56,965 bases of DNA from a virus (taxonomy: Duplodnaviria > Caudoviricetes), in the IMG/VR virus record IMGVR_UViG_3300009506_000101, positions 1 through 56,965 of that record; one strand, given 5' to 3'. The position numbers were made by a program, and so were the translations under genes. Of this stretch, positions 1 through 56,965 are shown piece by piece. The notes below the pieces were generated by a model, which was not told the origin of the DNA, searched no databases, and saw nothing but the letters and a program-made list of their open reading frames with translations. Positions within the stretch are counted from its first letter, which is position 1, and each line of letters opens with the position of its first letter.

Positions 1-185
1 GACGCGCCCGAGCGCGAGACCGACGCATTGCTCGCCGTGTTCCGCTCCGGCGCCACTGAGGCCGAGGAGCGCTGGCTGAGGCATCAAATCGAGCGGGGCC
101 TGGCAGCTCGAGCCCTGAGGCTGGAGCGGCGGGCGGCGTGACTCCCTGGTCTTAACCGGCCGCGTGACCGTGCCGTCTCTCCATC

Positions 186-470
186 ATGACCGACCGCCAT
201 CCCCTCCAGCAGCTCGCCGCGCTGGCCGCCTACTCGCTGCCCGAGACCACCCGGGCCCACGACCCGCGGACCACGATTGCTGGGCGCCATTGCCCCGTGA
301 CGCCCGCCCCGGGCCTCGGTGTCGACTCGTATGCCTGCCTGCTGGGAGCCGAGCCCCTGGAGGCCCTCAGGGCCCCTGGCGCCATCATCCAGGTCGAGGT
401 CGAGACGCCCGCCGGCAGAGTCAGCGTGCCCAGGACGCCGGTGCCTGACGGAAAGACGATACCGGAATGA
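186..470 (+). CDS. hypothetical phage protein
   Basis: ATG start; stop overlaps next gene (ATGA at 467-470). Confidence 0.55.
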   Translation: MTDRHPLQQLAALAAYSLPETTRAHDPRTTIAGRHCPVTPAPGLGVDSYACLLGAEPLEALRAPGAIIQVEVETPAGRVSVPRTPVPDGKTIPE

Positions 471-1090
471 ACTGGGTGCTTTCCTCAAGCTCAGATCGAC
501 GAGCGCTCGATATTGTCGACGGTACGGGAAGGTTCGCTGGACATGGCCCGCACTACTCGAGGCGCACCCCTGGCAGTCGAACATTCACAGGCGTAGGGCA
601 GGAGATAGTTTTGGTCACGGATTGTGGTCGTGCGGTCTGGGCCTGCATCAGACAGAGGACACCGTCCAGAGCAGGCACGGGATGCTCTCGGGGTAGAATC
701 GGTGAATGCGACGACCGACCGCGGTACGTGTGGCGAAACTCGATGTTCCGAAACCTCGGGGCCGGGTTGTCTTCTAAGCTCATCCGTGAGGCAGTAGCAG
801 TCACCTACCGCGAATGGATCGCCAGGTATGGGGCGCTCCCGAGCGAGCGGCTGCGCACAGAGGTTGCGATTGGATCTATTCGGTCCAGCAACCCAGGATG
901 CTGCTACAAGCTGGCGGGCTGGATACAGGAAAGAGTCACTCGCGGGAAGCTGATCCTGCTGGCGCCGGAGGGGGCCACGGTCGATCGTCTCCGGGGCTAC
1001 GGTGCCGGAGCTCTAGCGTGCTACAATGGGCGGGCCCCGCGACGCAGCGACACGTCCGGGGCCCGAACCCACAGGAGGCAAGTCCCGTGA
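467..1090 (+). CDS. Mom-like/GNAT-fold DNA modification protein
   Basis: HYSRRTPGS..FRNLGAGLSSKLIREAV..SSNPGCCYKLAGW resembles the G..Y.A.GW signature of Mom-related GNAT proteins. Confidence 0.55.
   Translation: MNWVLSSSSDRRALDIVDGTGRFAGHGPHYSRRTPGSRTFTGVGQEIVLVTDCGRAVWACIRQRTPSRAGTGCSRGRIGECDDRPRYVWRNSMFRNLGAGLSSKLIREAVAVTYREWIARYGALPSERLRTEVAIGSIRSSNPGCCYKLAGWIQERVTRGKLILLAPEGATVDRLRGYGAGALACYNGRAPRRSDTSGARTHRRQVP
1018..1078 (+). promoter_or_regulatory. extended -10 (TGcTACAAT), bulged hairpin and RBS upstream of GIY-YIG gene
   Basis: GTGCTACAAT-GGGC-GGGCCCCG-C-GACG-CAGCGACA-CGTC-CGGGGCCC-GAA-CCCAC-AGGAGG. Confidence 0.6.
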
Positions 1091-1527
1091 GCAAACCGAG
1101 TTTCCCACAGTTCGTCCGGGTAGTCGATCCTTCGAAGCCAGATCGGAAGCTCTGGGATCCCAGCGTCTACGCTCTGATTGACCCGAGGACCGGATTGATC
1201 CGGTACGTCGGCATGTCAGTAAACCCTGCAGCGCGTTTTGCCGGTCACATGTCAACTCCGGTGATCTCGATCAGGGCCTGGATTCAGGAACTCCAGGCAC
1301 TCGGACTCACTCCGCGGATGGCAGTCCTAGAACGGGTGTCTGAGCCAAGATGGAACTATGCAGAGGGGGAATGGATCAGAACATGTAGGGAAAACGGGTG
1401 TGATCTGCTGAACCGTTCTCCCGGTGGTGTGGGTTGGAAGACCATTCGCCAGCTGGAGTTTGGCTCAGGCCCCATGCGAGCGGCCATCGGACGCTGGAGA
1501 GCCATGGGCTCTTCCTGGGGGAGCTGA
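1087..1527 (+). CDS. GIY-YIG endonuclease
   Basis: VYALIDPRTGLIRYVGMS..R...H, AEGEWI, LLN; GTG start at 1087 after AGGAGG. Confidence 0.85.
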   Translation: MSKPSFPQFVRVVDPSKPDRKLWDPSVYALIDPRTGLIRYVGMSVNPAARFAGHMSTPVISIRAWIQELQALGLTPRMAVLERVSEPRWNYAEGEWIRTCRENGCDLLNRSPGGVGWKTIRQLEFGSGPMRAAIGRWRAMGSSWGS

Positions 1528-2133
1528 TGCACGAAGTCGCCGCCCTGTTCATCGACCCTCGAGGCCCGTACCCTGGTCTGCTCGGAGCTGACCACTGCTG
1601 GGATGAGACGCGGGACGCCAGGACGTACCCGGGTCCGTGGCCGGTCGTGGCTCACCCGCCATGCGCTCGCTGGTGCCGATTCGCCAAGTTCGTCGAGAGC
1701 CAGACCGACGGGCGCCTCGCCGTGGGTGACGACGGCGGTACGTTCGCTTCGGCGCTGGCCTCTGTCCGGAGGTGGGGCGGGGTATTGGAGCATCCAGCCT
1801 GGTCACTCGCCTGGGCCGCCAACGGTCTCATCGCCCCGCCGGCGCGCGGATGGCAGCGCGACATCGATGGCGGGTGGTGTTGCGAGGTGTCGCAGGCAAC
1901 CTATGGGCACCGCGCCAGGAAGCTTACGTGGCTGTACTACGTTGGGTCCGCGGCTCCGCCAGAGTTGGACTGGTCAAGGCCTGATCTCGGGGATGAGGAA
2001 CCGATGCAAGCGGCCGCTAACGGAGCGGCTCTGGAGCGCGAAGGATTGGAAGAACGCGAGCCGTCGAGAAACCTCGCGCAGTCCGGATGCCTTCGCCCGC
2101 CTGCTCATCGAGATCGCGAAGAAGGCGCGCTGA
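1527..2133 (+). CDS. small DNA cytosine methyltransferase-like protein (frameshift near 1980)
   Basis: VVAHPPC, VLEHP, QATYGHRARKLTWLY; plausible C-terminus SRSPDAFARLLIEIAKKAR lies in another frame (ORF 1603..2133). Confidence 0.7.
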
Positions 2134-2614
2134 GAGCCTGGAGCGCCATCCGCCACAGCCTGACGCGGGCATGGGCCCACGGCCTCGGGTCAGCCTCCGA
2201 GCGCTGCCGCTGGAAGCCGTGAGCGGGCCCGCCCTGGGTCATGCCGCGCCGCCACCCCCGGAGCACGAATCTGGCAGCCGAGAGCCTGCGGGCCGAGATG
2301 CTGGCGCTCTCGTCCCATGCGCCTCGAGCCCACCGGTGGACCTGCCACGCGCCCCAGGCGCGGCCGTTGTCGCACCTGGCCCCCTCTGGCCCCTCGTGGC
2401 AGCGGCCCTCCAGCACGTAGGCCGCCAGATGGGTCTCGTGGTAGGCCTGGGACGCCAGGAAGGCCAGCTCCCCCGGGACATCCGTGGCAGCGCACATGGC
2501 TTCGGCCACCGGCGTCAGCAACGCCGTCCGGGCTTCTGCGGACATGTCGCGGTCTTGGTACCAGGGGGCAAGGCTCAGCCAGAACCCCAGCACGGCTGCT
2601 ATGCATTCGGTCAT
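2105..2614 (-). CDS. lysozyme-like/transglycosylase-fold protein
   Basis: Hydrophobic N-terminus; LASQAYHET (catalytic E) and DNGRAWGAWQV (G.G..Q motif). Confidence 0.55.
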   Translation of the reverse strand: MTECIAAVLGFWLSLAPWYQDRDMSAEARTALLTPVAEAMCAATDVPGELAFLASQAYHETHLAAYVLEGRCHEGPEGARCDNGRAWGAWQVHRWARGAWDESASISARRLSAARFVLRGWRRGMTQGGPAHGFQRQRSEADPRPWAHARVRLWRMALQALSAPSSRSR

Positions 2615-2648
2615 GCGGCACAGGCTATCAGCCCAGGGCGCTGGACGC

Positions 2649-2681
2649 AAAAAAGGCCCCGCCGACCGAAGCCGACGGGGC
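2649..2681 (-). terminator. rho-independent terminator
   Basis: Minus strand GCCCCGTCGGC-TTCG-GTCGGCGGGGC-CTTTTTT. Confidence 0.9.
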
Positions 2682-2701
2682 GTAACAAATATATGAGGCA
2701 G

Positions 2702-2781
2702 AGTCGCGAAACGGGAGTCGAACCCGATGTCTCCAGGTTATGAGTTATGAGCCTGGCGAGGAACCGTTTCTCTCTCGCGAC
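2702..2781 (-). tRNA. tRNA-Met(CAT)-like gene with duplicated anticodon loop (possibly pseudo)
   Basis: Acceptor GTCGCGA/TCGCGAC, anticodon arm CCAGG-CTCATAA-CTCATAA-CCTGG, T arm CGGG-TTCGACT-CCCG; followed by terminator. Confidence 0.75.
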
Positions 2782-2790
2782 ACGATGAGT

Positions 2791-3480
2791 CTACTTCTGG
2801 CCCGGCGCCTCGGAAAGTCCACGGCGGACCGCTGACACGAGGTCTGGATTTGCTGTCGGGATCCGGTCGATCCTCTGGTGGAGCTCGGCCACGTCCCGGG
2901 CCCGGCGTGTCTCCTCTGCGTCGATGCGCTCTGAGAACCGTTCCAGCGGTGCCAGAAGCGCCTCGACCCGCTTGGTGGCGGCCTGTGTGACCCGCTCCTC
3001 GGACCTGGCCTCTGCGGCAGCAGCCCCCGTCGTGAGCCACGTCTGGAGCAGCAGCCCGACCGCTCCGATGGTCGCGACGCCGAGCGCGCTGGTGGCCCCG
3101 ACGATCAGCCGGTCCCTGGTCGAGCGCCGGTCATCCGTGCGCTCGTGCTGCTCGAGACCGGCGACTGCCGCCATCTTGGCCGATTGCCCGCGCGCCCTGG
3201 CCTCACGCTGGACCAGCTCCTCGACCTCCTCGGCAGAGTACGTCCGGGTCCGGGACTCGTCAGCGTGGCGCTGAGCGTCCTTCTCGGCGCTGTAGGTCAG
3301 CGGCCCGAGCTTCAGAGCCGGCGGGAGGCTCGGGGGGCGTGTCTGCCGAGGCTCCCCGCCCTTACGCTCCCCGTGGTCCAGGTAGGTCCCGGGGATAGGC
3401 GTCTTGTCGCGGTCGAGGTGGTATTTCGGTGGCGTCGGGCGTGGAACGCGCGGGACCGGGGGAGGCTTGCGGCCGTTCAC
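2791..3480 (-). CDS. membrane protein (one TM plus coiled coil), lysis-region associated
   Basis: TM LIVGATSALGVATIGAVGLLL then coiled coil; GTGA coupling with upstream gene. Confidence 0.6.
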   Translation of the reverse strand: MNGRKPPPVPRVPRPTPPKYHLDRDKTPIPGTYLDHGERKGGEPRQTRPPSLPPALKLGPLTYSAEKDAQRHADESRTRTYSAEEVEELVQREARARGQSAKMAAVAGLEQHERTDDRRSTRDRLIVGATSALGVATIGAVGLLLQTWLTTGAAAAEARSEERVTQAATKRVEALLAPLERFSERIDAEETRRARDVAELHQRIDRIPTANPDLVSAVRRGLSEAPGQK

Positions 3481-3938
3481 GGGTCGGGCTCCTCGGGTTC
3501 CGGGTCTGCCGGCTCCGGCGCCCGACTCGGCTTGAAGCTCGGGCACCGCTCACAGTGAGCGCGGAGCGAAGCAAGGTCGGCCTCGATGGCGGCCATTCGA
3601 CGGTCGGTGTCGGCGTCCCGCATGGCCCGCTCCAGCACCGGCTGTAGGTGTCGCGTCAGGGCCTGCACGCGTTCGGCGCTCCGTTCCTCGAAGTCGGCCA
3701 GCTCCTGGAGGAAGGCGCCGCGGATGTCGGTGAACCTTCTGTCTAGCGACTCCTCGACGGACGCCAGCAGTGCAAGGTTGCTCTGTCCCTCGGTGAAGCT
3801 TGGCCCAGGCGGGACCGTCTCGCGGCTCTCGGGCTGATCCTCGCAGCCATCGGGCGGACCCGCGGGCTCGGTCGACGGGGTGCGGCCTGACCGCGGTGGG
3901 GGGGCTTCCGACTCGGGATGTTTGGCGTCCATGGGCAT
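3477..3938 (-). CDS. hypothetical coiled-coil protein
   Basis: Pro-rich N-terminus, coiled coil, CxxC; coupled to next gene. Confidence 0.6.
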   Translation of the reverse strand: MPMDAKHPESEAPPPRSGRTPSTEPAGPPDGCEDQPESRETVPPGPSFTEGQSNLALLASVEESLDRRFTDIRGAFLQELADFEERSAERVQALTRHLQPVLERAMRDADTDRRMAAIEADLASLRAHCERCPSFKPSRAPEPADPEPEEPDP

Positions 3939-3986
3939 GAGCCTATTGCAACAGTGACAGGTTCGCCTCACCCCTGAGGCTAAATC

Positions 3987-4052
3987 GTGCTACAAAATGA
4001 AGCCCCCGCGGCGGCACTACTCGCCCGGGGGCCGGCCCACAACGGAAAGAGG
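3987..4052 (+). promoter_or_regulatory. extended -10 (TGcTACAAA), bulged hairpin and RBS upstream of HNH gene
   Basis: GTGCTACAAAATGAA-GCCCCCG-C-GGCG-GCACTACT-CGCC-CGGGGGC-CGG-CCCAC-AACGGAAAGAGG. Confidence 0.6.
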
Positions 4053-4058
4053 TTCATC

Positions 4059-4658
4059 ATGGGCGCCAAGAGTCTGCCATTGTCCGACCGCGAGGTCGAA
4101 CGTTTCTGGTCAAATGTCGACAAGGAGGGTCCGGTTCATCCGCACCATCCCGAACTAGGGAAGTGCTGGCTCTGGACCGGGCGTATCGACAGATATGCCG
4201 TATTCGCGTTGCGCGGCCGCGATACCAGGGCCCACAGAGTCTCATTCCTGATCGCGAATGGGCACTTCCCAACGCCCTGTGGATGCCACAGCTGCGACCG
4301 CAAGAACTGCGTGAACCCGGATCATATCTGGGAAGGCAGCAATGCCGACAATCACGCCGACATGATGATGAAGGGGAGGCATCGTCATCACGAGGTAATA
4401 GCTCCGCGAGGACCGGCCATGTTGCTTCGTGCCTGGAGAAAATACATTGGCATGCAGCAAGGCGAGCTTGCGGGGTTCCTATCTGTGCATAGGACAGCCG
4501 TCTCTCACTACGAGCGCGGAACTGGTCGTCCGGAGCTGCGCGTCGCTCAGATGATTGAGGGACTCACAGCAATCCCAGCAGGCATGTGGAACGAGTATTA
4601 CGCACCTAACTCACACTACCGTTCCAAACGGTCGTCCCCTCGAACGACTGGCTTGTGA
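4059..4658 (+). CDS. HNH (His-Me finger) homing endonuclease fused to XRE HTH
   Basis: RFWSNVDK..CWLWTG..AHRVSF..HSCDRKNCVNPDH..N; C-terminal GMQQGELA..V.RTAVSHYERG..P. Confidence 0.9.
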   Translation: MGAKSLPLSDREVERFWSNVDKEGPVHPHHPELGKCWLWTGRIDRYAVFALRGRDTRAHRVSFLIANGHFPTPCGCHSCDRKNCVNPDHIWEGSNADNHADMMMKGRHRHHEVIAPRGPAMLLRAWRKYIGMQQGELAGFLSVHRTAVSHYERGTGRPELRVAQMIEGLTAIPAGMWNEYYAPNSHYRSKRSSPRTTGL

Positions 4659-4863
4659 CTTCGGTCGTCGCTCCGGTGCAGATGATGTCCCACGGCAACG
4701 GCCGAGGCTGCCACCAGTGATCGGGGTACGTTGGGACCGTATACGGTTGCGGAACCACGACTGGACGCACCGCCAGCGCGGACTCGAGCGCCTTGACACG
4801 CTCCCGAAGCTCGGAATTCTCGTCCAGCAGTCGTTGCAGCAGCTTGCATTCTTCCTTCGTCAT
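4606..4863 (-). CDS. hypothetical protein
   Basis: ATG start, coiled-coil N-terminus. Confidence 0.55.
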   Translation of the reverse strand: MTKEECKLLQRLLDENSELRERVKALESALAVRPVVVPQPYTVPTYPDHWWQPRPLPWDIICTGATTEVTSQSFEGTTVWNGSVS

Positions 4864-4868
4864 AGTCT

Positions 4869-5060
4869 CTACCTCATGGCCGGGTCGACATTCCGGAGCG
4901 GCCCAAACCGCTCAAGTTCGGCCTGCAGCTCCTGAACCTTGATCAGCAGCTCGGCGCTCCGACGCTCGGCCTCGGTAGCGCGCTTGGCCAAGACAGCCAT
5001 CTGGACCTCGAGCGATTCGCATCGGGCGCAAGGGATCGGGGCGGGCCAGCTATCGGGCAT
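4869..5060 (-). CDS. hypothetical CxxC coiled-coil protein
   Basis: PCARC then coiled coil. Confidence 0.5.
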   Translation of the reverse strand: MPDSWPAPIPCARCESLEVQMAVLAKRATEAERRSAELLIKVQELQAELERFGPLRNVDPAMR

Positions 5061-5228
5061 CGCGCTCCGACTCCTGCTCGTCGTGCGATACCCGGCACTC
5101 GTCTCCGTCGAATGGCTGCTGCGGTAGCGGCTGGTGCTCCTGGGGATAGACGTCGGTCACCTGCTGACACGGCAGCGTCGTCGGGACCTGAGTCGTGGCC
5201 GCGAACGTCTTGCTGGTGCCGTCCCAGG

Positions 5229-6002
5229 TCATGAGTCGTCACCGGTCACGGCGCGGTCACGCTCGGCCCTCATGGCCTCCCAGTCGTCGTCATCGAGTCC
5301 CAGCCACGGGATCTCAGGAGGCCGCACCGTGTCCGGTACCGGCTCGTCTGGCGCTACGATGCGCGGGAGCTCGGCCGCCACGCAGCAATCATGGTCGATG
5401 GCCTTCGGCGCCGCGTGCTGGCCGGTATGCAGCCCGCCTCTCGCCCACGGCCCGACCCGGTACTGCCACAGCACCGGCGGCACGCCACCGGGGGACGCGG
5501 GGGGCCCGGGAGTTGAGCGCCAATGCGCCACCCACAGCGGAAGCTCGAGCATCCAGTCTGGCTTCCCGAGGAGCGCCCAGTCCCGCTGCGTGATGTAGAT
5601 TCCGCAACGGCCGCCGCACCCCGCCGCGATGCCGTCGATCAGCTCGTGCAGCTGGTCGCACCAGGCAGGCTTCGGCGGCATCGAGCCGTCTCCCTTCGGG
5701 CTCTCGACGTCGACCCACGGGATCAGGTCCCCGGTTCCGACACGACATTCCTGGACCGAGTCGAAGAACGCCCCGAGCTGCGCCACCGTGTCCTGCCCAT
5801 GGACGAAAAAGTGATAGAGCCCGATCGCGCATGCCGTTCGCTTCCGAATCGCCTCGACATGCTCGACCGTGCGCTTGTCCCGCTTTGACCCGAACGTGGC
5901 CCTGACGATCGCGAAGTCGATCATCTGGGGGACGAGCCACGTCGGCTGGAAAACAGAGATGTCCACGCCGTGCAGCGGGTACTGGCTGGCCGTGATGGTC
6001 AC
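5229..6002 (-). CDS. endolysin, glycoside hydrolase family 25 lysozyme
   Basis: GVDISVFQ, FAIVRATFG, GLYHFF, WVDVE (DxE), GIY, LWVAHW, LWQY. Confidence 0.92.
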   Translation of the reverse strand: MTITASQYPLHGVDISVFQPTWLVPQMIDFAIVRATFGSKRDKRTVEHVEAIRKRTACAIGLYHFFVHGQDTVAQLGAFFDSVQECRVGTGDLIPWVDVESPKGDGSMPPKPAWCDQLHELIDGIAAGCGGRCGIYITQRDWALLGKPDWMLELPLWVAHWRSTPGPPASPGGVPPVLWQYRVGPWARGGLHTGQHAAPKAIDHDCCVAAELPRIVAPDEPVPDTVRPPEIPWLGLDDDDWEAMRAERDRAVTGDDS

Positions 6003-6748
6003 TCAGTGATCCTCTGGACCTGCTGGAGCGTCGCGTCGAGGTCGAGGCCGATCACGCTTCTGCCTTCTGCGAAGGCGTCATCGGAGATTAGGCAGTAGCA
6101 CTCGTCCACCTCGGCGTCCCACCATGCCCACGTGACGGCCTGCGGAACGTCCCAACCGATCGGACGCAGGATGTTCCCGTCGACGTAGCCGATCGCCATC
6201 GCGTGCCCGCCCTCGACCCGCTCCGAAGGCTTCGGCGCGTCCCAGACCTCGGATCCCCAGATCCCGGAATGCAGGGTTGCCCCGATGTAGAGACCACCGC
6301 ACACGACGGCTGCCGCCCTGACCATCGCGTGGTCGTGCGGGTCGATCTTCGCGTAGGCGAGGATTGGGTGTCTCCGTCCGTCTGGGCAGAGCAACCCGAC
6401 CCGGCGAGCCCAGTTGAGAGCGTCGAGGCAATACGCTCCGACGTCTCTGTCTGGGTAGTCGCTGATCGCCGCGTATCCTTCGAGGATGGCCTCGTCGGAC
6501 GGAGTCAGGATCATCCCGCTCGCGTTTACGGTCCACTGCTGCAACAGATGCCCCATGCCGGCTACCGTGCAACAGCCCACGCGATCATTGGCCATCATCC
6601 CCCAGTGCTCGGGACCGTGTAGGTGCCAGTCCTGCCGGTTCGGGACCATCACGTCCTGAACCGAGATGACGCTCCGGGCCTGGATTGTCCGAAGGTCGTG
6701 CTTCGCGGGAAGCTTGCCGCCAACGTGAACCGCGCTTCTGTTGATCAT
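5999..6748 (-). CDS. papain-like (C1A-related) cysteine peptidase
   Basis: NDRVGCCTVAG (catalytic Cys), GGHAMAIGY (catalytic His), GW..Q..TW. Confidence 0.8.
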   Translation of the reverse strand: MINRSAVHVGGKLPAKHDLRTIQARSVISVQDVMVPNRQDWHLHGPEHWGMMANDRVGCCTVAGMGHLLQQWTVNASGMILTPSDEAILEGYAAISDYPDRDVGAYCLDALNWARRVGLLCPDGRRHPILAYAKIDPHDHAMVRAAAVVCGGLYIGATLHSGIWGSEVWDAPKPSERVEGGHAMAIGYVDGNILRPIGWDVPQAVTWAWWDAEVDECYCLISDDAFAEGRSVIGLDLDATLQQVQRITE

Positions 6749-7155
6749 AGCGAGTCCTCACATACGATGCCGCCGCATCGGCGGACAGCATCTTTGGTTC
6801 CTGCGAGCAGTAGGCAGTCGGTGTCGAGATCGAACCGGTCGTCCGCGAGGTAGAACTCGACCTGCTCGACGCAGGAGACGCGCGAGCCCTCTGGGCAGCC
6901 GATGTCGACCAGATGCTGGCAGACCAGCTCGGCCTCGCTGGCCGCTCCCCCCGTCCCCCCGGTGGGCAGCGGCTCCCAGCCGCCGGTGCCGGTTCCGCCT
7001 GTAGACGTGGACCCGCCTGTGACAGGTGGCGTCGGCCAGTACCCGCCTGCGCCGCCGGTACCAGGGTTGACCGGGTCAGGATTGCAGCCAGCGCACGCTG
7101 GGCACAGCTGGCAGGACGAGACCAGCAGCACTGGCAAGAGCCATGCGCGCATCAT
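6745..7155 (-). CDS. lipoprotein with Gly/Thr linker and Cys-rich C-terminal domain
   Basis: MMRAWLLPVLLVSSC lipobox; GTGGAGG..TGGTGTGG linker typical of myxobacterial secreted proteins. Confidence 0.75.
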   Translation of the reverse strand: MMRAWLLPVLLVSSCQLCPACAGCNPDPVNPGTGGAGGYWPTPPVTGGSTSTGGTGTGGWEPLPTGGTGGAASEAELVCQHLVDIGCPEGSRVSCVEQVEFYLADDRFDLDTDCLLLAGTKDAVRRCGGIVCEDSL

Positions 7156-7340
7156 GACCCACCCGCCGCGCTCGCTCGTGCCTTTTTGAGCCAGCACGGG
7201 ACGTGCCCTTCGCGCAGTTTCTCGAGCCACGCCCGTGAGACTGAGCCGAGTCCGTCTGAATCGACTACCAACTCATCGCAGGCGCGCGCGACCACGCATT
7301 CGAATTCGGTCAATTCGTGCGTACCGACCATGCCACTCAC
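7152..7340 (-). CDS. hypothetical protein
   Basis: ATGA-coupled on both sides. Confidence 0.5.
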   Translation of the reverse strand: MSGMVGTHELTEFECVVARACDELVVDSDGLGSVSRAWLEKLREGHVPCWLKKARASAAGGS

Positions 7341-8107
7341 AGCTCACCTCCGTACGACCGCAGCGCCGACCATGCGCACTCGCGTGCCCAGCTGTCGCGG
7401 GCACCGTCGGCAATGTACTCCGTCACGATGGCGCCGGCAGCGCTCACGCCCGCCCCGATGGCCAACCCTACCTGCGCGTCCTTGCTTTCGACAGGCCAGG
7501 TTGCGACACCGCTCGCGCCACCCAGGAACGCCAGACCCTTCGAGGCACCGCCCAGCCATCGCTGCTCGTTGTCGAGCTGCTGGCAACGCTCTGACGGCGC
7601 TGGAGCGGCAGCACGCATCTGCGGATCGAGCCCGGCCAGCTTCGCCTCCTCGAGGGAGCCAGCGCAGCCGACGGCAAACAGAGCCAGGAGTACGATCGCA
7701 GCCGTCCCGGTCTTCCGCATAGCCTCCAGGATCTTGTCGGTCTCGGGCCGCGCCAGTCGTTCGAGCTGCTTGCGCTTCGCGCGCCCAGGACTCAGATGCT
7801 TGACGGCCGTGACGATTCCCAATGCCTCGAGCACGGCCTGGCCTGCAGCCTGCCACTCGGCTAGCGTCAGGACTTGGTCCGCGAGTCCAGCAGACAGCAC
7901 GGCACCGCCGGCGAGCGCGGAAGTCACGAGTAGCTGTCCGACTGTACCGACCAGCCCATACCTGCTCCAGGTCGTGATGTCCGTCCACTCCGGCAGCACG
8001 CCCCAGAGCGTGGCGCCGTCTGACCGCGAGAGCATCCGCAGGCAAAACAGCAGCACGACCACGGTGGCGGCCGCTACGGTTGGGTGAGCGTTGATGATGT
8101 CGATCAT
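7337..8107 (-). CDS. holin-like multi-TM protein with internal lipoprotein-like C-terminal half
   Basis: N-terminal hydrophobic helices; internal MRKTGTAAIVLLALFAVGC followed by two hydrophobic segments. Confidence 0.6.
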   Translation of the reverse strand: MIDIINAHPTVAAATVVVLLFCLRMLSRSDGATLWGVLPEWTDITTWSRYGLVGTVGQLLVTSALAGGAVLSAGLADQVLTLAEWQAAGQAVLEALGIVTAVKHLSPGRAKRKQLERLARPETDKILEAMRKTGTAAIVLLALFAVGCAGSLEEAKLAGLDPQMRAAAPAPSERCQQLDNEQRWLGGASKGLAFLGGASGVATWPVESKDAQVGLAIGAGVSAAGAIVTEYIADGARDSWARECAWSALRSYGGEL

Positions 8108-8412
8108 GGTTTCTCCTCGACGCACATCTCGTGCGGGCTATCGTCGTCGTACGCCAGGACGAGCCCCGCCACGGCGAGTCCTCCGCCTCCGAGCACGACT
8201 GCAGTCATGACGCGCTTTTCGCCACGGATTGCTCCGTCGCGGTTGGCTCCGATCGTGCCAGCAGCACTCGCCGCCAGCACGCCGACTGTACCCACGACCA
8301 TCCCGACGTGCCGCTGCTGAATGGTCGCTGGGTTGCACGGCTCGGGGCATTCGTACGGTACGGTCTGCGCTGCACAACATGTCAGGAATGCCGCTAGAAA
8401 CAGCCTGCACAT
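8104..8412 (-). CDS. putative lipoprotein with two C-terminal hydrophobic helices
   Basis: MCRLFLAAFLTCC; GMVVGTVGVLAASAAGTIG and AVVLGGGGLAVAGLVLAY. Confidence 0.6.
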   Translation of the reverse strand: MCRLFLAAFLTCCAAQTVPYECPEPCNPATIQQRHVGMVVGTVGVLAASAAGTIGANRDGAIRGEKRVMTAVVLGGGGLAVAGLVLAYDDDSPHEMCVEEKP

Positions 8413-8416
8413 AACA

Positions 8417-10750
8417 TCACTCCGGGTAGTACCTCGTGATCTGATCTACTGTGCCATCGTAGGCCCCGGCACCTGTCGGCACCGAAATCCACTCGATCGG
8501 CCCCCCGTACTCCAACTGCATCGCATCAGGTACCGGCACTGGCGCGGTATACACAGGTGTCAGAGTCACTGGGTATGGGTCCGACCAATCGTCGAGCGTC
8601 TCCACCTCGCACCGCATTGCCCAAAATCCACCGAGACCGCCCAACACCTCCTCGGTGCGAAAGATCAAGATGTAGGCACCACCGCGTTTGAAAATACGCG
8701 CGAACCCAGCGTGCACCGTGCCCTCGTCCTCATTTTGGCGCCACTCACTGACCCAGGATGTCACACAATGAGTTTGCCAACCGGTCGATGTCTTATGTGT
8801 CACATAAAACTGTGTCTTGCCGTCATTCTCTAAATCGCACATATATGCCGCAATCGGACGCCCGTCGTCAGCAACGCACGCCGAGCACGTGACGACCGAC
8901 ATACCTTGGTGCACCGGGACTGCCTGCGCCAGCTCTGCAGTGGCCTTGGTGATCGGCAGAGAGTACGAAGACCCGTCGCTCGTGTGCCACGTCACCCAGT
9001 CATCGCTATAGGCGTACAGCACATCGTGGCGTTCTCCGAGGGTTTCACCTTCAGTCGTGTCGTTGAGCATCCAGAAAGCATGTACACGTCCTGTGTCCGG
9101 GTCTCGCCACGGAGCGAACAGGTAGGCACTCGACGGCTGCTCGGAACCATCCGCCCCATAGTACCACGGACTGCTCGTGTGGATCCGCGAGAACTCACCA
9201 GAGGCAGCGTCCTGACGATACCAGTGCGTGTTTCCGTTACCACTCGCACCGTTGCGAAACACGATGTGCACGTCACCGTCGGGCTGGTGATACGCTTGCG
9301 CGTACGTGCACGAGGATTCGGGACCATCGACAACGATTGGCGTCGACAGGACATCCTCGGCATCTAGCTCGATATCTCCTACCGATGCCCCCTGCAGCCA
9401 CACGTGCGGCTCATTGTGCCCACCGATCGACAAATGCGGAATTCCTCCGCACGTCCATACGCACAGGTTGTTGTGTGCGTCGGTTGTATTCGCGACATCG
9501 GTGACGTGCGTCGTCCACGCCTCGGAGCCGAGTGCGCGCTTGCCGAGTGCGGCGTAGTATCCTGCGGTCTCGTACCACGCGGCGTATTGGACAGCGTTGC
9601 CCACATCGGTCCAAAGTGTCGTGGCAAACCCGCCCACTGACAGCGCGTTGCCAGTGTAGACATCCGCGCCGGTGATCGTCCTGGTGCGAGTAGATGTCCA
9701 CTTCACGAGCTGTCGCACACGCTCGCGCAGGTCGCCCTCGATGACAGACGGATCCAACGCATCGTGGATCACGCAAAACAGATAATAGTCGCTCTGGGCG
9801 AGTTCATCGTAGTCGTCGGTATTGGCTCCGAGCACGCACCGCGTCGCCTCCGGTATATCCGACAGCACAGCCGACGACCCCGTGCTGGTCGGACTCTGTT
9901 CTACCCAGTTACGCCACAGGCGCAGACGGCCGTAGTTCTGGGTGTCCGGATCGGCGTCGATGAAAGTGCCGTCGAACCGGAGCACGAGGACCTCTAGCGT
10001 CTCCTCGCCGCTCGCTGGATAGGGCGAATATTCCCAGGAGACGAATCGCGACGGGCCGACAGATGCGTAGATTCTGTGCGTCGAAATGACACGGTTTAAC
10101 CGAAAGTCGTCCGTGCCTGAATCTTGCGCGTACCAGACATTGGAGACATCGGCAGCCGCTTGCAGCGTACGCGCCACAACGATCATCGTGAGCTGTGAGA
10201 CTCCACTTGTCACTGCTGTGGGCACCTCAAGCGCAGCCTGTGTGTCGACGCTTTTGCGGCACGACACGGCGGAATCAATGCCGTGTGTCACTCGCTCTGG
10301 GCCATGTCCATCGACGCACGGGACGAGATGGCGCGCATTGCCGGAGACATCGGACCACTGCGTGACAACAGCATCGGACAGGTTCAAATGCGTGTCACCG
10401 TAGCGCCCGCCGACGCACAGAATAGCCGGGCCGTACTCCGCCACGAGTGAGGCAGCAGGATCCGCTACCGTCACTGCGAGCGGAGGGGGCACGTGGTAGC
10501 CTCCGGCTGTCATTGCCACGCGAGCGTAGACCTGTTGAGAACCAACGCGAGACAGCGGAACCTCGGTGGTAAACTGCCAGTCAACCTGTGCACCGAAAAC
10601 GCGCCCGAACCACGCGCCACCGGCAAGAGGGTCGCCCCAGTACAGATCCGTGCGCTCCGCGCCGGATGGCGACGTGCCGGTAATCGTGATCTCTGCGCCT
10701 CCTGTCGCCATCATGACTCCGTCATAAAGGGATAGAGGCAGCGCAACCAC
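8417..10750 (-). CDS. virion protein: lectin/LamG-like domain plus BNR_4-type beta-propeller (putative polysaccharide lyase/depolymerase)
   Basis: VTQWSDVSGNARHL; DAHN, HLS..GHN, TY, FRNGASGNG, HDVLYAYSDDWVTW Asp-box, LPIT. Confidence 0.75.
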   Translation of the reverse strand: MVALPLSLYDGVMMATGGAEITITGTSPSGAERTDLYWGDPLAGGAWFGRVFGAQVDWQFTTEVPLSRVGSQQVYARVAMTAGGYHVPPPLAVTVADPAASLVAEYGPAILCVGGRYGDTHLNLSDAVVTQWSDVSGNARHLVPCVDGHGPERVTHGIDSAVSCRKSVDTQAALEVPTAVTSGVSQLTMIVVARTLQAAADVSNVWYAQDSGTDDFRLNRVISTHRIYASVGPSRFVSWEYSPYPASGEETLEVLVLRFDGTFIDADPDTQNYGRLRLWRNWVEQSPTSTGSSAVLSDIPEATRCVLGANTDDYDELAQSDYYLFCVIHDALDPSVIEGDLRERVRQLVKWTSTRTRTITGADVYTGNALSVGGFATTLWTDVGNAVQYAAWYETAGYYAALGKRALGSEAWTTHVTDVANTTDAHNNLCVWTCGGIPHLSIGGHNEPHVWLQGASVGDIELDAEDVLSTPIVVDGPESSCTYAQAYHQPDGDVHIVFRNGASGNGNTHWYRQDAASGEFSRIHTSSPWYYGADGSEQPSSAYLFAPWRDPDTGRVHAFWMLNDTTEGETLGERHDVLYAYSDDWVTWHTSDGSSYSLPITKATAELAQAVPVHQGMSVVTCSACVADDGRPIAAYMCDLENDGKTQFYVTHKTSTGWQTHCVTSWVSEWRQNEDEGTVHAGFARIFKRGGAYILIFRTEEVLGGLGGFWAMRCEVETLDDWSDPYPVTLTPVYTAPVPVPDAMQLEYGGPIEWISVPTGAGAYDGTVDQITRYYPE

Positions 10751-12077
10751 CTCGTGCAGCTGAGATATTTGCCAGCGTCAGAATGTTGGTCCAACATTGC
10801 GCTGTCATGCCTGTTATGCGGAGTTTTGCGCTGAGCTGCCAGTCGCCCGCGTAGGCGCCATCATATCTAGCCAGCAGCGAGTATCCACGTATGTTGAATG
10901 TACCTGGAGAACCTGCGAGCACGGTCCCAGCCGCGTGTGTCCCGTCGGTGAGGTAGTACTCGATCGCGCTTGACGCGCCGTTGAATGTGCTTCGCGTGAT
11001 CGACCCCAGCGCAGTGGATCCGCTGTGCGCGCTGTCCACCGTGGCTGTGCCAGCAAATAGCGCAAGTGGTCCACCGTTACCATCGTAAACCATCGTGCAA
11101 TTCGCCGCGCTGATGGCACCGCCAACCGACCGATAAAAATTCACGGAGGAACCGTGGACCCCAACGTCGATCTCAGTGAACGGCTGCGACGTCACGAGGG
11201 CTGATAGTGGCGTCGTCGATAGCAGGTATGCAGATGAATTCCCGATGATTCCTTTGCGACCTCCGAGCTTCGTGATTGCTCCAATTGGAGGGCCAGAGCC
11301 ACCACCGGGTATCAGCACATCGGCAGCTGTGCCTCCGGTCTGCGGAGTAGCGCTCGTGCACAGGCCGCCTGATTCCGTGTAGTACCCGGTGCGGTCAAAA
11401 TCGTAGTGCAGTACGAGCGTTGACGTGTCTGCAGCAGCAGTAACAGCCGCATCCCATCCTGTCCAGATAGGGGCGCTCTGGCTCGCGAGCGCTGCTCCTC
11501 CGATCGACTTGCGGCGCACATACAGCGTGGCGCGCTCCGGCGACGCGATACCATCGGACCATGCTGGCGTGACATTGCCGCTGCCCGTGCCGCTGCTGAC
11601 AGTGATCTCGCCATTGGTCGTCGCGAAATCGCTCTGCCAGCTGGTCTCGTAAACTCCGTCATATCCGGTCAGAGACACGCTAGTAGCCGTGTCCGTGATG
11701 AACGTCGTGCCGGGTGCAGGCGACGAGAACGCGACGCCTGGAACAACTGTACACGCCAACGTCGCGAGCGCAGCGCTTCCGCCGACGGGGCGGACGTACA
11801 GAATGGTTTCTCCCAGGTCCCCGGCAATTGCTGTCGCGTTTAGGGACCAGGCACCTCCGCCGGGAATGACGCCGCTGGTCCCGCAAATGACAGAAAAGTC
11901 TGAGCGGAATGAGGCCTCGATCGTGAGACCCACAAGTCCCGACGACGTCCCCGAGACCGCAGTCGCGACACCGACCAAGAATTCTGTTGCAGGCGCTGGA
12001 GACGTGATCTCAGCGGCCACCCGCCGACTCGAACCGCCTGAAAACTTCGGCATACCGATACCTATCCCGATCCGCAT
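10722..12077 (-). CDS. virion protein with Ig-like repeats and lectin-like C-terminal domain
   Basis: MRIGIGIG start; two ITSPAP/FSSPAP..LYVR modules; beta-rich C-terminus. Confidence 0.7.
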   Translation of the reverse strand: MRIGIGIGMPKFSGGSSRRVAAEITSPAPATEFLVGVATAVSGTSSGLVGLTIEASFRSDFSVICGTSGVIPGGGAWSLNATAIAGDLGETILYVRPVGGSAALATLACTVVPGVAFSSPAPGTTFITDTATSVSLTGYDGVYETSWQSDFATTNGEITVSSGTGSGNVTPAWSDGIASPERATLYVRRKSIGGAALASQSAPIWTGWDAAVTAAADTSTLVLHYDFDRTGYYTESGGLCTSATPQTGGTAADVLIPGGGSGPPIGAITKLGGRKGIIGNSSAYLLSTTPLSALVTSQPFTEIDVGVHGSSVNFYRSVGGAISAANCTMVYDGNGGPLALFAGTATVDSAHSGSTALGSITRSTFNGASSAIEYYLTDGTHAAGTVLAGSPGTFNIRGYSLLARYDGAYAGDWQLSAKLRITGMTAQCWTNILTLANISAARGGCAASIPL

Positions 12078-12084
12078 GGCGACC

Positions 12085-12510
12085 TCAGAGAGCCGGATCG
12101 ATTAGACGCCAATTGCGTTGCATCGCGACCGCCCAGCCGTCGAACTGGTCTTCCTCGCCTGGCGCCGTGTCCTCGAGTCCGTTCGGGCTCAGGATCAACA
12201 TCGCGAGCGCTGTAGACTGCTCGACACCATCGTTGGTCGTGAGCTTCAAGCGAATGAGGTACTTCCCCCATTCGTCCATCGTGAATTGAGGGGGCGTCCC
12301 GCCGTAGTACGTGAAGATGCCCGAGACATCGGTCCAGCCCGCCGGCACCGTGAATGCCGGAGGGTAGGCGTAGATCTCCCACGTCTCGGCAACGACGCCG
12401 GTCGTGGCATCGCGGTCCAGGTCGACGGTGTCGCCCGTCGACAGTCCCGTGATTCCGCCGTACTGAAACGCCCCCGAGTTGATCGATGCCTTGGGTGTTG
12501 CGGTCGTCAT
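12085..12510 (-). CDS. putative virion structural protein (PKD/Ig-like)
   Basis: Beta-rich; FTMDEWGKYLIRLKLT; fibre region. Confidence 0.6.
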   Translation of the reverse strand: MTTATPKASINSGAFQYGGITGLSTGDTVDLDRDATTGVVAETWEIYAYPPAFTVPAGWTDVSGIFTYYGGTPPQFTMDEWGKYLIRLKLTTNDGVEQSTALAMLILSPNGLEDTAPGEEDQFDGWAVAMQRNWRLIDPAL

Positions 12511-12848
12511 TGTCGTGCTATCCTCGTGTCGTGCTGGCGTTGCGGATTGCGGCGGAAGTGATCAGGCAGGGGTGGGGATGGCTGCCGGCGCCTGTGCTGT
12601 GTCGGGTCGTGCTGGCGGCATTCCGCCAGTGCGGTGGCCGCGGAATATGGCGGCAGTGCGGAGTATGCGGTCGTCTCGTGAGTCCAGAGGAGCACCGGAC
12701 CGCCATCATCCATCACGTCGGGGGTGGCATCATCTGGACGGAGCATCGGGAGCACCAACCGATGCGGTGCGGCCACACGCCCAAGCAGAGCTCCGTTGCC
12801 AGCAGACTAGTTTGACCAGTCGGCCTCCGCGGGCTAGCTTTCTGAAGC

Positions 12849-13178
12849 ATGAGAACGATCATGCTGTCCTGGATGCTGATCGCTGCGGGGTGCGGAGGCT
12901 TCGATTCCGGAGACCTGCCTGACCTCGCTCCGATCGAATGGAAGGCAACGATTACCTGCGAGACATCCGTGCCGCTTGCCGTCGAGGAGCCGATTGACGT
13001 CACGGACGGCTGGTCATGCATGGCGCTCAAGCCGCGCGACCGGTACGCATGGATCCGCTGCTGGCGAGACGACGCTGAGTTCGAGGTCGCTGGGACGTGC
13101 GGGGTAGGCTCGACCAGCTCCATGGCCTACATTGACGAATGCAAGATCAAGCTCGACTGCTCTGGGGCGCCGCTCTGA
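12849..13178 (+). CDS. Cys-rich lipoprotein (moron; candidate superinfection exclusion)
   Basis: MRTIMLSWMLIAAGC lipobox; antisense to structural operon. Confidence 0.7.
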   Translation: MRTIMLSWMLIAAGCGGFDSGDLPDLAPIEWKATITCETSVPLAVEEPIDVTDGWSCMALKPRDRYAWIRCWRDDAEFEVAGTCGVGSTSSMAYIDECKIKLDCSGAPL

Positions 13179-13193
13179 TAGGAGAAATATAGC

Positions 13194-13436
13194 ATGCAAA
13201 CAGCAACACTATCGATGCACGAAAGCAAACAAGGAACCTGTCTGAGCCTGTCGGTCGCGTGGTTCTGCGTCGACCACATCGCCTATCTGACGATGGCGGT
13301 CGACCCTGACAAGTCGGTCGCAAGCATGATCGTCGATGCGCGCGCCAGCATCGAGGCCGAGCGCAAGCGGTACCTAGAGGAGCTTCAGCATCCGGAGCAG
13401 CCAAGCGCTCCCGTGCTCATGACATCCGGTCAGTAG
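13194..13436 (+). CDS. hypothetical protein
   Basis: AGGAG RBS upstream; follows the lipoprotein. Confidence 0.55.
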   Translation: MQTATLSMHESKQGTCLSLSVAWFCVDHIAYLTMAVDPDKSVASMIVDARASIEAERKRYLEELQHPEQPSAPVLMTSGQ

Positions 13437-14071
13437 ACGGCTCTGCCGGCGTGCCCAACCACAACCTCGGTATGGCGCCACAGGTCCAGCCCCATCTCAC
13501 TAGCCCGCATGCTAAATGCGAAATCGTCTCGCGCGTACACCAGTTCTCCTGGTCGACTGATCTCGTTCCAGACTGTCTCGACCAGCCCGACGCCTTCGAC
13601 GCTGTATCTCTGCACGTCCCTATGGGCACACGCGAGTTTGACGGCCCGCCGCGTCAACAGCAGAAAACCACCCGCGACGGCTTTGCACCGAACGAGCTTT
13701 CCATCTTGTCCTAGAACCCCCAGGCCAGCGATCGACCCGCTCCCATCCTTCTGCCTGTGGGTAGCTGAGATCACGTCCTTGCCGGTCTCGAGCAGAGCCA
13801 GCAGGTTGTCGACATGCCAGCAGATGTCGCTGTCGATGAAAGCCAAGTGTGTAGCGTCGCTCAGGAGAAACTGGTGCGTGCGTATGTTACGCTCGTCCTC
13901 GATGTAGTGGCCAGAGAGCTGCTCCATAAAGGCGATGAGCGGGCGCCCTTCCGCGCCGTTGCAGTACGAGATCGCGGACTCTCTACCGTAGACGTATCCC
14001 CAGTCCGGATGTTGCCATCCCTTCGGCGTCACGACGCAGAATCGTGTTTGGCTCACGCTACCCTCTTCCAT
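13430..14071 (-). CDS. GT-A/GT2-like glycosyltransferase
   Basis: RN...HQFL, THLAFIDSDI (DxD), GGFLLLTR, DDFAFSMRA..G, GH. Confidence 0.85.
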   Translation of the reverse strand: MEEGSVSQTRFCVVTPKGWQHPDWGYVYGRESAISYCNGAEGRPLIAFMEQLSGHYIEDERNIRTHQFLLSDATHLAFIDSDICWHVDNLLALLETGKDVISATHRQKDGSGSIAGLGVLGQDGKLVRCKAVAGGFLLLTRRAVKLACAHRDVQRYSVEGVGLVETVWNEISRPGELVYARDDFAFSMRASEMGLDLWRHTEVVVGHAGRAVY

Positions 14072-15708
14072 CTCGCATAGACGATGTATTCCATTTTGTG
14101 ATCCGACGAGCCAGTTGTCCCGGAACCGTCGCTGCCGGATGTTGCTGGATTTGCCGACCCCGTCGTGTCGTTGCTAGGCGCTCCCGAGGTCAGCGGTCCA
14201 GTGTCCTGCGTGTAGTTGTACGGAGAGATCGGTTGTGATCCGTACAGCGCCGGGTCGTCTCCAGCGAGCTCCGTGTTGGCCGTCGACGGGACTCCTGTCG
14301 CGACGGCGCCGGCTGACGATGTGTCCGTCGGGACTGGAGTCCCGCTCGGGTTCGCGCCGCCGTAGCTCGTATAATCGGCACTCGGGACTCCTGTCGGGGC
14401 AGAGCCGCCATACCCGCTCAGGTTTGGGCTTGGTGCTCCAGTGTCGGCCGTGCCAGATGCTCCGGTGTCAGCCGTGCTCGGGCCACCTGTTGCGCCTGTT
14501 CCTGCGGCTCCGGTGTCAGCCGTGCTCGGGCCACCTGTTGCGCCTGTTCCTGCGGCACTAGTGTTGCCGCTGTTGCCATTAGATGTCAGTAGTCCACTCG
14601 AACCAGTGTAGTCTGGGTTTGCGGCGTCGGTGTCACCAGTGCCGCTATAGGACGTGTAGTTGTTGCTTGGACTGTCGCTGTTCGCTGTATCGGTATCTCC
14701 TGTTTTGTACGCGCTCGACGTTCCTGTGTTCGAACTTGTAACTAAAGCCGCCATTATTGTATACGGGCCAGTCGCCACGCTGCCATGATACAGCAGCTGG
14801 TATGTCGATCCAGAGAGTCCTATCACGGATGCATGAGCGTGCGGGATCGGGTGGCTGTGGCCGCTGAGTGTGTGACGATGTGATGGTCCAGCGTGGACGT
14901 GTGCCGATAGACTATGTGTGTGCGCATCGATCGTATGCGTGTGCCCGTTAAGCGTGTGCACGTGACTCGGACCCGTGTGCGTGTGCGACGACATGTCATG
15001 CACGTGACTCGGACCCGTGTGCGTGTGCGACGACATGTCATGCACGTGCGACGGTCCTGGGTGCACGTGACTCGCAAGCGAGTGCGTGTGCGACGGGCCA
15101 TCGTGCGTATGCGCGCTGAGAGTATGGTTGTGAGACGGGCCGTTGTGATAATGGTCCGCCATGTCGTGCACGTGCGCTCCGCCCGTGTGCGTGTGCGAGC
15201 TCATGCCGTGTGCGTGCGACGGCATCGCGTGCACGTGCGGCATCGCGTGGTTGTGGGCAGCGATGTCGTGCATGTGAGCGCTGAGCGTGTGATCATGCGA
15301 GATGTCGTGCGTATGGGCTCCGATAGAGTGGTCGTGCTCGACCGATCCCCCAGTCTCCTCGATCGTGTCGCACCAGAGTTGGCCAGTGTCCTGACCGACG
15401 ACAACCAGCCCCTCGCCGCACTTCTCCCAAGTCCCATATCCGAACAGCGTATTGGCGTCAGTCCCGACCGCGAGCTCGACTACCATTCCGATCGGCAATT
15501 GGAGCGCCGCCTCGCAGTCGTCGAAGAGCGCGCACAGAACGGTCGCGAGCCCCTTGGCCTGTGCCGCTAGCTCTGGGGCCTTGTTGCGCTTCTCGTCCGA
15601 GTAGTTCCAGAAGTAAATCAGTTGCTGGAAAATCGTCCAGGAAAGACCCGATCCTCGATACTGGTCCGAAGACCCATCGAGCAGCACGTCCCCTACGGTA
15701 CAGGTCAT
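14053..15708 (-). CDS. needle-type tail fibre with 25 HxH motifs (T4 gp10/gp12/gp37 collar-and-needle-like)
   Basis: LPIG..P/ANTLFGYGTWE..G..VVG...TGG collar start and YIVYARWKRVA end enclose an HxH array, a tip and Thr/Gly repeats. Confidence 0.85.
   Translation of the reverse strand: MTCTVGDVLLDGSSDQYRGSGLSWTIFQQLIYFWNYSDEKRNKAPELAAQAKGLATVLCALFDDCEAALQLPIGMVVELAVGTDANTLFGYGTWEKCGEGLVVVGQDTGQLWCDTIEETGGSVEHDHSIGAHTHDISHDHTLSAHMHDIAAHNHAMPHVHAMPSHAHGMSSHTHTGGAHVHDMADHYHNGPSHNHTLSAHTHDGPSHTHSLASHVHPGPSHVHDMSSHTHTGPSHVHDMSSHTHTGPSHVHTLNGHTHTIDAHTHSLSAHVHAGPSHRHTLSGHSHPIPHAHASVIGLSGSTYQLLYHGSVATGPYTIMAALVTSSNTGTSSAYKTGDTDTANSDSPSNNYTSYSGTGDTDAANPDYTGSSGLLTSNGNSGNTSAAGTGATGGPSTADTGAAGTGATGGPSTADTGASGTADTGAPSPNLSGYGGSAPTGVPSADYTSYGGANPSGTPVPTDTSSAGAVATGVPSTANTELAGDDPALYGSQPISPYNYTQDTGPLTSGAPSNDTTGSANPATSGSDGSGTTGSSDHKMEYIVYARWKRVA
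14461..14556. repeat. exact 48-bp tandem duplication (AAGTGATGGPSTADTG x2)
   Basis: tccggtgtcagccgtgctcgggccacctgttgcgcctgttcctgcggc twice. Confidence 0.95.
14957..15048. repeat. exact 42-bp tandem duplication (DMSSHTHTGPSHVH, about 2.2 copies)
   Basis: tgcacgtgactcggacccgtgtgcgtgtgcgacgacatgtca twice plus tgcacgtg. Confidence 0.95.
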
Positions 15709-16739
15709 CCAAGCCCTGCTAGATCCTCAAACGTGACTCGGACATTTGCCTTGAACCACTTCGCGCCCTGAACCGCATTGGTCCCAGACTCGGTCTGCAT
15801 CTCCACGACGATGAACTCGTTGCTGGCCAGTAGCGTCGTAAGTCCAGTCGCGACCGTCAACGAATGCGCAGACTCGTAGGTGGGTTGTGAGCTCGTGTCA
15901 GCCGTAGAATCCAGCGCTGTCCTGCCTCCCGTGTCTCCGTTGACCTTCCATACGTTGAAGGTCGTCAGGTTCGCTGGTGGCCAAGTCCCGTGTGCCGGAC
16001 CCTCCCAATAGACCTCAATGTCGGTCACGGTCAGCCACCCAGGGACCTCGCAGATGTAGTAGAGCGACGTCTGGGACGCCGTGCTGCAGACGATCCCGAG
16101 ACCGTCATGGGACCAGTTGGCGTAGTTCTGAAACTGCACGTATCCGCGCAGCGGGATCCAACGATAGCCACCTGGCATCGTGGGATAGTTCCCGAGCGAG
16201 AATGTCATGGTTCCGTGCGCGCCAACCGCGAATGTTCCTGCGGCAGACCCTCCAAGCGTGCTCGTGCCCTCGAGAGTAGCGGTGGCGCCCGCGTCTTGGA
16301 CGAGCGAAGAGCCAGTCTTGAACGTAACGACCGAGCCACCATATGCATCGACGGCTGACCCCGACTGCAAGTTGAGCAGCCCTCCCGACTTGTGTCGGAT
16401 CGTTCCTTCGATGTCTAGGTATCCGCCCAACTCGATAGTCGCGATCCCACCCGTCGCGATCCTCAGTTCTCCACCCGACACGACCGCGATGAATCCGCCC
16501 GAATCCACCGTGAGTGTGTTGCCACTCGTGACGTGGGAACTCTGCATGTCATCGACCGTCAGTGGCCCCGTGACCTGCATGCCAAGGCCGCCGATTATGA
16601 TTGCGGCTGCCGGAGCCCACGTCCCGCCCTGGTCGCCATTGATCGACTCATAGGAGTACGTGTCAAGCTGCTGGGCCTCGGTCCCGAGGACTACTCCAGT
16701 CCAAGGTGCGTCAACTCTGATGCGTGCGTTGTGTGCCAT
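15705..16739 (-). CDS. proximal tail fibre / baseplate-associated protein
   Basis: INGDQGGTWAP, beta-solenoid-like SGG repeats, beta-sandwich C-terminus; follows gp48-like gene. Confidence 0.7.
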   Translation of the reverse strand: MAHNARIRVDAPWTGVVLGTEAQQLDTYSYESINGDQGGTWAPAAAIIIGGLGMQVTGPLTVDDMQSSHVTSGNTLTVDSGGFIAVVSGGELRIATGGIATIELGGYLDIEGTIRHKSGGLLNLQSGSAVDAYGGSVVTFKTGSSLVQDAGATATLEGTSTLGGSAAGTFAVGAHGTMTFSLGNYPTMPGGYRWIPLRGYVQFQNYANWSHDGLGIVCSTASQTSLYYICEVPGWLTVTDIEVYWEGPAHGTWPPANLTTFNVWKVNGDTGGRTALDSTADTSSQPTYESAHSLTVATGLTTLLASNEFIVVEMQTESGTNAVQGAKWFKANVRVTFEDLAGLG

Positions 16740-16741
16740 GA

Positions 16742-17695
16742 CTAGAGCTCGATGTCATCGATTGGTGTGACGCCCAACAGTCCGACCCCTATTTCGAACG
16801 GCCCAACGTGTCCAGCCGTTGTCTCAGGCATGACCGTCCATGTCGAGACTCCGCGTAGCGCTCCACGTAGGAACTCGTGTACCTTGGCTACCAGCGTGGC
16901 ATCAGCGAAGGCGTCATCTGATAGAACGACCATGTTCCATCGCTTGTCAGAGATCCATCGGGGCCAGGTACCACTGCGAACGTAGAAACCGGCGCCATGC
17001 GCCTTGGCAAACGTGACCTGTACGGACGTGTAGGACCCGACAATCGTGGCGGCCTCGACCTCAAGCGTCTCCTCGAGACCGAGTCGCCCGATTTCGAAGA
17101 CGAGCAGCTCCCCGACTCTGATGTCGCTCTGGTCGCCCGCGACGTAGTGGAGCAGCATGTTCTGGGTCCCGAGCAGCGAGACGCCGTGCACCATGGTGAA
17201 TAGCTTGACCGTGCTGCCAGCAGGCCTGAACACGTTGTGTCCAGGCAGCGCCGCTGGATCGGTCGGATACGGACTGGCCTCCGTCGTGTCAAGCACGCGG
17301 TAGGCAACGAACCCGCTCTCCCCCACGATATTGGTCACGCCGTCTACGACAGCCTGTCGACGAGCCCCGAACGCCAGGTATTGCTTGTCCGCCAGAGCCT
17401 GTCGACGTGCAGCCAGCGTGGCGTTCGGCGCCGGAACGATTCCGTAGTCTCTCTCGAGATCTGGCAGGAGCTCGCTGGCCTTGAGCGGATTCCGGTGGTT
17501 CCCGACGCGGTCCAGTGTTGCCTGAGCGGCCGCCACCTCACGCGCAATCGCGTACATCTCGGCCGCGAATGCGCCGTCGGTCGCGTAGGCCTCGCTCGCG
17601 CCCTCCATCAGGGAGTCATAGATCTTGCGGACGCGGGTCTCGCGGCTCGAGAACGCGATCGCGCCGTACGGGCTGAAGGCGGACGGGAGCGGCAT
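16742..17695 (-). CDS. baseplate protein, Mu gp48/YmfQ (DUF2313)-like
   Basis: PLKASELLPDLERDYGIVP..TLAARRQAL. Confidence 0.8.
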   Translation of the reverse strand: MPLPSAFSPYGAIAFSSRETRVRKIYDSLMEGASEAYATDGAFAAEMYAIAREVAAAQATLDRVGNHRNPLKASELLPDLERDYGIVPAPNATLAARRQALADKQYLAFGARRQAVVDGVTNIVGESGFVAYRVLDTTEASPYPTDPAALPGHNVFRPAGSTVKLFTMVHGVSLLGTQNMLLHYVAGDQSDIRVGELLVFEIGRLGLEETLEVEAATIVGSYTSVQVTFAKAHGAGFYVRSGTWPRWISDKRWNMVVLSDDAFADATLVAKVHEFLRGALRGVSTWTVMPETTAGHVGPFEIGVGLLGVTPIDDIEL

Positions 17696-18199
17696 CTACT
17701 GGCCTTGCACCACAATCGTGAATGCTGCATCCGTCCCGACGGTCGCGGCCTTCGTCTTGACCCGGACGCCATTGCTGACCGGTATGGCCCGCATCTCGTC
17801 AATCGCGACGTCCTCATTGACGGTCAGGCTGTGGGGTGAGATCCCGTTGACGACCGGGAAGCTGTCGGCGGGCCACTCGATCGTGGTGTCGCCCGCCGCA
17901 TTGTCCGTCAGGCTGATGTCTCCAGAGTCAATGCCAGAGTTCACGTTCGTGATGCCGGCCACGTAGGGGGCGCCGGCCGCGAACGCGATCGACAACACCA
18001 TGGCGGGCGTCGTGCGGCCCTGAGCAGCCAGAGCCCACGACATCGCGTTGTGGTCCCGTGCATCTGGCATCAAGACCGGGTCGGGCGGCCTGGCCGGGTC
18101 GTTCTGCTTCGATGTCCCGCCCAGGTTTTCGGTGCTTGGGAGGTGCGGAACGACGGACGCGCCGTCGCCGAAATACGGGTCATACTCGACAGCCGCCAT
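17696..18199 (-). CDS. hypothetical baseplate-region protein
   Basis: Fills the gap between baseplate J and gp48-like genes. Confidence 0.7.
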   Translation of the reverse strand: MAAVEYDPYFGDGASVVPHLPSTENLGGTSKQNDPARPPDPVLMPDARDHNAMSWALAAQGRTTPAMVLSIAFAAGAPYVAGITNVNSGIDSGDISLTDNAAGDTTIEWPADSFPVVNGISPHSLTVNEDVAIDEMRAIPVSNGVRVKTKAATVGTDAAFTIVVQGQ

Positions 18200-18200
18200 G

Positions 18201-19691
18201 TCAGCTCCAGGGATAGAGGGCTAGGTCCGTCAGTCGCAGCAGGTAACTCGAGACCCCTTGGGTCCCGACCGTGGCCTGCGTGGGGTCCGTGTACTCGACG
18301 CGCGTATCAGCGACGCCGCTTACAAGAAGGCTGGTCTCCAGCCTATTCCCGACCTCGAGCGGCCAGGACGTGGCCTTCGGGGCAGGGTTGCGCATGCGGC
18401 GGACCCCGTCTCCCGGATCGCTCGAGACCTGCTGACCAGGCCCCATCGAGTCGACGTAGGTTCTGGCCGGCGACACGAGCAGCTGAAGCGACTCCGACCA
18501 CGGCATCACGAGCTGGCCCGCGACCGGTTGATACGTGTCGGTCGCGCCCTCGGCCGTGTCGAACGTCAGGGTCCAGGGCCCGACTCCAGCGATCGTCAAG
18601 ATCTTCTTGCGCGAGAATGTCTGGTGAGAAACATCGAATAGCGCCAGATTGGCCCCGACGGTCGGCTGCACCACGCCCGTGTAGTCAGCTCCGTCGCACT
18701 CCAGCACGGCCGATGCGTAGTGGGATGACGACTGGACCTGGACGGCGCCCGGGGTTCCTCCGATCGCGTAGTAGGCGGGCCACGGGATGGTATCGAGCCA
18801 TGGCGTCACGTTCGTGTCCCACTTGATGCGGGACTGGACGAGTAGCTCCTCGTCGAGAAGGCTCGACATGATGAGACCGTCGTCCCCCGGGAACTTGCCG
18901 CGGAGCCACTCCTCTACCGCCGCGACTTGAGCGGCGTTCGGGATGCGGGAGCCGCCGACGGTTGCGGGTCTAATCGTGAAGACGAGTCCGGTCGTGCCAG
19001 GCCCCAGGATGGCTGGGTAGGTGAAGACTTGCTCGACCCCTACGCCCGGCGTCGCCCGCGCCTGTCGCTGATACTCGGCATCGTTTCCGGAGTTCGACCG
19101 CTGCCGCCTGGCCTCGATGATGCGGGCCTCGTAGTCGTCGTCCGTCTCCTGATCGCGGCCGCCAGAGAGCCCGGAGCCGTCCGTCTGGGCCACGACGGTG
19201 GCGAGTGACTTCAGCCCTGGGCGATTGCCAGACCACCGAAGCACCGTCCCGGCATCTAGATTCGTTGTCGGACCGGTATCGCGAGCTTCGACCGGTACGT
19301 CATCGCCATCTGAGTACTTGAGCGAATTTGTGCATAGGTAGACGATCTGTGTTTCAGGATCTGTCAGCTCGTCGCCTTCGAAGATCCAGGCACCGGACGA
19401 ACCGGCCGCGATCTCGACGAACCCACTCGAGCCCTTGGCATCGAGCCGCGGCACGCCCTCGATCGCCCCAACGTCGTCGAGCTCCTGTCCGCGGCGCCCG
19501 CTGAGCAGCAGTCCGCGGCCCAGGTTTTTGGCGTTCGCGTAGGTCGGCATCAGGGCATCGGCGCAGCACCTGGCCGTGATGTCGGGCTGCATGCCGTCGC
19601 GCGTATCGGCGTCGGGCAGCCGGAGCTTGTAGGATCGCTTGTAGCCGGCGATCACCTCGTCTCTGGTTTTGACCACGATTTCAGTCGCCAT
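18201..19691 (-). CDS. baseplate J / Mu gp47-like wedge protein
   Basis: LDDVGAIEGVPR, VEARDTGPTTN, LSGGRDQETDDDYEARI, GNDAEY, PGVG. Confidence 0.92.
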   Translation of the reverse strand: MATEIVVKTRDEVIAGYKRSYKLRLPDADTRDGMQPDITARCCADALMPTYANAKNLGRGLLLSGRRGQELDDVGAIEGVPRLDAKGSSGFVEIAAGSSGAWIFEGDELTDPETQIVYLCTNSLKYSDGDDVPVEARDTGPTTNLDAGTVLRWSGNRPGLKSLATVVAQTDGSGLSGGRDQETDDDYEARIIEARRQRSNSGNDAEYQRQARATPGVGVEQVFTYPAILGPGTTGLVFTIRPATVGGSRIPNAAQVAAVEEWLRGKFPGDDGLIMSSLLDEELLVQSRIKWDTNVTPWLDTIPWPAYYAIGGTPGAVQVQSSSHYASAVLECDGADYTGVVQPTVGANLALFDVSHQTFSRKKILTIAGVGPWTLTFDTAEGATDTYQPVAGQLVMPWSESLQLLVSPARTYVDSMGPGQQVSSDPGDGVRRMRNPAPKATSWPLEVGNRLETSLLVSGVADTRVEYTDPTQATVGTQGVSSYLLRLTDLALYPWS

Positions 19692-20145
19692 AGTCGACCC
19701 TCACGGGGTCCGGGGTGCGCCCGGTGCGGTTGTTCGTGTAGGTGTAGGCCACATGGATGGCCCCGAGGTACGTGACTTCCCACTCGATCTTGAGCGTCGT
19801 GACGGACTTGTCGGCGAGGAATACGCTCAGCGGATAAGCGTCGTTGACGCGTGCCGTGACCTGCTGCTCGATGCGACTCGAGTCCCGTCGGTCCAGTTCG
19901 TGGATCGTGTTGCCGACGGCGGGAGCGGACCGGATGGAGCCGCGCTTGACGGACAGCGCCAGCGCCACGCCCTGGTCGATCGGGTGCAGGGCCCGGAAGT
20001 TGCCGGACGAGTCCCGTGGGAAGTCCCGGGTCGCGCCATCGAACTCGGCGGCGGCGGGCGCCCGGGCAGGGGCGCGCGGGTCGCTCGAGACTACCGGATC
20101 GAACCCGCACGGTCCCTCGCCACATTCATAGTCGCCAAGTGCCAT
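19681..20145 (-). CDS. baseplate wedge / sheath initiator (gp25/Mu gp46-like)
   Basis: DQGVALALSVKRGSIRSAPAVG; position before baseplate J. Confidence 0.75.
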   Translation of the reverse strand: MALGDYECGEGPCGFDPVVSSDPRAPARAPAAAEFDGATRDFPRDSSGNFRALHPIDQGVALALSVKRGSIRSAPAVGNTIHELDRRDSSRIEQQVTARVNDAYPLSVFLADKSVTTLKIEWEVTYLGAIHVAYTYTNNRTGRTPDPVRVDYGD

Positions 20146-20468
20146 CAGTGCGTCGCGTCCAGGGGGCAGGGGAGGCCCGGAAGGTCCGGGAGGCTCGGGG
20201 GGAAGGCGGGGAGGCCCGGGATGGCCAGTCCGTAGACCAGGCTGGGCAGCCCTGGGAGTGCCGGGAGCACTGGCAGGTTGGGCAGGCTTGGCGGGAAGCT
20301 CGGAAGCCCAGGGAGCGCCAGCGAGAGGGCCAGGGACGGAACTCCTGGCAGGGGCGTGATGCCGGGGACGCCCGGGATGGCCGGGAGCGTAGGCAGGGCG
20401 GGTGGGAATGCAGGCAGCCCCGCCAGCGCCAGGACGAGCAGCAGGATGGCGAAGGCGCAGCGCGACAC
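20145..20468 (-). CDS. Pro/Leu-repeat protein with terminal Cys residues
   Basis: MSRC..(LPxL/LPG)n..PCPLD; between spike and gp46-like genes. Confidence 0.65.
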   Translation of the reverse strand: MSRCAFAILLLVLALAGLPAFPPALPTLPAIPGVPGITPLPGVPSLALSLALPGLPSFPPSLPNLPVLPALPGLPSLVYGLAIPGLPAFPPSLPDLPGLPCPLDATH

Positions 20469-20469
20469 G

Positions 20470-21246
20470 TCACACGCCCTTCAGCAGGGTCGATTGCGTG
20501 GCCGTCAGGCTCGCTCCCGCCGCCGCGAACGCGGCCCCGAGTGTCGCGCCCGTCAGGGGCGTGGTTCCGGATGCCGAGATGACGGACGTCAGGGCCGACC
20601 ACCAGGCCGAGAACGCGACCGCCATCATGACGGGCAGCCCAGCGCCACCACCGGCGTTGAGGCCTCCGTAGACCGTCGTGTTGCCGTTGATCGTGATGCC
20701 GGCGTCGTTGAGCTCGATGTAGGCATCGCCCGCCGCGTTCTTCAGCACGAGCGATTTCTCTAGCATCGTGAGCGCGAGGCCCAGGGCCTGGACGAGCCCC
20801 ACGTAATCTTTGCCGTTCGAGTCCAGACCCATCGTGAATACGTGGGCCTTGCTGCCACCCGAATACGGCGTGTAGGCCGTCAGGGTCTCGGCGTCGGTGT
20901 CGAGCAGGAGGAACGCGCCTGCCGAATTGTATTGCCGGGAGCTGCCGAGTGAGAGCTGCGGGAGGTTCTGCGGGCCGCGCCCGTCGCCCAGCGCCATGAC
21001 GTGCCCCTCGGGGCCGTCGCGCCAGTAGAACGCCTGGCTGCCCTCGAGCGAGTCCGCGCGATCCAGCGGGCGACCCTCGAAGCCGTAGGGGTGCAGAGCC
21101 TCGAACGGATCCATGCCGGACTCGTTCTCGCCGAAGGCGTCCACCTGGATGCCGATGAACCCGTCGTCATCGTACTCGCTCACGACGCACATCCCGAGGT
21201 GCAGGATGGTGGGCTCGCCGACCGTTGCTCTGCTGCGTCGTGGCAT
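20470..21246 (-). CDS. baseplate spike (Mu gp45-like)
   Basis: LHPYGFEGRP, DGR..P.LSLGSSRQYNSAG, IELNDAGITINGN. Confidence 0.85.
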   Translation of the reverse strand: MPRRSRATVGEPTILHLGMCVVSEYDDDGFIGIQVDAFGENESGMDPFEALHPYGFEGRPLDRADSLEGSQAFYWRDGPEGHVMALGDGRGPQNLPQLSLGSSRQYNSAGAFLLLDTDAETLTAYTPYSGGSKAHVFTMGLDSNGKDYVGLVQALGLALTMLEKSLVLKNAAGDAYIELNDAGITINGNTTVYGGLNAGGGAGLPVMMAVAFSAWWSALTSVISASGTTPLTGATLGAAFAAAGASLTATQSTLLKGV

Positions 21247-22448
21247 TACTGATCGGCTCCGAAGATGAGTCCGTCCCGGCGCATCAGCTTGACCTTCGTT
21301 CTGGTTCCCTGGTCGTTGCGCGAGAATGTGACGTCGCTCACGTAATAGAGGCCTTCGATCTTGAGCTCCTGGTCCACGACCTGACAGACCGTGTCGGGAG
21401 CCCAGATGGCCCAGGCGCCGCGGTCGAAGAGCGAAGGCATCAGGTGACCAGCCAGCACGTATTCGAGACGCCACCCGCTCCGGATCTGAAGCGCGCCCTC
21501 GCGTCTTGCCTCGAGCTCCGCTTCCTTGTCGGACTTGATGTCCTGGACGTGCATCACCTTCGTTTCGGACATGCCTAGCCCCGACATCTCGGGGTCGACC
21601 CACTCGCCACGGCACTTGACCCGGCCCTTGCGGCCTCCACCGCTCCGGCCATAGACAACGTACTTGGCGTATCGCTCGGTCGTGTCGTCGTCGAAAGTCG
21701 CGTCCTCGACGTTGACCTCGTTGCGGGTCTGGCCACGGCCGCGCGTGATGGAGTAGCCGGCTTTTTGGTCTCCGTTCGGCCGCGACAGCACCAGGTTTCC
21801 GTCGCCCGCTTCCCAGAGGAAGAGTCCCGCTTTCTTGTAGTGGGTCTGGAGGAAATCATACCGGCGCTCGCCCAGCGTCGACTTGATCTTGTTGTACACG
21901 ACCTTTCGCTGGCCGGACGTCGTGGTCTGCTCGATCTCGACCTCGTCGGACGGCGGAGGTGGGGGCGCGGTCTCGACCACCTTGTGGCCCGTCACGGCCT
22001 TGCGGTTCGCCGTGTTGTCGGCCTGGAGTGTCAAGTCCCCGATGCCAGCCTCCTCCATCATCTTGCGGGTCAGCTGGTAGTAGGTGGCCTCCGAGAACGC
22101 CTTCTCGGCCAGAAACGTGTCCTTGAACAGCGGCTTGATGTTGCCTCGGCCCCGGACGCTCACGCTGCCGCCGCCAGTTCCTGACTTGGCCCCGATGGCA
22201 TCTATCTTGCCAGTCATGAGGGGCACGCCCGCAATCCTGAGCTGGTAGGGCGTGCCCTTCGGAAACCGAGACAGCAGGTCCCCGACCGTGTCGCCCCACC
22301 CGAACTCGAGCGCGAAGGCACCGGGCTGGCTGAAGACTGACCGCGTGAACTCGTAGCTCTTGGCGTCCTGGATCTTGAACTCACCCGCCAGGATGAGCTC
22401 GACCGTGTCCTTGACGGACCCGATGGAGTCGTAGGTCGCGACGCTCAC
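21246..22448 (-). CDS. baseplate hub (Mu gpP/gp44-like)
   Basis: GAFALEFG, LRIAGVPLMTGKID, VSVRGR, LFLWEAGDGNLVLSRP, WAPDTVCQV. Confidence 0.9.
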   Translation of the reverse strand: MSVATYDSIGSVKDTVELILAGEFKIQDAKSYEFTRSVFSQPGAFALEFGWGDTVGDLLSRFPKGTPYQLRIAGVPLMTGKIDAIGAKSGTGGGSVSVRGRGNIKPLFKDTFLAEKAFSEATYYQLTRKMMEEAGIGDLTLQADNTANRKAVTGHKVVETAPPPPPSDEVEIEQTTTSGQRKVVYNKIKSTLGERRYDFLQTHYKKAGLFLWEAGDGNLVLSRPNGDQKAGYSITRGRGQTRNEVNVEDATFDDDTTERYAKYVVYGRSGGGRKGRVKCRGEWVDPEMSGLGMSETKVMHVQDIKSDKEAELEARREGALQIRSGWRLEYVLAGHLMPSLFDRGAWAIWAPDTVCQVVDQELKIEGLYYVSDVTFSRNDQGTRTKVKLMRRDGLIFGADQ

Positions 22449-23341
22449 GCGGCCTCGTAGTAGCGGATCGTAGTGCCGGCCGTGATGCGGTACGGGTCGT
22501 CAAGGGGATTGAGGTTCATGATGTCGACCGCATGAGTCGTGTCACCGTAGATCGCGGTCGAGACATCGGCCGCCGTCATCTCTCGCGGAACCGTGTACTC
22601 GCTGATAGTGGCATTGTTTTGGAATAGGTCGTTCCACAGGTTGAGGGTCGCTTCCCAGATCTGGTGGAGCGCCTCAAGCGCCGCCAGGTTGTCTGGCTCG
22701 TTGAAGTCCTGCCACCGCCGGTCCGCCTCCTCCAGGATATTGAGCAACGTCTGGACCTTGGCGTCCAGAAGCTGTCCGTAGAGGTCAGCGGTGTCGAGCA
22801 CGGCCCGGACAACGTTGACTGCCGCATCGATCGTATCAAAGATGCCTGGCTTAGGCTCAATCTTGTCGCCCTCGAGTTGGAGCTTGTTGTTCAGCTCCGA
22901 AATGCCGCGTACATCGCCCGTCAAGACTTTCTCGACCAGGAACTGGTCCGCCAGATCTTCCCGAAACTGGAGCGTCGTGACCTCGCCGTTCAGAAACCGA
23001 GCCGAGATCGTCCGGGTCCAGTTGGTGCAGTAGGCCTTGATTACGCCGATCGATGGAAGCTGTAGGTCCTCTGTAGTCTGGTTTTCGAACGACCGCTGGA
23101 GCTCATTGAGTTGCCGGGGCCAAAGGTAGAGGAGCTCGGGGTCGATGAGTCCGCTCGAGAACCTGGCCTGGATCTCGATCTCGTAGAGCTTGCGGCCTAG
23201 CTTCTCGGGGGCACCGCCGGCCGCATGCGGGAACTCGTGGACGGCATCCCGGACCCCACCCCGGACCGTGATGGACTCGTAGGGAATGCGGACGCCCGCG
23301 AACTTAAGCGGGTCCAAGTCGGTGATGAGGATTCCCGGCAT
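22445..23341 (-). CDS. DNA circularization N-terminal domain protein (Mu gpN-like) with LysM-like C-terminus
   Basis: FAGVRIP..GGVRDAVHEFPH..EKLGRK; YGD...IMNLNPLDDPYRITAGT. Confidence 0.9.
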   Translation of the reverse strand: MPGILITDLDPLKFAGVRIPYESITVRGGVRDAVHEFPHAAGGAPEKLGRKLYEIEIQARFSSGLIDPELLYLWPRQLNELQRSFENQTTEDLQLPSIGVIKAYCTNWTRTISARFLNGEVTTLQFREDLADQFLVEKVLTGDVRGISELNNKLQLEGDKIEPKPGIFDTIDAAVNVVRAVLDTADLYGQLLDAKVQTLLNILEEADRRWQDFNEPDNLAALEALHQIWEATLNLWNDLFQNNATISEYTVPREMTAADVSTAIYGDTTHAVDIMNLNPLDDPYRITAGTTIRYYEAA

Positions 23342-23343
23342 CG

Positions 23344-25818
23344 CTACTGCACATCCCGCGCGTCATTGTCGACGCCTGTCCCTCCGCCAGCCGGAGGCTT
23401 GAAGTCCTCGGGGTTCGTGATGCGAATTCCGGACGCCAGCTGCTGCTTGATGCCGTCGAGCTTGGCCGACAGATCCTTCCCGGTTCCAGCCTGCGCGCGC
23501 TCCTCCTTGGCGGCTGCGATTTCCCAGTTCTTCTGGGCAAGCTTGTCCATCACGTCCTCGGTGGACGCCGCGGTCTTGTTGACGTTGAAGTAGGGCGTGA
23601 CGCTGGAACTCAGCCCTTCTCCGACAGCCTTGTTTGCGGCCTCCATGCCCGCGACCTGCCCGGCTATCCGAAGCTGAGCAGCTGCGAGCCCTGGAGCTGC
23701 ACCGGGACCGAATGACGTCGCGCCCCAGAGCGGAGACGTCGCGCGATCTTCTATCTTGGATGCCGCTTTCATGAGCGGATCCCGCGCTTTGGAGCGTGCT
23801 TTTCCTACCGCGCTCTCCGGATCCTCGCCCTTCCCGAGATCTTGAGGAGTGATTCGGTGGAGTTCCTTCCAAAGCTTCGCTGCTTGCTCGGCCGCTTCCT
23901 TCAGCGAGTAGAGGGCGATCAGCACGATGGCGGTCTGGGCCGCCACCTTCGCGAGCCCGCCTGCGGCGAAACCTGCCTGGGAACCGACTGCCTCAAGGCT
24001 CTTGGTAGCAGGCCCAGAAGCTGTCACGATCGCGCCTGTCCCGCGGTAGATCGCGGCCTCGATGCTGGCCCGGAACGTCGACTCTATCGCGGCCCGGACG
24101 GTCGCGCCAGCGAGCGCAACAAAGATCGCGTCGAACGGGTTCTTTGCGGCCCAGGTGAACAGGTCTGCCAGGGCACCCGCCACCTTCATGGCCGGCTCTT
24201 CGAGCTGCTCAAGCGCCGGGATGGCCTTGCTGAGCATCCGCTCCGTCATCTCCTCGAGACGCGCATTGAATCGCTCGGCCTTCGAGGCCGTGCTGGCCAT
24301 CTGGATCGCCAGATCTTCATTCATCTGGCCAGTCGTGAGGGATCCGGTGTTGTGCTTGAACTCGGTCCGGATAGCGGCGATTCCTGCCTTACCGCCGCCC
24401 GCGCCCTGGAAGACGTTGAGGAACTCCTGAAGCGCCAGGAAGCTCCGCTTGTTCGGCAGCATCTCTTGCAGCTGCTGAACCTGCGTTTTCTCGATGACGC
24501 GGCCCGTCGCGCGGTCCTTGCCCTTGCGCGCGTCCTTCGTGGCCCACATCATCTCCTCGATGATCTTGTCGAGTCCCCGCATCTTGCCTGAGGCATCGAA
24601 GATGGAGCGCCCCGTCATCTTCTCGATCACGCCAGCGCGCTTCGGGAGGTCGAGTGCCAAGCTCTGGACATAGGTCGCGGCGGTCGCGGGGTTCTTGGCG
24701 GGACCACGCTCCGCTAGCTGCGTGGCGGTCGTGAGGAGCAGCAGATTGCGTCCCGCGTCCCCACCGAACTGCGCCGCGATGCCGGACAGCTTCGGGATCT
24801 GCTTCGCCATCTGCTCGATCGTGACGGAGCCGATCTTGCCCTGGTACACCACCCCCATCATGATGGAGCGGATGGTCTTGTAGGTCTTCTCGGTGTCGTT
24901 CGCATATTCCTTCTGGCTCGCGAGCGCGGAATCGATCTTGGCGGCCGTGTGCATGACCTCGGTGAAGTCTGCCGACTGCGACTTCGCGAGCTTGGCCATG
25001 TCTCCCATCAGGTCGCGCGCGCCCTGCAGGTTGCCCCGCATGTCGACGAATGACTTGAGGCCGCCCAGCACCTCGGTGCGGGCAATGCCGAAGTTCTTGG
25101 CTACGCCCAGAGACTCGCGCTTCAGGGTCTCGGGGTCGACGCGGGTTCCGGCCGCGCCCTTCTCGCCGGGCTGGTACGCCTGGATCGCGACCGACCGCGC
25201 GATCGTGTCGGACTCCCGGACGTTGCCCACCAGCCCCGCCAGGTTGGTCTCGACGCCAGCGCCCCGCAGGATGTCCATCCCGACCCGCTTGGCCGTCTGG
25301 GTGACGGGAGCATTCGGCCAAAAGAACCGACTCGCCCGGTGGGTCGTGCGGGTCGCGAAGCGGTCGAGCATGCGGGCATTGAAGCGGGCTTGCGCTCTGG
25401 CTGCTCGCTCGGCGTTGCGTGTCTCCTGGCGGGCCTGCTGGGTCCGCTTCCTGGCCTCCTGGGCCTTCGTCTGGGTGAGCTGGCGCTCTGCCTTCTCGGC
25501 TTCCCGGATGCGACGGAGATCCGAACGCGTTGCCTCGCGGTTTGCCTGATCGGCGTCCCGCGCCATCATGCGGTTGTGCCGGCGCTGCTCCGCCTCCATT
25601 TGGCGCAACGCGCGGGCCTGGGCTCTGGCCGCGTCTCGCGCCTGGCGGTCTAGCTGGTTCCCCGCCGGCGCCCTGCCGCCAGCCGCCATACCCTTTCCGA
25701 GCTCTCTGGCCACGGCCTGGCCGGCTCGCTGGGCTTTCTTTCGGACGGAGTCGAAGGCCGCATCTACGCTCGCGTCGAGGCTCGCGCCGATTCGGATGCG
25801 GATATGGGTTGCGGCCAT
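23344..25818 (-). CDS. tape measure protein
   Basis: 824 aa, Ala/Gly-rich helical; position before gpN-like gene. Confidence 0.9.
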   Translation of the reverse strand: MAATHIRIRIGASLDASVDAAFDSVRKKAQRAGQAVARELGKGMAAGGRAPAGNQLDRQARDAARAQARALRQMEAEQRRHNRMMARDADQANREATRSDLRRIREAEKAERQLTQTKAQEARKRTQQARQETRNAERAARAQARFNARMLDRFATRTTHRASRFFWPNAPVTQTAKRVGMDILRGAGVETNLAGLVGNVRESDTIARSVAIQAYQPGEKGAAGTRVDPETLKRESLGVAKNFGIARTEVLGGLKSFVDMRGNLQGARDLMGDMAKLAKSQSADFTEVMHTAAKIDSALASQKEYANDTEKTYKTIRSIMMGVVYQGKIGSVTIEQMAKQIPKLSGIAAQFGGDAGRNLLLLTTATQLAERGPAKNPATAATYVQSLALDLPKRAGVIEKMTGRSIFDASGKMRGLDKIIEEMMWATKDARKGKDRATGRVIEKTQVQQLQEMLPNKRSFLALQEFLNVFQGAGGGKAGIAAIRTEFKHNTGSLTTGQMNEDLAIQMASTASKAERFNARLEEMTERMLSKAIPALEQLEEPAMKVAGALADLFTWAAKNPFDAIFVALAGATVRAAIESTFRASIEAAIYRGTGAIVTASGPATKSLEAVGSQAGFAAGGLAKVAAQTAIVLIALYSLKEAAEQAAKLWKELHRITPQDLGKGEDPESAVGKARSKARDPLMKAASKIEDRATSPLWGATSFGPGAAPGLAAAQLRIAGQVAGMEAANKAVGEGLSSSVTPYFNVNKTAASTEDVMDKLAQKNWEIAAAKEERAQAGTGKDLSAKLDGIKQQLASGIRITNPEDFKPPAGGGTGVDNDARDVQ

Positions 25819-25951
25819 CTGGTTTCTGGGCTAGCTACTGGATTGTGCTGTCCGACAACGTCCGCGTTCCGTTCTCCGTTCCTGGTGGCCTACCCGGACC
25901 CTGCGGCAACGTTGGGACAGCACCCGGGTGGGCCACCCGGGATGGTGAGCG

Positions 25952-26494
25952 ATGGTCATCCTAGTCGCCACCGTAGGTCCGTGCGAATGCTCCGGACAGT
26001 GCGGCGCGCATGATGAACAATGCGACAATTTCGGTCATCGACTACGCCGCATCGAATTGAGGCATGGCCTGTGGTTGTGCAGACGATGCATCGCTGAATG
26101 GCGCGGAACTAAACGCGGGGTCAGGGCACACCCAAAGCCAGAATGGTATCTGCTCGGGTTGGGACCGCAGTGGGATCCATATTCTCCGGTCGCGGCATTT
26201 CGAGGATTTGTGACCGGTCCAGTCTATCGAGTGACTTGGAAACAGCCCAGTTCGCGAAGAACCAGGGACTTCGCGTTGCTAATCGATGCGCTTGACTTTG
26301 CTGCTGCCCTCGACGTCGCGTCTGAACCGTTTTGCGGTCCAGCGAGCCGCCGAGGACGTTGGTCGGCATGCCATGCGTGCGGGGCAGTGCTCAGACGCAT
26401 ACCGTCAAACGTATGGTCTTGTGTTTGCGTAGAGGGTCAGATGCTCGGCCGTCATCGACAATCCGATGGTCGATGGGTGCCGGATGATGGCTAG
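25952..26494 (+). CDS. Cys-rich (Zn-binding) hypothetical protein, antisense moron
   Basis: CECSGQCGAH, LCRRC, CHAC..CVC; visibly lower GC than flanks. Confidence 0.5.
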   Translation: MVILVATVGPCECSGQCGAHDEQCDNFGHRLRRIELRHGLWLCRRCIAEWRGTKRGVRAHPKPEWYLLGLGPQWDPYSPVAAFRGFVTGPVYRVTWKQPSSRRTRDFALLIDALDFAAALDVASEPFCGPASRRGRWSACHACGAVLRRIPSNVWSCVCVEGQMLGRHRQSDGRWVPDDG

Positions 26495-26550
26495 TGCGAC
26501 CGCGGAACTGCTGGCGTACCGCAGGAAGCGCGCTCAGGAAGTCGTCGAGC

Positions 26551-27171
26551 TCAACGAACGGGTTCGTCGGGAAGCGGCTGGAGATTTTCAGCCTCTAGCA
26601 GCTCCAGAAGTGCAGCAGAAAGCCTGAGGGCCCGGTTTCTCGCGGCGCCGTCCAGCTCCCCGACCGCGCCCCCCAGGATGGCCCACGCGAGCCCCTCGAG
26701 CTGCTCGTCGGTCGGCACCGGGTAGAGCGGCGACGTCAGGGCCACGACCTCCTCGAGCGCGTCCCACAGCCGCCTGATGGTGCCGCGCCGGAGCGCCATC
26801 CCGATCGTGTCCTCGACTACCGGGAAGGACTCGTGAGCCCGGAGGGCGTCGTTTGGGTCGCAGACGGCGCGCGCGACCCCGATGCGCATCAGGGCCTCGT
26901 TGAAAGCCTCGATCCACCTCTCCTGGTAGATCGAGCCCGGGCCCATGAGGGCCTGATCCTTGACCTCTGGCGCGGCGCGCGTCGCGTCCTGCTGCGCTTC
27001 CTTGATGGCCGACTGCTCGTCATTCTCGGACAGCCGCCGGAGCCCGATCGCGATCGCGTACTTGGGGCGGTCCCGCCAGGTGTCGCAGAAGTCCTCGGGC
27101 TGGAGCAGCAGGACCCTGGCGGGCTTGACCGGGTCCTTCGAGGCCGGCGACCGGAAGGCCGAGAGGTTCAT
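26551..27171 (-). CDS. tail assembly chaperone paralog 2
   Basis: IGLRRLS / VCDPND / LWDALE..TSP parallel VGLRALT / CVDPDD / LFEQLE..THP of the upstream gene. Confidence 0.65.
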   Translation of the reverse strand: MNLSAFRSPASKDPVKPARVLLLQPEDFCDTWRDRPKYAIAIGLRRLSENDEQSAIKEAQQDATRAAPEVKDQALMGPGSIYQERWIEAFNEALMRIGVARAVCDPNDALRAHESFPVVEDTIGMALRRGTIRRLWDALEEVVALTSPLYPVPTDEQLEGLAWAILGGAVGELDGAARNRALRLSAALLELLEAENLQPLPDEPVR

Positions 27172-27863
27172 CTCCGCCCCCTACCAGTCTGCTTTCGGGC
27201 CGCGCCCCTGACCTTTGGCCGCGTTGGCGAGGTCTTCGAGCTCTTTTTCGGTGCCGCTTTCTCGGAACCAGACCCAGAGTTGGAACCAAGAAAGTTCAGA
27301 AGCAGGGACGCCATAAAACGCGCGCAACGGAACTGCATACCGGCACGCAATCCGGTAAAAAAACGGAAGGCCGAGCCCTCCTCGCCGGCCAGCTCCGCAA
27401 CCGCGACATTCATTTCCTCGATCGAGAGCGTGAGGCGCTGCGGGTGCGTCTCGTCCTGCCAGGCCTCCAGCTGCTCGAACAGGTACGCGATCCCGTCGCG
27501 GCCCAAGTCCACGCTGTTGAGGATTTGGTCCAGTCCGCCGTCGAAGAACGGGCCATGCTGCGGGTCGTCTGGGTCCACGCAGCCGATGAGCAGCGCGTTC
27601 GCCATGCGGCCGAGCTCGTACCGCTCGCTCGCCTTGTCGGCCTCGAACTCAGCAGCGAGCCTGAGCACCTCGGCCCACTCGGATCCGGTCAACGCCCGTA
27701 GCCCGACGTCTGGCGCATCCTGCGCAGAAACGCCGGCCTCCTGCTGGGCCTCGGCCAGCTCCCGGGGGAGCGGACCGCCGAGCAGATGACCGGCGTTGCA
27801 GATGGGTAGTTTGACGCGCCGGATCGCGCGCCTGCCCTGAATGAGTTGGCTTGCCTTTGCCAC
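27168..27863 (-). CDS. tail assembly chaperone (G) with predicted -1 frameshift product ending at 27181
   Basis: Follows tail tube; slippery T TTT TTT at 27363-27357. Confidence 0.8.
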   Translation of the reverse strand: MAKASQLIQGRRAIRRVKLPICNAGHLLGGPLPRELAEAQQEAGVSAQDAPDVGLRALTGSEWAEVLRLAAEFEADKASERYELGRMANALLIGCVDPDDPQHGPFFDGGLDQILNSVDLGRDGIAYLFEQLEAWQDETHPQRLTLSIEEMNVAVAELAGEEGSAFRFFTGLRAGMQFRCARFMASLLLNFLGSNSGSGSEKAAPKKSSKTSPTRPKVRGAARKQTGRGRR

Positions 27864-27891
27864 CGGTCACCCCGTTGGTTTTGGCCCGCCG

Positions 27892-28269
27892 TCAGCCGCC
27901 GACGATCTTCGGCGGAGGACCGCGGAACGTGTAGGAGCCCGTGTGGGTTCCGTTCTGTGCCGACCAGGTCGTTTCGGCCGCCGTGACGGCCATGTTCTTG
28001 ATCTGGTGGATCTTGCCCTCGATGGTCGCGACCGCGACCTCGACGCGTCCGCGCCGCAGCATGATGGCGATCAGGTCCGCGCCAGTCGACCCGATGGGCT
28101 CGATCGTGTTGGCCGTGATCTCCGTCATGAAGGGTGCCTCGGACTCGCCGCTGTAGCCATCGTCGTTGAACTGGGCTTCCGATGCCGAGCTCGGGCGATA
28201 GGTCCCGCCCGTCGCCTTGCCGATCTTGCGGCCGTCGAGGTAGATGTGCGCGTGCTGGTAGCGTGCCAT
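27892..28269 (-). CDS. tail tube protein
   Basis: 125 aa beta-rich protein directly after sheath; GGAGG RBS. Confidence 0.85.
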   Translation of the reverse strand: MARYQHAHIYLDGRKIGKATGGTYRPSSASEAQFNDDGYSGESEAPFMTEITANTIEPIGSTGADLIAIMLRRGRVEVAVATIEGKIHQIKNMAVTAAETTWSAQNGTHTGSYTFRGPPPKIVGG

Positions 28270-28414
28270 TTGTGTTGGACCTCCTCACGACGGCATTGCC
28301 GACATGGGCTGGAGTAGGATGCCGCCCCTGAGCCCCCGGGGTGAGAGGGCCCTTGACGCGGGGGACGGCCTGGCCGCGGAGTTTGGGAGGAAACGAGGAA
28401 CTGCAGAGGCGAGG

Positions 28415-29926
28415 CTAAGAGGCGATCTGCCGGATCGACATCGCGACCTGCGCGTTGATGCGCCTCACCACGCACGGGATAGCGGTCACGATCCGGTGGG
28501 AGTCCGAGTCCCAGGCGGACGTCGGCGGGTAATCGGCCACGTCCTGGATCCAGCCGCGGTTGTCCTGGAAGTCGATCAGATCGCTGTAGACCTGCGCGTT
28601 CCAGAGGGCCGGGTAGGCCACGCCGGACGGCACGTTCTCGCCCTCGGCGGGGTCGTCCTGCACGGCTGGGTTTGCGGCCGCGAACACGTCCCAGGTCGCG
28701 ATCTCTTCCTTCCGGATCCGGTCCGGAACGATCGCGTCGTTGAGGTCGTAGCAGCGGTAATCGGGGCTCGTGCCGTTGAGGCAGTGCGTCACGATGGCGC
28801 GCACGATCTGACACTCTCCAGCGACACTCGTGACGGGCGAGAGCCCGTTGTTGAGCGCGGCCTTGAGCTCCGCATGGGTCGCGACGGCTGGTCCGTAGCG
28901 CTTCGGCTTCGCGGCGCGGAGCTGCGTCCCGATGTAGTTCTGCCAGGGCTCGGAGCCCTCGCGGCTCGCCCGAATGGCCCCGAACTCCGCCGCCCACTCG
29001 GACGGGTGCGCCTCCTGATACTCATCCCACAGCATGCAGACGCGGTAGGCGTTGAGCGTGGTGGCCGAGCGGCTGATGGCGGTCGCGTACGCCTGGTTGG
29101 TCGCGCACACGACATGCTCGAGGTGTCCGATGGTCGAGATGGCCTGGGCGTCGACGTGCGCCTCGATGGCGGCCAGTGACGTCGCGTCGTTGAAGCCACT
29201 GACGATGTAGTCGTACTCGTCGGCTTCCAGCAGACCCAGGAGCGTCGTTAGGGTCGGGGCGCCGGCCCCGTTGATCATGGGGTAGAGGCCGCCCGTGCCC
29301 GCCACCGGGCTGCCCTCGAGCGTGACGGTCAGGCCGCTGGGGGCATGGGAGGTGTCGACCCCGACGTAGTACTGAACGCCGTGCTCGCCCTTGTTCTGGA
29401 TGACGAGCGTCGCGACCGGGCTCGCATCCGTGACGGCCCATGGCGCGTTCGCATCGGCCTCCACGACCGTCTCGATGCGGGCCACGACGGCCGCGATGTT
29501 GTCGGTCGCGCCCACGACGATCAGGTAGGGGCGGCCCCCGACGTAGAGCGTGAAGTAGCCGGATGTCGACCACGCGCCGCCGATCGTGACGTCCAGATCG
29601 CCAACGACACCGCCGCCAGCCTCAGCGGTCGGGGCTCCCCAGAACTCGGCCCCGCCTTCCCCGACGGCCCCGAAGGCAGCGGAGAACATGGCCGCGAGTT
29701 GGCTGCGGGCGCCATAGAGGCCATCGGCCTCAGCCTGGCCCGGCACCATGTCGACGTCCTGGTCTACCGTCGCGGTACCGCCCGCCAGCTTGTACCCGAT
29801 CATCAGGCACTTGACCGGGAAGCTGCCGATCGATACCCGGCCCTGGCCGAACTTCGTTTCCGCGTACGCGCCCGGGACCTTGTCGTCACCGGTCAGACCC
29901 TCAACGACAATGAGAAATCCAGACAT
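28415..29926 (-). CDS. tail sheath protein (Mu gpL-like)
   Basis: VPGAYAE, LYGARSQLAAM, NKGEHG, NGAGAP, ALNNGLSP, IVRAI. Confidence 0.93.
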   Translation of the reverse strand: MSGFLIVVEGLTGDDKVPGAYAETKFGQGRVSIGSFPVKCLMIGYKLAGGTATVDQDVDMVPGQAEADGLYGARSQLAAMFSAAFGAVGEGGAEFWGAPTAEAGGGVVGDLDVTIGGAWSTSGYFTLYVGGRPYLIVVGATDNIAAVVARIETVVEADANAPWAVTDASPVATLVIQNKGEHGVQYYVGVDTSHAPSGLTVTLEGSPVAGTGGLYPMINGAGAPTLTTLLGLLEADEYDYIVSGFNDATSLAAIEAHVDAQAISTIGHLEHVVCATNQAYATAISRSATTLNAYRVCMLWDEYQEAHPSEWAAEFGAIRASREGSEPWQNYIGTQLRAAKPKRYGPAVATHAELKAALNNGLSPVTSVAGECQIVRAIVTHCLNGTSPDYRCYDLNDAIVPDRIRKEEIATWDVFAAANPAVQDDPAEGENVPSGVAYPALWNAQVYSDLIDFQDNRGWIQDVADYPPTSAWDSDSHRIVTAIPCVVRRINAQVAMSIRQIAS

Positions 29927-30618
29927 CAGTCGTCACTCCTGCCGGCACCCTTCGGCGCCTTCGTGGTTGCGCCAGCTGCGGCCGGCGTCGGGGTTGGTGC
30001 CTTCGTGCTTTCGGTGCGCCGCTTTGCTTCGAGCTCGTCAGCGACGACCTTGAGTGTGGGGTTCAGCTGCCCGGCCTTCACGAGCGCCAAAACGTGTCCC
30101 TTCACGAGCGCCTCTACGCGCGCGATGCCGGCGAGGTCCAGGGTCCTGAGTCCAGCCCGCTGGAGCTCCACCAGGTAGGCGGGCTCGATGAACGGCACGT
30201 TCGCCAGTCGGGCCGTAGCGGCGTCGGCCGCCAAGAGCTCACACCGCAGGATACGCTTGCGGTAGTAGGTCGTGTAGGGCAGGCGCGTGGGCTTGCCCGC
30301 GAACAGCCGCTCTGGCGAGTCCTTCAGGTCTTGCGCGGTAGCGCCCTGGTAGGAGAACGAGTTCACTTGCCGGCCCGTCTTGACCGTGATCTCGATCTCC
30401 TTCTGGCTGAACCGACCACGGAGCTTTTTCGTCACCTCTTGCCGCAACACCTTGGCGGTACGGTTCGCCCCCACGAACTCGTTGATGTCGAGGTGGTGGT
30501 CGCAGTCGAGCGGAATGGCGCCTACCGGGTTGCCGTCGCCATCGAGCGCGCACCACGGATTCGGATAGACGTTCAGTCGCTCGGGTTCGGTCGCGTCGAT
30601 GGGTTGTGTGTTCGGCAT
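29926..30618 (-). CDS. hypothetical protein (sheath-adjacent; TTYYRKRILRCEL resembles DUF2635-type motif)
   Basis: Coupled to sheath gene (TGATG). Confidence 0.7.
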   Translation of the reverse strand: MPNTQPIDATEPERLNVYPNPWCALDGDGNPVGAIPLDCDHHLDINEFVGANRTAKVLRQEVTKKLRGRFSQKEIEITVKTGRQVNSFSYQGATAQDLKDSPERLFAGKPTRLPYTTYYRKRILRCELLAADAATARLANVPFIEPAYLVELQRAGLRTLDLAGIARVEALVKGHVLALVKAGQLNPTLKVVADELEAKRRTESTKAPTPTPAAAGATTKAPKGAGRSDD

Positions 30619-30640
30619 TGGTTTCTTTCACCCCGTTGTT

Positions 30641-31195
30641 TCAGCCCCAGAGGGCCTGTAGCTGGTAAAACCCGCGGTCGAGTTCCTGGACGAGCCACGA
30701 CTCCGCGTGGTCGCGGGCCGGTTTCATGAATGGGTAGGGCTTGCCGCCCGGGTGGTGCACCATGTAGGCGAAGACTGCCTGGCCCTCGTTGCCGGGCGTG
30801 CCGTCTCCGCCCACGAACCACCTGAGCTTCACCCGGTGGGTCCCGATGTCGTCCAGCTCCCGGCGGCCTTGGCTGCGGCGGAGCGGCCCCACGAATCCGT
30901 GCCCTTCCTTGGGCCAGATCTCGTGAGCCCGCGTCCCCTCCTCGACGAACCGCGAGTAGAACATGGGCGAGACGAACCAGCACTCGGCCGTCTTGGGCGT
31001 GAAGGCCCCGGGCTCCGCGTGAATCGAGCCCCTGAGCTGGCCAGTCCGGTCCTGGAATGGCCCGTACTGCTTGGCGTGCGCAACTGCCTTGGCGGCCGCG
31101 CCCGTCACGCCGATCGACATCTGGTGAGCCAGTACCAGCTTGGTGTTGCGGAGCGCGGCGTCGAAGCCGGTGAAGTCTACGTCGACACGGAACAT
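30641..31195 (-). CDS. neck / HK97 gp10-like tail completion protein
   Basis: DRTGQLRGSI, YSRFVEEGTRAHEI, VHHPGGKPYPFMKPA. Confidence 0.85.
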   Translation of the reverse strand: MFRVDVDFTGFDAALRNTKLVLAHQMSIGVTGAAAKAVAHAKQYGPFQDRTGQLRGSIHAEPGAFTPKTAECWFVSPMFYSRFVEEGTRAHEIWPKEGHGFVGPLRRSQGRRELDDIGTHRVKLRWFVGGDGTPGNEGQAVFAYMVHHPGGKPYPFMKPARDHAESWLVQELDRGFYQLQALWG

Positions 31196-31434
31196 ACGCC
31201 GAGGTGTCGGCAGCGATCGAGGAAGATTCCGAATGCCATCGCGGTCCCGCAGCCCATGACGTTCAGGCTCGTGCGGAACGAGACGTGCTTCATGTACTTC
31301 CGTTTGCCCGCGACCATGTCGTACTGCTTGACCCAGTCGAGGCCGCCTCGGACACGAGTCCCGCCCACGATGCGGCAGAGCTGCTCCACGCCCTCGAGAA
31401 ACGGTAGCGCCTTGGGCTTATCGGTGGGCGTCAC
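31177..31434 (-). CDS. hypothetical protein
   Basis: Coupled ORF in late operon. Confidence 0.55.
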   Translation of the reverse strand: MTPTDKPKALPFLEGVEQLCRIVGGTRVRGGLDWVKQYDMVAGKRKYMKHVSFRTSLNVMGCGTAMAFGIFLDRCRHLGVCSVST

Positions 31435-31733
31435 GGCGCCGGCTCCTCGGGTTGCGGGGGCTCAGGAGCGGGCTCGGGCTTGGCCCTCCACCAGCAGTCG
31501 TCGGCGAATACGGTGCAGACCTGGTCCTCGATCTTCTCCTCGCCTACCGGCAACGTGGGGCGGCTGACCAGCATGGCGATGCAGGTCGGGCACGCGATTA
31601 CCGCGCCCGGTACCCCTACCTCGTGGACCCCGTACGCCATCTCGCCCCGCGAGAGTGGGCGGCCGCAGTAGCACCTGGCGTTAGGTGCCAAGATGGCGCC
31701 GTGCCGGCGGATCTGGATCTTGACCGTCTCCAT
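31431..31733 (-). CDS. hypothetical Zn-finger protein
   Basis: CYCG..CPTC; Pro-rich tail. Confidence 0.55.
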   Translation of the reverse strand: METVKIQIRRHGAILAPNARCYCGRPLSRGEMAYGVHEVGVPGAVIACPTCIAMLVSRPTLPVGEEKIEDQVCTVFADDCWWRAKPEPAPEPPQPEEPAP

Positions 31734-31758
31734 CGTCACCCCGTTGTTGCCGCTCCCG

Positions 31759-32208
31759 TCAGGAGCTCGTTCGCGCGAATGCCGCCAGCCGCGCCACAAC
31801 ATGCTCGGCCGTCGCGTTCGTGTCGTTCGCGTGGTTCTCCATCCGGAGCTCGATGACCTGGCCGGGCTCGACATAGAGCCAGACCGGCAGCGAGGCCGGC
31901 GTGATGTTGGTGTTGCCTGGCTTCGTGTGGACGTGCTCCTGGACGAGGCTCCCGTCGACATGCCACGCGAGCGCGATCTCGCCGGTAGCGGTCGCGTTGA
32001 CCGAAACGGCGCAGTCCGCCATTACGTCAGCGGGCTCGGTCCCGTTGTACGTGACGGCGCATCCCGATGCCTCGAGCTCGAAGATGTCGGTATGGGTTCT
32101 GCTTCCCAGAGCGTACGTGCCTGCAATCGAGTCCCAGGTGCCCGGCCCCGTCAGGTCCGTCTCGGCTGACGCGGTCAGCTCGACCAGGCAGCGGTACAGG
32201 TTAGCCAT
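31759..32208 (-). CDS. virion protein, C1q/BclA-like beta-sandwich
   Basis: LYVEPGQVIELRMEN pattern. Confidence 0.6.
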   Translation of the reverse strand: MANLYRCLVELTASAETDLTGPGTWDSIAGTYALGSRTHTDIFELEASGCAVTYNGTEPADVMADCAVSVNATATGEIALAWHVDGSLVQEHVHTKPGNTNITPASLPVWLYVEPGQVIELRMENHANDTNATAEHVVARLAAFARTSS

Positions 32209-32980
32209 CCATCACCACGGCAGCGCCATCGTGGCGCAGCAGCTCATTATCATACTGGATCGCGCCATCGTCGTCGGGCTCGTAGATGTCGCCGGCGTGC
32301 CTACCGCCCTGGCTGATCTCGGCATCGAGGGCAGCGGCGTAGGTGTAGAGCTCCGTGTCCCAGGTCGCGAGCTCCTCGATGTCGACGCCCGTGGCCAACC
32401 CAGTGAACGTGATGTCGCGGTCGCCGTCGCCGTCCGTCACGTGGGCCGACATCTCGAGTCCGGACCCGCCGGACTTCAGCATCCAGTTGTAGCCAAGCTG
32501 GTCGGGCAGAAAGGAACCTCGGGTCGCCGACAGTGGGTCGGTGTCGCCCGACACGATCCACGACGGGTCCCGCTCCCGGTGCAGCACCAGCGCCATGATC
32601 TTGTCGACGACATGCGCGAACGGGGCCCGGCGGATCGTGACCTCTGGCTGCGCCGGCTCCTCGACCCAGTAGATCGTGATGCGGCTCGTGACCTTGAGGA
32701 CGTCGTCGCTCTCGCGACGCCGCTCCGTGCTGGACCGCCAGAGGTAGAGGGCCGGGAGCCTGGACTCATCGAACAGCCGCTTGGGGTCGTGATAGAAGAC
32801 GTGCTCCACCACGTTGGCGGTCGCGCCGCCGCGCCGGGTCCGCCAAGCCGTGTTGCCATTCCGGTTGATGGCGGCCTTGAGGAACTGCCCGAGCCGCTGG
32901 AGCGTCAGGTCTCCAACGACGTCAGTCGCGAGGCTGGGGGCAACGATCGGGATCTGGGTGATGCCCAGGACGTCGGCCAT
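32201..32980 (-). CDS. tail terminator / head-tail completion protein
   Basis: FDESRLPALYLWR; follows gp36-like gene. Confidence 0.65.
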   Translation of the reverse strand: MADVLGITQIPIVAPSLATDVVGDLTLQRLGQFLKAAINRNGNTAWRTRRGGATANVVEHVFYHDPKRLFDESRLPALYLWRSSTERRRESDDVLKVTSRITIYWVEEPAQPEVTIRRAPFAHVVDKIMALVLHRERDPSWIVSGDTDPLSATRGSFLPDQLGYNWMLKSGGSGLEMSAHVTDGDGDRDITFTGLATGVDIEELATWDTELYTYAAALDAEISQGGRHAGDIYEPDDDGAIQYDNELLRHDGAAVVMDG

Positions 32981-33459
32981 CAGAAGTCACCGAAGCCGTT
33001 CTCGGTGTAGCTATCGGGCTGGTAGTCCTCGTCCGCTAGCCCATAGCCATTCACGACGTAGTCCCCGCCATGGTTGGCACCAGGCTCTGGGGCTCCGTCG
33101 ACATCGAGCCGGGTGTCGCCCTTCCGCAACGACAGCAGCTCACGCTCCGTCGCCTGCCAGAGCGGCAGCCACTCCCGGGACGCTGCCTTTGGGAAGCGCC
33201 GGCACAGCATCGCCTCCGCGATGTCTAGGCAGAGTCGCGTTGCCTCGTGGGGCGGTGTCGTGATCCGGAGAGTCGAGAGCGGGTAGATGCCACGGACGTA
33301 GCTCTCGAAATGCGACTCCGCGTCCTGGATGAGCTGCGTTACGGGATTTGTGTCGGGCGTGCCGTTGTTGTCGTCGTCCATTACGCGCGCTAGCTTCGCG
33401 GCCGACACGCGATCGCTCAGCATGGCTTGCGTGATGTAGTACGGCGACGTCTCGGACAT
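32980..33459 (-). CDS. head-tail adaptor, Mu gp36/DUF1320
   Basis: YITQAML..DAES..SYVRGIYPL..LCLDIA..L.SLRKG. Confidence 0.9.
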   Translation of the reverse strand: MSETSPYYITQAMLSDRVSAAKLARVMDDDNNGTPDTNPVTQLIQDAESHFESYVRGIYPLSTLRITTPPHEATRLCLDIAEAMLCRRFPKAASREWLPLWQATERELLSLRKGDTRLDVDGAPEPGANHGGDYVVNGYGLADEDYQPDSYTENGFGDF

Positions 33460-33462
33460 GGC

Positions 33463-33651
33463 CTAGAGCCTGCGCAGGTTGCCCGGCTGAATGCGGTTGA
33501 GCCGCTTTGCAATCTCGGCCGGCAACTCCACCTTCGCGCCTTTGCGGTAGAGCTTGCCGGCATGTACGAAGCTCGCATCCCCCACGACCTCATAGGTTGC
33601 GGGCTTGGAAGTGTCGGTCTGCTGTTGTTGCGGATTCGGATTGTTCGCCAT
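33463..33651 (-). CDS. small head-completion protein (Mu gp35-like)
   Basis: HAGKLYRKGAKVELPAEIAKRL directly after MCP. Confidence 0.65.
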   Translation of the reverse strand: MANNPNPQQQQTDTSKPATYEVVGDASFVHAGKLYRKGAKVELPAEIAKRLNRIQPGNLRRL

Positions 33652-33745
33652 TTCGTGCACCCCGTGGAAAGTGGATGGCAGACGGCTTTTGCGCGCGGTC
33701 TGCCAGCGCGCATTGTATTGCAGCCTATCGGCTGAATCCTTCCAA

Positions 33746-34864
33746 TCAGGTCAGGACGGTCGTCAGGAGGTACCCGCAGTCCGAGCACACGACCTTGACC
33801 ACGTCCGCGTCAGCGGCCTGCGTCCAGTACCCACCCTTGCCGCCGCGGCCGTTCTCGAACCACGTCAGCTGAGTCGGGCTCTGAACGAACGTGGTCCCGA
33901 ACGATGCGCTTCTCCGCGACGGGCGCGCCGCGACCCTCACGAGCCCGAACACGTTCGACCACAGGTTCGTCCACGTGGCGGAGCTCTGGTTCTCGTTGGC
34001 GGCGTCATACTGCCCGTATCCCACGAGGTAGTCGTCGACCTCGAAGTAGGCAGCCAGCATCTCGCGCGTCGCCTGCATGGGCGCGTTGCCGCCATACTTG
34101 AACGTGTCCAGGATGACGGGGTGCCGCTTCAGGATGCGGTGCACGTCCCAGCTGGTGAAGGCCACGAGCCTGGTCTGCTGGGTGCCGCGCCAGATCGAGG
34201 CCTTGATGGCGTCCACGTCCTTGCCGGGGTTGCCGCCAGTGGGGCTGTTCCACGTGATGCTGGGCGCGCTCGTGTTGGTCCCGTAGTTGCTGGACGTACA
34301 CAGCACCGTCGCCTGAGCGGACTCGCGCTTGAGCGCCATCCCGTCCAGCACGTTCAGCATGGGATCGATCATGTCCTGGATGATGGAGTCGAACATCGAC
34401 TCGTCCCAGCTGTCCAGGAACTCCTTGAGGGCCCGCTTCACCATCGTGGCGGTGTCGCTCTCGATTCCTTCCGAGACCTGATTGACCGCGCCCTCGGAAT
34501 TGACGGTCGTGTCGGGGATGTGGAACTTGGTGCGCTTCGGGTACTTCCAGAACTGCAGCCCAAGGCCCTTGCTGGTCGGGACCACGTACTCGGGCACCAG
34601 ACGCGACCCGATGAACTCGTCGTTCGCATACATGACCGACAGATCTTGCAAGATCTGGACGGTCGTGGTCGTGCCGGGCGTCAGGTTCCGGATGCGGTCA
34701 TTCGCGGCCTTCCATTCGTCGGCCTTGGTCGGGTCCGACACCATGGTGCGAAGCGCGCCCAGGTACTTGTCCAGCGCCAGGCCCTTGGCCGTGCGGGCCA
34801 CGGGGAACTCGTCCGTATCCCGGAACGCGGCCGCGGGGAGCGGTTGATTGAATCTGGTCGACAT
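33746..34864 (-). CDS. major capsid protein
   Basis: LQDLSVMYANDEFIGSRLVP, W..LKRHP.I, GYLLTTV; 372 aa after cement gene. Confidence 0.9.
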   Translation of the reverse strand: MSTRFNQPLPAAAFRDTDEFPVARTAKGLALDKYLGALRTMVSDPTKADEWKAANDRIRNLTPGTTTTVQILQDLSVMYANDEFIGSRLVPEYVVPTSKGLGLQFWKYPKRTKFHIPDTTVNSEGAVNQVSEGIESDTATMVKRALKEFLDSWDESMFDSIIQDMIDPMLNVLDGMALKRESAQATVLCTSSNYGTNTSAPSITWNSPTGGNPGKDVDAIKASIWRGTQQTRLVAFTSWDVHRILKRHPVILDTFKYGGNAPMQATREMLAAYFEVDDYLVGYGQYDAANENQSSATWTNLWSNVFGLVRVAARPSRRSASFGTTFVQSPTQLTWFENGRGGKGGYWTQAADADVVKVVCSDCGYLLTTVLT

Positions 34865-34899
34865 TGTCGTTGACTCCTTTGCGCTTCAGTCGGCCGCTC

Positions 34900-35349
34900 T
34901 CACGTGCCGGTGTGGAAGGCCCTGTTTTCGCCGAGGTAGCAACCGACGAGGTCGCCCGATACGCCGGTCGCCATGGCGCGCCCGACGGCGTTCGCGAGCG
35001 TAGTTCCGGGCGCCGTCCTGGCGGCCGTGTCCACGACCCCACCAGAAGCCGGCACCACGATGGCCCGAACCGTGCACCCAGCCGCCGCGACCCTGACGGG
35101 CACGACGCAGGGAGACCCGAGCCGAACGATCCCGATCTTCTTGCCAGCCGTCGCCGGCCAGGCGGACTCGTAGCTCAGATAGGCCACGCCCTCGATCTCG
35201 TCGGTCGCGGCCGTGGCCTCGATGTAGCCGGCCGTCCCGTACACAACCGGCATGCCCTGCCGGACCGTCTCGGTTCCGGCCGTGTTGTCGACCGTCACCT
35301 GGTCGATGAACCCGAGGGATTCGATCTCGGCTCGTCTCGCGATGGTCAT
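34900..35349 (-). CDS. capsid cement/decoration protein (DUF2190-like)
   Basis: AATDEIEGVA, VGRAMATGVSGDLV. Confidence 0.8.
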   Translation of the reverse strand: MTIARRAEIESLGFIDQVTVDNTAGTETVRQGMPVVYGTAGYIEATAATDEIEGVAYLSYESAWPATAGKKIGIVRLGSPCVVPVRVAAAGCTVRAIVVPASGGVVDTAARTAPGTTLANAVGRAMATGVSGDLVGCYLGENRAFHTGT

Positions 35350-36476
35350 TTCGCATCACTCCTTGCCTCAGCGGCAAGGCGCTGATCGGCGGTTTCGTAC
35401 TGGCGAACTTGTTCGGCAGGCGGCTGGTCTCGCACGACCTGCAACGTCATGGGGAGGTCCGGCAGGCTCGCGGTCAGCTCCTCGAATAGAGCCCGGTCGA
35501 GCTTCCGGAGTTTGAGCGCCGCTTCCCGGGAGGCCGGGACCAGCTTCTTGCCCATAAGGGCCTCGACCGCCGCCGTCGCGCGCTCATTCTCGGCGGTCTC
35601 GTTGGCAGCCCGCAGGGTCGCGAGCTCCGCGTCTTGGGCTGCCAGCTTGGCTTCCAGATCCGCAACGCGCCGCTTCTCAGCGGCGGCATCATCGGACCTG
35701 ACCTCGGGCACGGGCGCCACGGCAGGCGGGACCTGCTCGGGGTTGTCCGTGTTGTCGATTTCAGGGGGCATGGTGCTTCCTTCCGCCGCATCAGCGGCAT
35801 TGTTGAGCATGGACCTCTGAGCCAGTCGCTCGAGGTAGTCGTGATCGCCCGATAGCGTGACTGCTTCCGGGTTGGCCGGGATCGGGACGATCGAGATCTC
35901 GACCAGAACGTTGGGCTCAGTCGGGGAGCCGAGTCGGTACCCGCCCGTCGGCTTGCCCTCGTGGTCCAGGATGCGTTCCACCGCTCCCGGCCGGAACCCG
36001 ACCGACGCGGTCCTGAGCACCTCCTGGAGGATGCCCTGCCAGACTCGCTCGGCGAGCGGGGAGGCCCGGTCGTCGGAGAATTTGGGCTCGAACTCGAGCC
36101 GCCCGCCCACGACCTCGTGGCTGATGCTGCGACCGACCGGAATGGTCTCGGCCTGCGGGAGCGACCCGCCACCGAAGAATCCACCTCCTGTTGACCGGTT
36201 GTGGTTGTATAGGACCAGAGGATTCTTGTTATACCGGCTCAGGTCCCAGTGTTGCTCGACCACGTCGCCGTAGCTGTCCTCGGCGTTCGTTGACGCGATC
36301 ATCCGTACGGAGCGGTTTGCCTCGTTGAGCGTGTCGGCCTTGATCTCGAACCCGAAGTCGCGCCTGATGATGCCGTCGTGCTCGGGTGAATCTTGCTGCT
36401 GCTCGTTGAGCTCGTGCGAATGGGCTTTGCCTCCGGACACAACAGGAACTCGTGGCATGCTGCGCTTGCGCTTCAT
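35346..36476 (-). CDS. HK97-type prohead protease with scaffold extension
   Basis: ASTNAEDSYGD, NPLVLYNH, SVGFRP, LVEISIVPIPANPEA; coiled-coil C-terminus. Confidence 0.93.
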   Translation of the reverse strand: MKRKRSMPRVPVVSGGKAHSHELNEQQQDSPEHDGIIRRDFGFEIKADTLNEANRSVRMIASTNAEDSYGDVVEQHWDLSRYNKNPLVLYNHNRSTGGGFFGGGSLPQAETIPVGRSISHEVVGGRLEFEPKFSDDRASPLAERVWQGILQEVLRTASVGFRPGAVERILDHEGKPTGGYRLGSPTEPNVLVEISIVPIPANPEAVTLSGDHDYLERLAQRSMLNNAADAAEGSTMPPEIDNTDNPEQVPPAVAPVPEVRSDDAAAEKRRVADLEAKLAAQDAELATLRAANETAENERATAAVEALMGKKLVPASREAALKLRKLDRALFEELTASLPDLPMTLQVVRDQPPAEQVRQYETADQRLAAEARSDAK

Positions 36477-36527
36477 TTGGTCACCAAACTGGTTGGGTCG
36501 AGATCAGATCGGAGCCGATCGACGCCA

Positions 36528-37937
36528 TCACGGAGGCGGATCGTCCTCCGGGTCTGGCGGCGGTTCCGCTGCGGGTTGTTGGGGCTCGGCTGGGGCTGCT
36601 GGTTCTCCGAACGGTCCCGGCTGAGCTCCGGTCGTGAGCGTTTCTTCATCGGCTTCCGGCTCCGGCATCCTGGTTTCTTCCCGGACCCAATTGGCCCCGA
36701 CCTTCATCCGCTTGGCCAGCACGTCGACCGCGTTGGCAAACTGGACTAGGTCGACCTGCGTCTTGACGTCCGGCAGCAGCAGGGGGGCACGCTTGCCCGA
36801 GACGTTGAACGCGACCAGCGGCCTGACCAACATGGCGTTGACCGTGACGGCCAGCGCGAGTGCCCGTGCATCCCGCCGGGCCTGCGACATCCGGTACCCG
36901 ACCTCACCGAGGCTTCGGGCCCCGCGGTCCCCTGATTCGAGCAGGAGCGTGTGGCCTAGGATGGCTTTCGACAGCTCCATACCGAGCCACTCTTCGAGCT
37001 CGCGGAAACGAGATCCGCCCGACTGCCCCGTCGTCTTGGGGTACTCGACCAGCGCCTTCAGGGTCTCGGGGATGGCTGCGCCGCCAGACGTCGTGAGCTT
37101 TTGGGCCAGCTGCTTAGCAAACGCTATGTCTTCCTTCGACGCCGTCTTGAGGTACTGGATCAGCCGGATGGGCTTCCAGGCGTTCTCGCTCTCGGTCAAC
37201 CAGCCCTTGAGGCCGTGGTTCCGGAACATGCCGGCCCACGCCAGCATGCGGTCCAGGCCCTCTCGGATCGCGACATCGCCATTGATGCGTGGCCGGTGCT
37301 GGACGAACTTGCCGAGCGGATAGGATGCGAGCAGGTCCACCCCGCCCACGTCGACGTTGCGGTTGCCGGCGGCATCGAAGAGAAGCGCGCCTGTCGTCTG
37401 GCTGAACCCGAACCGGTTGGCCTGGACGTTCTTGGCGTCCGGGATCATCCAGCCACGGAGCAGCGGCTCGCCGCCGTCATACATGCGCCACAGCAGCTCG
37501 CTGGTCGCGTGACCGTGGCACTCGCCCTCGCCCGTCAGGTGGGCCAGCATCTGCTGCCACGCCCCGCATTCCCGGATCGCGGCCTGGACCTGCTTGGCCA
37601 GCTTCTGCTCGGACTTGCGGGGCTTGCCTCGGACTGCAGAAAGCGGGACGGCCTGCCACTCGAGCGACGCGACGTCGAGCTCGAGCGTGGTCAGGCAGGC
37701 GTGGATGTGCCCGTCCTTCTCCCGGATCTCGTGCACGAGATCGATCAGCTGATAGGGCCGACCTGAGTTCGCCGCAGCAATGATGCCGCTCAGGCCTTCT
37801 GGCGAGAGCGTGCCCCCGACCTGGAAGAACTGGCCCCACAGCGGAAGGTCCTGCACGACCTCGCCGGTGGGCGGCTTCTCCTCGGCCCTGGCTGCTGGCG
37901 CCGGCGGCCGTTGGCTGATGCGCCGACGCCTCGCCAT
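36528..37937 (-). CDS. portal protein (Mu gp29/DUF935)
   Basis: EKDGHIHACL, GHATSELLW, ELSKAILGHTL, SLGEV; real start MARRRR at 37937. Confidence 0.92.
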   Translation of the reverse strand: MARRRRISQRPPAPAARAEEKPPTGEVVQDLPLWGQFFQVGGTLSPEGLSGIIAAANSGRPYQLIDLVHEIREKDGHIHACLTTLELDVASLEWQAVPLSAVRGKPRKSEQKLAKQVQAAIRECGAWQQMLAHLTGEGECHGHATSELLWRMYDGGEPLLRGWMIPDAKNVQANRFGFSQTTGALLFDAAGNRNVDVGGVDLLASYPLGKFVQHRPRINGDVAIREGLDRMLAWAGMFRNHGLKGWLTESENAWKPIRLIQYLKTASKEDIAFAKQLAQKLTTSGGAAIPETLKALVEYPKTTGQSGGSRFRELEEWLGMELSKAILGHTLLLESGDRGARSLGEVGYRMSQARRDARALALAVTVNAMLVRPLVAFNVSGKRAPLLLPDVKTQVDLVQFANAVDVLAKRMKVGANWVREETRMPEPEADEETLTTGAQPGPFGEPAAPAEPQQPAAEPPPDPEDDPPP

Positions 37938-37939
37938 GC

Positions 37940-38587
37940 TCACCGGTAGAGCGTGAAGCCCGTTACGGTCGTGTTGGCGTAGTTGATGCGCCAGGGCGCG
38001 ATCGGCTGAGGCTCCTCGGCGGCGAACGGAGTCACGTCGATGTGCCCAGCCTGGTCCTGCGTCGCGATATTGCCGGCGTCGGATGCCCTGATGGACCTGA
38101 CCACGTTGTATTCCCCGCCCTCTAGCCACGGGCCGATGTCCTGGAAGCCTAGCGTCCAGGCACCGCTCGTGTCGTTCTGGGGTCCGATCGTAACCGAGCT
38201 CACGCTCTCGAGTGGCTTGTCTCCCACGAATGTCGCGTTCCCGTCCGTCCCCACAACGGTCGCGGTGCTGGTCGCGGGTACCCCACCGTAGGTGCCTGTG
38301 AAGACGACAGTCGTCCCGTTGATGTAGCTGCCTGCGCTGCTTGAGGCGGTCGCGCACGGGTACATCGGGATGCCCATCTCGGGCATCTGACCGGACGGCT
38401 TGTGGGCGTGGAGCGGGTAAGCGACATTCGATGCAACGTCGTCGCCGTTGAGCGCAGCGCCGCTGTACGTCACGGCGGCCGCAACGGTTGCGATCGTGGT
38501 CTTGATCGAGTCCAGGTCCTGGATGTTGGCCGTCGCCAACGTGATGGGCCTGGGGCTCGAGTAGAAGTCGGTGAGGCGGGTGCCCAT
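37940..38587 (-). CDS. putative virion structural protein
   Basis: Thr/Gly beta-rich 215 aa; tightly packed between neighbours. Confidence 0.7.
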   Translation of the reverse strand: MGTRLTDFYSSPRPITLATANIQDLDSIKTTIATVAAAVTYSGAALNGDDVASNVAYPLHAHKPSGQMPEMGIPMYPCATASSSAGSYINGTTVVFTGTYGGVPATSTATVVGTDGNATFVGDKPLESVSSVTIGPQNDTSGAWTLGFQDIGPWLEGGEYNVVRSIRASDAGNIATQDQAGHIDVTPFAAEEPQPIAPWRINYANTTVTGFTLYR

Positions 38588-38594
38588 GTCAGGC

Positions 38595-39818
38595 TCAGTA
38601 CGGCTTCAGGTACTTGACGTATGCCACCATCGCGCCCTTCGTGATGGTGTCGCAGTTGACGTCGCTATGGACCAGCACGCTCGGTGTCTGGCCACCTTCC
38701 ATGTTGGGCGGCAGGACCCCGACAGGGCTCGCGACCTTCGCGACGGCATTGAGGCTTCCGCCATCGATCCATCCGTCCGTGTCGCCGCCTGATTGCCCGA
38801 CATCAGCCGTCAGGCTTGCCGTATCGCCGACGTTGTCGAAGATGGCGGTCACGTCGAGGTAGGTCGCCAGCCGTACCGCTCCGGCCGGCAAAGCCGCGTC
38901 GAAATCGATGCTGCCGTCCGTAACTGCCCCGAGGGCTGCCACTTCCGCGAACCCGATCGCCTTGCTGGCAGTGTAGACCCTGTCGGCGCCAAGCTCCTGA
39001 AGCTGTGCCTCAACCTGGGTCCCGGTGAAGTAGTTCCCGGAGTCCGCGGCCCCGATGCGGCTCGCGCCAGTCGTGGCCGTTAGCTCGTCGAATGCATCGC
39101 CGACATTCGTGGCGGTGATCTTGTTGTTCGTGTCCTTGATGCCGATGAAGTCCGCGCCAGCCCCAGATGTCGTTGCCGCGAGGTCGACGTAATTCGGCAG
39201 CGCCGTGAAGGCCAGGTTGGTCGTGTTGAGCGTGATGGGCGCGTTGGTGCTCAGGATGTAGGCCGTGTCGGCGTTGGCCGTCCCTTCCGCCACCACCACG
39301 ATCGTCCCCGGCACCACCTCCGCGCTCGAGTCGAACTCGGGGATGCGGGTCATGGAGTACTTGGCGGAAGCACCTCCCACGGCCGTGAATGCGTAGAGGC
39401 CAACGTCGGCCGCAGCCGCCGCGCCCGTGTTGAGGAACAGGATGTCGCCCACGACGTTGGTCACACCATCGATCGCGCCAACTGCGCCGTTCGCGTCCGC
39501 CGTGATGGTGTTGCCGGTCCTGGTGTAGGCCCCGAGCGCCCCGGTCGTCATGTTGCGGGCCACCAGAACCTTTGGGGTCGCGGAGCCAGCTCCTGGCGCC
39601 ACCCACCGACCACTACCAGCCGACGGAGCCACGCCCCCGACGGTCGCGTTCTCGTCGAAGACGTAGACCGTCTGGCCCACGACCGCCATCTGGCCATGGA
39701 CGCGATAGTCAGCCGGCAATCCAGCCAGCAGGGTAGTGGTCGCGAAGTAGCCCGCAAGCCGCTCGCTCATTTCGCGGGACGCGCTATCGCCGTGCTTGAT
39801 GATGCCAACGCTGCTCAT
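38595..39818 (-). CDS. head fibre / decoration-like protein
   Basis: IDGVTNVVGD..GLY..V.EGTANADT..L.T..PITL.TT.L.F fibre module; C-terminal LPAGAV..YLDVT..F beta-sandwich. Confidence 0.7.
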   Translation of the reverse strand: MSSVGIIKHGDSASREMSERLAGYFATTTLLAGLPADYRVHGQMAVVGQTVYVFDENATVGGVAPSAGSGRWVAPGAGSATPKVLVARNMTTGALGAYTRTGNTITADANGAVGAIDGVTNVVGDILFLNTGAAAAADVGLYAFTAVGGASAKYSMTRIPEFDSSAEVVPGTIVVVAEGTANADTAYILSTNAPITLNTTNLAFTALPNYVDLAATTSGAGADFIGIKDTNNKITATNVGDAFDELTATTGASRIGAADSGNYFTGTQVEAQLQELGADRVYTASKAIGFAEVAALGAVTDGSIDFDAALPAGAVRLATYLDVTAIFDNVGDTASLTADVGQSGGDTDGWIDGGSLNAVAKVASPVGVLPPNMEGGQTPSVLVHSDVNCDTITKGAMVAYVKYLKPY

Positions 39819-39830
39819 TTTCTGTGTCTC

Positions 39831-41349
39831 CTAGAATCCGTAGTCACCATCGCCCGCGAAGTAGCCGTCGACGTGGATGTACGAATCGATGTCGTCCGTG
39901 CTGTCAATACCGCTCGGGGTCGCCATTACGGCGAGCGCGAACGCGTCGCCCTGGTCTGGGCTGCGCCCCAGAATCGCCTTGATCTCGTCCTTGCCCTGGA
40001 CCTTCATGGCCCCGTTGGCTCTGTTGAACGAGTAGGTCGGGGTGAGGAGGTCCTCCTCGAGTTCCGGAGGCTCCGCGTCCTTGTCGATCGCCCCGCCCTC
40101 CTCGAGCCAGTCCCGGATCCCGAACCACAGCTGGTCGCGCTTGCGGTAGTGCTGCTCGGGGTCGTCACTCGGACGGGCTGACCTCGATGATCTGGACCAG
40201 ATCGCCCAGCACGCCCTCGTTGAGCCATGCCCTCAGCTGGTCCGCGACTCCGCCGCCGTACCCTCCACCAGCATCGATCCGGATCGAGATTCTGCCTCCC
40301 GGCATCCGGTGTTGCTTGACCGCCTGCTTGACCAGTCCCGCGACCTGGATCGAGTCGTAGCCCGATACCTGGGTGGCCGGCATGGCCACGAGCCCGTGAA
40401 CCGGGCGGATGACGGAGTCATCGTCACCGAAGCGAGCGACATCAACCCCGATGGTCAGGTCCCGGGACGGCTGGACTCGACCGTGCCGCTGGTACGCTGC
40501 CTCCAGGGCCCCGAGCGACACGACCGTGTTGGTAGAGGATGTCGCGAAGTTGCCCGCGACCCGGACCTGGTAGCGGGGGTCGGTCTTGCCCCACGTCTTG
40601 GCGCGGTCATCGACCCACGACTGGACCGCCAGGCCCTCGATGCGGGACTCGCCCGAGTTCTCGGCCGCGCAGGCCTCGGAGCTCAGGTGATGCAGGCTCC
40701 AGCCAGAGCGCTCGCCGTGGAAGCAGTCGAAGAACTGGCCCGAGTTCTGGGTGGGGTTGCCGAATAGCGCGAACCATGCGCCGCCCGCTAGGTTGCCCTG
40801 CAGGGCGTCGAAGATCTCCTGCCGGACGCCCGAGGCCTCATCGACCAGGAACAGGAGCTCGGCGCCGCTGAATCCTCCGATGTTCTCGGCATCGTCCGTA
40901 CTGAAGCCTATGATCTCGCGGCCGTCGTCCCACTGCACGCCCGTGTCGGGCGCTAGCGCTGGCTCCGGGAGCGTGAAGCCTCTGGCCTTCGCTACTCTCC
41001 AGAGCCGGCGGACATCCCGCCAAGCCAGCTTTTTGACCTGACGGGCCGTCGGGGCCATCAGGATGACGCGCCCCTGAGCTCTCGTGCAGGACCACCACCA
41101 CGCCAGGACCGCTAGATCGAGTGTCTTGCCTGTCTTGTGACCAGAGCGCGTCGCGGTCCTGGGATGCTGCCCCACGCCGTCGAGTACTCGCCGCTGTCCC
41201 GACCAGTACCGAAGCCCAAAGACGTGCTCGCCGAATCCAGCCGGGTCGTCCCGGAACCGCTCGAACTCAATTGGGGCGGCCAGCTGTTGGGCCTGCTGCT
41301 CCTGCTGTGCCTGCAGGGAGCGCATCGTGGCCAACCGCCTGCGCGCCAT
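39831..41349 (-). CDS. terL: terminase large subunit (frameshift near 40170)
   Basis: SGHKTGKT, LVDEASG, GNPT, GVDVARFGDDDS; another frame continues RKRDQLWFGIRDWL..KDEIKAILGRSPDQGDAFALA to TAG at 39831. Confidence 0.93.
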
Positions 41350-41782
41350 CTCGCTCACCGGCAAGTGCCGCAAGGATTTGGGTTGCCAGCTCTGGACCAG
41401 CGACCGCTGTGACAGCATCCAGGATCCTTTCGAGTTCAGACTCGACCGTGACGTTCACCTGGGCCTTGTATCCGAACCGCTCGGACGCGATGTGCTCCAG
41501 GATCCAGGCGAGCGCCCTCCAGTCCTTGTTGCCGTGCTGCCTGATCTTCGCCAGCATGAGGGCCTGCGCCTCGGCCTGCGCCTGCTCGACCTTGTCCGAG
41601 AAGCCGATGAACTGGCGGTTCCCTTCCTTCGCCTTCGTAAGCCAGATGCGGAGCGTTCGGGACGCGATCCCGACGGCGTAGCAGGCCAGCTCTTTCGGCA
41701 CGCCGGCCTGCAGCAGCTTGAGCAGCCTGGCTTCGACGTCCTTCGTCAGCTTGGGGCGACGCCCCGGACCTCGTCCTGCCAT
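41267..41782 (-). CDS. terS: terminase small subunit
   Basis: GRRPKLT, HTH (AC..VGI..RT...W), DWRALAWILE; precedes TerL. Confidence 0.85.
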   Translation of the reverse strand: MAGRGPGRRPKLTKDVEARLLKLLQAGVPKELACYAVGIASRTLRIWLTKAKEGNRQFIGFSDKVEQAQAEAQALMLAKIRQHGNKDWRALAWILEHIASERFGYKAQVNVTVESELERILDAVTAVAGPELATQILAALAGERDGAQAVGHDALPAGTAGAAGPTAGRPN

Positions 41783-43181
41783 CAGGCTGCCTTTTGGGAT
41801 ATGCGTTCAGCATTGCCGCCGGTCGCCTTCTCCCAGCGGGCAATGATGCCGGAGCAGTACTTCGGAGACATCTCGATCATCCAGCACCGCAGACCAAGCT
41901 GCTCACACGCAATGAGCGTCGAGCCGGATCCTCCATGCGGATCGAGAACCAGGTCCCCTGCCTTCGTGGAGTTGCTCAGCTGCTCACCGATCAGTGGCGG
42001 CGGTTTCATGGTTGGATGGTCTTTGCTCGCCGATGGCCTCGGGAATTCAAAGACCGTGTCCTGCTTTCGATCCGGTGGTCTTTTGTGAGACTCTCCCGGA
42101 CTCCATCCGTAGAACACGAATTCATGTCGGTAATGGTAGTCGGACCTACCCATCACCCAGCGATCCTTCACCCAAACCAAAACCTGGCGGAGCACTCCGA
42201 TGCGCATCAACTCGGAGCCGAATGTCATACACTGCGGGCCCGGCGGGCCCGCAACGTACCAGACAGCTCCATGCTCCGTATGCTCGATCAGCAGCGCGAA
42301 GACGGAGCGCAGGAAGAGCCGGAGCTTTTCGTCGTCCTGCTGGTCGTTGTCGATCTTCAATGAGTCGGCAGTTTTCCCGACATATTCGACACCATATGGC
42401 GGATCCGTCCAAACCGCCTGTGCCTTCTCGGTCGGCCAGGCCCACGGCTCGCGATTGTCGGCGCAGACCAGCGTGTGACGCCCGAGCTTCCAGACGTCGC
42501 CGCGTTGGCAGATGAGTTCCGGATTCTCCGGAGGTCCGCCGTCGTCCTGAACGTCTCCAGACGCCGGCTCGCCGGAGGACTTCGTCAGCTCCTCGAGATC
42601 CGCCACGTCCCATCCGGCCAACTCCGCGTCGGCCAGAGAGACCTCTTTCAGCAGTTCCCAGAGCTCCGCATCGTCCCAGTCCGCCGCCTCTCCCAACCGG
42701 TTGTCCGCGAGCGCCAGCAGGTGGGCCTGCTCCTCGGTGACGTCGAGGAACCGGACAGGTACCAGCCCATCGGTCGCGATCTGGATGGCGCCCTGGTTCC
42801 ACCGAACCTCATCGGCTGCTCCTCGGTCGCGTCCCGCCACTCGGCCATCAGGAGCGCGACGGCCTTGAGCCTGGTGTGGCCCGCGATGAGCTCGCGGTCC
42901 GATTGCCTGGCCACCATCGGGGCCCCGAAGCCGAACCGCTTGATCGAAGCCGAGACCTTGACCGCCGCTTCGTCGTTTCGCCTCGGGTTGCGCCTCCAAG
43001 GCCTCAGACTGTCGGCCTTGACCCACTCGGCAGCAGCCTGTCCGGCCCGAGCAGCGTTCGGATCTTTCGGTGCAGCAGGCTTGGAAGCCGCTTGGCCCGC
43101 TGGCCTTTCACTATTCCGCCTACTGGCCGGCTTGGACGCTTTGGTCGTTGGCCTACTGGTCGACTGTCTCGCGACTGACAC
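41782..43181 (-). CDS. ParB-like nuclease domain + N6/N4 DNA methyltransferase fusion (frameshift near 42815)
   Basis: NPRRND..SIKRFGF..IAGHTRLKA (ORF 42648..43427); LADNRL, TDPPY, HPTMKP, LDPHGGSGST (ORF 41782..43026). Confidence 0.88.
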
Positions 43182-43380
43182 GCTCGTCACCCAGGTGTCT
43201 GACACCACGACCGATAGCCCATTGCTGGCTACTGGCGGCCTCGTGGTGAGCTCGTCTACCGGCAGGCATCGAGCTAGCCACGAGGTCACGCCCGGGCCAC
43301 TTGGCGGCGGCGAGGGGGGATGCGCCGCCATCTTGGGGCCCCACCCTATACGCGCGCGCGAGGCAAAAGTAGCGAATCGA

Positions 43381-43794
43381 TCACCGAGTTGGTACAGGAC
43401 GGCCGGACGAGAGCTCTCGCAGGGCACGATTCATGCTTCGAAGTGAATTTCGGAGCGCTCGGAGCTTTTGTTCGTGATCGGCGATTTGGGACTCGAGTGC
43501 GGACGTCCTGCTCTCCTGTAGGTTTGGGTCCGTTCGGAGCTCCCGCAAGAGGGCCTCGGCCGACACCATCATGGTCCTGGGACCGAACCGTTTGAGCAGC
43601 CCCGAGGCCCCCCGTCGGCGCGACTCCCGGTCCATAAATTTCAGCCGGCGCCGAACCGTCGCGACGGACGTCCACCGGAAGGGCTTGACAGCGTCCTCGC
43701 CGGCCTCGTTGGCCAGCAGCTGCCATTCCCGGCGCCGCAACGCGTTGAGCAGGCCCGTCGCTTCCTGGAACGTCAGCCACTTATCGGGCTTCAC
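43381..43794 (-). CDS. HTH/coiled-coil protein, candidate late regulator
   Basis: WLTFQEA, SVATVRRRL; last gene before the packaging operon. Confidence 0.55.
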   Translation of the reverse strand: MKPDKWLTFQEATGLLNALRRREWQLLANEAGEDAVKPFRWTSVATVRRRLKFMDRESRRRGASGLLKRFGPRTMMVSAEALLRELRTDPNLQESRTSALESQIADHEQKLRALRNSLRSMNRALRELSSGRPVPTR

Positions 43795-44060
43795 AGCTTC
43801 CGCGCCCCCTCCAAGATCCTGGTCAGCTCGCGCCCGCACCAAGCGGATTCTCGTGCGGCGTCGCAGGACTCGTGCTCGACCGTCGCCGCGTAGCATCGAT
43901 GCTGCCCCTTGAGTTTTTTGGCCAGCGCGGCCAGCCGCCCGACCTCACCGACGCTCAGCGTGATGCCGATCGCGTCTTCGCTGGCTTTCTGCTCTCGTCT
44001 CCGAGCCTCCACCAAGCTCGGCCATTCCCGATTGCGCCGCAGGCGTTCGCTCTCATCCAT
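43791..44060 (-). CDS. hypothetical protein
   Basis: Coupled ORF. Confidence 0.55.
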   Translation of the reverse strand: MDESERLRRNREWPSLVEARRREQKASEDAIGITLSVGEVGRLAALAKKLKGQHRCYAATVEHESCDAARESAWCGRELTRILEGARKL

Positions 44061-44295
44061 TGCTCGGCTTGCTCCAGTAGTACAGGTCTGGCGCGTTGGC
44101 CTTCTCGCGGGCTTTGAAGTCGTCGATCGAGTCCTGCCCTACCAGAATCGTGACTCCGCACTCAGTGCACCGCTCTCCGAATGGGCGTGGCGTTTGCCAG
44201 TGGTCCTGGTCTTCGGCGCCGCAATGCGGGCAGTCGAACATCCAGTGCTCCATCCCGCAGGTTTCGCAGTCGGCTCCCACGTAGAGCTTGATCAC
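44053..44295 (-). CDS. Zn-ribbon protein
   Basis: CETC, CPHC, CTEC; GTG after GGGGGAG. Confidence 0.6.
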   Translation of the reverse strand: MIKLYVGADCETCGMEHWMFDCPHCGAEDQDHWQTPRPFGERCTECGVTILVGQDSIDDFKAREKANAPDLYYWSKPSNG

Positions 44296-44369
44296 GGCTC
44301 CCCCCGATACCGATTTGGCGCCAGCGCGATTCCGCTGCCCAGCAGCTGCTCCAGGAACCTCCCGGGGAT

Positions 44370-44669
44370 TCAGCGTAGCCATGGCCGCTTGCGGAGCCGC
44401 CTTTCCTGCCTCCTGGCCTTCGATGCCTCGGCCCTACGCTCATGGCGGTTGCGTCCCGGAGCAGGATCTGGCTCGTCCACCACCCACCTGCCCGTGCCCT
44501 CGACGGGTCGGATGGCGTCGTCCTGGCTGGACAAAACCTCGAGCCGCTCCCCACACTGCCCGCAAGCCAGCTCGAACTGCCCGAGGTCGAACAGATCCGG
44601 GACGTTTGGCCTGATCGACATCTGCCCCATGACGCAGCAGCCTGGGCACCGGACAGTCACGAGCATCAT
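44370..44669 (-). CDS. Zn-ribbon protein
   Basis: CPGC..CGQC; NRHERRA tail. Confidence 0.6.
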   Translation of the reverse strand: MMLVTVRCPGCCVMGQMSIRPNVPDLFDLGQFELACGQCGERLEVLSSQDDAIRPVEGTGRWVVDEPDPAPGRNRHERRAEASKARRQERRLRKRPWLR

Positions 44670-45007
44670 GGCGCCCCATCCAGGATCTCGACCCCCTCCA
44701 GCATGCAGCACCACTGCAGGTCGATCCACGCAAGCTCTCCGAGCAGCACGTAGTGGGGCCGCATCCGCTTCGTGATGGGGTCGCGGCTCGCCGGGATCTC
44801 AAACACGTCATCGCGCCTGAGATCCGGGTCCAGCCTGAACTCGACGTCCGGAGGAGGAGGCCCCATCGCGTCGATCGTAGCCCTCATCTGCATGAGGTCC
44901 GGAAGCTCCAACCCGGCCGCGCCAGTGCTGAAGGTCTGGGGTGTGATGGTGGCGCTCGGCCAGTCCGCGAATAGCCAGAGTCCAGTTTTGGGATCCAGAT
45001 CAAACAT
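44666..45007 (-). CDS. hypothetical protein
   Basis: Coupled ORF. Confidence 0.55.
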   Translation of the reverse strand: MFDLDPKTGLWLFADWPSATITPQTFSTGAAGLELPDLMQMRATIDAMGPPPPDVEFRLDPDLRRDDVFEIPASRDPITKRMRPHYVLLGELAWIDLQWCCMLEGVEILDGAP

Positions 45008-45290
45008 ACTCTCTGGCCCTTCGGATCGCCTCGAGAAGCTCAGTCGTCCCCATCATGGCCTCGATGCTGGTGCCTCCGGTCCGGAGCACGAGCGTGAGGC
45101 ACCCGGGCCCGTCGATGAATCCCAGGCCTCCGTCATCCGACCGCACCACTTCCCGCTCATGCTCCACACGTAGCTCCAAAACCCCGCGGTTGATGCCGAG
45201 GTCACCCAGCGCGACCCGGCTGATATGGACCTGAAGCTCGACTGCCTTGGGCTCGGGCTTTTCCTGCCCGCACGCTTCACACTTGCTCAT
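45000..45290 (-). CDS. hypothetical protein
   Basis: MSKCEACG; coupled. Confidence 0.55.
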   Translation of the reverse strand: MSKCEACGQEKPEPKAVELQVHISRVALGDLGINRGVLELRVEHEREVVRSDDGGLGFIDGPGCLTLVLRTGGTSIEAMMGTTELLEAIRRAREYV

Positions 45291-45505
45291 CCCTCATCCC
45301 TCCAGCGCGCCCACCAGGTGGCCAGCCTCTCGAGCAGACCGGGGCGCGGGTTCAGCTGGTTCCACTCTTCGATACACCACAGGGCCGCGCTGCTGCTCGA
45401 CCGCCATCGCGTCGCCTGTCCGCACCCGCACTTCAGCCGCACGCTCCACGACCTCGCGTCCGTCTCGGTCTCGGGCAGCGACCCGCACTTCTGGCAGCGG
45501 TTCAC
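45287..45505 (-). CDS. Lar-like (restriction alleviation) Zn-finger protein
   Basis: CQKCGS..CGCG..IEEWN pattern. Confidence 0.55.
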   Translation of the reverse strand: MNRCQKCGSLPETETDARSWSVRLKCGCGQATRWRSSSSAALWCIEEWNQLNPRPGLLERLATWWARWRDEG

Positions 45506-46446
45506 GCGCCACCCCGATCCTTCTCAGCCCGCCGCCGCATGATCTCGAACGCCAGGAAATTGAGGGCCTGCGCACCCTCTTGCTCGGTGCGGTCAGTATT
45601 CGTCGTCGGAGATCCTGTTCGTCGCCAGAACCAGACGTGGCCCCAAGTTCCTTCCTTTATGGACTTGAGCATCAGCCCATCGAGAGCCTCTCGATATTCT
45701 TCGAACACCCACCCCTCCGGGCACTTGACCTGCGGCACCGCCGGCGCCTCCTGCTTCTCGAGCGGCTCAACCTTCCCGACCGTGAGCCCGATGCGGTCGG
45801 CCTCGGCGAGCGCGCTAGGCTTGTCGTGGAAACGCCTGAGTATGTTCTGGTCCGGGCGCAGCATCAGCCAACCGCCTTCGACCTCGCACAGTGTCACGAT
45901 CTCTGGCAACTCCTCGAGCCAACCACGCGGCGATCCTTTCGTAGCGTAGGCATGCATCCGCGTCCGGCGCGTCACCTTCAGACCGCGTTGCTCCGCCGAC
46001 TCTCGAGCCGCCTCCCACGTCTTGAACGTCGACACGACCGTGGGCTCTAGCCCGACCCGAAGCTCGACCTTTCCGCCATCCTCCCGAAGCTCGACATCCG
46101 GAGGCTTCTGCGCATCACCTCCGTGGCTCTCGATGTCGGCCAACCGCCGCTCGATGACCGCGAGCTTTCCGCGCAGCTCCTCCTCGAGTCGGCACACCTT
46201 TCCAACCCGCAGATCTCGAAGCTCTTCATTCAGCCAGGACAGCTCCGACCAGTGCGCGTCCAGTCTCCGTTTGAGCGCTCGCCGCGTCGGCCACTCCGGG
46301 TCTCCGTCGCCTTGTGGTTCCGTCGTGCGCTTGTTTAGCTCGTCGAGCTCGGACCGCATGCCGTCGAGTTCGGCGCCCAACGCTTCGTGGTCTGGATATG
46401 AGAATTGCCCTCGCTGCTGCCAAATCCTCTCGCTAGGCTTCGACAC
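45502..46446 (-). CDS. hypothetical coiled-coil protein
   Basis: Long ORF in operon direction. Confidence 0.65.
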   Translation of the reverse strand: MSKPSERIWQQRGQFSYPDHEALGAELDGMRSELDELNKRTTEPQGDGDPEWPTRRALKRRLDAHWSELSWLNEELRDLRVGKVCRLEEELRGKLAVIERRLADIESHGGDAQKPPDVELREDGGKVELRVGLEPTVVSTFKTWEAARESAEQRGLKVTRRTRMHAYATKGSPRGWLEELPEIVTLCEVEGGWLMLRPDQNILRRFHDKPSALAEADRIGLTVGKVEPLEKQEAPAVPQVKCPEGWVFEEYREALDGLMLKSIKEGTWGHVWFWRRTGSPTTNTDRTEQEGAQALNFLAFEIMRRRAEKDRGGA

Positions 46447-46636
46447 GCTGCACCTCAACGAGCGACAGGACCTCCGACATCATGCGCCACGGGATCCGCG
46501 ACGTGTCGAACCAGCAGACCTTCACGGTATCGGGTAGCTGGTGATGGTCCACGACTGCAGGGCACTGCTCGACCGTCGCGACCTGCCCGTTCTGCAGCTT
46601 GACCTTCTCGCCTGGTTTGAATTGCTTGTCGGTCAT
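46433..46636 (-). CDS. YodC/DUF2158-like small protein
   Basis: FKPGEKVKL..G..TVE..VCWFD. Confidence 0.7.
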   Translation of the reverse strand: MTDKQFKPGEKVKLQNGQVATVEQCPAVVDHHQLPDTVKVCWFDTSRIPWRMMSEVLSLVEVQRVEA

Positions 46637-47364
46637 GTCTTTGGCTCCCATTGCACCAGCATCGCGAGTCCTATGTCTTCTAGCCTTCGGACCAGTTCGT
46701 CCGTCACCCATTCGCGAATTGACTCGCCACCATCGGATGTGTCGCATCTCCAGTGAAGCGATGGTGGGAGGACTCCGCCGACCCAAGCGTGGATTCGATA
46801 GCCGTCCATTTCGTCCAGCGCGTTGACCTCCTCGACTATTCCGGCAAGGTCGACGGCGAATTCTCCTCCTGGTCGGTGTTCCTCCGGCACCGGCGGCTCG
46901 GGCTCGGGCTCTTCCTGGAACGGCATCGCTCGGACGTTGTCGCCGTCCGCGTTGACGCCGTCGACTCCGAGAATTGGCGGCGTATTGTCCCCTCCATCTC
47001 GCAGAAATGCTCTATAGTCGTAGCCTTCATTCAGCGAGCCTGAGCTAAGTGGATGAGCGTGCTCGACCGCCCTCTCGAGCTCGGTCGCGTCTGGCGCCTC
47101 AATGCCGTTGAACAGGATCTTTCCCTCCCGGATGATGCGATTATCGCGTTCAGCCTCCGCCTCCACCCGCAGCCTGCACAGCTCCCGCCGGCCCTCATGC
47201 GTGATGGTGAGGTCGTTCCAGTAGGTCCGGTCCGACGCAGCGAGGTAGTCAAAGTGTCCCGAATCCACCATCACGAGGACGTCGAGCGGGTCGAGCTCCT
47301 GGGTTCCGAGGCTCCCGTCTCGGTGTGCCTGCAGGTAGAACTTCAGTTTGGTTTCGTCGTTCAT
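46633..47364 (-). CDS. hypothetical protein
   Basis: Acidic ORF, coupled. Confidence 0.6.
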   Translation of the reverse strand: MNDETKLKFYLQAHRDGSLGTQELDPLDVLVMVDSGHFDYLAASDRTYWNDLTITHEGRRELCRLRVEAEAERDNRIIREGKILFNGIEAPDATELERAVEHAHPLSSGSLNEGYDYRAFLRDGGDNTPPILGVDGVNADGDNVRAMPFQEEPEPEPPVPEEHRPGGEFAVDLAGIVEEVNALDEMDGYRIHAWVGGVLPPSLHWRCDTSDGGESIREWVTDELVRRLEDIGLAMLVQWEPKT

Positions 47365-47368
47365 GATG

Positions 47369-47689
47369 TCACCAGCTGTTGATGCACCGCACGTGGGTCG
47401 TGCCTGGCGGAAGGTCAGCAAGCGCTACCTCGAGTCCTTCACCGTCTTCCGTGTGCACTTCCTTCGCCTTCACCCCTGACTTGTTGTCGCACCCGTATGG
47501 GCCCAGCGGCACCATGGCGCCGCTCTCGTTCGGGACCTGCGTCGTGCCCCGTTCAATCCACAGACGGTCCGCAAGCTCGTCCGGGATGTCATCCACGCCA
47601 GCGGCCCGAAGTGCGTGCCATGCCCGTAACGCCTTTCGGTAGTCCTCGGTTGGCGCGAGGATCGCGTACATCTCTGTCGACATGCTCAT
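47369..47689 (-). CDS. hypothetical phage protein
   Basis: MSMST..LADLPPGTTHVRCINSW; ATGA coupling. Confidence 0.7.
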   Translation of the reverse strand: MSMSTEMYAILAPTEDYRKALRAWHALRAAGVDDIPDELADRLWIERGTTQVPNESGAMVPLGPYGCDNKSGVKAKEVHTEDGEGLEVALADLPPGTTHVRCINSW

Positions 47690-48166
47690 GTTTCTCGTTT
47701 CCCTTCTACCCAATTGCCAGCGGCTTCCTGAGCCGCACGGTTCCATTCGCGGTGCGCCGCCCGCACCAGCTTCTCGGCTCTGTGCGCGAACGGCTCGCAG
47801 TCCTCGCGCTTCCCGAGCCGGAGCGCCTTCCTGAGCTTCTCGTCATCTCCGAAGCGCCACAGCGCCACGATCGCGACGCGACCCAGCAGGCTGTGGTTCG
47901 TCGGCAGCGTGCCGGCCGTGCTGTAGTACGCGACCAGCACGTCCCGATGCTGGAGCCTGACCGGCCCCATTGGACCTTGCGTTGCCCAGCCGCCCGCCGT
48001 TGGCTCGGAACACGGCCGCGATCTTCCTCTCGACCAGTTCCTCGGCTGGGATGGACCCGCTTGGTTCAAGCGACGCGGCGTGCAGGCCCAGCGCCGAGTC
48101 CGCCTCCTGCAGGAGGAACTCGACGTCGTCATTCCAGAGCTCAGGGTCGTGGTGGGGGCGGGGCAT
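47686..48166 (-). CDS. hypothetical protein, possibly Q/sigma-like regulator (apparent frameshift near 47965)
   Basis: N-terminal half in ORF 47843..48166; C-terminal half RLQHRDVLVAYY.. in ORF 47686..48132. Confidence 0.5.
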
Positions 48167-48277
48167 GGTTCAACCGTTCGCGACCTCGAGCAAGACGTCT
48201 GCGTGTGACAGCGGCTCCGTCGAACATCAGAACGTAGACAAGAACACTCTGCAGAATTGCCACTACGAATAGACCTG

Positions 48278-48826
48278 TCATCGAATCAGCTCCTCGACGT
48301 CTCGCGTCAGTGTCGTGGGTTGTCGGTAGGGGGCCGACCTGACCTCCAGGAATACCAGACCCGATCGCGCCGGTGCCGGCTCCCACCAGACGCACACGTC
48401 CGCTACGGCGGGCCTGTCGTCCTGGATGATGTTGAGTCGCTTCTGCCCTGGCTTCCGCTTGGCACACAGCACGTCTATGCAGTGCTTACTCCAATCCGAC
48501 GTCCGGTCCGGCTCGCTCGAGCTGAACCGGATCGCCACCACCTGGGGCCGGCCACCGATCGGAGAATCGAATGGTCGGCACTGCACCGCCATCGCGTCCG
48601 CGACCTGTCGCTTCGCCTTCGCGACTCGCCACGGCTGTCCCGCCATGCCGCGCTGAAGCTGCACGTTGCCGGTCTTGCAGAGCTCGAGCGGCAGCACGAA
48701 CTGGACGACGGCAGACCCTCGAAGCTCAGGCCTGACGATCCAAGGCTTGCCAGGAGGACGGGATAGCGCGCCAGCGACCCACGCGAACCGCTCTGCCCGA
48801 ACCGCCACGGACGCGACGTCGAACAC
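48278..48826 (-). CDS. RusA-like Holliday junction resolvase
   Basis: PD..SDWSKHCIDVL..IIQDDRP; position after replication genes. Confidence 0.65.
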   Translation of the reverse strand: MFDVASVAVRAERFAWVAGALSRPPGKPWIVRPELRGSAVVQFVLPLELCKTGNVQLQRGMAGQPWRVAKAKRQVADAMAVQCRPFDSPIGGRPQVVAIRFSSSEPDRTSDWSKHCIDVLCAKRKPGQKRLNIIQDDRPAVADVCVWWEPAPARSGLVFLEVRSAPYRQPTTLTRDVEELIR

Positions 48827-49242
48827 TACTCGTCCCCGGAGTCCTGCTGCGAAGCGTTGTCCAGCGGCAACTCTGTCTGTCGCTCGTATTCCGACATGCG
48901 GCGCACATCGAGCTGCTCCCCGGTATCGCTCCTGAATTCCGAGACGGTTTCGGCCTTGTAGTCGAACCTGCGTTCGCACGCCGTCAATCGGAGCGCGGCC
49001 TTGTCGTTGATCTCGGCACCGATGCGGGCCATCTCGGTTTCGATCTCGGCGATCTGGGCCTTCGCGTGCTTCTGGGCCGACTTCATGTCCGCTTCTTTCT
49101 GATAGCGGTCACGCAGCAGGATCGCGTTGCGCGCCCCTCTGTCCAGCAGCTCCTGGTCAGTGAGCTTGCACGGGAGCTGCCGCTCGAATCGCTCCACCTT
49201 GACCAGGTTCTGTTCTTCTGTCGTCTTGGTTTTCCTTGCCAT
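48826..49242 (-). CDS. hypothetical coiled-coil protein
   Basis: LPCKLTDQE..R.DTGE..R.MSEYERQTELPL; GAGG RBS. Confidence 0.75.
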   Translation of the reverse strand: MARKTKTTEEQNLVKVERFERQLPCKLTDQELLDRGARNAILLRDRYQKEADMKSAQKHAKAQIAEIETEMARIGAEINDKAALRLTACERRFDYKAETVSEFRSDTGEQLDVRRMSEYERQTELPLDNASQQDSGDE

Positions 49243-49282
49243 TCGTTTCCTCGCTTTCACTCCATGTCCAGCGTGAGCTGGG

Positions 49283-50314
49283 TCATGTGTCCTGCCAGTT
49301 CTCCCAGACGTCGTCACCGATGAGCCGCGAGGCCCCTCCGTCTGGCGCTTCCTTGGCGTCGAAACATGCCGACGTTTCGTTCCAGACCATGGGGACTGTC
49401 CCACGCTGTCCGTCCTTGGACTTGTCGACGCGGATGCACTTCGTCCCTCCGGTAACGACCACGCGGTTCCCGTCGCGACTCAGAATGTTCTCGTCTGGCG
49501 TGAATCCAATCAGGATGTGCTCGGCCGCGTTCGCCACGTCCCGGCTTTCACGGATCGAATTCTTGTCCGGATACTTCTTGCCAGTCTGTTCCGTGATCTG
49601 GCTCAGGATGATGGTGCAGCACCCGAGCTCACGGCCGACGCTCCTCAGCACCGAGGCGGTCTCCCTGAACCTGACCCGCTCGTCCTGGTACCGCCGCTCG
49701 CTCTTTACCTCCTGCAGGTAGTCCCAGATCACGATGTTGATCGACTCGGATTTGGTCACGGTCCTGACTTGCTTCACCAGCCTCTCGATCGGTGTGTTGC
49801 CAGCTTCAATGTAGACCGGAACGTCCTCGGCCTTCCGAATGACGTCCGCCATCATGCCGCGCTCAACCGGATTCAACCGCCTGTCACGCAGTCGCTTCGC
49901 ATCGATGCGAGCGCGACGGCACAGCAACCGGTCGCCGTAGATCTGCGCCGGGTCTTCGAACGACACGATCAGGACGCGCTTGCCTCGGTGCAGGTTCTCG
50001 TCGGCGATCGAGATCGCGCACGCTGTCTTTCCCCAGCTGGTCTCGGCTGCCAACACCCAGTTGTGACCAGGCCTCAGGCCGCCGGTCAGGTCGTCGAGTT
50101 GGTAGTGTCCAGTCGTGCCCCGTGTTCCGTGCTCGTGACTCGCGGCCCGGACGCCAGACTCCTCGAGAATCTCCCGGACGGTGTAGACGCGCGCGGTCTC
50201 TATCGGATGCTCGCTCGCGCCCTCGTCATCAGCCATGAACCCGTCGTCAGGAGGACCCTCATCCACCGCCGCCGCCTTCGCGGCCCGGACCTGTTCTAGT
50301 GCCGTCATGGTCAT
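49283..50314 (-). CDS. DnaB-like replicative helicase (C-terminal domain only)
   Basis: LDDLTGGLRPG, AETSWGKT, SFE, DYLQ, LSQ, RESRD, DKSKDG. Confidence 0.9.
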   Translation of the reverse strand: MTMTALEQVRAAKAAAVDEGPPDDGFMADDEGASEHPIETARVYTVREILEESGVRAASHEHGTRGTTGHYQLDDLTGGLRPGHNWVLAAETSWGKTACAISIADENLHRGKRVLIVSFEDPAQIYGDRLLCRRARIDAKRLRDRRLNPVERGMMADVIRKAEDVPVYIEAGNTPIERLVKQVRTVTKSESINIVIWDYLQEVKSERRYQDERVRFRETASVLRSVGRELGCCTIILSQITEQTGKKYPDKNSIRESRDVANAAEHILIGFTPDENILSRDGNRVVVTGGTKCIRVDKSKDGQRGTVPMVWNETSACFDAKEAPDGGASRLIGDDVWENWQDT

Positions 50315-51378
50315 GATGCTCGTTTCCTCCGAAGTAGGCTCAGGACGAGATCGAACCGCTCGTGCTCCGACATGGCCGCGAGCGCCGTCTCCTCGATGGA
50401 GTGCAGCACGTCTAGATTTCCCCTGTGGGCGCAGTGCCCGTGTTTGCACACGAACTGCCCAAGAGGCCTGTCGTCGCTGGGCGGAAGGATGACGGTGCTC
50501 GAATCCTGCCCGCGCCCGCGCCCGTCCGTGTGCTCATTGGCCCAGAGACACTCGGCCGTCACGGCGCCGGTCCTGGTATCGAATCCGATCCTCAGTCCCG
50601 CAGCGCCCCACAGCTGCGCCAGGAAGCTCTGGCCAGCCGCTCCAGTTGCTGGACCGTGCCTCTTGCGCTCGCGGCCAGCGATGAGCTCGAGTAGCGGAGC
50701 CGGGATCTCGGGCAGCTCGGTCTCGAGCGGGTGGACAGTCGCGTCCCAGCTGTAGCGCTTCCCGCTCCGGTGCAGCGATGGGGCGACGATGATGTACCCG
50801 CCATCGCCCTTCACCTCGACACCTGGACGGATCGCGTGCTTGCCACACGCGCTCGTGATGTAGCGGCCTGGGTGCCGGAAGATCCACTGCTCGCCGCCTC
50901 CCCCCGTCATCTGCAGCGGGGCCTCTGGTAGCTCGACCCCGATGTCTGAGCACAGATCTCGGAATTCCTCTGGGCCGTCCTCTCCGGCTGCGTGCCGGTC
51001 CAGGTCAAACACCACGATCCCGCTCTCCTCGCCGGTCGCCACCATCACGTTGGCGTCAGGCCAGCGCCTGGCCCATCCAGCGATCGTGTCCAGGTCCGTT
51101 GTCGCGTCAGTCAGGCCGTGGGGAGTTCTCGGGTGCTTTCCGACCCGCTGGCACGGAACCCCTAGGCAGTGGACTACGCAATCCTTCCGACCGCACGAGC
51201 AGCTCCCGTCCGCCTCCCGGACGTGGCCACATCCGCAACGCTCTGGGTCGTGTGGATCTGGCTTGTGGATGCAGGTGCAGATCGTCTGCCCGTCGCGCTC
51301 GATCGGCCAGTGGCAGGGGGCCACCCGCCATCCCAGTCGGGACGCGTACACGTGGGCGCTGTCGGCGAACGTCCTCAT
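50311..51378 (-). CDS. bifunctional DNA primase/polymerase (Prim-Pol) with C-terminal Zn finger
   Basis: GKHP..HGLTDATTD, WPDANV..ATG, FDLD, TGGGG, GGYIIVAPSLH.SG..Y.W; C.W..EH..C.HGHC. Confidence 0.92.
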   Translation of the reverse strand: MRTFADSAHVYASRLGWRVAPCHWPIERDGQTICTCIHKPDPHDPERCGCGHVREADGSCSCGRKDCVVHCLGVPCQRVGKHPRTPHGLTDATTDLDTIAGWARRWPDANVMVATGEESGIVVFDLDRHAAGEDGPEEFRDLCSDIGVELPEAPLQMTGGGGEQWIFRHPGRYITSACGKHAIRPGVEVKGDGGYIIVAPSLHRSGKRYSWDATVHPLETELPEIPAPLLELIAGRERKRHGPATGAAGQSFLAQLWGAAGLRIGFDTRTGAVTAECLWANEHTDGRGRGQDSSTVILPPSDDRPLGQFVCKHGHCAHRGNLDVLHSIEETALAAMSEHERFDLVLSLLRRKRAS

Positions 51379-52199
51379 GACACGAACCCGAGATCCTCCG
51401 CGGTTGGCTCCGAGTCGTCGGCTTCTGGCTTCTTTGGCCTTCTACGCCGGTCGTTCCAGTCAGACTGCACAGCAATCACGCAGCACTTGCTCCAGTGCTC
51501 ACGGGTGCGGAGATCCGACTTGCTGGCCTGGTTCTTCGCGACGAACCTCGCGATGAGCTGCCTGATCGCCCAGATAGGAATCATCGACGTCTCGAGCGTC
51601 GACACCTGGTTGGAATTCAGGATCTCATCCACCGGGGGGCACTGCACCCGATCTTCTGGATCCGGAGATGTAGAGGGAGAGGGAGAAGATACTGATACAG
51701 AAAGAGGGGCATGCGAGCTAGCTGCATGCCCCATGCTGTTGTCTTGCATCCCCCTTCCAAGGGGCTTCGATGGGGCATTCTCGCCAGACAGGTACCGACT
51801 CTTGAATTCCAGCGCGAACGGATGGTCGCCAAAGGCACCGAGCTCTGTCAGCACAGACTTGACCGCCTTGTCGGTCGACTTGATGCCAGACCCGTCAGGT
51901 AGGCTCATCTGTTCTCGGCACCCGTTTGGCATCCAGACGAGCTCCTCGTCGAAGTCGTACTGCGCAATCTCACCAATAGCCTCCAGAGCAGCCTGAACCT
52001 CGCCTTCCTCGAGCCCGGTGTCGTGCATCATGGTCACGATAGGGCAGTAGAACAGGCCGATCCTACTGCCTGTCGGGGCACTCATGAGGTAGAGCGCCAA
52101 CACCTGCGCAGACTTGTCGCCACGAAGCTTACGGCCGCTGCCTCGCGTCCAGAATGTAGGGCGAATCTGGGCGAACTTCCGCATCCTAAGACCTGCCAT
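51375..52199 (-). CDS. phage replication initiator (lambda O-like)
   Basis: FAQIRPTFW, LALYLMSAP..IGLFYCP..HDTGL; low-complexity SPSPSTSPDP linker. Confidence 0.8.
   Translation of the reverse strand: MAGLRMRKFAQIRPTFWTRGSGRKLRGDKSAQVLALYLMSAPTGSRIGLFYCPIVTMMHDTGLEEGEVQAALEAIGEIAQYDFDEELVWMPNGCREQMSLPDGSGIKSTDKAVKSVLTELGAFGDHPFALEFKSRYLSGENAPSKPLGRGMQDNSMGHAASSHAPLSVSVSSPSPSTSPDPEDRVQCPPVDEILNSNQVSTLETSMIPIWAIRQLIARFVAKNQASKSDLRTREHWSKCCVIAVQSDWNDRRRRPKKPEADDSEPTAEDLGFVS
51655..51780. other. candidate replication origin within the initiator gene
   Basis: GGGGCAT-like repeats in both orientations, inverted repeat GGGGCATGC..GCATGCCCC, adjacent purine-skewed tract. Confidence 0.55.
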
Positions 52200-52653
52200 T
52201 GTTCCTGACTCTGGCCATCACCATCGCGACCGCCAGCCTCAGCGGGACCGTTTCGCGCCCCAGGCCGAGATTGCAGGCATCGCACATGGCGCAGAGGTTT
52301 TCGGGGTCGTTCAGTTCGTCCTCAGAAAGTCCATGCTGCTTTCCGTCCTCTAGGCTCACGAGATGTCCCACGTGAAGTTCTCCATTCCCTGGGCCACGGC
52401 CGCACAGCTCGCATCGCCCACTCGCTCGTAGCAACACCATCGATCTCGTCTTGGGCTTGATGTCGTCCCTTGTCTTGACGTGCCTGACTGGCCGCCCAGT
52501 CTCAGCCCTGGGCGCGTTGTACTGGAACCGGTCACACGACGCGCAATACACGCAGTCCTGGGCTCCCTTCGGACGGATAACACCTACTGCAGAGCCGCAA
52601 CCGCAGCGGGCCCTGAGCATGATCTCATCACTGGACTCAAACAGATCAGCCAC
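52186..52653 (-). CDS. Zn-finger HNH endonuclease
   Basis: CELCG..LHVGH..NDPENLCAMCDACN.G; GTG start after GGGAGG. Confidence 0.88.
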   Translation of the reverse strand: MADLFESSDEIMLRARCGCGSAVGVIRPKGAQDCVYCASCDRFQYNAPRAETGRPVRHVKTRDDIKPKTRSMVLLRASGRCELCGRGPGNGELHVGHLVSLEDGKQHGLSEDELNDPENLCAMCDACNLGLGRETVPLRLAVAMVMARVRNNGRS

Positions 52654-52867
52654 AGTACCTCCCGACACCGTGTGGGACCACCCGACAGCTGCTACACCGC
52701 GACTTGAGCCTCGGATACTGCCTGATGGGCCCACACGGAACCGGGAGGCTAGCTCTCATCGAACGGTGTAGCATGTCCGCAACCTTCCCCGGTTCCGCCG
52801 CGCCTGTCAAGCGTCATGATCGCCCCCGCGGATTCTCTCGCAGTTTTCGCGCTCAGTTTCCGGCTCC

Positions 52868-53188
52868 CTATTCAGCTCCGCGAGGGCATCGAAGAGCTCG
52901 GCGAGGCGGAACTGTTGATCGGCACTCCGTCGGAAAGAGGATTGCCCCAGACCTGATTTCGAGAGCAGGAGCATCGGTCAGGGCCCAGGCCCGGGATGCT
53001 CCTGGCGCCCCACGGCGAAGAAACCCGCGACGCTCAAGTCGTGCCAATGTTTCTGACCCCATGTTCGTAGATGACCAGCCGCAGGCCCTTCCGATTTCGC
53101 GGATGGTTGGGAAGTATCCATGCGCAGAAACAAATTCGCGGATGTAGTCCAATGCTCGCTGTTGTCCAGGAGGAAGATGTTCTGTCAT
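52868..53188 (-). CDS. LexA-type DNA-binding domain protein (no peptidase domain)
   Basis: QQRALDYIREF..HGYFPTIREIGRACG.SS..LARLERRGFLRR..SRA. Confidence 0.85.
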   Translation of the reverse strand: MTEHLPPGQQRALDYIREFVSAHGYFPTIREIGRACGWSSTNMGSETLARLERRGFLRRGAPGASRAWALTDAPALEIRSGAILFPTECRSTVPPRRALRCPRGAE

Positions 53189-53625
53189 CGAGGATCTCCT
53201 TCCATCTCCACCAGCTCCACCACCCCCCGCCTCGGCCTCCGGATCCGCCCCTTGCGCTCGAGGGCCTGGAGGGTCTGGGTCACCTGCGCGTCGCCCGCCC
53301 AGCCCATGTGCTCCCGCATCTCGCGGTAGGTCGGGGCACGGCCGGAGTGGCCGAGCATGCCCCGGATGAGCCCGAGCAGACGCCATTGCTGGGGGGAGAG
53401 CTGGCGGTGACCACCGTAGACCGCGAGGGCCGTGCAGTTGCGGTGCCGCGTGCTGGCCGGTCGCGGTCCGTCTGGTGCGTGCGGGCCCTCGCCGCTCAAC
53501 GCGTTGTAGCAGCAGTCCGAGACCGATCGCCAGAATCGGTCGAGAGGTTTCCCGTCCCATCCGACGCGCGTCCGCATCGCGGTCCCGAAGAACGAGCGGA
53601 ACGGGTCAGGGCGAGCCATGGCCAT
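53185..53625 (-). CDS. LexA-type DNA-binding domain protein with N-terminal extension
   Basis: LSPQQ..I..GRAPTYREM..G..V...LQALERKGRIRR. Confidence 0.8.
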   Translation of the reverse strand: MAMARPDPFRSFFGTAMRTRVGWDGKPLDRFWRSVSDCCYNALSGEGPHAPDGPRPASTRHRNCTALAVYGGHRQLSPQQWRLLGLIRGMLGHSGRAPTYREMREHMGWAGDAQVTQTLQALERKGRIRRPRRGVVELVEMEGDPR

Positions 53626-54040
53626 CCACAATCCGTCGGATCTCAGCGGCCACCACGTCAGGCACAGGCCAGAACCCAAGTCGCCCCTTGCACGGCACGG
53701 GCTTCGGTAACTCCCGCGCGTCGGAGAGCCGCCACCCGTACTTGCCAGCGACGTGCCATCCTCCAACATTCTGCTCTGGGTCGAGACAATCGAGCAGCGT
53801 CACGGCTCCGACGATGGCGCCTCTGGGCAACTCTGCCAGCAGCGGCATGTCGGCCTGGCAGGTCAGCGCGATCGACAGGGCGCCATCCTCGTACTCGTCC
53901 AGCGTGCAGCCGGCCGATGCGTGAATGAGCACCCGGCGACCGATCATGTTCCTGGGCAACTTCCAGCTGCGGTTTTCCACGTCCTTGCCAGCATGCAGGA
54001 TGGCCCATGCCCACGGCTGGCGGATCGACAGCGCTAACAC
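53606..54040 (-). CDS. ASCH domain protein
   Basis: ALSIRQPWAWAI..GKDVENRSW..IHA..GAIVG..P.PCKGRLGFW. Confidence 0.93.
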   Translation of the reverse strand: MLALSIRQPWAWAILHAGKDVENRSWKLPRNMIGRRVLIHASAGCTLDEYEDGALSIALTCQADMPLLAELPRGAIVGAVTLLDCLDPEQNVGGWHVAGKYGWRLSDARELPKPVPCKGRLGFWPVPDVVAAEIRRIVDGHGSP

Positions 54041-54291
54041 GCCTGCTCCTCCCTGAACTCAAGCCCGCAATGGCGGCACCGCGGCCCCCGCACCCGCCAG
54101 CTCAGTCCGGCGCATAGGGGGCAGAACCTACCGTTGAGGCCCCGGGTCATGCGGGGCGGCCGGTCCTTTCGCCCGCGCTCGTAGCAGAGCTTGCAGCGCG
54201 CCTGCCGCTCCTCCTGTCCCTTGCGGACTCGGTAGAAGTCATGAATCGGTTTCGTCTCGCGGCACTTCGAACAGCGTTTGGTCTGCATCAT
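54034..54291 (-). CDS. Zn-finger protein
   Basis: KRCSKCRETKPIHDFY..CKLC..CPLC..CRHC. Confidence 0.7.
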   Translation of the reverse strand: MMQTKRCSKCRETKPIHDFYRVRKGQEERQARCKLCYERGRKDRPPRMTRGLNGRFCPLCAGLSWRVRGPRCRHCGLEFREEQAC

Positions 54292-55082
54292 CACCCCGGC
54301 GTAGGTTCCTTGAGAGCTTCTTGGGCATCGGCCAGTGCCGCATGTAGCTGAGCGATCGAGCGCCCCAGGTCGACCACAAGCCTTCGCGGGTCCTCCATGG
54401 CCTGGACGATGCGCACGAGCTTCGCCTCGCGCGCCTGCCGCCATTCATTCAGTGTCAGGCCAGTAGCTTCCTGGAATTCACGCATTCGTAGCTCGGCTGC
54501 GTCAGCCCTTCGTAGCTGGTCCTTGGCGTGCTTCTCCGCGACAGTTACTCGTCGATTCAAAGCGTCAAGCTCTCCGCGTTCCGCCTCGAACTTCTGCAGC
54601 TCGTCTTGGACAGCTCTCCCGATCGCGGCCTGCACCGACCGCGACTGGTTGCGGAGCAGCGACGCCACGAACCCGACGTCGAGTTCTGCGGGCTTGAGCT
54701 CCGGAGCAGCACGCTTGAGCTTTGCAGTTGATTCAGTGACCTCGACGAGGCCCCATGTCTCTGGAAGTTCTCCGTCGCGAACGACGCCAATGGGCGCAGC
54801 CACCCACCAGTACTTGCACCACTTCTGGATCTCGGCCGACTTCTCTGGATCGCGGAGCTCTCTGGTCCAGTCTGACCGCGACACCTTGATCTCGACGCCA
54901 CCAATCCAAAGGCCACGAGACGGCCAGCAGCTCACGACGACGAGGTCAGCGTACCGTTCAGTTCGACGATATCCAGTCCCGTTTCTGACCTCGCGGAGCG
55001 TAGCGAATGCTGGCTCAGACCAGACTTTCTGCGTCAGTAGGTTCGCCACATGATGAGCAGAGAGCTGCGGATTGCGCGTCAC
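54291..55082 (-). CDS. MmcB-like PD-(D/E)xK nuclease with coiled coil
   Basis: EV..RYAD..WPSRG..GVEIKVSRSDW.REL..P.K..WW..P..GELPETWGL; GTGA-coupled start 55082. Confidence 0.8.
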   Translation of the reverse strand: MTRNPQLSAHHVANLLTQKVWSEPAFATLREVRNGTGYRRTERYADLVVVSCWPSRGLWIGGVEIKVSRSDWTRELRDPEKSAEIQKWCKYWWVAAPIGVVRDGELPETWGLVEVTESTAKLKRAAPELKPAELDVGFVASLLRNQSRSVQAAIGRAVQDELQKFEAERGELDALNRRVTVAEKHAKDQLRRADAAELRMREFQEATGLTLNEWRQAREAKLVRIVQAMEDPRRLVVDLGRSIAQLHAALADAQEALKEPTPG

Positions 55083-55597
55083 CTCGCCGAGCTCCTGCGG
55101 GCGAGCGCGTCGGTCCAGCGCCAGGTCCCGGTCCCGACCATGCCAAAACCCAGTATCGAGATCTGAATGTCTTTCGGATAGGGGCTGGATTCGCCATCGA
55201 ACGTGAGGCGCGGCCGGAGCCCGAGCGTGAGGGCGTGCGGGTACACGATGTCCTGGCGGTTGCCGCAAGTGAATGGCGTCAGCAGGATGATGCGGAGGCC
55301 CTTCTCCGCCTGCTCGACGCACTTCCGGGCCCACGGCGCGATGTTGGAGAACGGCGGGTTCAGGTACGCGATGCGCCCCGTCGGCACCAGCGGAAACCAG
55401 TCGACCGCGAAGGCATCCTCGAACTTCGCGCCCCACGGCGACCCGGGACCGAGCCAGCGCTCGCAGACGTGCGGGCTGTCCGCCGCGAGGTCGAGCGCGA
55501 TCGGCCCGAACGTCGCCTGGACGGCAGCGAGGAAATCCCTCGGAGTGCGGTAGGTTTGCTTGGATGTTCCGCGCGGCTTCTGGATCGGCTCCGTCAT
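55079..55597 (-). CDS. phage DNA N6-adenine methyltransferase (Dam-like)
   Basis: YRTPRDF, LDLAA, LNPPFS.I.PW..K, RLTF. Confidence 0.88.
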   Translation of the reverse strand: MTEPIQKPRGTSKQTYRTPRDFLAAVQATFGPIALDLAADSPHVCERWLGPGSPWGAKFEDAFAVDWFPLVPTGRIAYLNPPFSNIAPWARKCVEQAEKGLRIILLTPFTCGNRQDIVYPHALTLGLRPRLTFDGESSPYPKDIQISILGFGMVGTGTWRWTDALARRSSAR

Positions 55598-55815
55598 GAC
55601 AGCTCAGCCTCCCCGTGCTGCGTCAGCACGAGCTCATCGCCCAGCAGGTCCGCAAGCCCTTCACGCCGGAGCTGCCGCACGCCCCGCAGGACCGACTGCC
55701 TCGCGTAGCCCTTCGCGCCCAGGAAGTCCCCGAGCTCCTGGACTGTCGGACCGAACCCCAGGATCGAGCGCCTAGCCTGCGTCGCCACCAAGATCGCCAA
55801 TCTCGTCGTCAGCAT
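55594..55815 (-). CDS. LexA-like winged-helix protein
   Basis: GFGPTVQELGDFLG..SV...VRQLRREGL..LT.HG. Confidence 0.65.
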   Translation of the reverse strand: MLTTRLAILVATQARRSILGFGPTVQELGDFLGAKGYARQSVLRGVRQLRREGLADLLGDELVLTQHGEAELS

Positions 55816-56257
55816 TGAACAGCCCCTCTCGTTGTTGGGCGGTGAGCCACCAGCACACGGGTTCGTCGCCCGTCGGGTAGAGCCTGGACGCGCCCGCGAC
55901 CCAGAGCGCGATGAGCCGCTCGAGGTCTGCCGGATCTTCGCCTTGCCAGTAGGGCAGCATCCAGCGGATGCACCGAAGCCCGTGACCCGCGTGGCGGCTG
56001 GGCTTCTGCTCAGGAAGCAGTAGGAGCAGTAGTGACAACCGACTGACCACATGGCCTTTATCGCATCGAAGTTCTCGTGCGGTTCCGCTCCGCAAACTGT
56101 GCAACTTTTGTGACTGCACCCGCCACCCCACATCCTCTGCCGCAGCTCCCGCAGCTTCTCCGGCCGTCTACAGTCAGCGCAGAGGTAGCCGAGAGGCGGC
56201 ACGTACTCGACAGGCTCGTCGCGGTCGCAGGCATCACAGCCGCGGGTCCAGACGTCG

Positions 56258-56896
56258 TCACCCACGGTCGGCCTCCTCGGGGAACAGGCGGGAGCCTTCA
56301 CCCTGCCCCCACTCGCGGTCGGCCTCAGTAACAAGCATCTCCCGAACCGTGCTCTCCCAATTGATGCGCAGCTCTGGATGCACGCGCTGGACGATCAGCT
56401 CCCGCCTCGCCTCGTCCCTCTCCGCCTCCGCCACGTCCTTGTCCTGCAGCGTGGCCGTGAGCCGCTCCTGGAGCTGTCCCACATCTGACGCCTCGAGCAG
56501 GTGGATGCGAAGCTTTTCCATGACGCGGGTGAGCGTCACGTCCTGCCCTCGGGTGAGCCCACGCTCTGCCAGCAGCTCGGCCTCGGCCTTGTCGGCGCGG
56601 GACTTTTCCTCGTTCCAGTCCTCGAGTAGCTCACGGTGCTCCTGCCCATCGCGCCACTTTGCAAGCTCCCTGGACATTTCGTCTACACGCGACTCGTACA
56701 TGTACTCTGTCCTGGTAGCGCGCTCGGTAGCTCTAGCTGCATCCGCCTCGGCCTTGTCGGCGCGGGCGCGCTCGGCCTCCGTCTGCGCTATCTGGATGTC
56801 GCAGTTGTTTTTGAAGCACAACGCTCTCCGCTCCAGCTCCTCGATCCGATTCTGCAAGGCGTCGGCACGGGCGCGCTCGGTATCCTGCAGCCTCAC
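56258..56896 (-). CDS. coiled-coil protein (5' end probably outside window)
   Basis: Repeated ERARAD/RADKAEA heptads. Confidence 0.65.
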   Translation of the reverse strand: MRLQDTERARADALQNRIEELERRALCFKNNCDIQIAQTEAERARADKAEADAARATERATRTEYMYESRVDEMSRELAKWRDGQEHRELLEDWNEEKSRADKAEAELLAERGLTRGQDVTLTRVMEKLRIHLLEASDVGQLQERLTATLQDKDVAEAERDEARRELIVQRVHPELRINWESTVREMLVTEADREWGQGEGSRLFPEEADRG

Positions 56897-56965
56897 CGAC
56901 TCCGCATTTGTAGCTCGCCACGCTTCGATTGCTACCTGTAGCGTCTCGATCCGCCGGTCCTTGGC

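Follow-up and report, generated by a model that had tools for sequence, protein, structure and literature searches.

Two nuclease genes lie close together in a viral DNA of 56,965 nt (the window, meaning the whole stretch that was analyzed), and the leaders that precede them look alike although the nucleases are unrelated. This raises the question of what kind of element the leader is, and whether it belongs to nuclease genes at all. The twin leaders reported in the initial annotation, at 1018-1078 and 3987-4052, are real and have in common a GTGCTACAA box, a bulged GC hairpin (hp1), the motif CCCA and a ribosome-binding site. In the features below, hp2 is a second, weaker hairpin in which the linker and the Shine-Dalgarno sequence (SD) are combined with the start codon.

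1018-1026, plus strand: GTGCTACAA box of copy 1, extended -10-like (G-n-TACAAT)
1031-1065: hp1 of copy 1, a bulged GC hairpin of 9+4 bp with bulged C1040 and an 8-nt loop
1066-1089, plus strand: linker, SD (AGGAGG, 1073-1078) and predicted hp2 of copy 1
1087-1527, plus strand: putative GIY-YIG nuclease gene, 146 aa, its stop overlapping the start (ATG) of the following gene at 1527
3987-3995, plus strand: GTGCTACAA box of copy 2
4002-4032: hp1 of copy 2, 7+4 bp with bulged C4009; a fifth inner pair is predicted
4035-4064, plus strand: linker, SD (GGAAAGAGG, 4044-4052) and hp2 of copy 2 (predicted fold)
4059-4658, plus strand: putative HNH endonuclease gene, 199 aa, with a C-terminal HTH_3 domain

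The hairpin of copy 1 extends from C1031 to G1065 (GGCCCCG-C-GACG / 8-nt loop CAGCGACA / CGTC-CGGGGCC) and that of copy 2 from G4002 to C4032 (GCCCCCG-C-GGCG / loop GCACTACT / CGCC-CGGGGGC). As had been proposed, the inner stem covaries: the two stems differ at two positions, both changes are compensatory (G-C to C-G and A-T to G-C), and a third variant, in viral contig L003, has T-A at both positions. The GTGCTACAA 9-mer keeps a constant spacing of 7-8 nt before CCCCG in copy 1, copy 2 and L003. On the 3′ side of the stem follow CCCA (1068-1071), the SD and GTG at 1087 in copy 1, and CCCA (4036-4039), the SD and ATG at 4059 in copy 2, and the likeness continues in codons 5-7 of the two genes (AGT TTC CCA versus AGT CTG CCA).

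The GTGCTACAA box together with GCCCC occurs exactly twice in the window, and TGCTACAA occurs four times versus 0.26 expected, a count reached in 0 of 100 shuffles. A covariance model (R1) built from 110 family members, both window copies included, scored copy 1 at 37.6 bits and copy 2 at 35.1 bits with filters off; the next-best match in the window scored 9.8 bits (E=1.4). A chance likeness of the two leaders is unlikely. In the window, the GTGCTACAA box is probably the extended -10 of a sense promoter that would start the mRNA at the base of hp1; a scan for a -35 plus -10 consensus did not call the box of copy 1. A third nuclease leader had been suggested near 52770. The TGCTACA motif is indeed found there, on the minus strand, while R1 found no hairpin at the site and the gene at 52186-52734 (minus strand) has only a weak HNH match (E=0.039). 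Because the window holds only two R1 copies, this third site is not a copy of the leader. TGCTACA itself shows no clear excess in the window (6 occurrences versus 2.1 expected; 6 were reached in 3 of 100 shuffles).

The protein encoded at 1087-1527 has a weak Pfam GIY-YIG match of its own that falls below the cut-off (E=0.11, 13.3 bits). Over residues 26-117, HMMER found 10,889 relatives with E≤1e-3. Of the 10 top remote homologues that were scanned, 7 contain PF01541, and through them a GIY-YIG catalytic domain can be assigned to the protein by homology. The protein encoded at 4059-4658 matches PHROG HNH and endonuclease families (2.4e-16 to 1e-5), and these profiles would place it in the HNH family; no Pfam HNH model matched it at E≤0.01, and its HTH_3 domain is a Pfam match at 1.8e-6.

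The segment from hp1 of copy 1 onward (1031-1100) folds at -34.6 kcal/mol (z -4.24), a value equalled by 0 of 200 shuffles. In both its MFE and centroid structures, hp2 pairs CAC 1070-1072 with GUG 1087-1089 and GGA 1074-1076 with UCC 1083-1085. In copy 2, GCCCA 4035-4039 is predicted to pair with UGGGC 4060-4064, which covers the start codon and the following codon. When 84 leaders were compared with 242 start regions from the same loci as controls, the SD was predicted to be paired (P>0.5) in 83% of the leaders versus 40% of the controls, and the SD and the start codon were both paired in 71% versus 22%. The 5-bp arms covary among the hp2 forms of Streptomyces, Thermobifida and the Arthrobacter phage Pitbull. 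According to these predictions, a hairpin that would sequester the ribosome-binding site and start codon is present in both window copies and in the family, so that the earlier idea of a translational RNA switch is plausible as a translational RNA element.

Pattern scans of metagenomes and genomes gave at least 245 matches. Both free stem pairs are Watson-Crick in 139 of the 245 matches listed (1/16 expected) and in 32 of 36 on viral contigs; the scans held most stem letters fixed, and the conservation of the stem sequence is therefore not to be judged from them. The module measures about 100 nt and contains, in order, an A-rich tract, hp1, the linker with SD and hp2, and the first 6-7 or so codons, of which the coding part (about 20 nt) lies beyond what the initial annotation had seen. 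Its carriers include HNH and GIY-YIG homing endonucleases, tyrosine integrases, IS5/IS1182-type and IS605-TnpB transposases, early phage genes and unknown families, amounting to at least 39 unrelated protein clusters, and its hosts include Thermoleophilia, Streptomyces, Mycobacterium, Arthrobacter and their phages. Two Conexibacteraceae genomes have 31 and 36 R1 matches. HNH genes make up about 10 of 97 downstream ORFs among the matches listed from metagenomes and genomes, and 4 of 22 in viral contigs; the specific link to nucleases that had been suspected does not hold, and the module is neither phage-private nor nuclease-specific.

As had been anticipated, the motif is absent from Rfam 15: there were 0 matches at the gathering threshold over the whole window and 0 on 15 loci with family members, and an E-value search of 950-4150 gave weak, irrelevant matches only. 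At the same gathering score, the window and the 15 loci showed no homology to the IS200 5′UTR or art200, for which Rfam has a model. Judged by sequence, both leaders are copies of a widespread and undescribed putative control module of Actinomycetota (high-GC Gram-positives) and their phages.

The proposal of a portable unit is borne out by these unrelated downstream genes and by the location of both leaders in presence/absence blocks, as seen in contigs of the window's own population.

963-1531: block with leader 1 and the GIY-YIG gene
3951-4869: block with leader 2, the HNH gene and a small minus-strand ORF (4606-4863)

Contig joints from 406 to 963, 978 or 985 lack the upstream gene and retain the block 963-1531, and one contig with a joint from 143 to 1532 lacks everything between both flanking genes. 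For the second block, a joint from 3950 to 4870 was found in run X1 (depth 9.5, side only 25) and one from 3934 to 4937 in run X4 (depth 10, side 79). The module copy of phage Pitbull lies in a 1,022-bp block that is absent from Hum25. The position and orientation of the module are fixed relative to the start codon and not to the ends of the elements, which speaks against the suggestion that the leader is a mobility end.

The two strands of hp1 differ. Of 133 leaders, 105 have four or more A among the 9 nt that precede the stem on its 5′ side, and 0 of 133 have four or more T among the 9 nt that follow it on its 3′ side. Read on the opposite strand, these 105 members show a GC stem with a U-rich tract behind it; copy 2 has one (hp1, then the U-rich tail UUCAUUUUGU), and copy 1 has it weakly, with the U-poor tail CCCAUUGUAG. 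The opposite strand of the GTGCTACAA box of copy 1 forms the tail after hp1. These terminator hallmarks had been missed in the initial annotation. The non-Watson-Crick cells of 101 distinct hp1 sequences comprise 57 sense A.C (antisense G.U) versus 2 sense G.U, where 49 of the 57 come from one outermost position that could be a mere part of the A-rich flank. Just outside hp1 of copy 2, A4001/C4033 is likewise A.C in the sense and G.U in the antisense.

An antisense -10 consensus, TANNNT and often GnTAnnnT, is found within the first 7 or so codons of most members. Its sense form, ANNNTA, was counted 95 times within the first 20 nt of 111 ORFs versus 2.2 expected (from 204 control genes), and 75 of 112 ORFs have it at offset +12 or +13. 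The antisense -10 is present in 21 of 25 distinct viral copies and in 27 of the 39 protein clusters; since many of the family rows share descent, the raw counts overstate independence, and 27 of 39 gives the fairer picture. The U-tract side, the 57:2 wobble asymmetry and the antisense -10 lead to the prediction that hp1 is the terminator of a cis-antisense RNA of about 70-80 nt.

1018-1093, minus strand: predicted cis-antisense RNA of copy 1, ends approximate
1099-1104, minus strand: hexamer at the antisense -10 position of copy 1 (sense AGTTTC, opposite GAAACT)
3987-4065, minus strand: predicted cis-antisense RNA of copy 2
4071-4076, minus strand: hexamer at the antisense -10 position of copy 2 (sense AGTCTG, opposite CAGACT)

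Both window copies have a degenerate nANNNT at the family offset, with A(-11) and T(-7) present and T(-12) missing, and the antisense part is for this reason putative in both. The primary paper for antisense expression in mycobacteriophage Butters is Dedrick 2017; in this phage a module copy lies between genes 42 and 43 (R1 38.1 bits). The available portions of two papers state, at second hand, that RNA-seq of a Butters lysogen showed antisense expression spanning genes 42-43. Sense -10-like hexamers are also found upstream of hp1, in cellular members 17-25 nt before it, and hp1 would accordingly lie within the mRNA as well and may act there.

The analysis establishes the family, how its members are built, the covarying stem, the asymmetries between the strands, the genes that the module precedes and its place in indel blocks; promoter activity, the antisense RNA and repression are inferred. 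It is rather probable that the leader is a control module of mobile or selfish genes in which hp2 and a cis-antisense RNA lower translation. RNA polymerase would initiate on the opposite strand just within the gene, cross the start codon and the SD, and stop at hp1 and its U-tract; the resulting antisense RNA, together with the occlusion of the SD and start codon by hp2 in the mRNA, would keep translation of the nuclease or recombinase low. A broader version is more tentative, and the case for it falls slightly short of an even balance: a single bidirectional cassette of about 100 nt, made up of the start-site hairpin and a convergent antisense-sRNA gene ending at hp1 and common to many unrelated selfish genes as far as their first 7 or so codons, would be moved as a module and act as a phylum-wide silencer of DNA-cutting genes, with the Butters 42-43 transcript as one of its products. 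If this is true, one compact RNA module governs very different selfish genes in a whole phylum and its phages, and homing endonucleases borrow a general mobile-gene silencer with no control of their own having evolved. It would also account for an antisense signal that has lacked an explanation in a much-studied mycobacteriophage, add a new candidate to Rfam, and mark by sequence where mobile genes start and which uncultured phages have actinobacterial hosts. For engineering in Streptomyces and Mycobacterium, it would serve as a ready-made expression part with low leakage.

The leader could instead act in the sense direction only, with GTGCTACAA as the promoter, hp1 as a 5′-terminal stabilizer or insulator, hp2 throttling ribosome binding, and no antisense RNA. 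The constant box-hairpin spacing in 3 of 3 box-carrying copies (with TAGATT at 7 nt in L006), the predicted hp2 of the window copies and family, and the degenerate antisense hexamers in the window would fit such a leader, as would the RBS-sequestering hairpins of T4 and the stable hairpin before the seg43(25) RBS (available portions of PMC2988022). We nevertheless consider it unlikely, since the -10-like hexamers of cellular members would not leave the hairpin 5′-terminal there, and since the one-sided A-tract, the 57:2 wobble and the fixed TANNNT in unrelated ORFs are left unexplained.

Still less probable is a role of hp1 as transcriptional insulator or attenuator, in which a bidirectional terminator would shield the mobile gene from read-through and the neighbors from the cassette, with the ORF hexamer having another cause. 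The left end of IS200 offers a precedent (available portions of PMC4513863), and hp1, a GC hairpin of high stability, lies at the border of inserted blocks, comes after the stop codon of an upstream gene in the same orientation in several members, and looks like a canonical terminator when read on the opposite strand. However, a sense-side U-tract is found in 0 of 133 members, promoter-like boxes upstream of hp1 mean that the gene's own transcripts would also be stopped, and the fixed-offset antisense -10 has no explanation. The autoregulatory operator suggested in the initial annotation, a double-stranded DNA site for a repressor or for the nucleases themselves, is very improbable. The repeat adjoins a promoter-like box, the HNH protein has an HTH_3 domain, and I-TevI autorepression is a precedent (available portions of PMC2988022). 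A cognate DNA-binding site is argued against by stem changes that are compensatory instead of conserved, by loop lengths that range from 6 to 10 nt across the family, by the dozens of protein families downstream, and by the lack of clear TGCTACA enrichment.

Cis-antisense control of transposases and toxins is familiar from IS10 RNA-IN/RNA-OUT and similar systems. The putative module would resemble IS10 in that a short opposite-strand RNA covers the ribosome-binding site of a transposase mRNA; it differs in having no homology to it and another architecture, and IS10 control is confined to a single IS family.

The closest known analogue appears to be the left end of IS200, for which the available portions of PMC4513863 describe a terminator hairpin, an SD-sequestering stem-loop and the cis-antisense sRNA art200. 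Both systems would control a selfish DNA-processing gene and have a terminator-shaped hairpin upstream of the translation start, predicted here from its opposite-strand shape (PMC4513863). In those portions, the IS200 terminator lies before the tnpA start site, and no role as the art200 terminator is ascribed to it (PMC4513863), whereas hp1 is a predicted antisense-RNA terminator that also lies within the mRNA. The module precedes many unrelated gene families across a phylum, whereas the IS200 control belongs to one IS. The hosts of the module are not known to have Hfq.

For T4, the available portions of PMC2988022 describe RBS-sequestering hairpins at I-TevI, I-TevII, I-TevIII, segB and mobE and, for seg43(25), a hairpin of high stability directly before the RBS. 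The likeness lies in free-standing phage HNH and GIY-YIG genes, in an RNA structure that occludes the translation start (here predicted), and in one regulatory scheme for unrelated nucleases (PMC2988022). The T4 elements, as described there, are not one homologous motif and have no antisense RNA; a late promoter inside the hairpin lets late transcripts escape, as they lack the inhibitory 5′ arm (PMC2988022). The T4 precedent that had been invoked thus extends to the predicted RBS/start hairpin and not to a promoter inside it: a consensus scan found no promoter between hp1 and the start codon of the window copies, and in each of them the sole promoter-like box lies upstream of both hairpins.

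Direct reading of the sequence located both leaders as the initial annotation had described them, one ahead of a GIY-YIG gene (1087-1527) and one ahead of an HNH gene (4059-4658). R1, a covariance model of the family that was built from 110 sequences including both copies, had significant matches in the window only at these two places, which scored 37.6 and 35.1 bits, and the runner-up scored 9.8 bits. The elements of the two leaders, as read from the sequence, are as follows.

1018-1026, copy 1: box GTGCTACAA
1031-1065, copy 1: stem from C1031 to G1065, with bulge C1040, inner 4 bp GACG/CGTC and 8-nt loop CAGCGACA
1068-1087, copy 1: start region, with CCCA at 1068-1071, AGGAGG at 1073-1078 and GTG at 1087
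3987-3995, copy 2: box GTGCTACAA
4002-4032, copy 2: stem from G4002 to C4032, with bulge C4009, inner pairs GGCG/CGCC and loop GCACTACT
4036-4059, copy 2: start region, with CCCA at 4036-4039, GGAAAGAGG at 4044-4052 and ATG at 4059

The copies differ at two stem positions, both compensatory, and each contains a complete hp1 (the bulged GC hairpin upstream of the Shine-Dalgarno sequence, SD) and a complete hp2 (a second hairpin in which the SD and the start codon are paired). Codons 5-7 are also held in common, although the proteins are unrelated. The gene after copy 2 encodes an HNH protein with an HTH_3 domain at its C-terminus, and the GIY-YIG protein has a weak Pfam match of its own, but when its 10 top remote homologues were scanned, 7 carried the GIY-YIG domain; a search for homologous proteins returned only the GIY-YIG protein itself. 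TGCTACAA occurs four times in the window, a complete IMG/VR virus record of 56,965 bases (GC ~65%), against an expectation of 0.26. The spacing between GTGCTACAA and CCCCG is 7-8 nt in both window copies and in the viral locus L003, and another viral locus, L006, carries TGCGTAGATT where other copies carry GTGCTACAA. Judged by its letters, the box reads as an extended -10 element (GnTAnnnT/A), which would place the mRNA start at the base of hp1; it was not called by a consensus promoter scan that demands a -35 element as well. The box is unconvincing as a repeated operator, with 8 occurrences at no more than one mismatch against 4.9 expected.

The hairpin-plus-CCCA pattern retrieved more viral copies (L003, which is the same as L004; L006; and L007) and at least 120 matches in each of the metagenome and genome collections. 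Most stem letters were fixed in these scans; at the two unconstrained stem positions, both pairs were Watson-Crick in 139 of the 245 matches listed from the retrieved loci (1/16 expected) and in 32 of 36 listed from viral contigs. Many of the family rows share descent, and ORF starts were assigned mechanically. The strict box plus hairpin pattern had no match in viral contigs, and L005, which was found there with a looser pattern, was discarded as a chance match inside a coding region. R1 scoring was limited to 150 first-look candidates for each genome, and the counts are therefore lower bounds: two Conexibacteraceae genomes have at least 31 and 36 matches, and there are at least 6 for Streptomyces iranensis, 4 for Thermobifida cellulosilytica and 2 for Patulibacter. 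Among cultured phages, a copy precedes HNH gene 27 of Arthrobacter phage Pitbull, and others occur in cluster N and other mycobacteriophages, such as Butters, whose copy separates genes 42 and 43. When the 50-59 nt leaders were compared with cultured phages by BLAST, the outcome was mostly noise, with the exception of Pitbull. The portal protein of the window has only ~27% identity to its counterpart in any cultured phage and so points to no particular host. The motif, which the initial annotation did not recognize, had no match in Rfam, and no published description was found in the literature searched.

The members of the family share a module of about 100 nt that consists of an A-rich tract, hp1, the linker and SD that form hp2, and the first seven or so codons. 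Of 133 leaders, 105 have at least four A residues among the 9 nt that precede the stem, and none has a T-rich 3′ side. In the predicted folds, the linker (RUGG/RUGA-CCCA) and the SD pair with an anti-SD and with the first two codons to form hp2; the pairs are CAC.GGA/UCC.GUG in copy 1 and GCCCA/UGGGC in copy 2. The SD was predicted to be paired in 83% of 84 leaders compared to 40% of 242 control start regions, and the SD and start codon were both paired in 71% of leaders compared to 22% of controls. Covarying 5-bp arms were observed in the Streptomyces, Thermobifida and Pitbull forms of hp2. An upstream ORF starting from the linker AUG was rejected because, among 48 cases, its reading frame against that of the main start codon was divided 23/15/10. 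A tRNA-like or minihelix reading was rejected on anatomy alone, because neither the lengths of stem and loop nor the place of CCA suit such a structure; no tRNA was found in the window with ARAGORN, and a weak tRNA-Sec match at 2703-2781 was dismissed as unsupported.

The opposite strand carries a second set of conserved features. Across the opening 20 nt of 111 ORFs there are 95 occurrences of the sense hexamer ANNNTA (TANNNT on the opposite strand), where 2.2 were expected, and 75 of 112 ORFs have it at offset +12 or +13. Of the unrelated protein clusters, 27 of 39 contain it, as do 21 of 25 distinct viral copies. The hexamer is usually followed by nC, so that the opposite strand reads GnTAnnnT. 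In the window, the hexamers at the family offset (+12) are AGTTTC (copy 1) and AGTCTG (copy 2), or GAAACT and CAGACT on the opposite strand, so that A(-11) and T(-7) are retained and T(-12) is gone in both. The 101 distinct hp1 sequences contain 57 non-Watson-Crick cells with A.C in the sense strand, equivalent to G.U on the opposite strand, and only 2 with sense G.U; the outermost pair supplies 49 of the 57 A.C cells. The opposite-strand tail past hp1 is U-rich in copy 2 and not in copy 1.

For the family as a whole, the wobble asymmetry, the one-sided U-tract and the opposite-strand -10 element together are the hallmarks of a short transcription unit that converges on the gene and would produce a cis-antisense RNA of ~70-80 nt. 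Such an RNA would begin ~6 nt inside the gene, span the start codon and the SD, and end at hp1. In the mRNA, hp2 would mask the start site, and the hp1-terminated antisense RNA would add repression on top of hp2. Independent experimental support comes from Butters, where two reports describe antisense expression across genes 42-43 in lysogen RNA-seq (10.1101/2023.01.03.522681; PMC10700106; both citing Dedrick et al. 2017), a signal that coincides with the site of a family member. We consider it probable that the module acts in both directions, by hp2 occlusion of the start site and by a cis-antisense RNA terminated at hp1. Set against the opposite-strand features, a leader that works in the sense strand only, with hp1 as a 5′ stabilizer or insulator, seems unlikely. 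Lower weight is given to hp1 as an insulator or attenuator in both directions with no small RNA, and a double-stranded DNA operator would be very surprising. What the sequences show directly is the structure with its covariation, the strand asymmetries, the genes that follow and the indel blocks, whereas every RNA species and regulatory effect named here is inferred. The Butters copy (L318, 31,015-31,078) and its relatives in cluster N, Che9c and Purky lie within the early rightward operon, 3′ of a cro-like gene, and copies of this type could have an additional role as an early terminator or lysogeny-phase silencer.

The two-part control proposed here resembles known systems in its logic. The left end of IS200 follows the same control logic, with a terminator hairpin, the antisense sRNA art200 and a stem-loop that sequesters the SD (PMC4513863), and the ribosome-binding-site hairpins of T4 homing endonuclease genes are alike in part (PMC2988022). 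The module has no homology to either system and no promoter inside the hairpin, and it is common to many gene families and a whole phylum; it belongs to neither scheme. A 50-bp motif of Gordonia phage Vardy was found to be an unrelated, leaderless promoter motif.

The leader had been proposed to be a portable cassette associated with homing endonucleases. Pfam searches covered 97 distinct ORFs, each 80 aa or longer, that follow the module in metagenomes, genomes or the initial viral matches, and they yielded Phage_integrase (14), DUF772 (9), HNH_3 (7), DDE_Tnp_1 (5), and HNH, HNH_5 and NUMOD4 (one each). The remainder mostly had no Pfam match and included a multi-copy family of ~145 aa; neither this family nor the other small downstream proteins matched Pfam or NCBIfam. 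The 22 distinct viral ORFs included HNH (4), DUF732 (2), an integrase and an IS605 OrfB/TnpB protein. By these tallies HNH genes are enriched yet remain a minority, and the module is not nuclease-specific. Two Conexibacteraceae genomes (loci L256-L285) contain dozens of copies of the ~145-aa gene (N-terminus MSTPQRTHAR..VDRETADVLR), every one with the module and a conserved 'ttccgtccg' motif upstream; the same motif occurs at the left end of DUF772/DDE transposase elements. These genes may represent an undescribed mobile element family.

Indels in the window were located by mapping public metagenome contigs. Joints from 406 to 963, 978 or 985, with 10-32 other letters at the joint, were found in runs X1 (depth 18.4) and X4; these contigs lack the upstream gene (467-970) and retain leader 1 and the GIY-YIG gene. 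In X1, the form without 407-962 is deeper (18.4) than the window form (4-5.5). The feature concerned is the following.

467-1090: ORF (phrog_24928) whose block 407-962 is a presence/absence insertion in contigs of X1 and X4

This ORF, which continues across leader 1, was inserted separately. Homology to its relatives stops at ~nt 970, so the C-terminal 40 residues are an incidental read-through of leader 1. The relatives share only this gene with the window and so provide no empty site. One contig of run X2 (depth 4, side 54) joins 143 to 1532, removing everything between the two flanking genes, with its edge exactly at the start codon of the next gene. Joints from 3950 to 4870 (X1, side only 25) and from 3934 to 4937 (X4, side 79) take out leader 2 together with the HNH gene and a small ORF on the minus strand. 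Because of these joints, both leader-nuclease units are regarded as presence/absence blocks. In Pitbull, a block of 1,022 bp comprises a small ORF, the leader, the HNH gene and a 3′ hairpin, where its relative Hum25 has 54 nt instead. A small hairpin, CTCCGG-N10-CCGGAG (989-1010), occupies the variable block's left edge, directly 5′ of the copy 1 GTGCTACAA box. In three runs, contigs have 14 additional nucleotides after 1981, within the phrog_12600 gene, and either the window or the contigs have a frame-shifting indel. A canonical intrinsic terminator at 2655-2681 (-), in which CTTTTTTG comes after an 11-bp GC stem, was the sole terminator-like hairpin found in 800-4300 (two overlapping calls in the scan); it is just downstream of ORF 2791-3546 (-) and overlaps the start of ORF 2105-2650.

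A third nuclease leader had been suggested near 52770. TGCTACA is the sole element shared there, and R1 detects no hairpin; the suggestion, which did not hold, originated from the following repeat.

52690-52699 (+) and 52766-52775 (-): perfect 10-bp inverted repeat, TGCTACACCG / CGGTGTAGCA, with arms ~65 nt apart

TGCTACA was unconvincing as a repeated operator: it occurs 6 times where 2.1 would be expected, and 3 of 100 shuffles reach 6. The 10-bp repeat sits between a LexA_DNA_bind gene (52868-53560, -) and a weak HNH-like gene (52186-52734, -), and may itself be an operator.

Follow-up and report, generated by a model that had tools for sequence, protein, structure and literature searches.

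A candidate gp37-type needle with 25 HxH motifs in the tail module of a myovirus

Does a run of 25 HxH motifs in one viral reading frame belong to a metal-binding needle of the phage T4 gp37 type, and how unusual is such a protein? The gene lies in a window of 56,965 nt (the whole stretch of DNA analyzed here, IMG/VR record IMGVR_UViG_3300009506_000101). The needle of T4 gp37 holds seven Fe ions, bound by HxH motifs (PMC12609058, PMC11705849), and the structure of the receptor-binding tip is PDB 2XGF (PMC12609058). The needles described in the sections of these papers drawn on here have six or seven HxH motifs, and as many metal layers, at most; in the proteins described below the design would reach 25, 32 and even 41 layers and could take up nearly a whole fiber. 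We concluded that the needle gene is most likely a much longer variant of the known gp37-type needle.

The needle gene, its two arms and its split collar

The needle gene (14053–15708, stop codon included in the end coordinate; minus strand, as are all features given below) encodes 551 amino acids. It was identified from its open reading frame, a match to PHROG 20878 (‘tail fiber protein’), the Gp10_C match and its orthologues. Translation reproduced exactly the 25 HxH motifs that the initial annotation had placed at 14833–15336 on one strand of a hairpin. These motifs form the ascending His arm (aa 125–292 = nt 15336–14833), in which the first His of each motif falls at aa 125, 132, 138 … 284, 290. 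The spacing was 7 residues in 21 of 24 cases and 6 residues in the other three, in agreement with the 6–7 residue period first noticed. The whole protein has 52 His, and 50 of these were found within aa 125–292. One of the remaining two lies in the tip (aa 293–335) and the other in the C-terminal strand (aa 537–551); there were none in the N-terminus and collar (aa 1–124). When the protein was shuffled 20,000 times, the number of HxH averaged 4.8 (sd 2.0) with a maximum of 14, versus the 25 observed. Repeated HxH along the needle is a feature of gp37-type needle tips.

The descending return arm (aa 336–536; 14101–14703) contained no His at all, which bears out the claim that this arm lacks HxH. 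Its composition was 18% G, 17% T, 16% S, 13% A, 9% P and 8% D, and both arms are of low complexity. Autocorrelation identity in the His arm was 0.43 at lag 14 versus 0.36 at lag 7, and in the return arm 0.33 at lag 16 versus 0.18 at lag 8. Because identity was higher at the longer lag in each case, the repeat is a double unit in both arms: the His arm has a period of 7 and a super-period of 14, the return arm a period of 16, and about 12.5 units of 14 aa face about 12.5 units of 16 aa. The roughly 25 Thr/Gly repeats of about 8 residues described initially were thus right in total span but not in unit, which is 16 aa repeated ~12.5 times.

Between the arms lies the tip (aa 293 to ~335; 14704–14832), which is aromatic/hydrophobic and contains one His and no HxH. 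A His-poor tip had been proposed at 14735–14830; the tip exists, but these limits are less likely than 14704–14832, because the register of the two tandem duplications described below suggests a boundary near aa 335. The tip is presumed to be the receptor-binding head. At the other end of the protein, an N-terminal adaptor (aa 1–65; 15514–15708) was conserved among orthologues in alignment A3, with invariant columns at C3, G6, S14–Y17, G19–L22, W24, L47–Q50 and K52–T56. The AlphaFold2 (AF2) model placed helices at residues 21–33, 38–50 and 54–61 (pLDDT 54–70), and the adaptor presumably anchors the needle, either on the baseplate or on the protein encoded upstream.

The adaptor is followed by a collar in two parts. 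Profile A1 of the family matched the T4 gp10 C-terminal domain (2FKK) with an E value of 2e-12, aligning on both sides of an insertion: aa 66–124 (15337–15513) aligned to 2FKK residues 42–131, and aa 537–551 (14056–14100) fell in a second domain of the match, 2FKK 119–206. The C-terminal strand aligned with the last residues of gp10 and was conserved in all orthologues; P72, G74, G92, W94, G120 and G121 of the collar were conserved in A1. Because the collar aligned before and after the insert, the 411-aa hairpin, which makes up ~75% of the protein, leaves and re-enters one small domain. A collar built from the stretch before the needle and a strand after it is thus present here, on the gp10 collar.

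Profile A1 also matched the long tail fiber of Anabaena phage A-1(L) (8KEC, E 3.7e-7) over both collar and HxH. The single protein matched Pfam Gp10_C (PF21939) at aa 72–198 with E 4.5e-5, its score of 24.9 bits missing the curated gathering threshold of 27 bits. Homology to Gp10_C is nevertheless likely from sequence comparison, because PF21939 is among the precomputed annotations of many relatives (e.g., P0001, P0002, P0003) and structures of gp10 are matched by the family profile. The phage tail collar family PF07484 gave no match in the needle protein at E ≤ 1 and was present in some more distant HxH relatives. Other searches were negative: phmmer found no match to the needle protein among PDB sequences, tblastn none among 50,697 phage records, and a search of viral contigs with the single protein no related loci. 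When A1 was compared with gp37 aa 811–1026, hhalign aligned just 32 columns, all of them HxH, with a probability of 4.5%, so similarity to gp37 was not significant at this level. Alignment A3 recovered the L003 and L004 loci from viral contigs and found nothing in genome contigs, which gave no clue to the host.

Arm co-variation and tandem duplications

Seven orthologues sharing the adaptor and collar had about 5, 7, 11, 12, 15–17, 25 and 32 HxH motifs. Short orthologues include P0110 (248 aa) and the L004 protein (280 aa). Across them, the length of tip plus return arm equaled 1.09 (±0.04) times the length of the His arm plus 54 aa (r = 0.996). The arms scale together, which points to a hairpin. 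The lengths of the two arms were also correlated among 91 relatives with the His arm first (Pearson 0.70, Spearman 0.69), a sample of related sequences from which 87 proteins not fitting the C-terminal pattern were left out. A pairing of 14-aa with 16-aa units could be seen by eye in the distant relatives P0014, P0004 and P0023. The tips of the orthologues had a loose common framework but were variable, while adaptor and collar were conserved.

Two perfect tandem duplications, found by TRF and confirmed by an exact check, lie one in each arm. The first is a 42-nt unit present 2.19 times in the His arm (aa 221–251; 14957–15048), with 100% matches, and it covers HxH nos. 15–18. The second is a 48-nt unit present 2.04 times in the return arm (aa 385–417; 14459–14556), also in 100% identical copies. 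They sit at matching heights on the two arms. At 16 aa per 14 aa, the offset of the His-arm duplication predicts that the return arm ends at about aa 527, and the C-terminal strand starts at aa 537; we estimate the probability of such a register match arising by chance, taken alone, at roughly 0.1. L003 has repeat pairs whose order on one arm is the reverse of that on the other, and both pairs fit the 16/14 ratio with a tip of 24–26 aa. The insert into one domain, the co-varying arms and the matched duplications are all indirect evidence that the chain folds back on itself at a small head, so that each chain contributes two antiparallel arms.

Sequencing runs supported both duplications as real, because junction-specific unitigs were present in two of them. 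A 52-nt diagnostic unitig for the His-arm duplication (14977–15028) and a 58-nt one for the return-arm duplication (14479–14536) were each found in runs X1 and X2, and a unitig spanning 14977–15048 of the His-arm duplication was found in run X4. In X1 the junction unitigs had ~0.7–0.8 of the flanking depth; contig depths cannot carry a claim of a population in which genomes with and without the duplications are mixed.

The orthologues and matched duplications amount to a natural experiment in which an intertwined, two-armed trimer would change length while its register is kept.

A proposed needle and its alternatives

We consider it likely that the gene encodes a tail fiber made almost entirely of a very long, metal-stapled needle of the gp37 type. 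In such a fiber the adaptor would hold the protein in place on the baseplate or on the product of the upstream gene, and the gp10/gp37-like collar that follows would be interrupted by the 411-residue hairpin. Three chains would form a homotrimer, with three ascending arms running along the three-fold axis. Each HxH motif, contributed by three chains, would supply six imidazoles to one octahedral divalent metal, giving 25 metals per trimer; the metal is Fe2+ in T4 gp37, and Zn2+ or another could serve here. At the tip the putative receptor-binding head would turn the chain, and the His-free arm of Gly, Thr, Ser, Ala and Pro would run back outside to make a six-stranded rod, two HxH heptads (14 aa) facing one 16-aa outer-arm unit, before the C-terminal strand completes the collar. 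Such a rod could grow or shrink by tandem duplications that come in pairs, one of 42 nt and one of 48 nt. Its length would be about 35–55 nm, placing the 50–60 nm of the initial annotation at the upper end; that annotation’s idea of reach through thick EPS is speculative. Its assignment of the fiber to the T4 gp37 needle type is supported by the split gp10-like collar, the match to the A-1(L) arm, the tail-module context and the co-variation of the arms.

Solved fibers offer close parallels. According to the sections of PMC10966104 drawn on here, the arm of the A-1(L) long tail fiber protein gp34 is gp37-like, trimeric and receptor-binding, and binds host cells; its residues 156–379 (224 aa) are 180 Å long. 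It was our best solved match that includes HxH. In the printed alignment it resembled the needle protein in having HxH before the tip only, a return rich in Thr, Ser, Asn and Gly, and a similar C-terminal strand, but it has only ~5–6 HxH at a spacing of ~9, versus 25 at 7, and a 155-aa shoulder domain in place of our 65-aa adaptor. The T4 gp37 sequence has the same order of parts as the needle protein: a split collar, a needle with HxH motifs, a small head where the chain turns, and a C-terminal strand that comes back to the collar. It differs in having seven needle HxH, three up and four down, with spacings of 9–32 residues, whereas ours has 25, all up, at a strict 7; moreover, the T4 needle ends a 1026-aa fiber, whereas ours occupies most of a 551-aa protein.

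Could the protein instead belong to the baseplate? It might be a structural component like T4 gp10, a short fiber or a whisker, its hairpin being a rigid strut with no receptor-binding head. The sole curated family match is to Gp10_C, ‘baseplate structural protein’, the best PDB match is gp10, and the adaptor is merely ~65 aa long; in addition, proteins of 777 aa (BNR_4), 451 aa and 344 aa encoded nearby are other candidate receptor binders. T4 gp10 is a baseplate wedge protein without a needle. Its C-terminal domain (2FKK; PF21939) is homologous to our collar in the N-terminal part and the last strand, but it carries a ~70-aa globular insert without HxH at the point where the needle protein has its hairpin. 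Because the collar fold is common to T4 gp10, gp12 and gp37, the Gp10_C match tells which domain is present and leaves the role of the protein unspecified. The tips vary against a conserved adaptor and collar, as expected for a receptor-binding end, and the closest solved HxH protein, 8KEC, is a host-binding long tail fiber in the sections of PMC10966104 drawn on here. We therefore regard a baseplate role as improbable.

A reading in which the HxH run is a low-complexity or metal-scavenging segment, or a metal-free triple beta-helix, with the Thr/Gly region a separate flexible linker, seems to us very improbable. In its favor, no structure prediction showed the needle: an AF2 monomer computed for the full-length protein from a 17-row alignment had a mean pLDDT of 41.7 and was unstructured over aa 105–539, and a trimer prediction of three copies of aa 190–452 with four Fe (alignment A1) gave ipSAE values of 0.01 and 0.00, which count neither for nor against a trimer. 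The low complexity of both arms also favors it, as does a junk protein, P0118, that was also counted with 23 ‘HxH’. Such a segment does not, however, account for a strict 7/14 period matched to 16 on the other arm (a pairing that recurs in the three distant relatives), for arms that scale together across orthologues, or for homology to a solved gp37-like arm that covers the HxH stretch, and without a returning chain the collar would stay open. Iron mimicry (the ‘Ferrojan horse’), in which an iron-loaded needle would be recognized by a host siderophore receptor and the sites would serve adsorption and not rigidity, is discussed for HxH fibers in PMC11705849. Only the number of putative sites speaks for it, and the available sections of PMC12609058 describe the metal as buried on the axis of a gp37-type needle and so unexposed to a receptor, and a longer rod has more sites, as structural staples would require; we find this idea scarcely credible.

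If each layer of the metal-stapled needle holds a metal, a virion with six such fibers would carry ~150 ions in them, a number that would bear on estimates of phage-bound trace metal. Protein engineers may find such rods of interest as rigid spacers that are stapled by metal and can be programmed in length.

Longer arrays and gene neighborhood

The array had been called extreme, and its full segregation of His and Thr strands striking. Both descriptions were overstated. The orthologue L003, with its 32 HxH, exceeds the 25 of the needle gene, and among other metagenomic proteins P0113 has 41, P0112 28, P0105 25, P0104 24, P0065 25 and P0010 22; the needle gene is therefore not the record, which in this ranking belongs to P0113, on an unrelated scaffold, the ranking covering proteins found by similarity to the needle protein and favoring His-rich matches. 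P0118 was excluded from it as a low-complexity artifact. As for segregation, all HxH lay in one uninterrupted array in 12 of the 20 relatives checked, and in the printed alignment the A-1(L) fiber likewise has HxH before its tip only; T4 gp37 differs in having HxH on both arms.

The six metagenomic proteins named above resemble the needle gene in having a long HxH array paired with a Gly/Ser/Thr arm that lacks His and is about as long. Their hairpins differ in that the Gly/Ser/Thr arm comes first and the His arm second, the reverse of our order, and, unlike the needle gene, they have no Gp10_C collar. They sit in large tail proteins with a ~100-aa C-terminal domain, some with Pfam PF06605. [quoted passage not shown] The family member P0014 matched Felixounavirus fiber genes by tblastn (357 phage records). 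A literature search for ‘His boxes’ or GXHXH found nothing.

The needle gene belongs to the tail module of a myovirus; directly upstream are genes for sheath, tape measure, hub, baseplate J and a Mu gp48-like protein. No tRNA was found within the window. The adjacent upstream gene (15705–16739), whose stop overlaps the needle start, encodes a repeat-rich 344-aa protein that is possibly a beta-helix. It had no Pfam or PHROG match and was 37% identical (E 7e-53) to the product of the gene that precedes the orthologue in L003, making it a conserved cassette partner. In the ESM Atlas, weak sub-threshold leads from this protein went to AIDA-like stalks.

The downstream gene (13430–14071), whose first 19 nt are shared with the end of the needle gene, encodes a 213-aa protein predicted to have a glycosyltransferase GT-A fold with a DxD-type acidic motif. 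There was no Pfam match. Its AF2 model (pLDDT 69.7, pTM 0.73) was matched by Foldseek against the PDB to STIV A197, ColGalT1, Mnn9, ppGalNAc-T2 and LH3 (E 1.4e-7 to ~1e-5), with a probability of 1.0 and TM scores by query of 0.46–0.58 against GT-A enzymes. The DxD-like residues D80 and D82, as well as H207, were invariant in five sequences of the protein. The adjoining gene raises the possibility that the fiber is glycosylated. In a more elaborate version, which we think unlikely, the conserved GT-A enzyme, its translation coupled to that of the needle, would O-glycosylate the Thr/Ser of the outer arm, giving a metal-cored, sugar-coated rod of tunable length in which duplications act in steps of ~4 nm and the orthologues with 5–32 layers are variants for different host envelope thickness. 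The glycosyltransferase gene is kept in the same position in L003 (38% identity, E 1e-42) and in L004.

Histidine array and relation to solved fibers

The needle protein was called as a 551-codon open frame on the minus strand (14053–15708). Its translation contained 25 HxH motifs, with first His residues at aa 125, 132, 138 and so on to aa 284 and 290, encoded from nt 15336 down to nt 14833. Successive motifs were spaced by 7 residues in 21 of 24 intervals and by 6 in the other three, so that the array reported in the initial annotation (25 HxH at 14833–15336 with a 6–7 residue period) proved exact in count, coordinates and spacing. The HxH stretch held 50 of the protein’s 52 His residues; the tip (aa 293–335) and the last 15 residues held one each, and the return arm (aa 336–536) none. 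Shuffling the protein 20,000 times gave a mean of 4.8 HxH motifs and a maximum of 14, versus the 25 observed.

Autocorrelation of the His arm (aa 125–292) showed an identity of 0.43 at lag 14 and 0.36 at lag 7, and the return arm gave 0.33 at lag 16 and 0.18 at lag 8. We concluded that the true repeat unit is double, with a period of 14 aa for the His arm and 16 aa for the return arm. Two heptad types alternated in the His arm, one with Gly-Pro after the HxH and the other with Leu/Met/Ile two residues after, which is consistent with a 14-aa structural repeat. Because the return-arm unit is 16 aa, the earlier description of about 25 Thr/Gly repeats of roughly 8 residues agrees in number and not in unit.

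The single needle sequence matched Pfam Gp10_C at E = 4.5e-5 (24.9 bits, below the curated 27), and its PHROG match was ‘tail fiber protein’. Protein searches returned 103 relatives of like length and 6 longer ones; in an exhaustive search, 1454 proteins scored E ≤ 0.001, and the best 150 of these were examined. A 17-row family alignment (A1) revealed two conserved blocks, one ahead of the His array and the other a C-terminal strand of ~14 residues, separated by a hairpin of variable length. The A1 profile matched the C-terminal domain of T4 gp10, known from a crystal structure (2FKK, E = 2e-12), in the N block and, as a separate match, in the last strand. That is, the insert exits and rejoins one small domain. 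The profile also matched the long tail fiber of Anabaena phage A-1(L) (8KEC, E = 3.7e-7) across the collar and HxH; the arm domain of this fiber (residues 156–379) is described as 180 Å, trimeric, similar to T4 gp37 and binding the host cell (PMC10966104). Compared directly with the T4 gp37 tip, the profile gave no significant match, and the AF2 monomer model of the needle protein was poor. The proposal of a T4 gp37-type phage fiber is well supported by homology of the collar (2FKK, 8KEC) and by hairpin topology, both read from sequence.

Matched length of the two arms

We compared seven orthologues sharing the adaptor and collar: P0110, P0002, P0003, P0001, the window protein, and proteins from L004 and L003, two IMG/VR loci obtained by a profile search of viral contigs. 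Their lengths were 248, 280, 402, 337, 401, 551 and 633 aa (not in order of names) and their HxH counts roughly 5, 7, 11, 12, 15–17, 25 and 32. The longer the His array, the longer was the segment between the last HxH and the C-terminal strand (slope 1.09 ± 0.04, intercept 54 aa, r = 0.996, n = 7, leaving out one stray P0003 HxH ahead of its collar; r = 0.965 with it included). This slope approximates the ratio of the two units, 16/14 = 1.14, and the intercept corresponds to the tip. A wider set comprised 178 proteins, each carrying four or more consecutive HxH. The 91 that fit the C-terminal collar-strand pattern gave Pearson and Spearman coefficients of 0.70 and 0.69, for which p-values mean little as the members are related; the other 87 had reversed arm order or other C-termini, or were fragments.

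Each arm of the needle protein contained a perfect tandem duplication. The His-arm unit was 42 nt (×2.19, 14957–15048, aa 221–251), or two heptad pairs, and the return-arm unit was 48 nt (×2.04, 14459–14556, aa 385–417), or two 16-aa units. Counted from the collar, the former lies 96 aa into the His arm; scaling by 16/14 from this duplication predicted that the return arm would end near aa 527, versus an actual start of the C-terminal strand at aa 537, indicating that the duplications lie at about equal height on both arms. By a rough estimate, this coincidence taken alone would arise by chance with a probability of about 0.1. In the L003 orthologue, the His arm had repeats of 42 nt (×2.8, 92%) and 39 nt (×2.5, 91%); the return arm had a 48-nt repeat (×2.2, 75%) and, further along, a weaker 16-aa repeat. 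The order of these pairs was inverted between arms, and both fit the ratio 1.14 with a single tip length of 24–26 aa.

Unitigs that depend on the second copies (14479–14536 and 14977–15028) were found with zero differences in sequencing runs X2 and X1, the latter possibly the source, and the unitig 14977–15048 was present in run X4, from another study. The junction unitigs extended 28–30 letters on each side, below the 31-letter bar for ‘bridging’; support was thus graded moderate for the conclusion that the duplications are not one assembly’s artefact. Run X4, a soil metagenome, yielded four short contigs (72–190 nt, each with zero differences) within 13400–16800. Most of the window stretch occurs in two marine-sediment runs, of a different study from X4.

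Comparison with other needles

PMC12609058 gives seven HxH for T4 gp37 and seven and six for Bas63, and PMC11705849 is devoted to the fiber of phage R22Y, with six. Within the accessible portions of the literature on HxH needles and the Ferrojan Horse, we found no published description of longer arrays. Among 236 proteins collected for their resemblance to a His-rich query, a sample rather than a census, the longest runs were 41 (P0113), 28 (P0112) and 25 (P0105, P0126, P0065), followed by 24 (P0104) and 22 (P0010, P0012). P0118 was ruled out as a low-complexity artefact. The L003 orthologue (8001–9902 of that locus, plus strand; 633 aa) carried 32 HxH at 6–7 spacing, exceeding the window’s 25. 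The needle first called ‘extreme’ thus ranks close to the upper end of a continuum and is not unique. It is a much longer version of a known design, among long HxH needles that are so far undescribed. P0113, P0112, P0105, P0104, P0065 and P0010 are large tail proteins (865–1061 aa) with the arms in reverse order, a Gly/Ser/Thr arm preceding an HxH arm of 22–41 motifs and a domain of ~100 aa; the His/Gly-Thr hairpin, which recurs there in another scaffold, thus acts as a module.

Full segregation of His and Thr between the arms had been considered striking. In T4 gp37, HxH motifs lie both ahead of the head (883, 915, 929) and behind it (966, 980, 989, 998), whereas in the needle protein all precede the tip. 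The same arrangement was seen in 12 of 20 relatives checked (the other eight had further HxH later in the chain) and, in the printed alignment, in the A-1(L) fiber 8KEC. Segregation is therefore common in the family, and a solved structure shows it too.

T4 gp37 holds Fe on its axis with six His per ion, according to PMC12609058. By analogy, 25 HxH layers would bind 25 ions per trimer. At a rise of 2.1–3.3 Å per residue, the 168-residue His arm would span 35–55 nm, to which tip and collar would add a few nm; the low bound is taken from the A-1(L) arm (180 Å, 224 residues) and the high bound from a fully extended strand. The 50–60 nm first suggested would fall at the upper end of this estimate.

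Genomic setting and neighboring genes

The window covers an entire IMG/VR virus record, which is linear with a CheckV completeness of 63%, and the virus is a myovirus. PHROG and Pfam matches named genes for terminase (40165–41418), portal (36528–38357), major head protein (33746–34864), sheath (28415–29926), tape measure (23344–25818), baseplate hub (21246–23341), baseplate J (18201–19691) and a Mu gp48-like wedge protein (16742–17695). After the last came a 344-aa gene (15705–16739), the needle gene and a 213-aa gene (13430–14071), with ends overlapping. Lying behind the baseplate J and Mu gp48-like genes, the needle gene occupies the position in which P2/Mu-type phages carry fiber genes.

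The 344-aa gene (minus strand) encodes a repeat-rich protein, and its stop overlaps the needle gene start. It was kept upstream of the L003 and L004 orthologues and had no family match in Pfam or PHROG; its product is possibly the needle’s attachment partner.

The 213-aa gene (minus strand) adjoins the end of the needle gene, with which it is translationally coupled, and was kept in the same position in L003 (38% identity, E = 1e-42) and L004. Its product had no Pfam match, and its PHROG match (1574) was of ‘unknown function’. Foldseek with the AF2 model (pLDDT 69.7, pTM 0.73) returned GT-A glycosyltransferases, among them STIV A197, collagen galactosyltransferase, Mnn9, polypeptide GalNAc-transferases and LH3 (E = 1.4e-7 to about 1e-5, probability 1.0, TM by query 0.46–0.58), and the ESM Atlas gave the same GT-A lead. 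Asp 80, Asp 82 and His207 were invariant, and an uncultured podovirus had a distant relative within its structural module. The protein is predicted from its model to be a GT-A fold glycosyltransferase, for which the needle’s Thr/Ser-rich outer arm is a possible substrate.

A 777-aa protein (8417–10750, minus strand), encoded where the tail module ends, contained a BNR_4 domain (E = 1e-40); it is a possible second protein for receptor binding or glycan degradation. Adjoining the terminase gene, a 414-aa protein (41782–43026, minus strand) had ParB-like and DNA methyltransferase PHROG matches (phrog_498, E = 7e-91).
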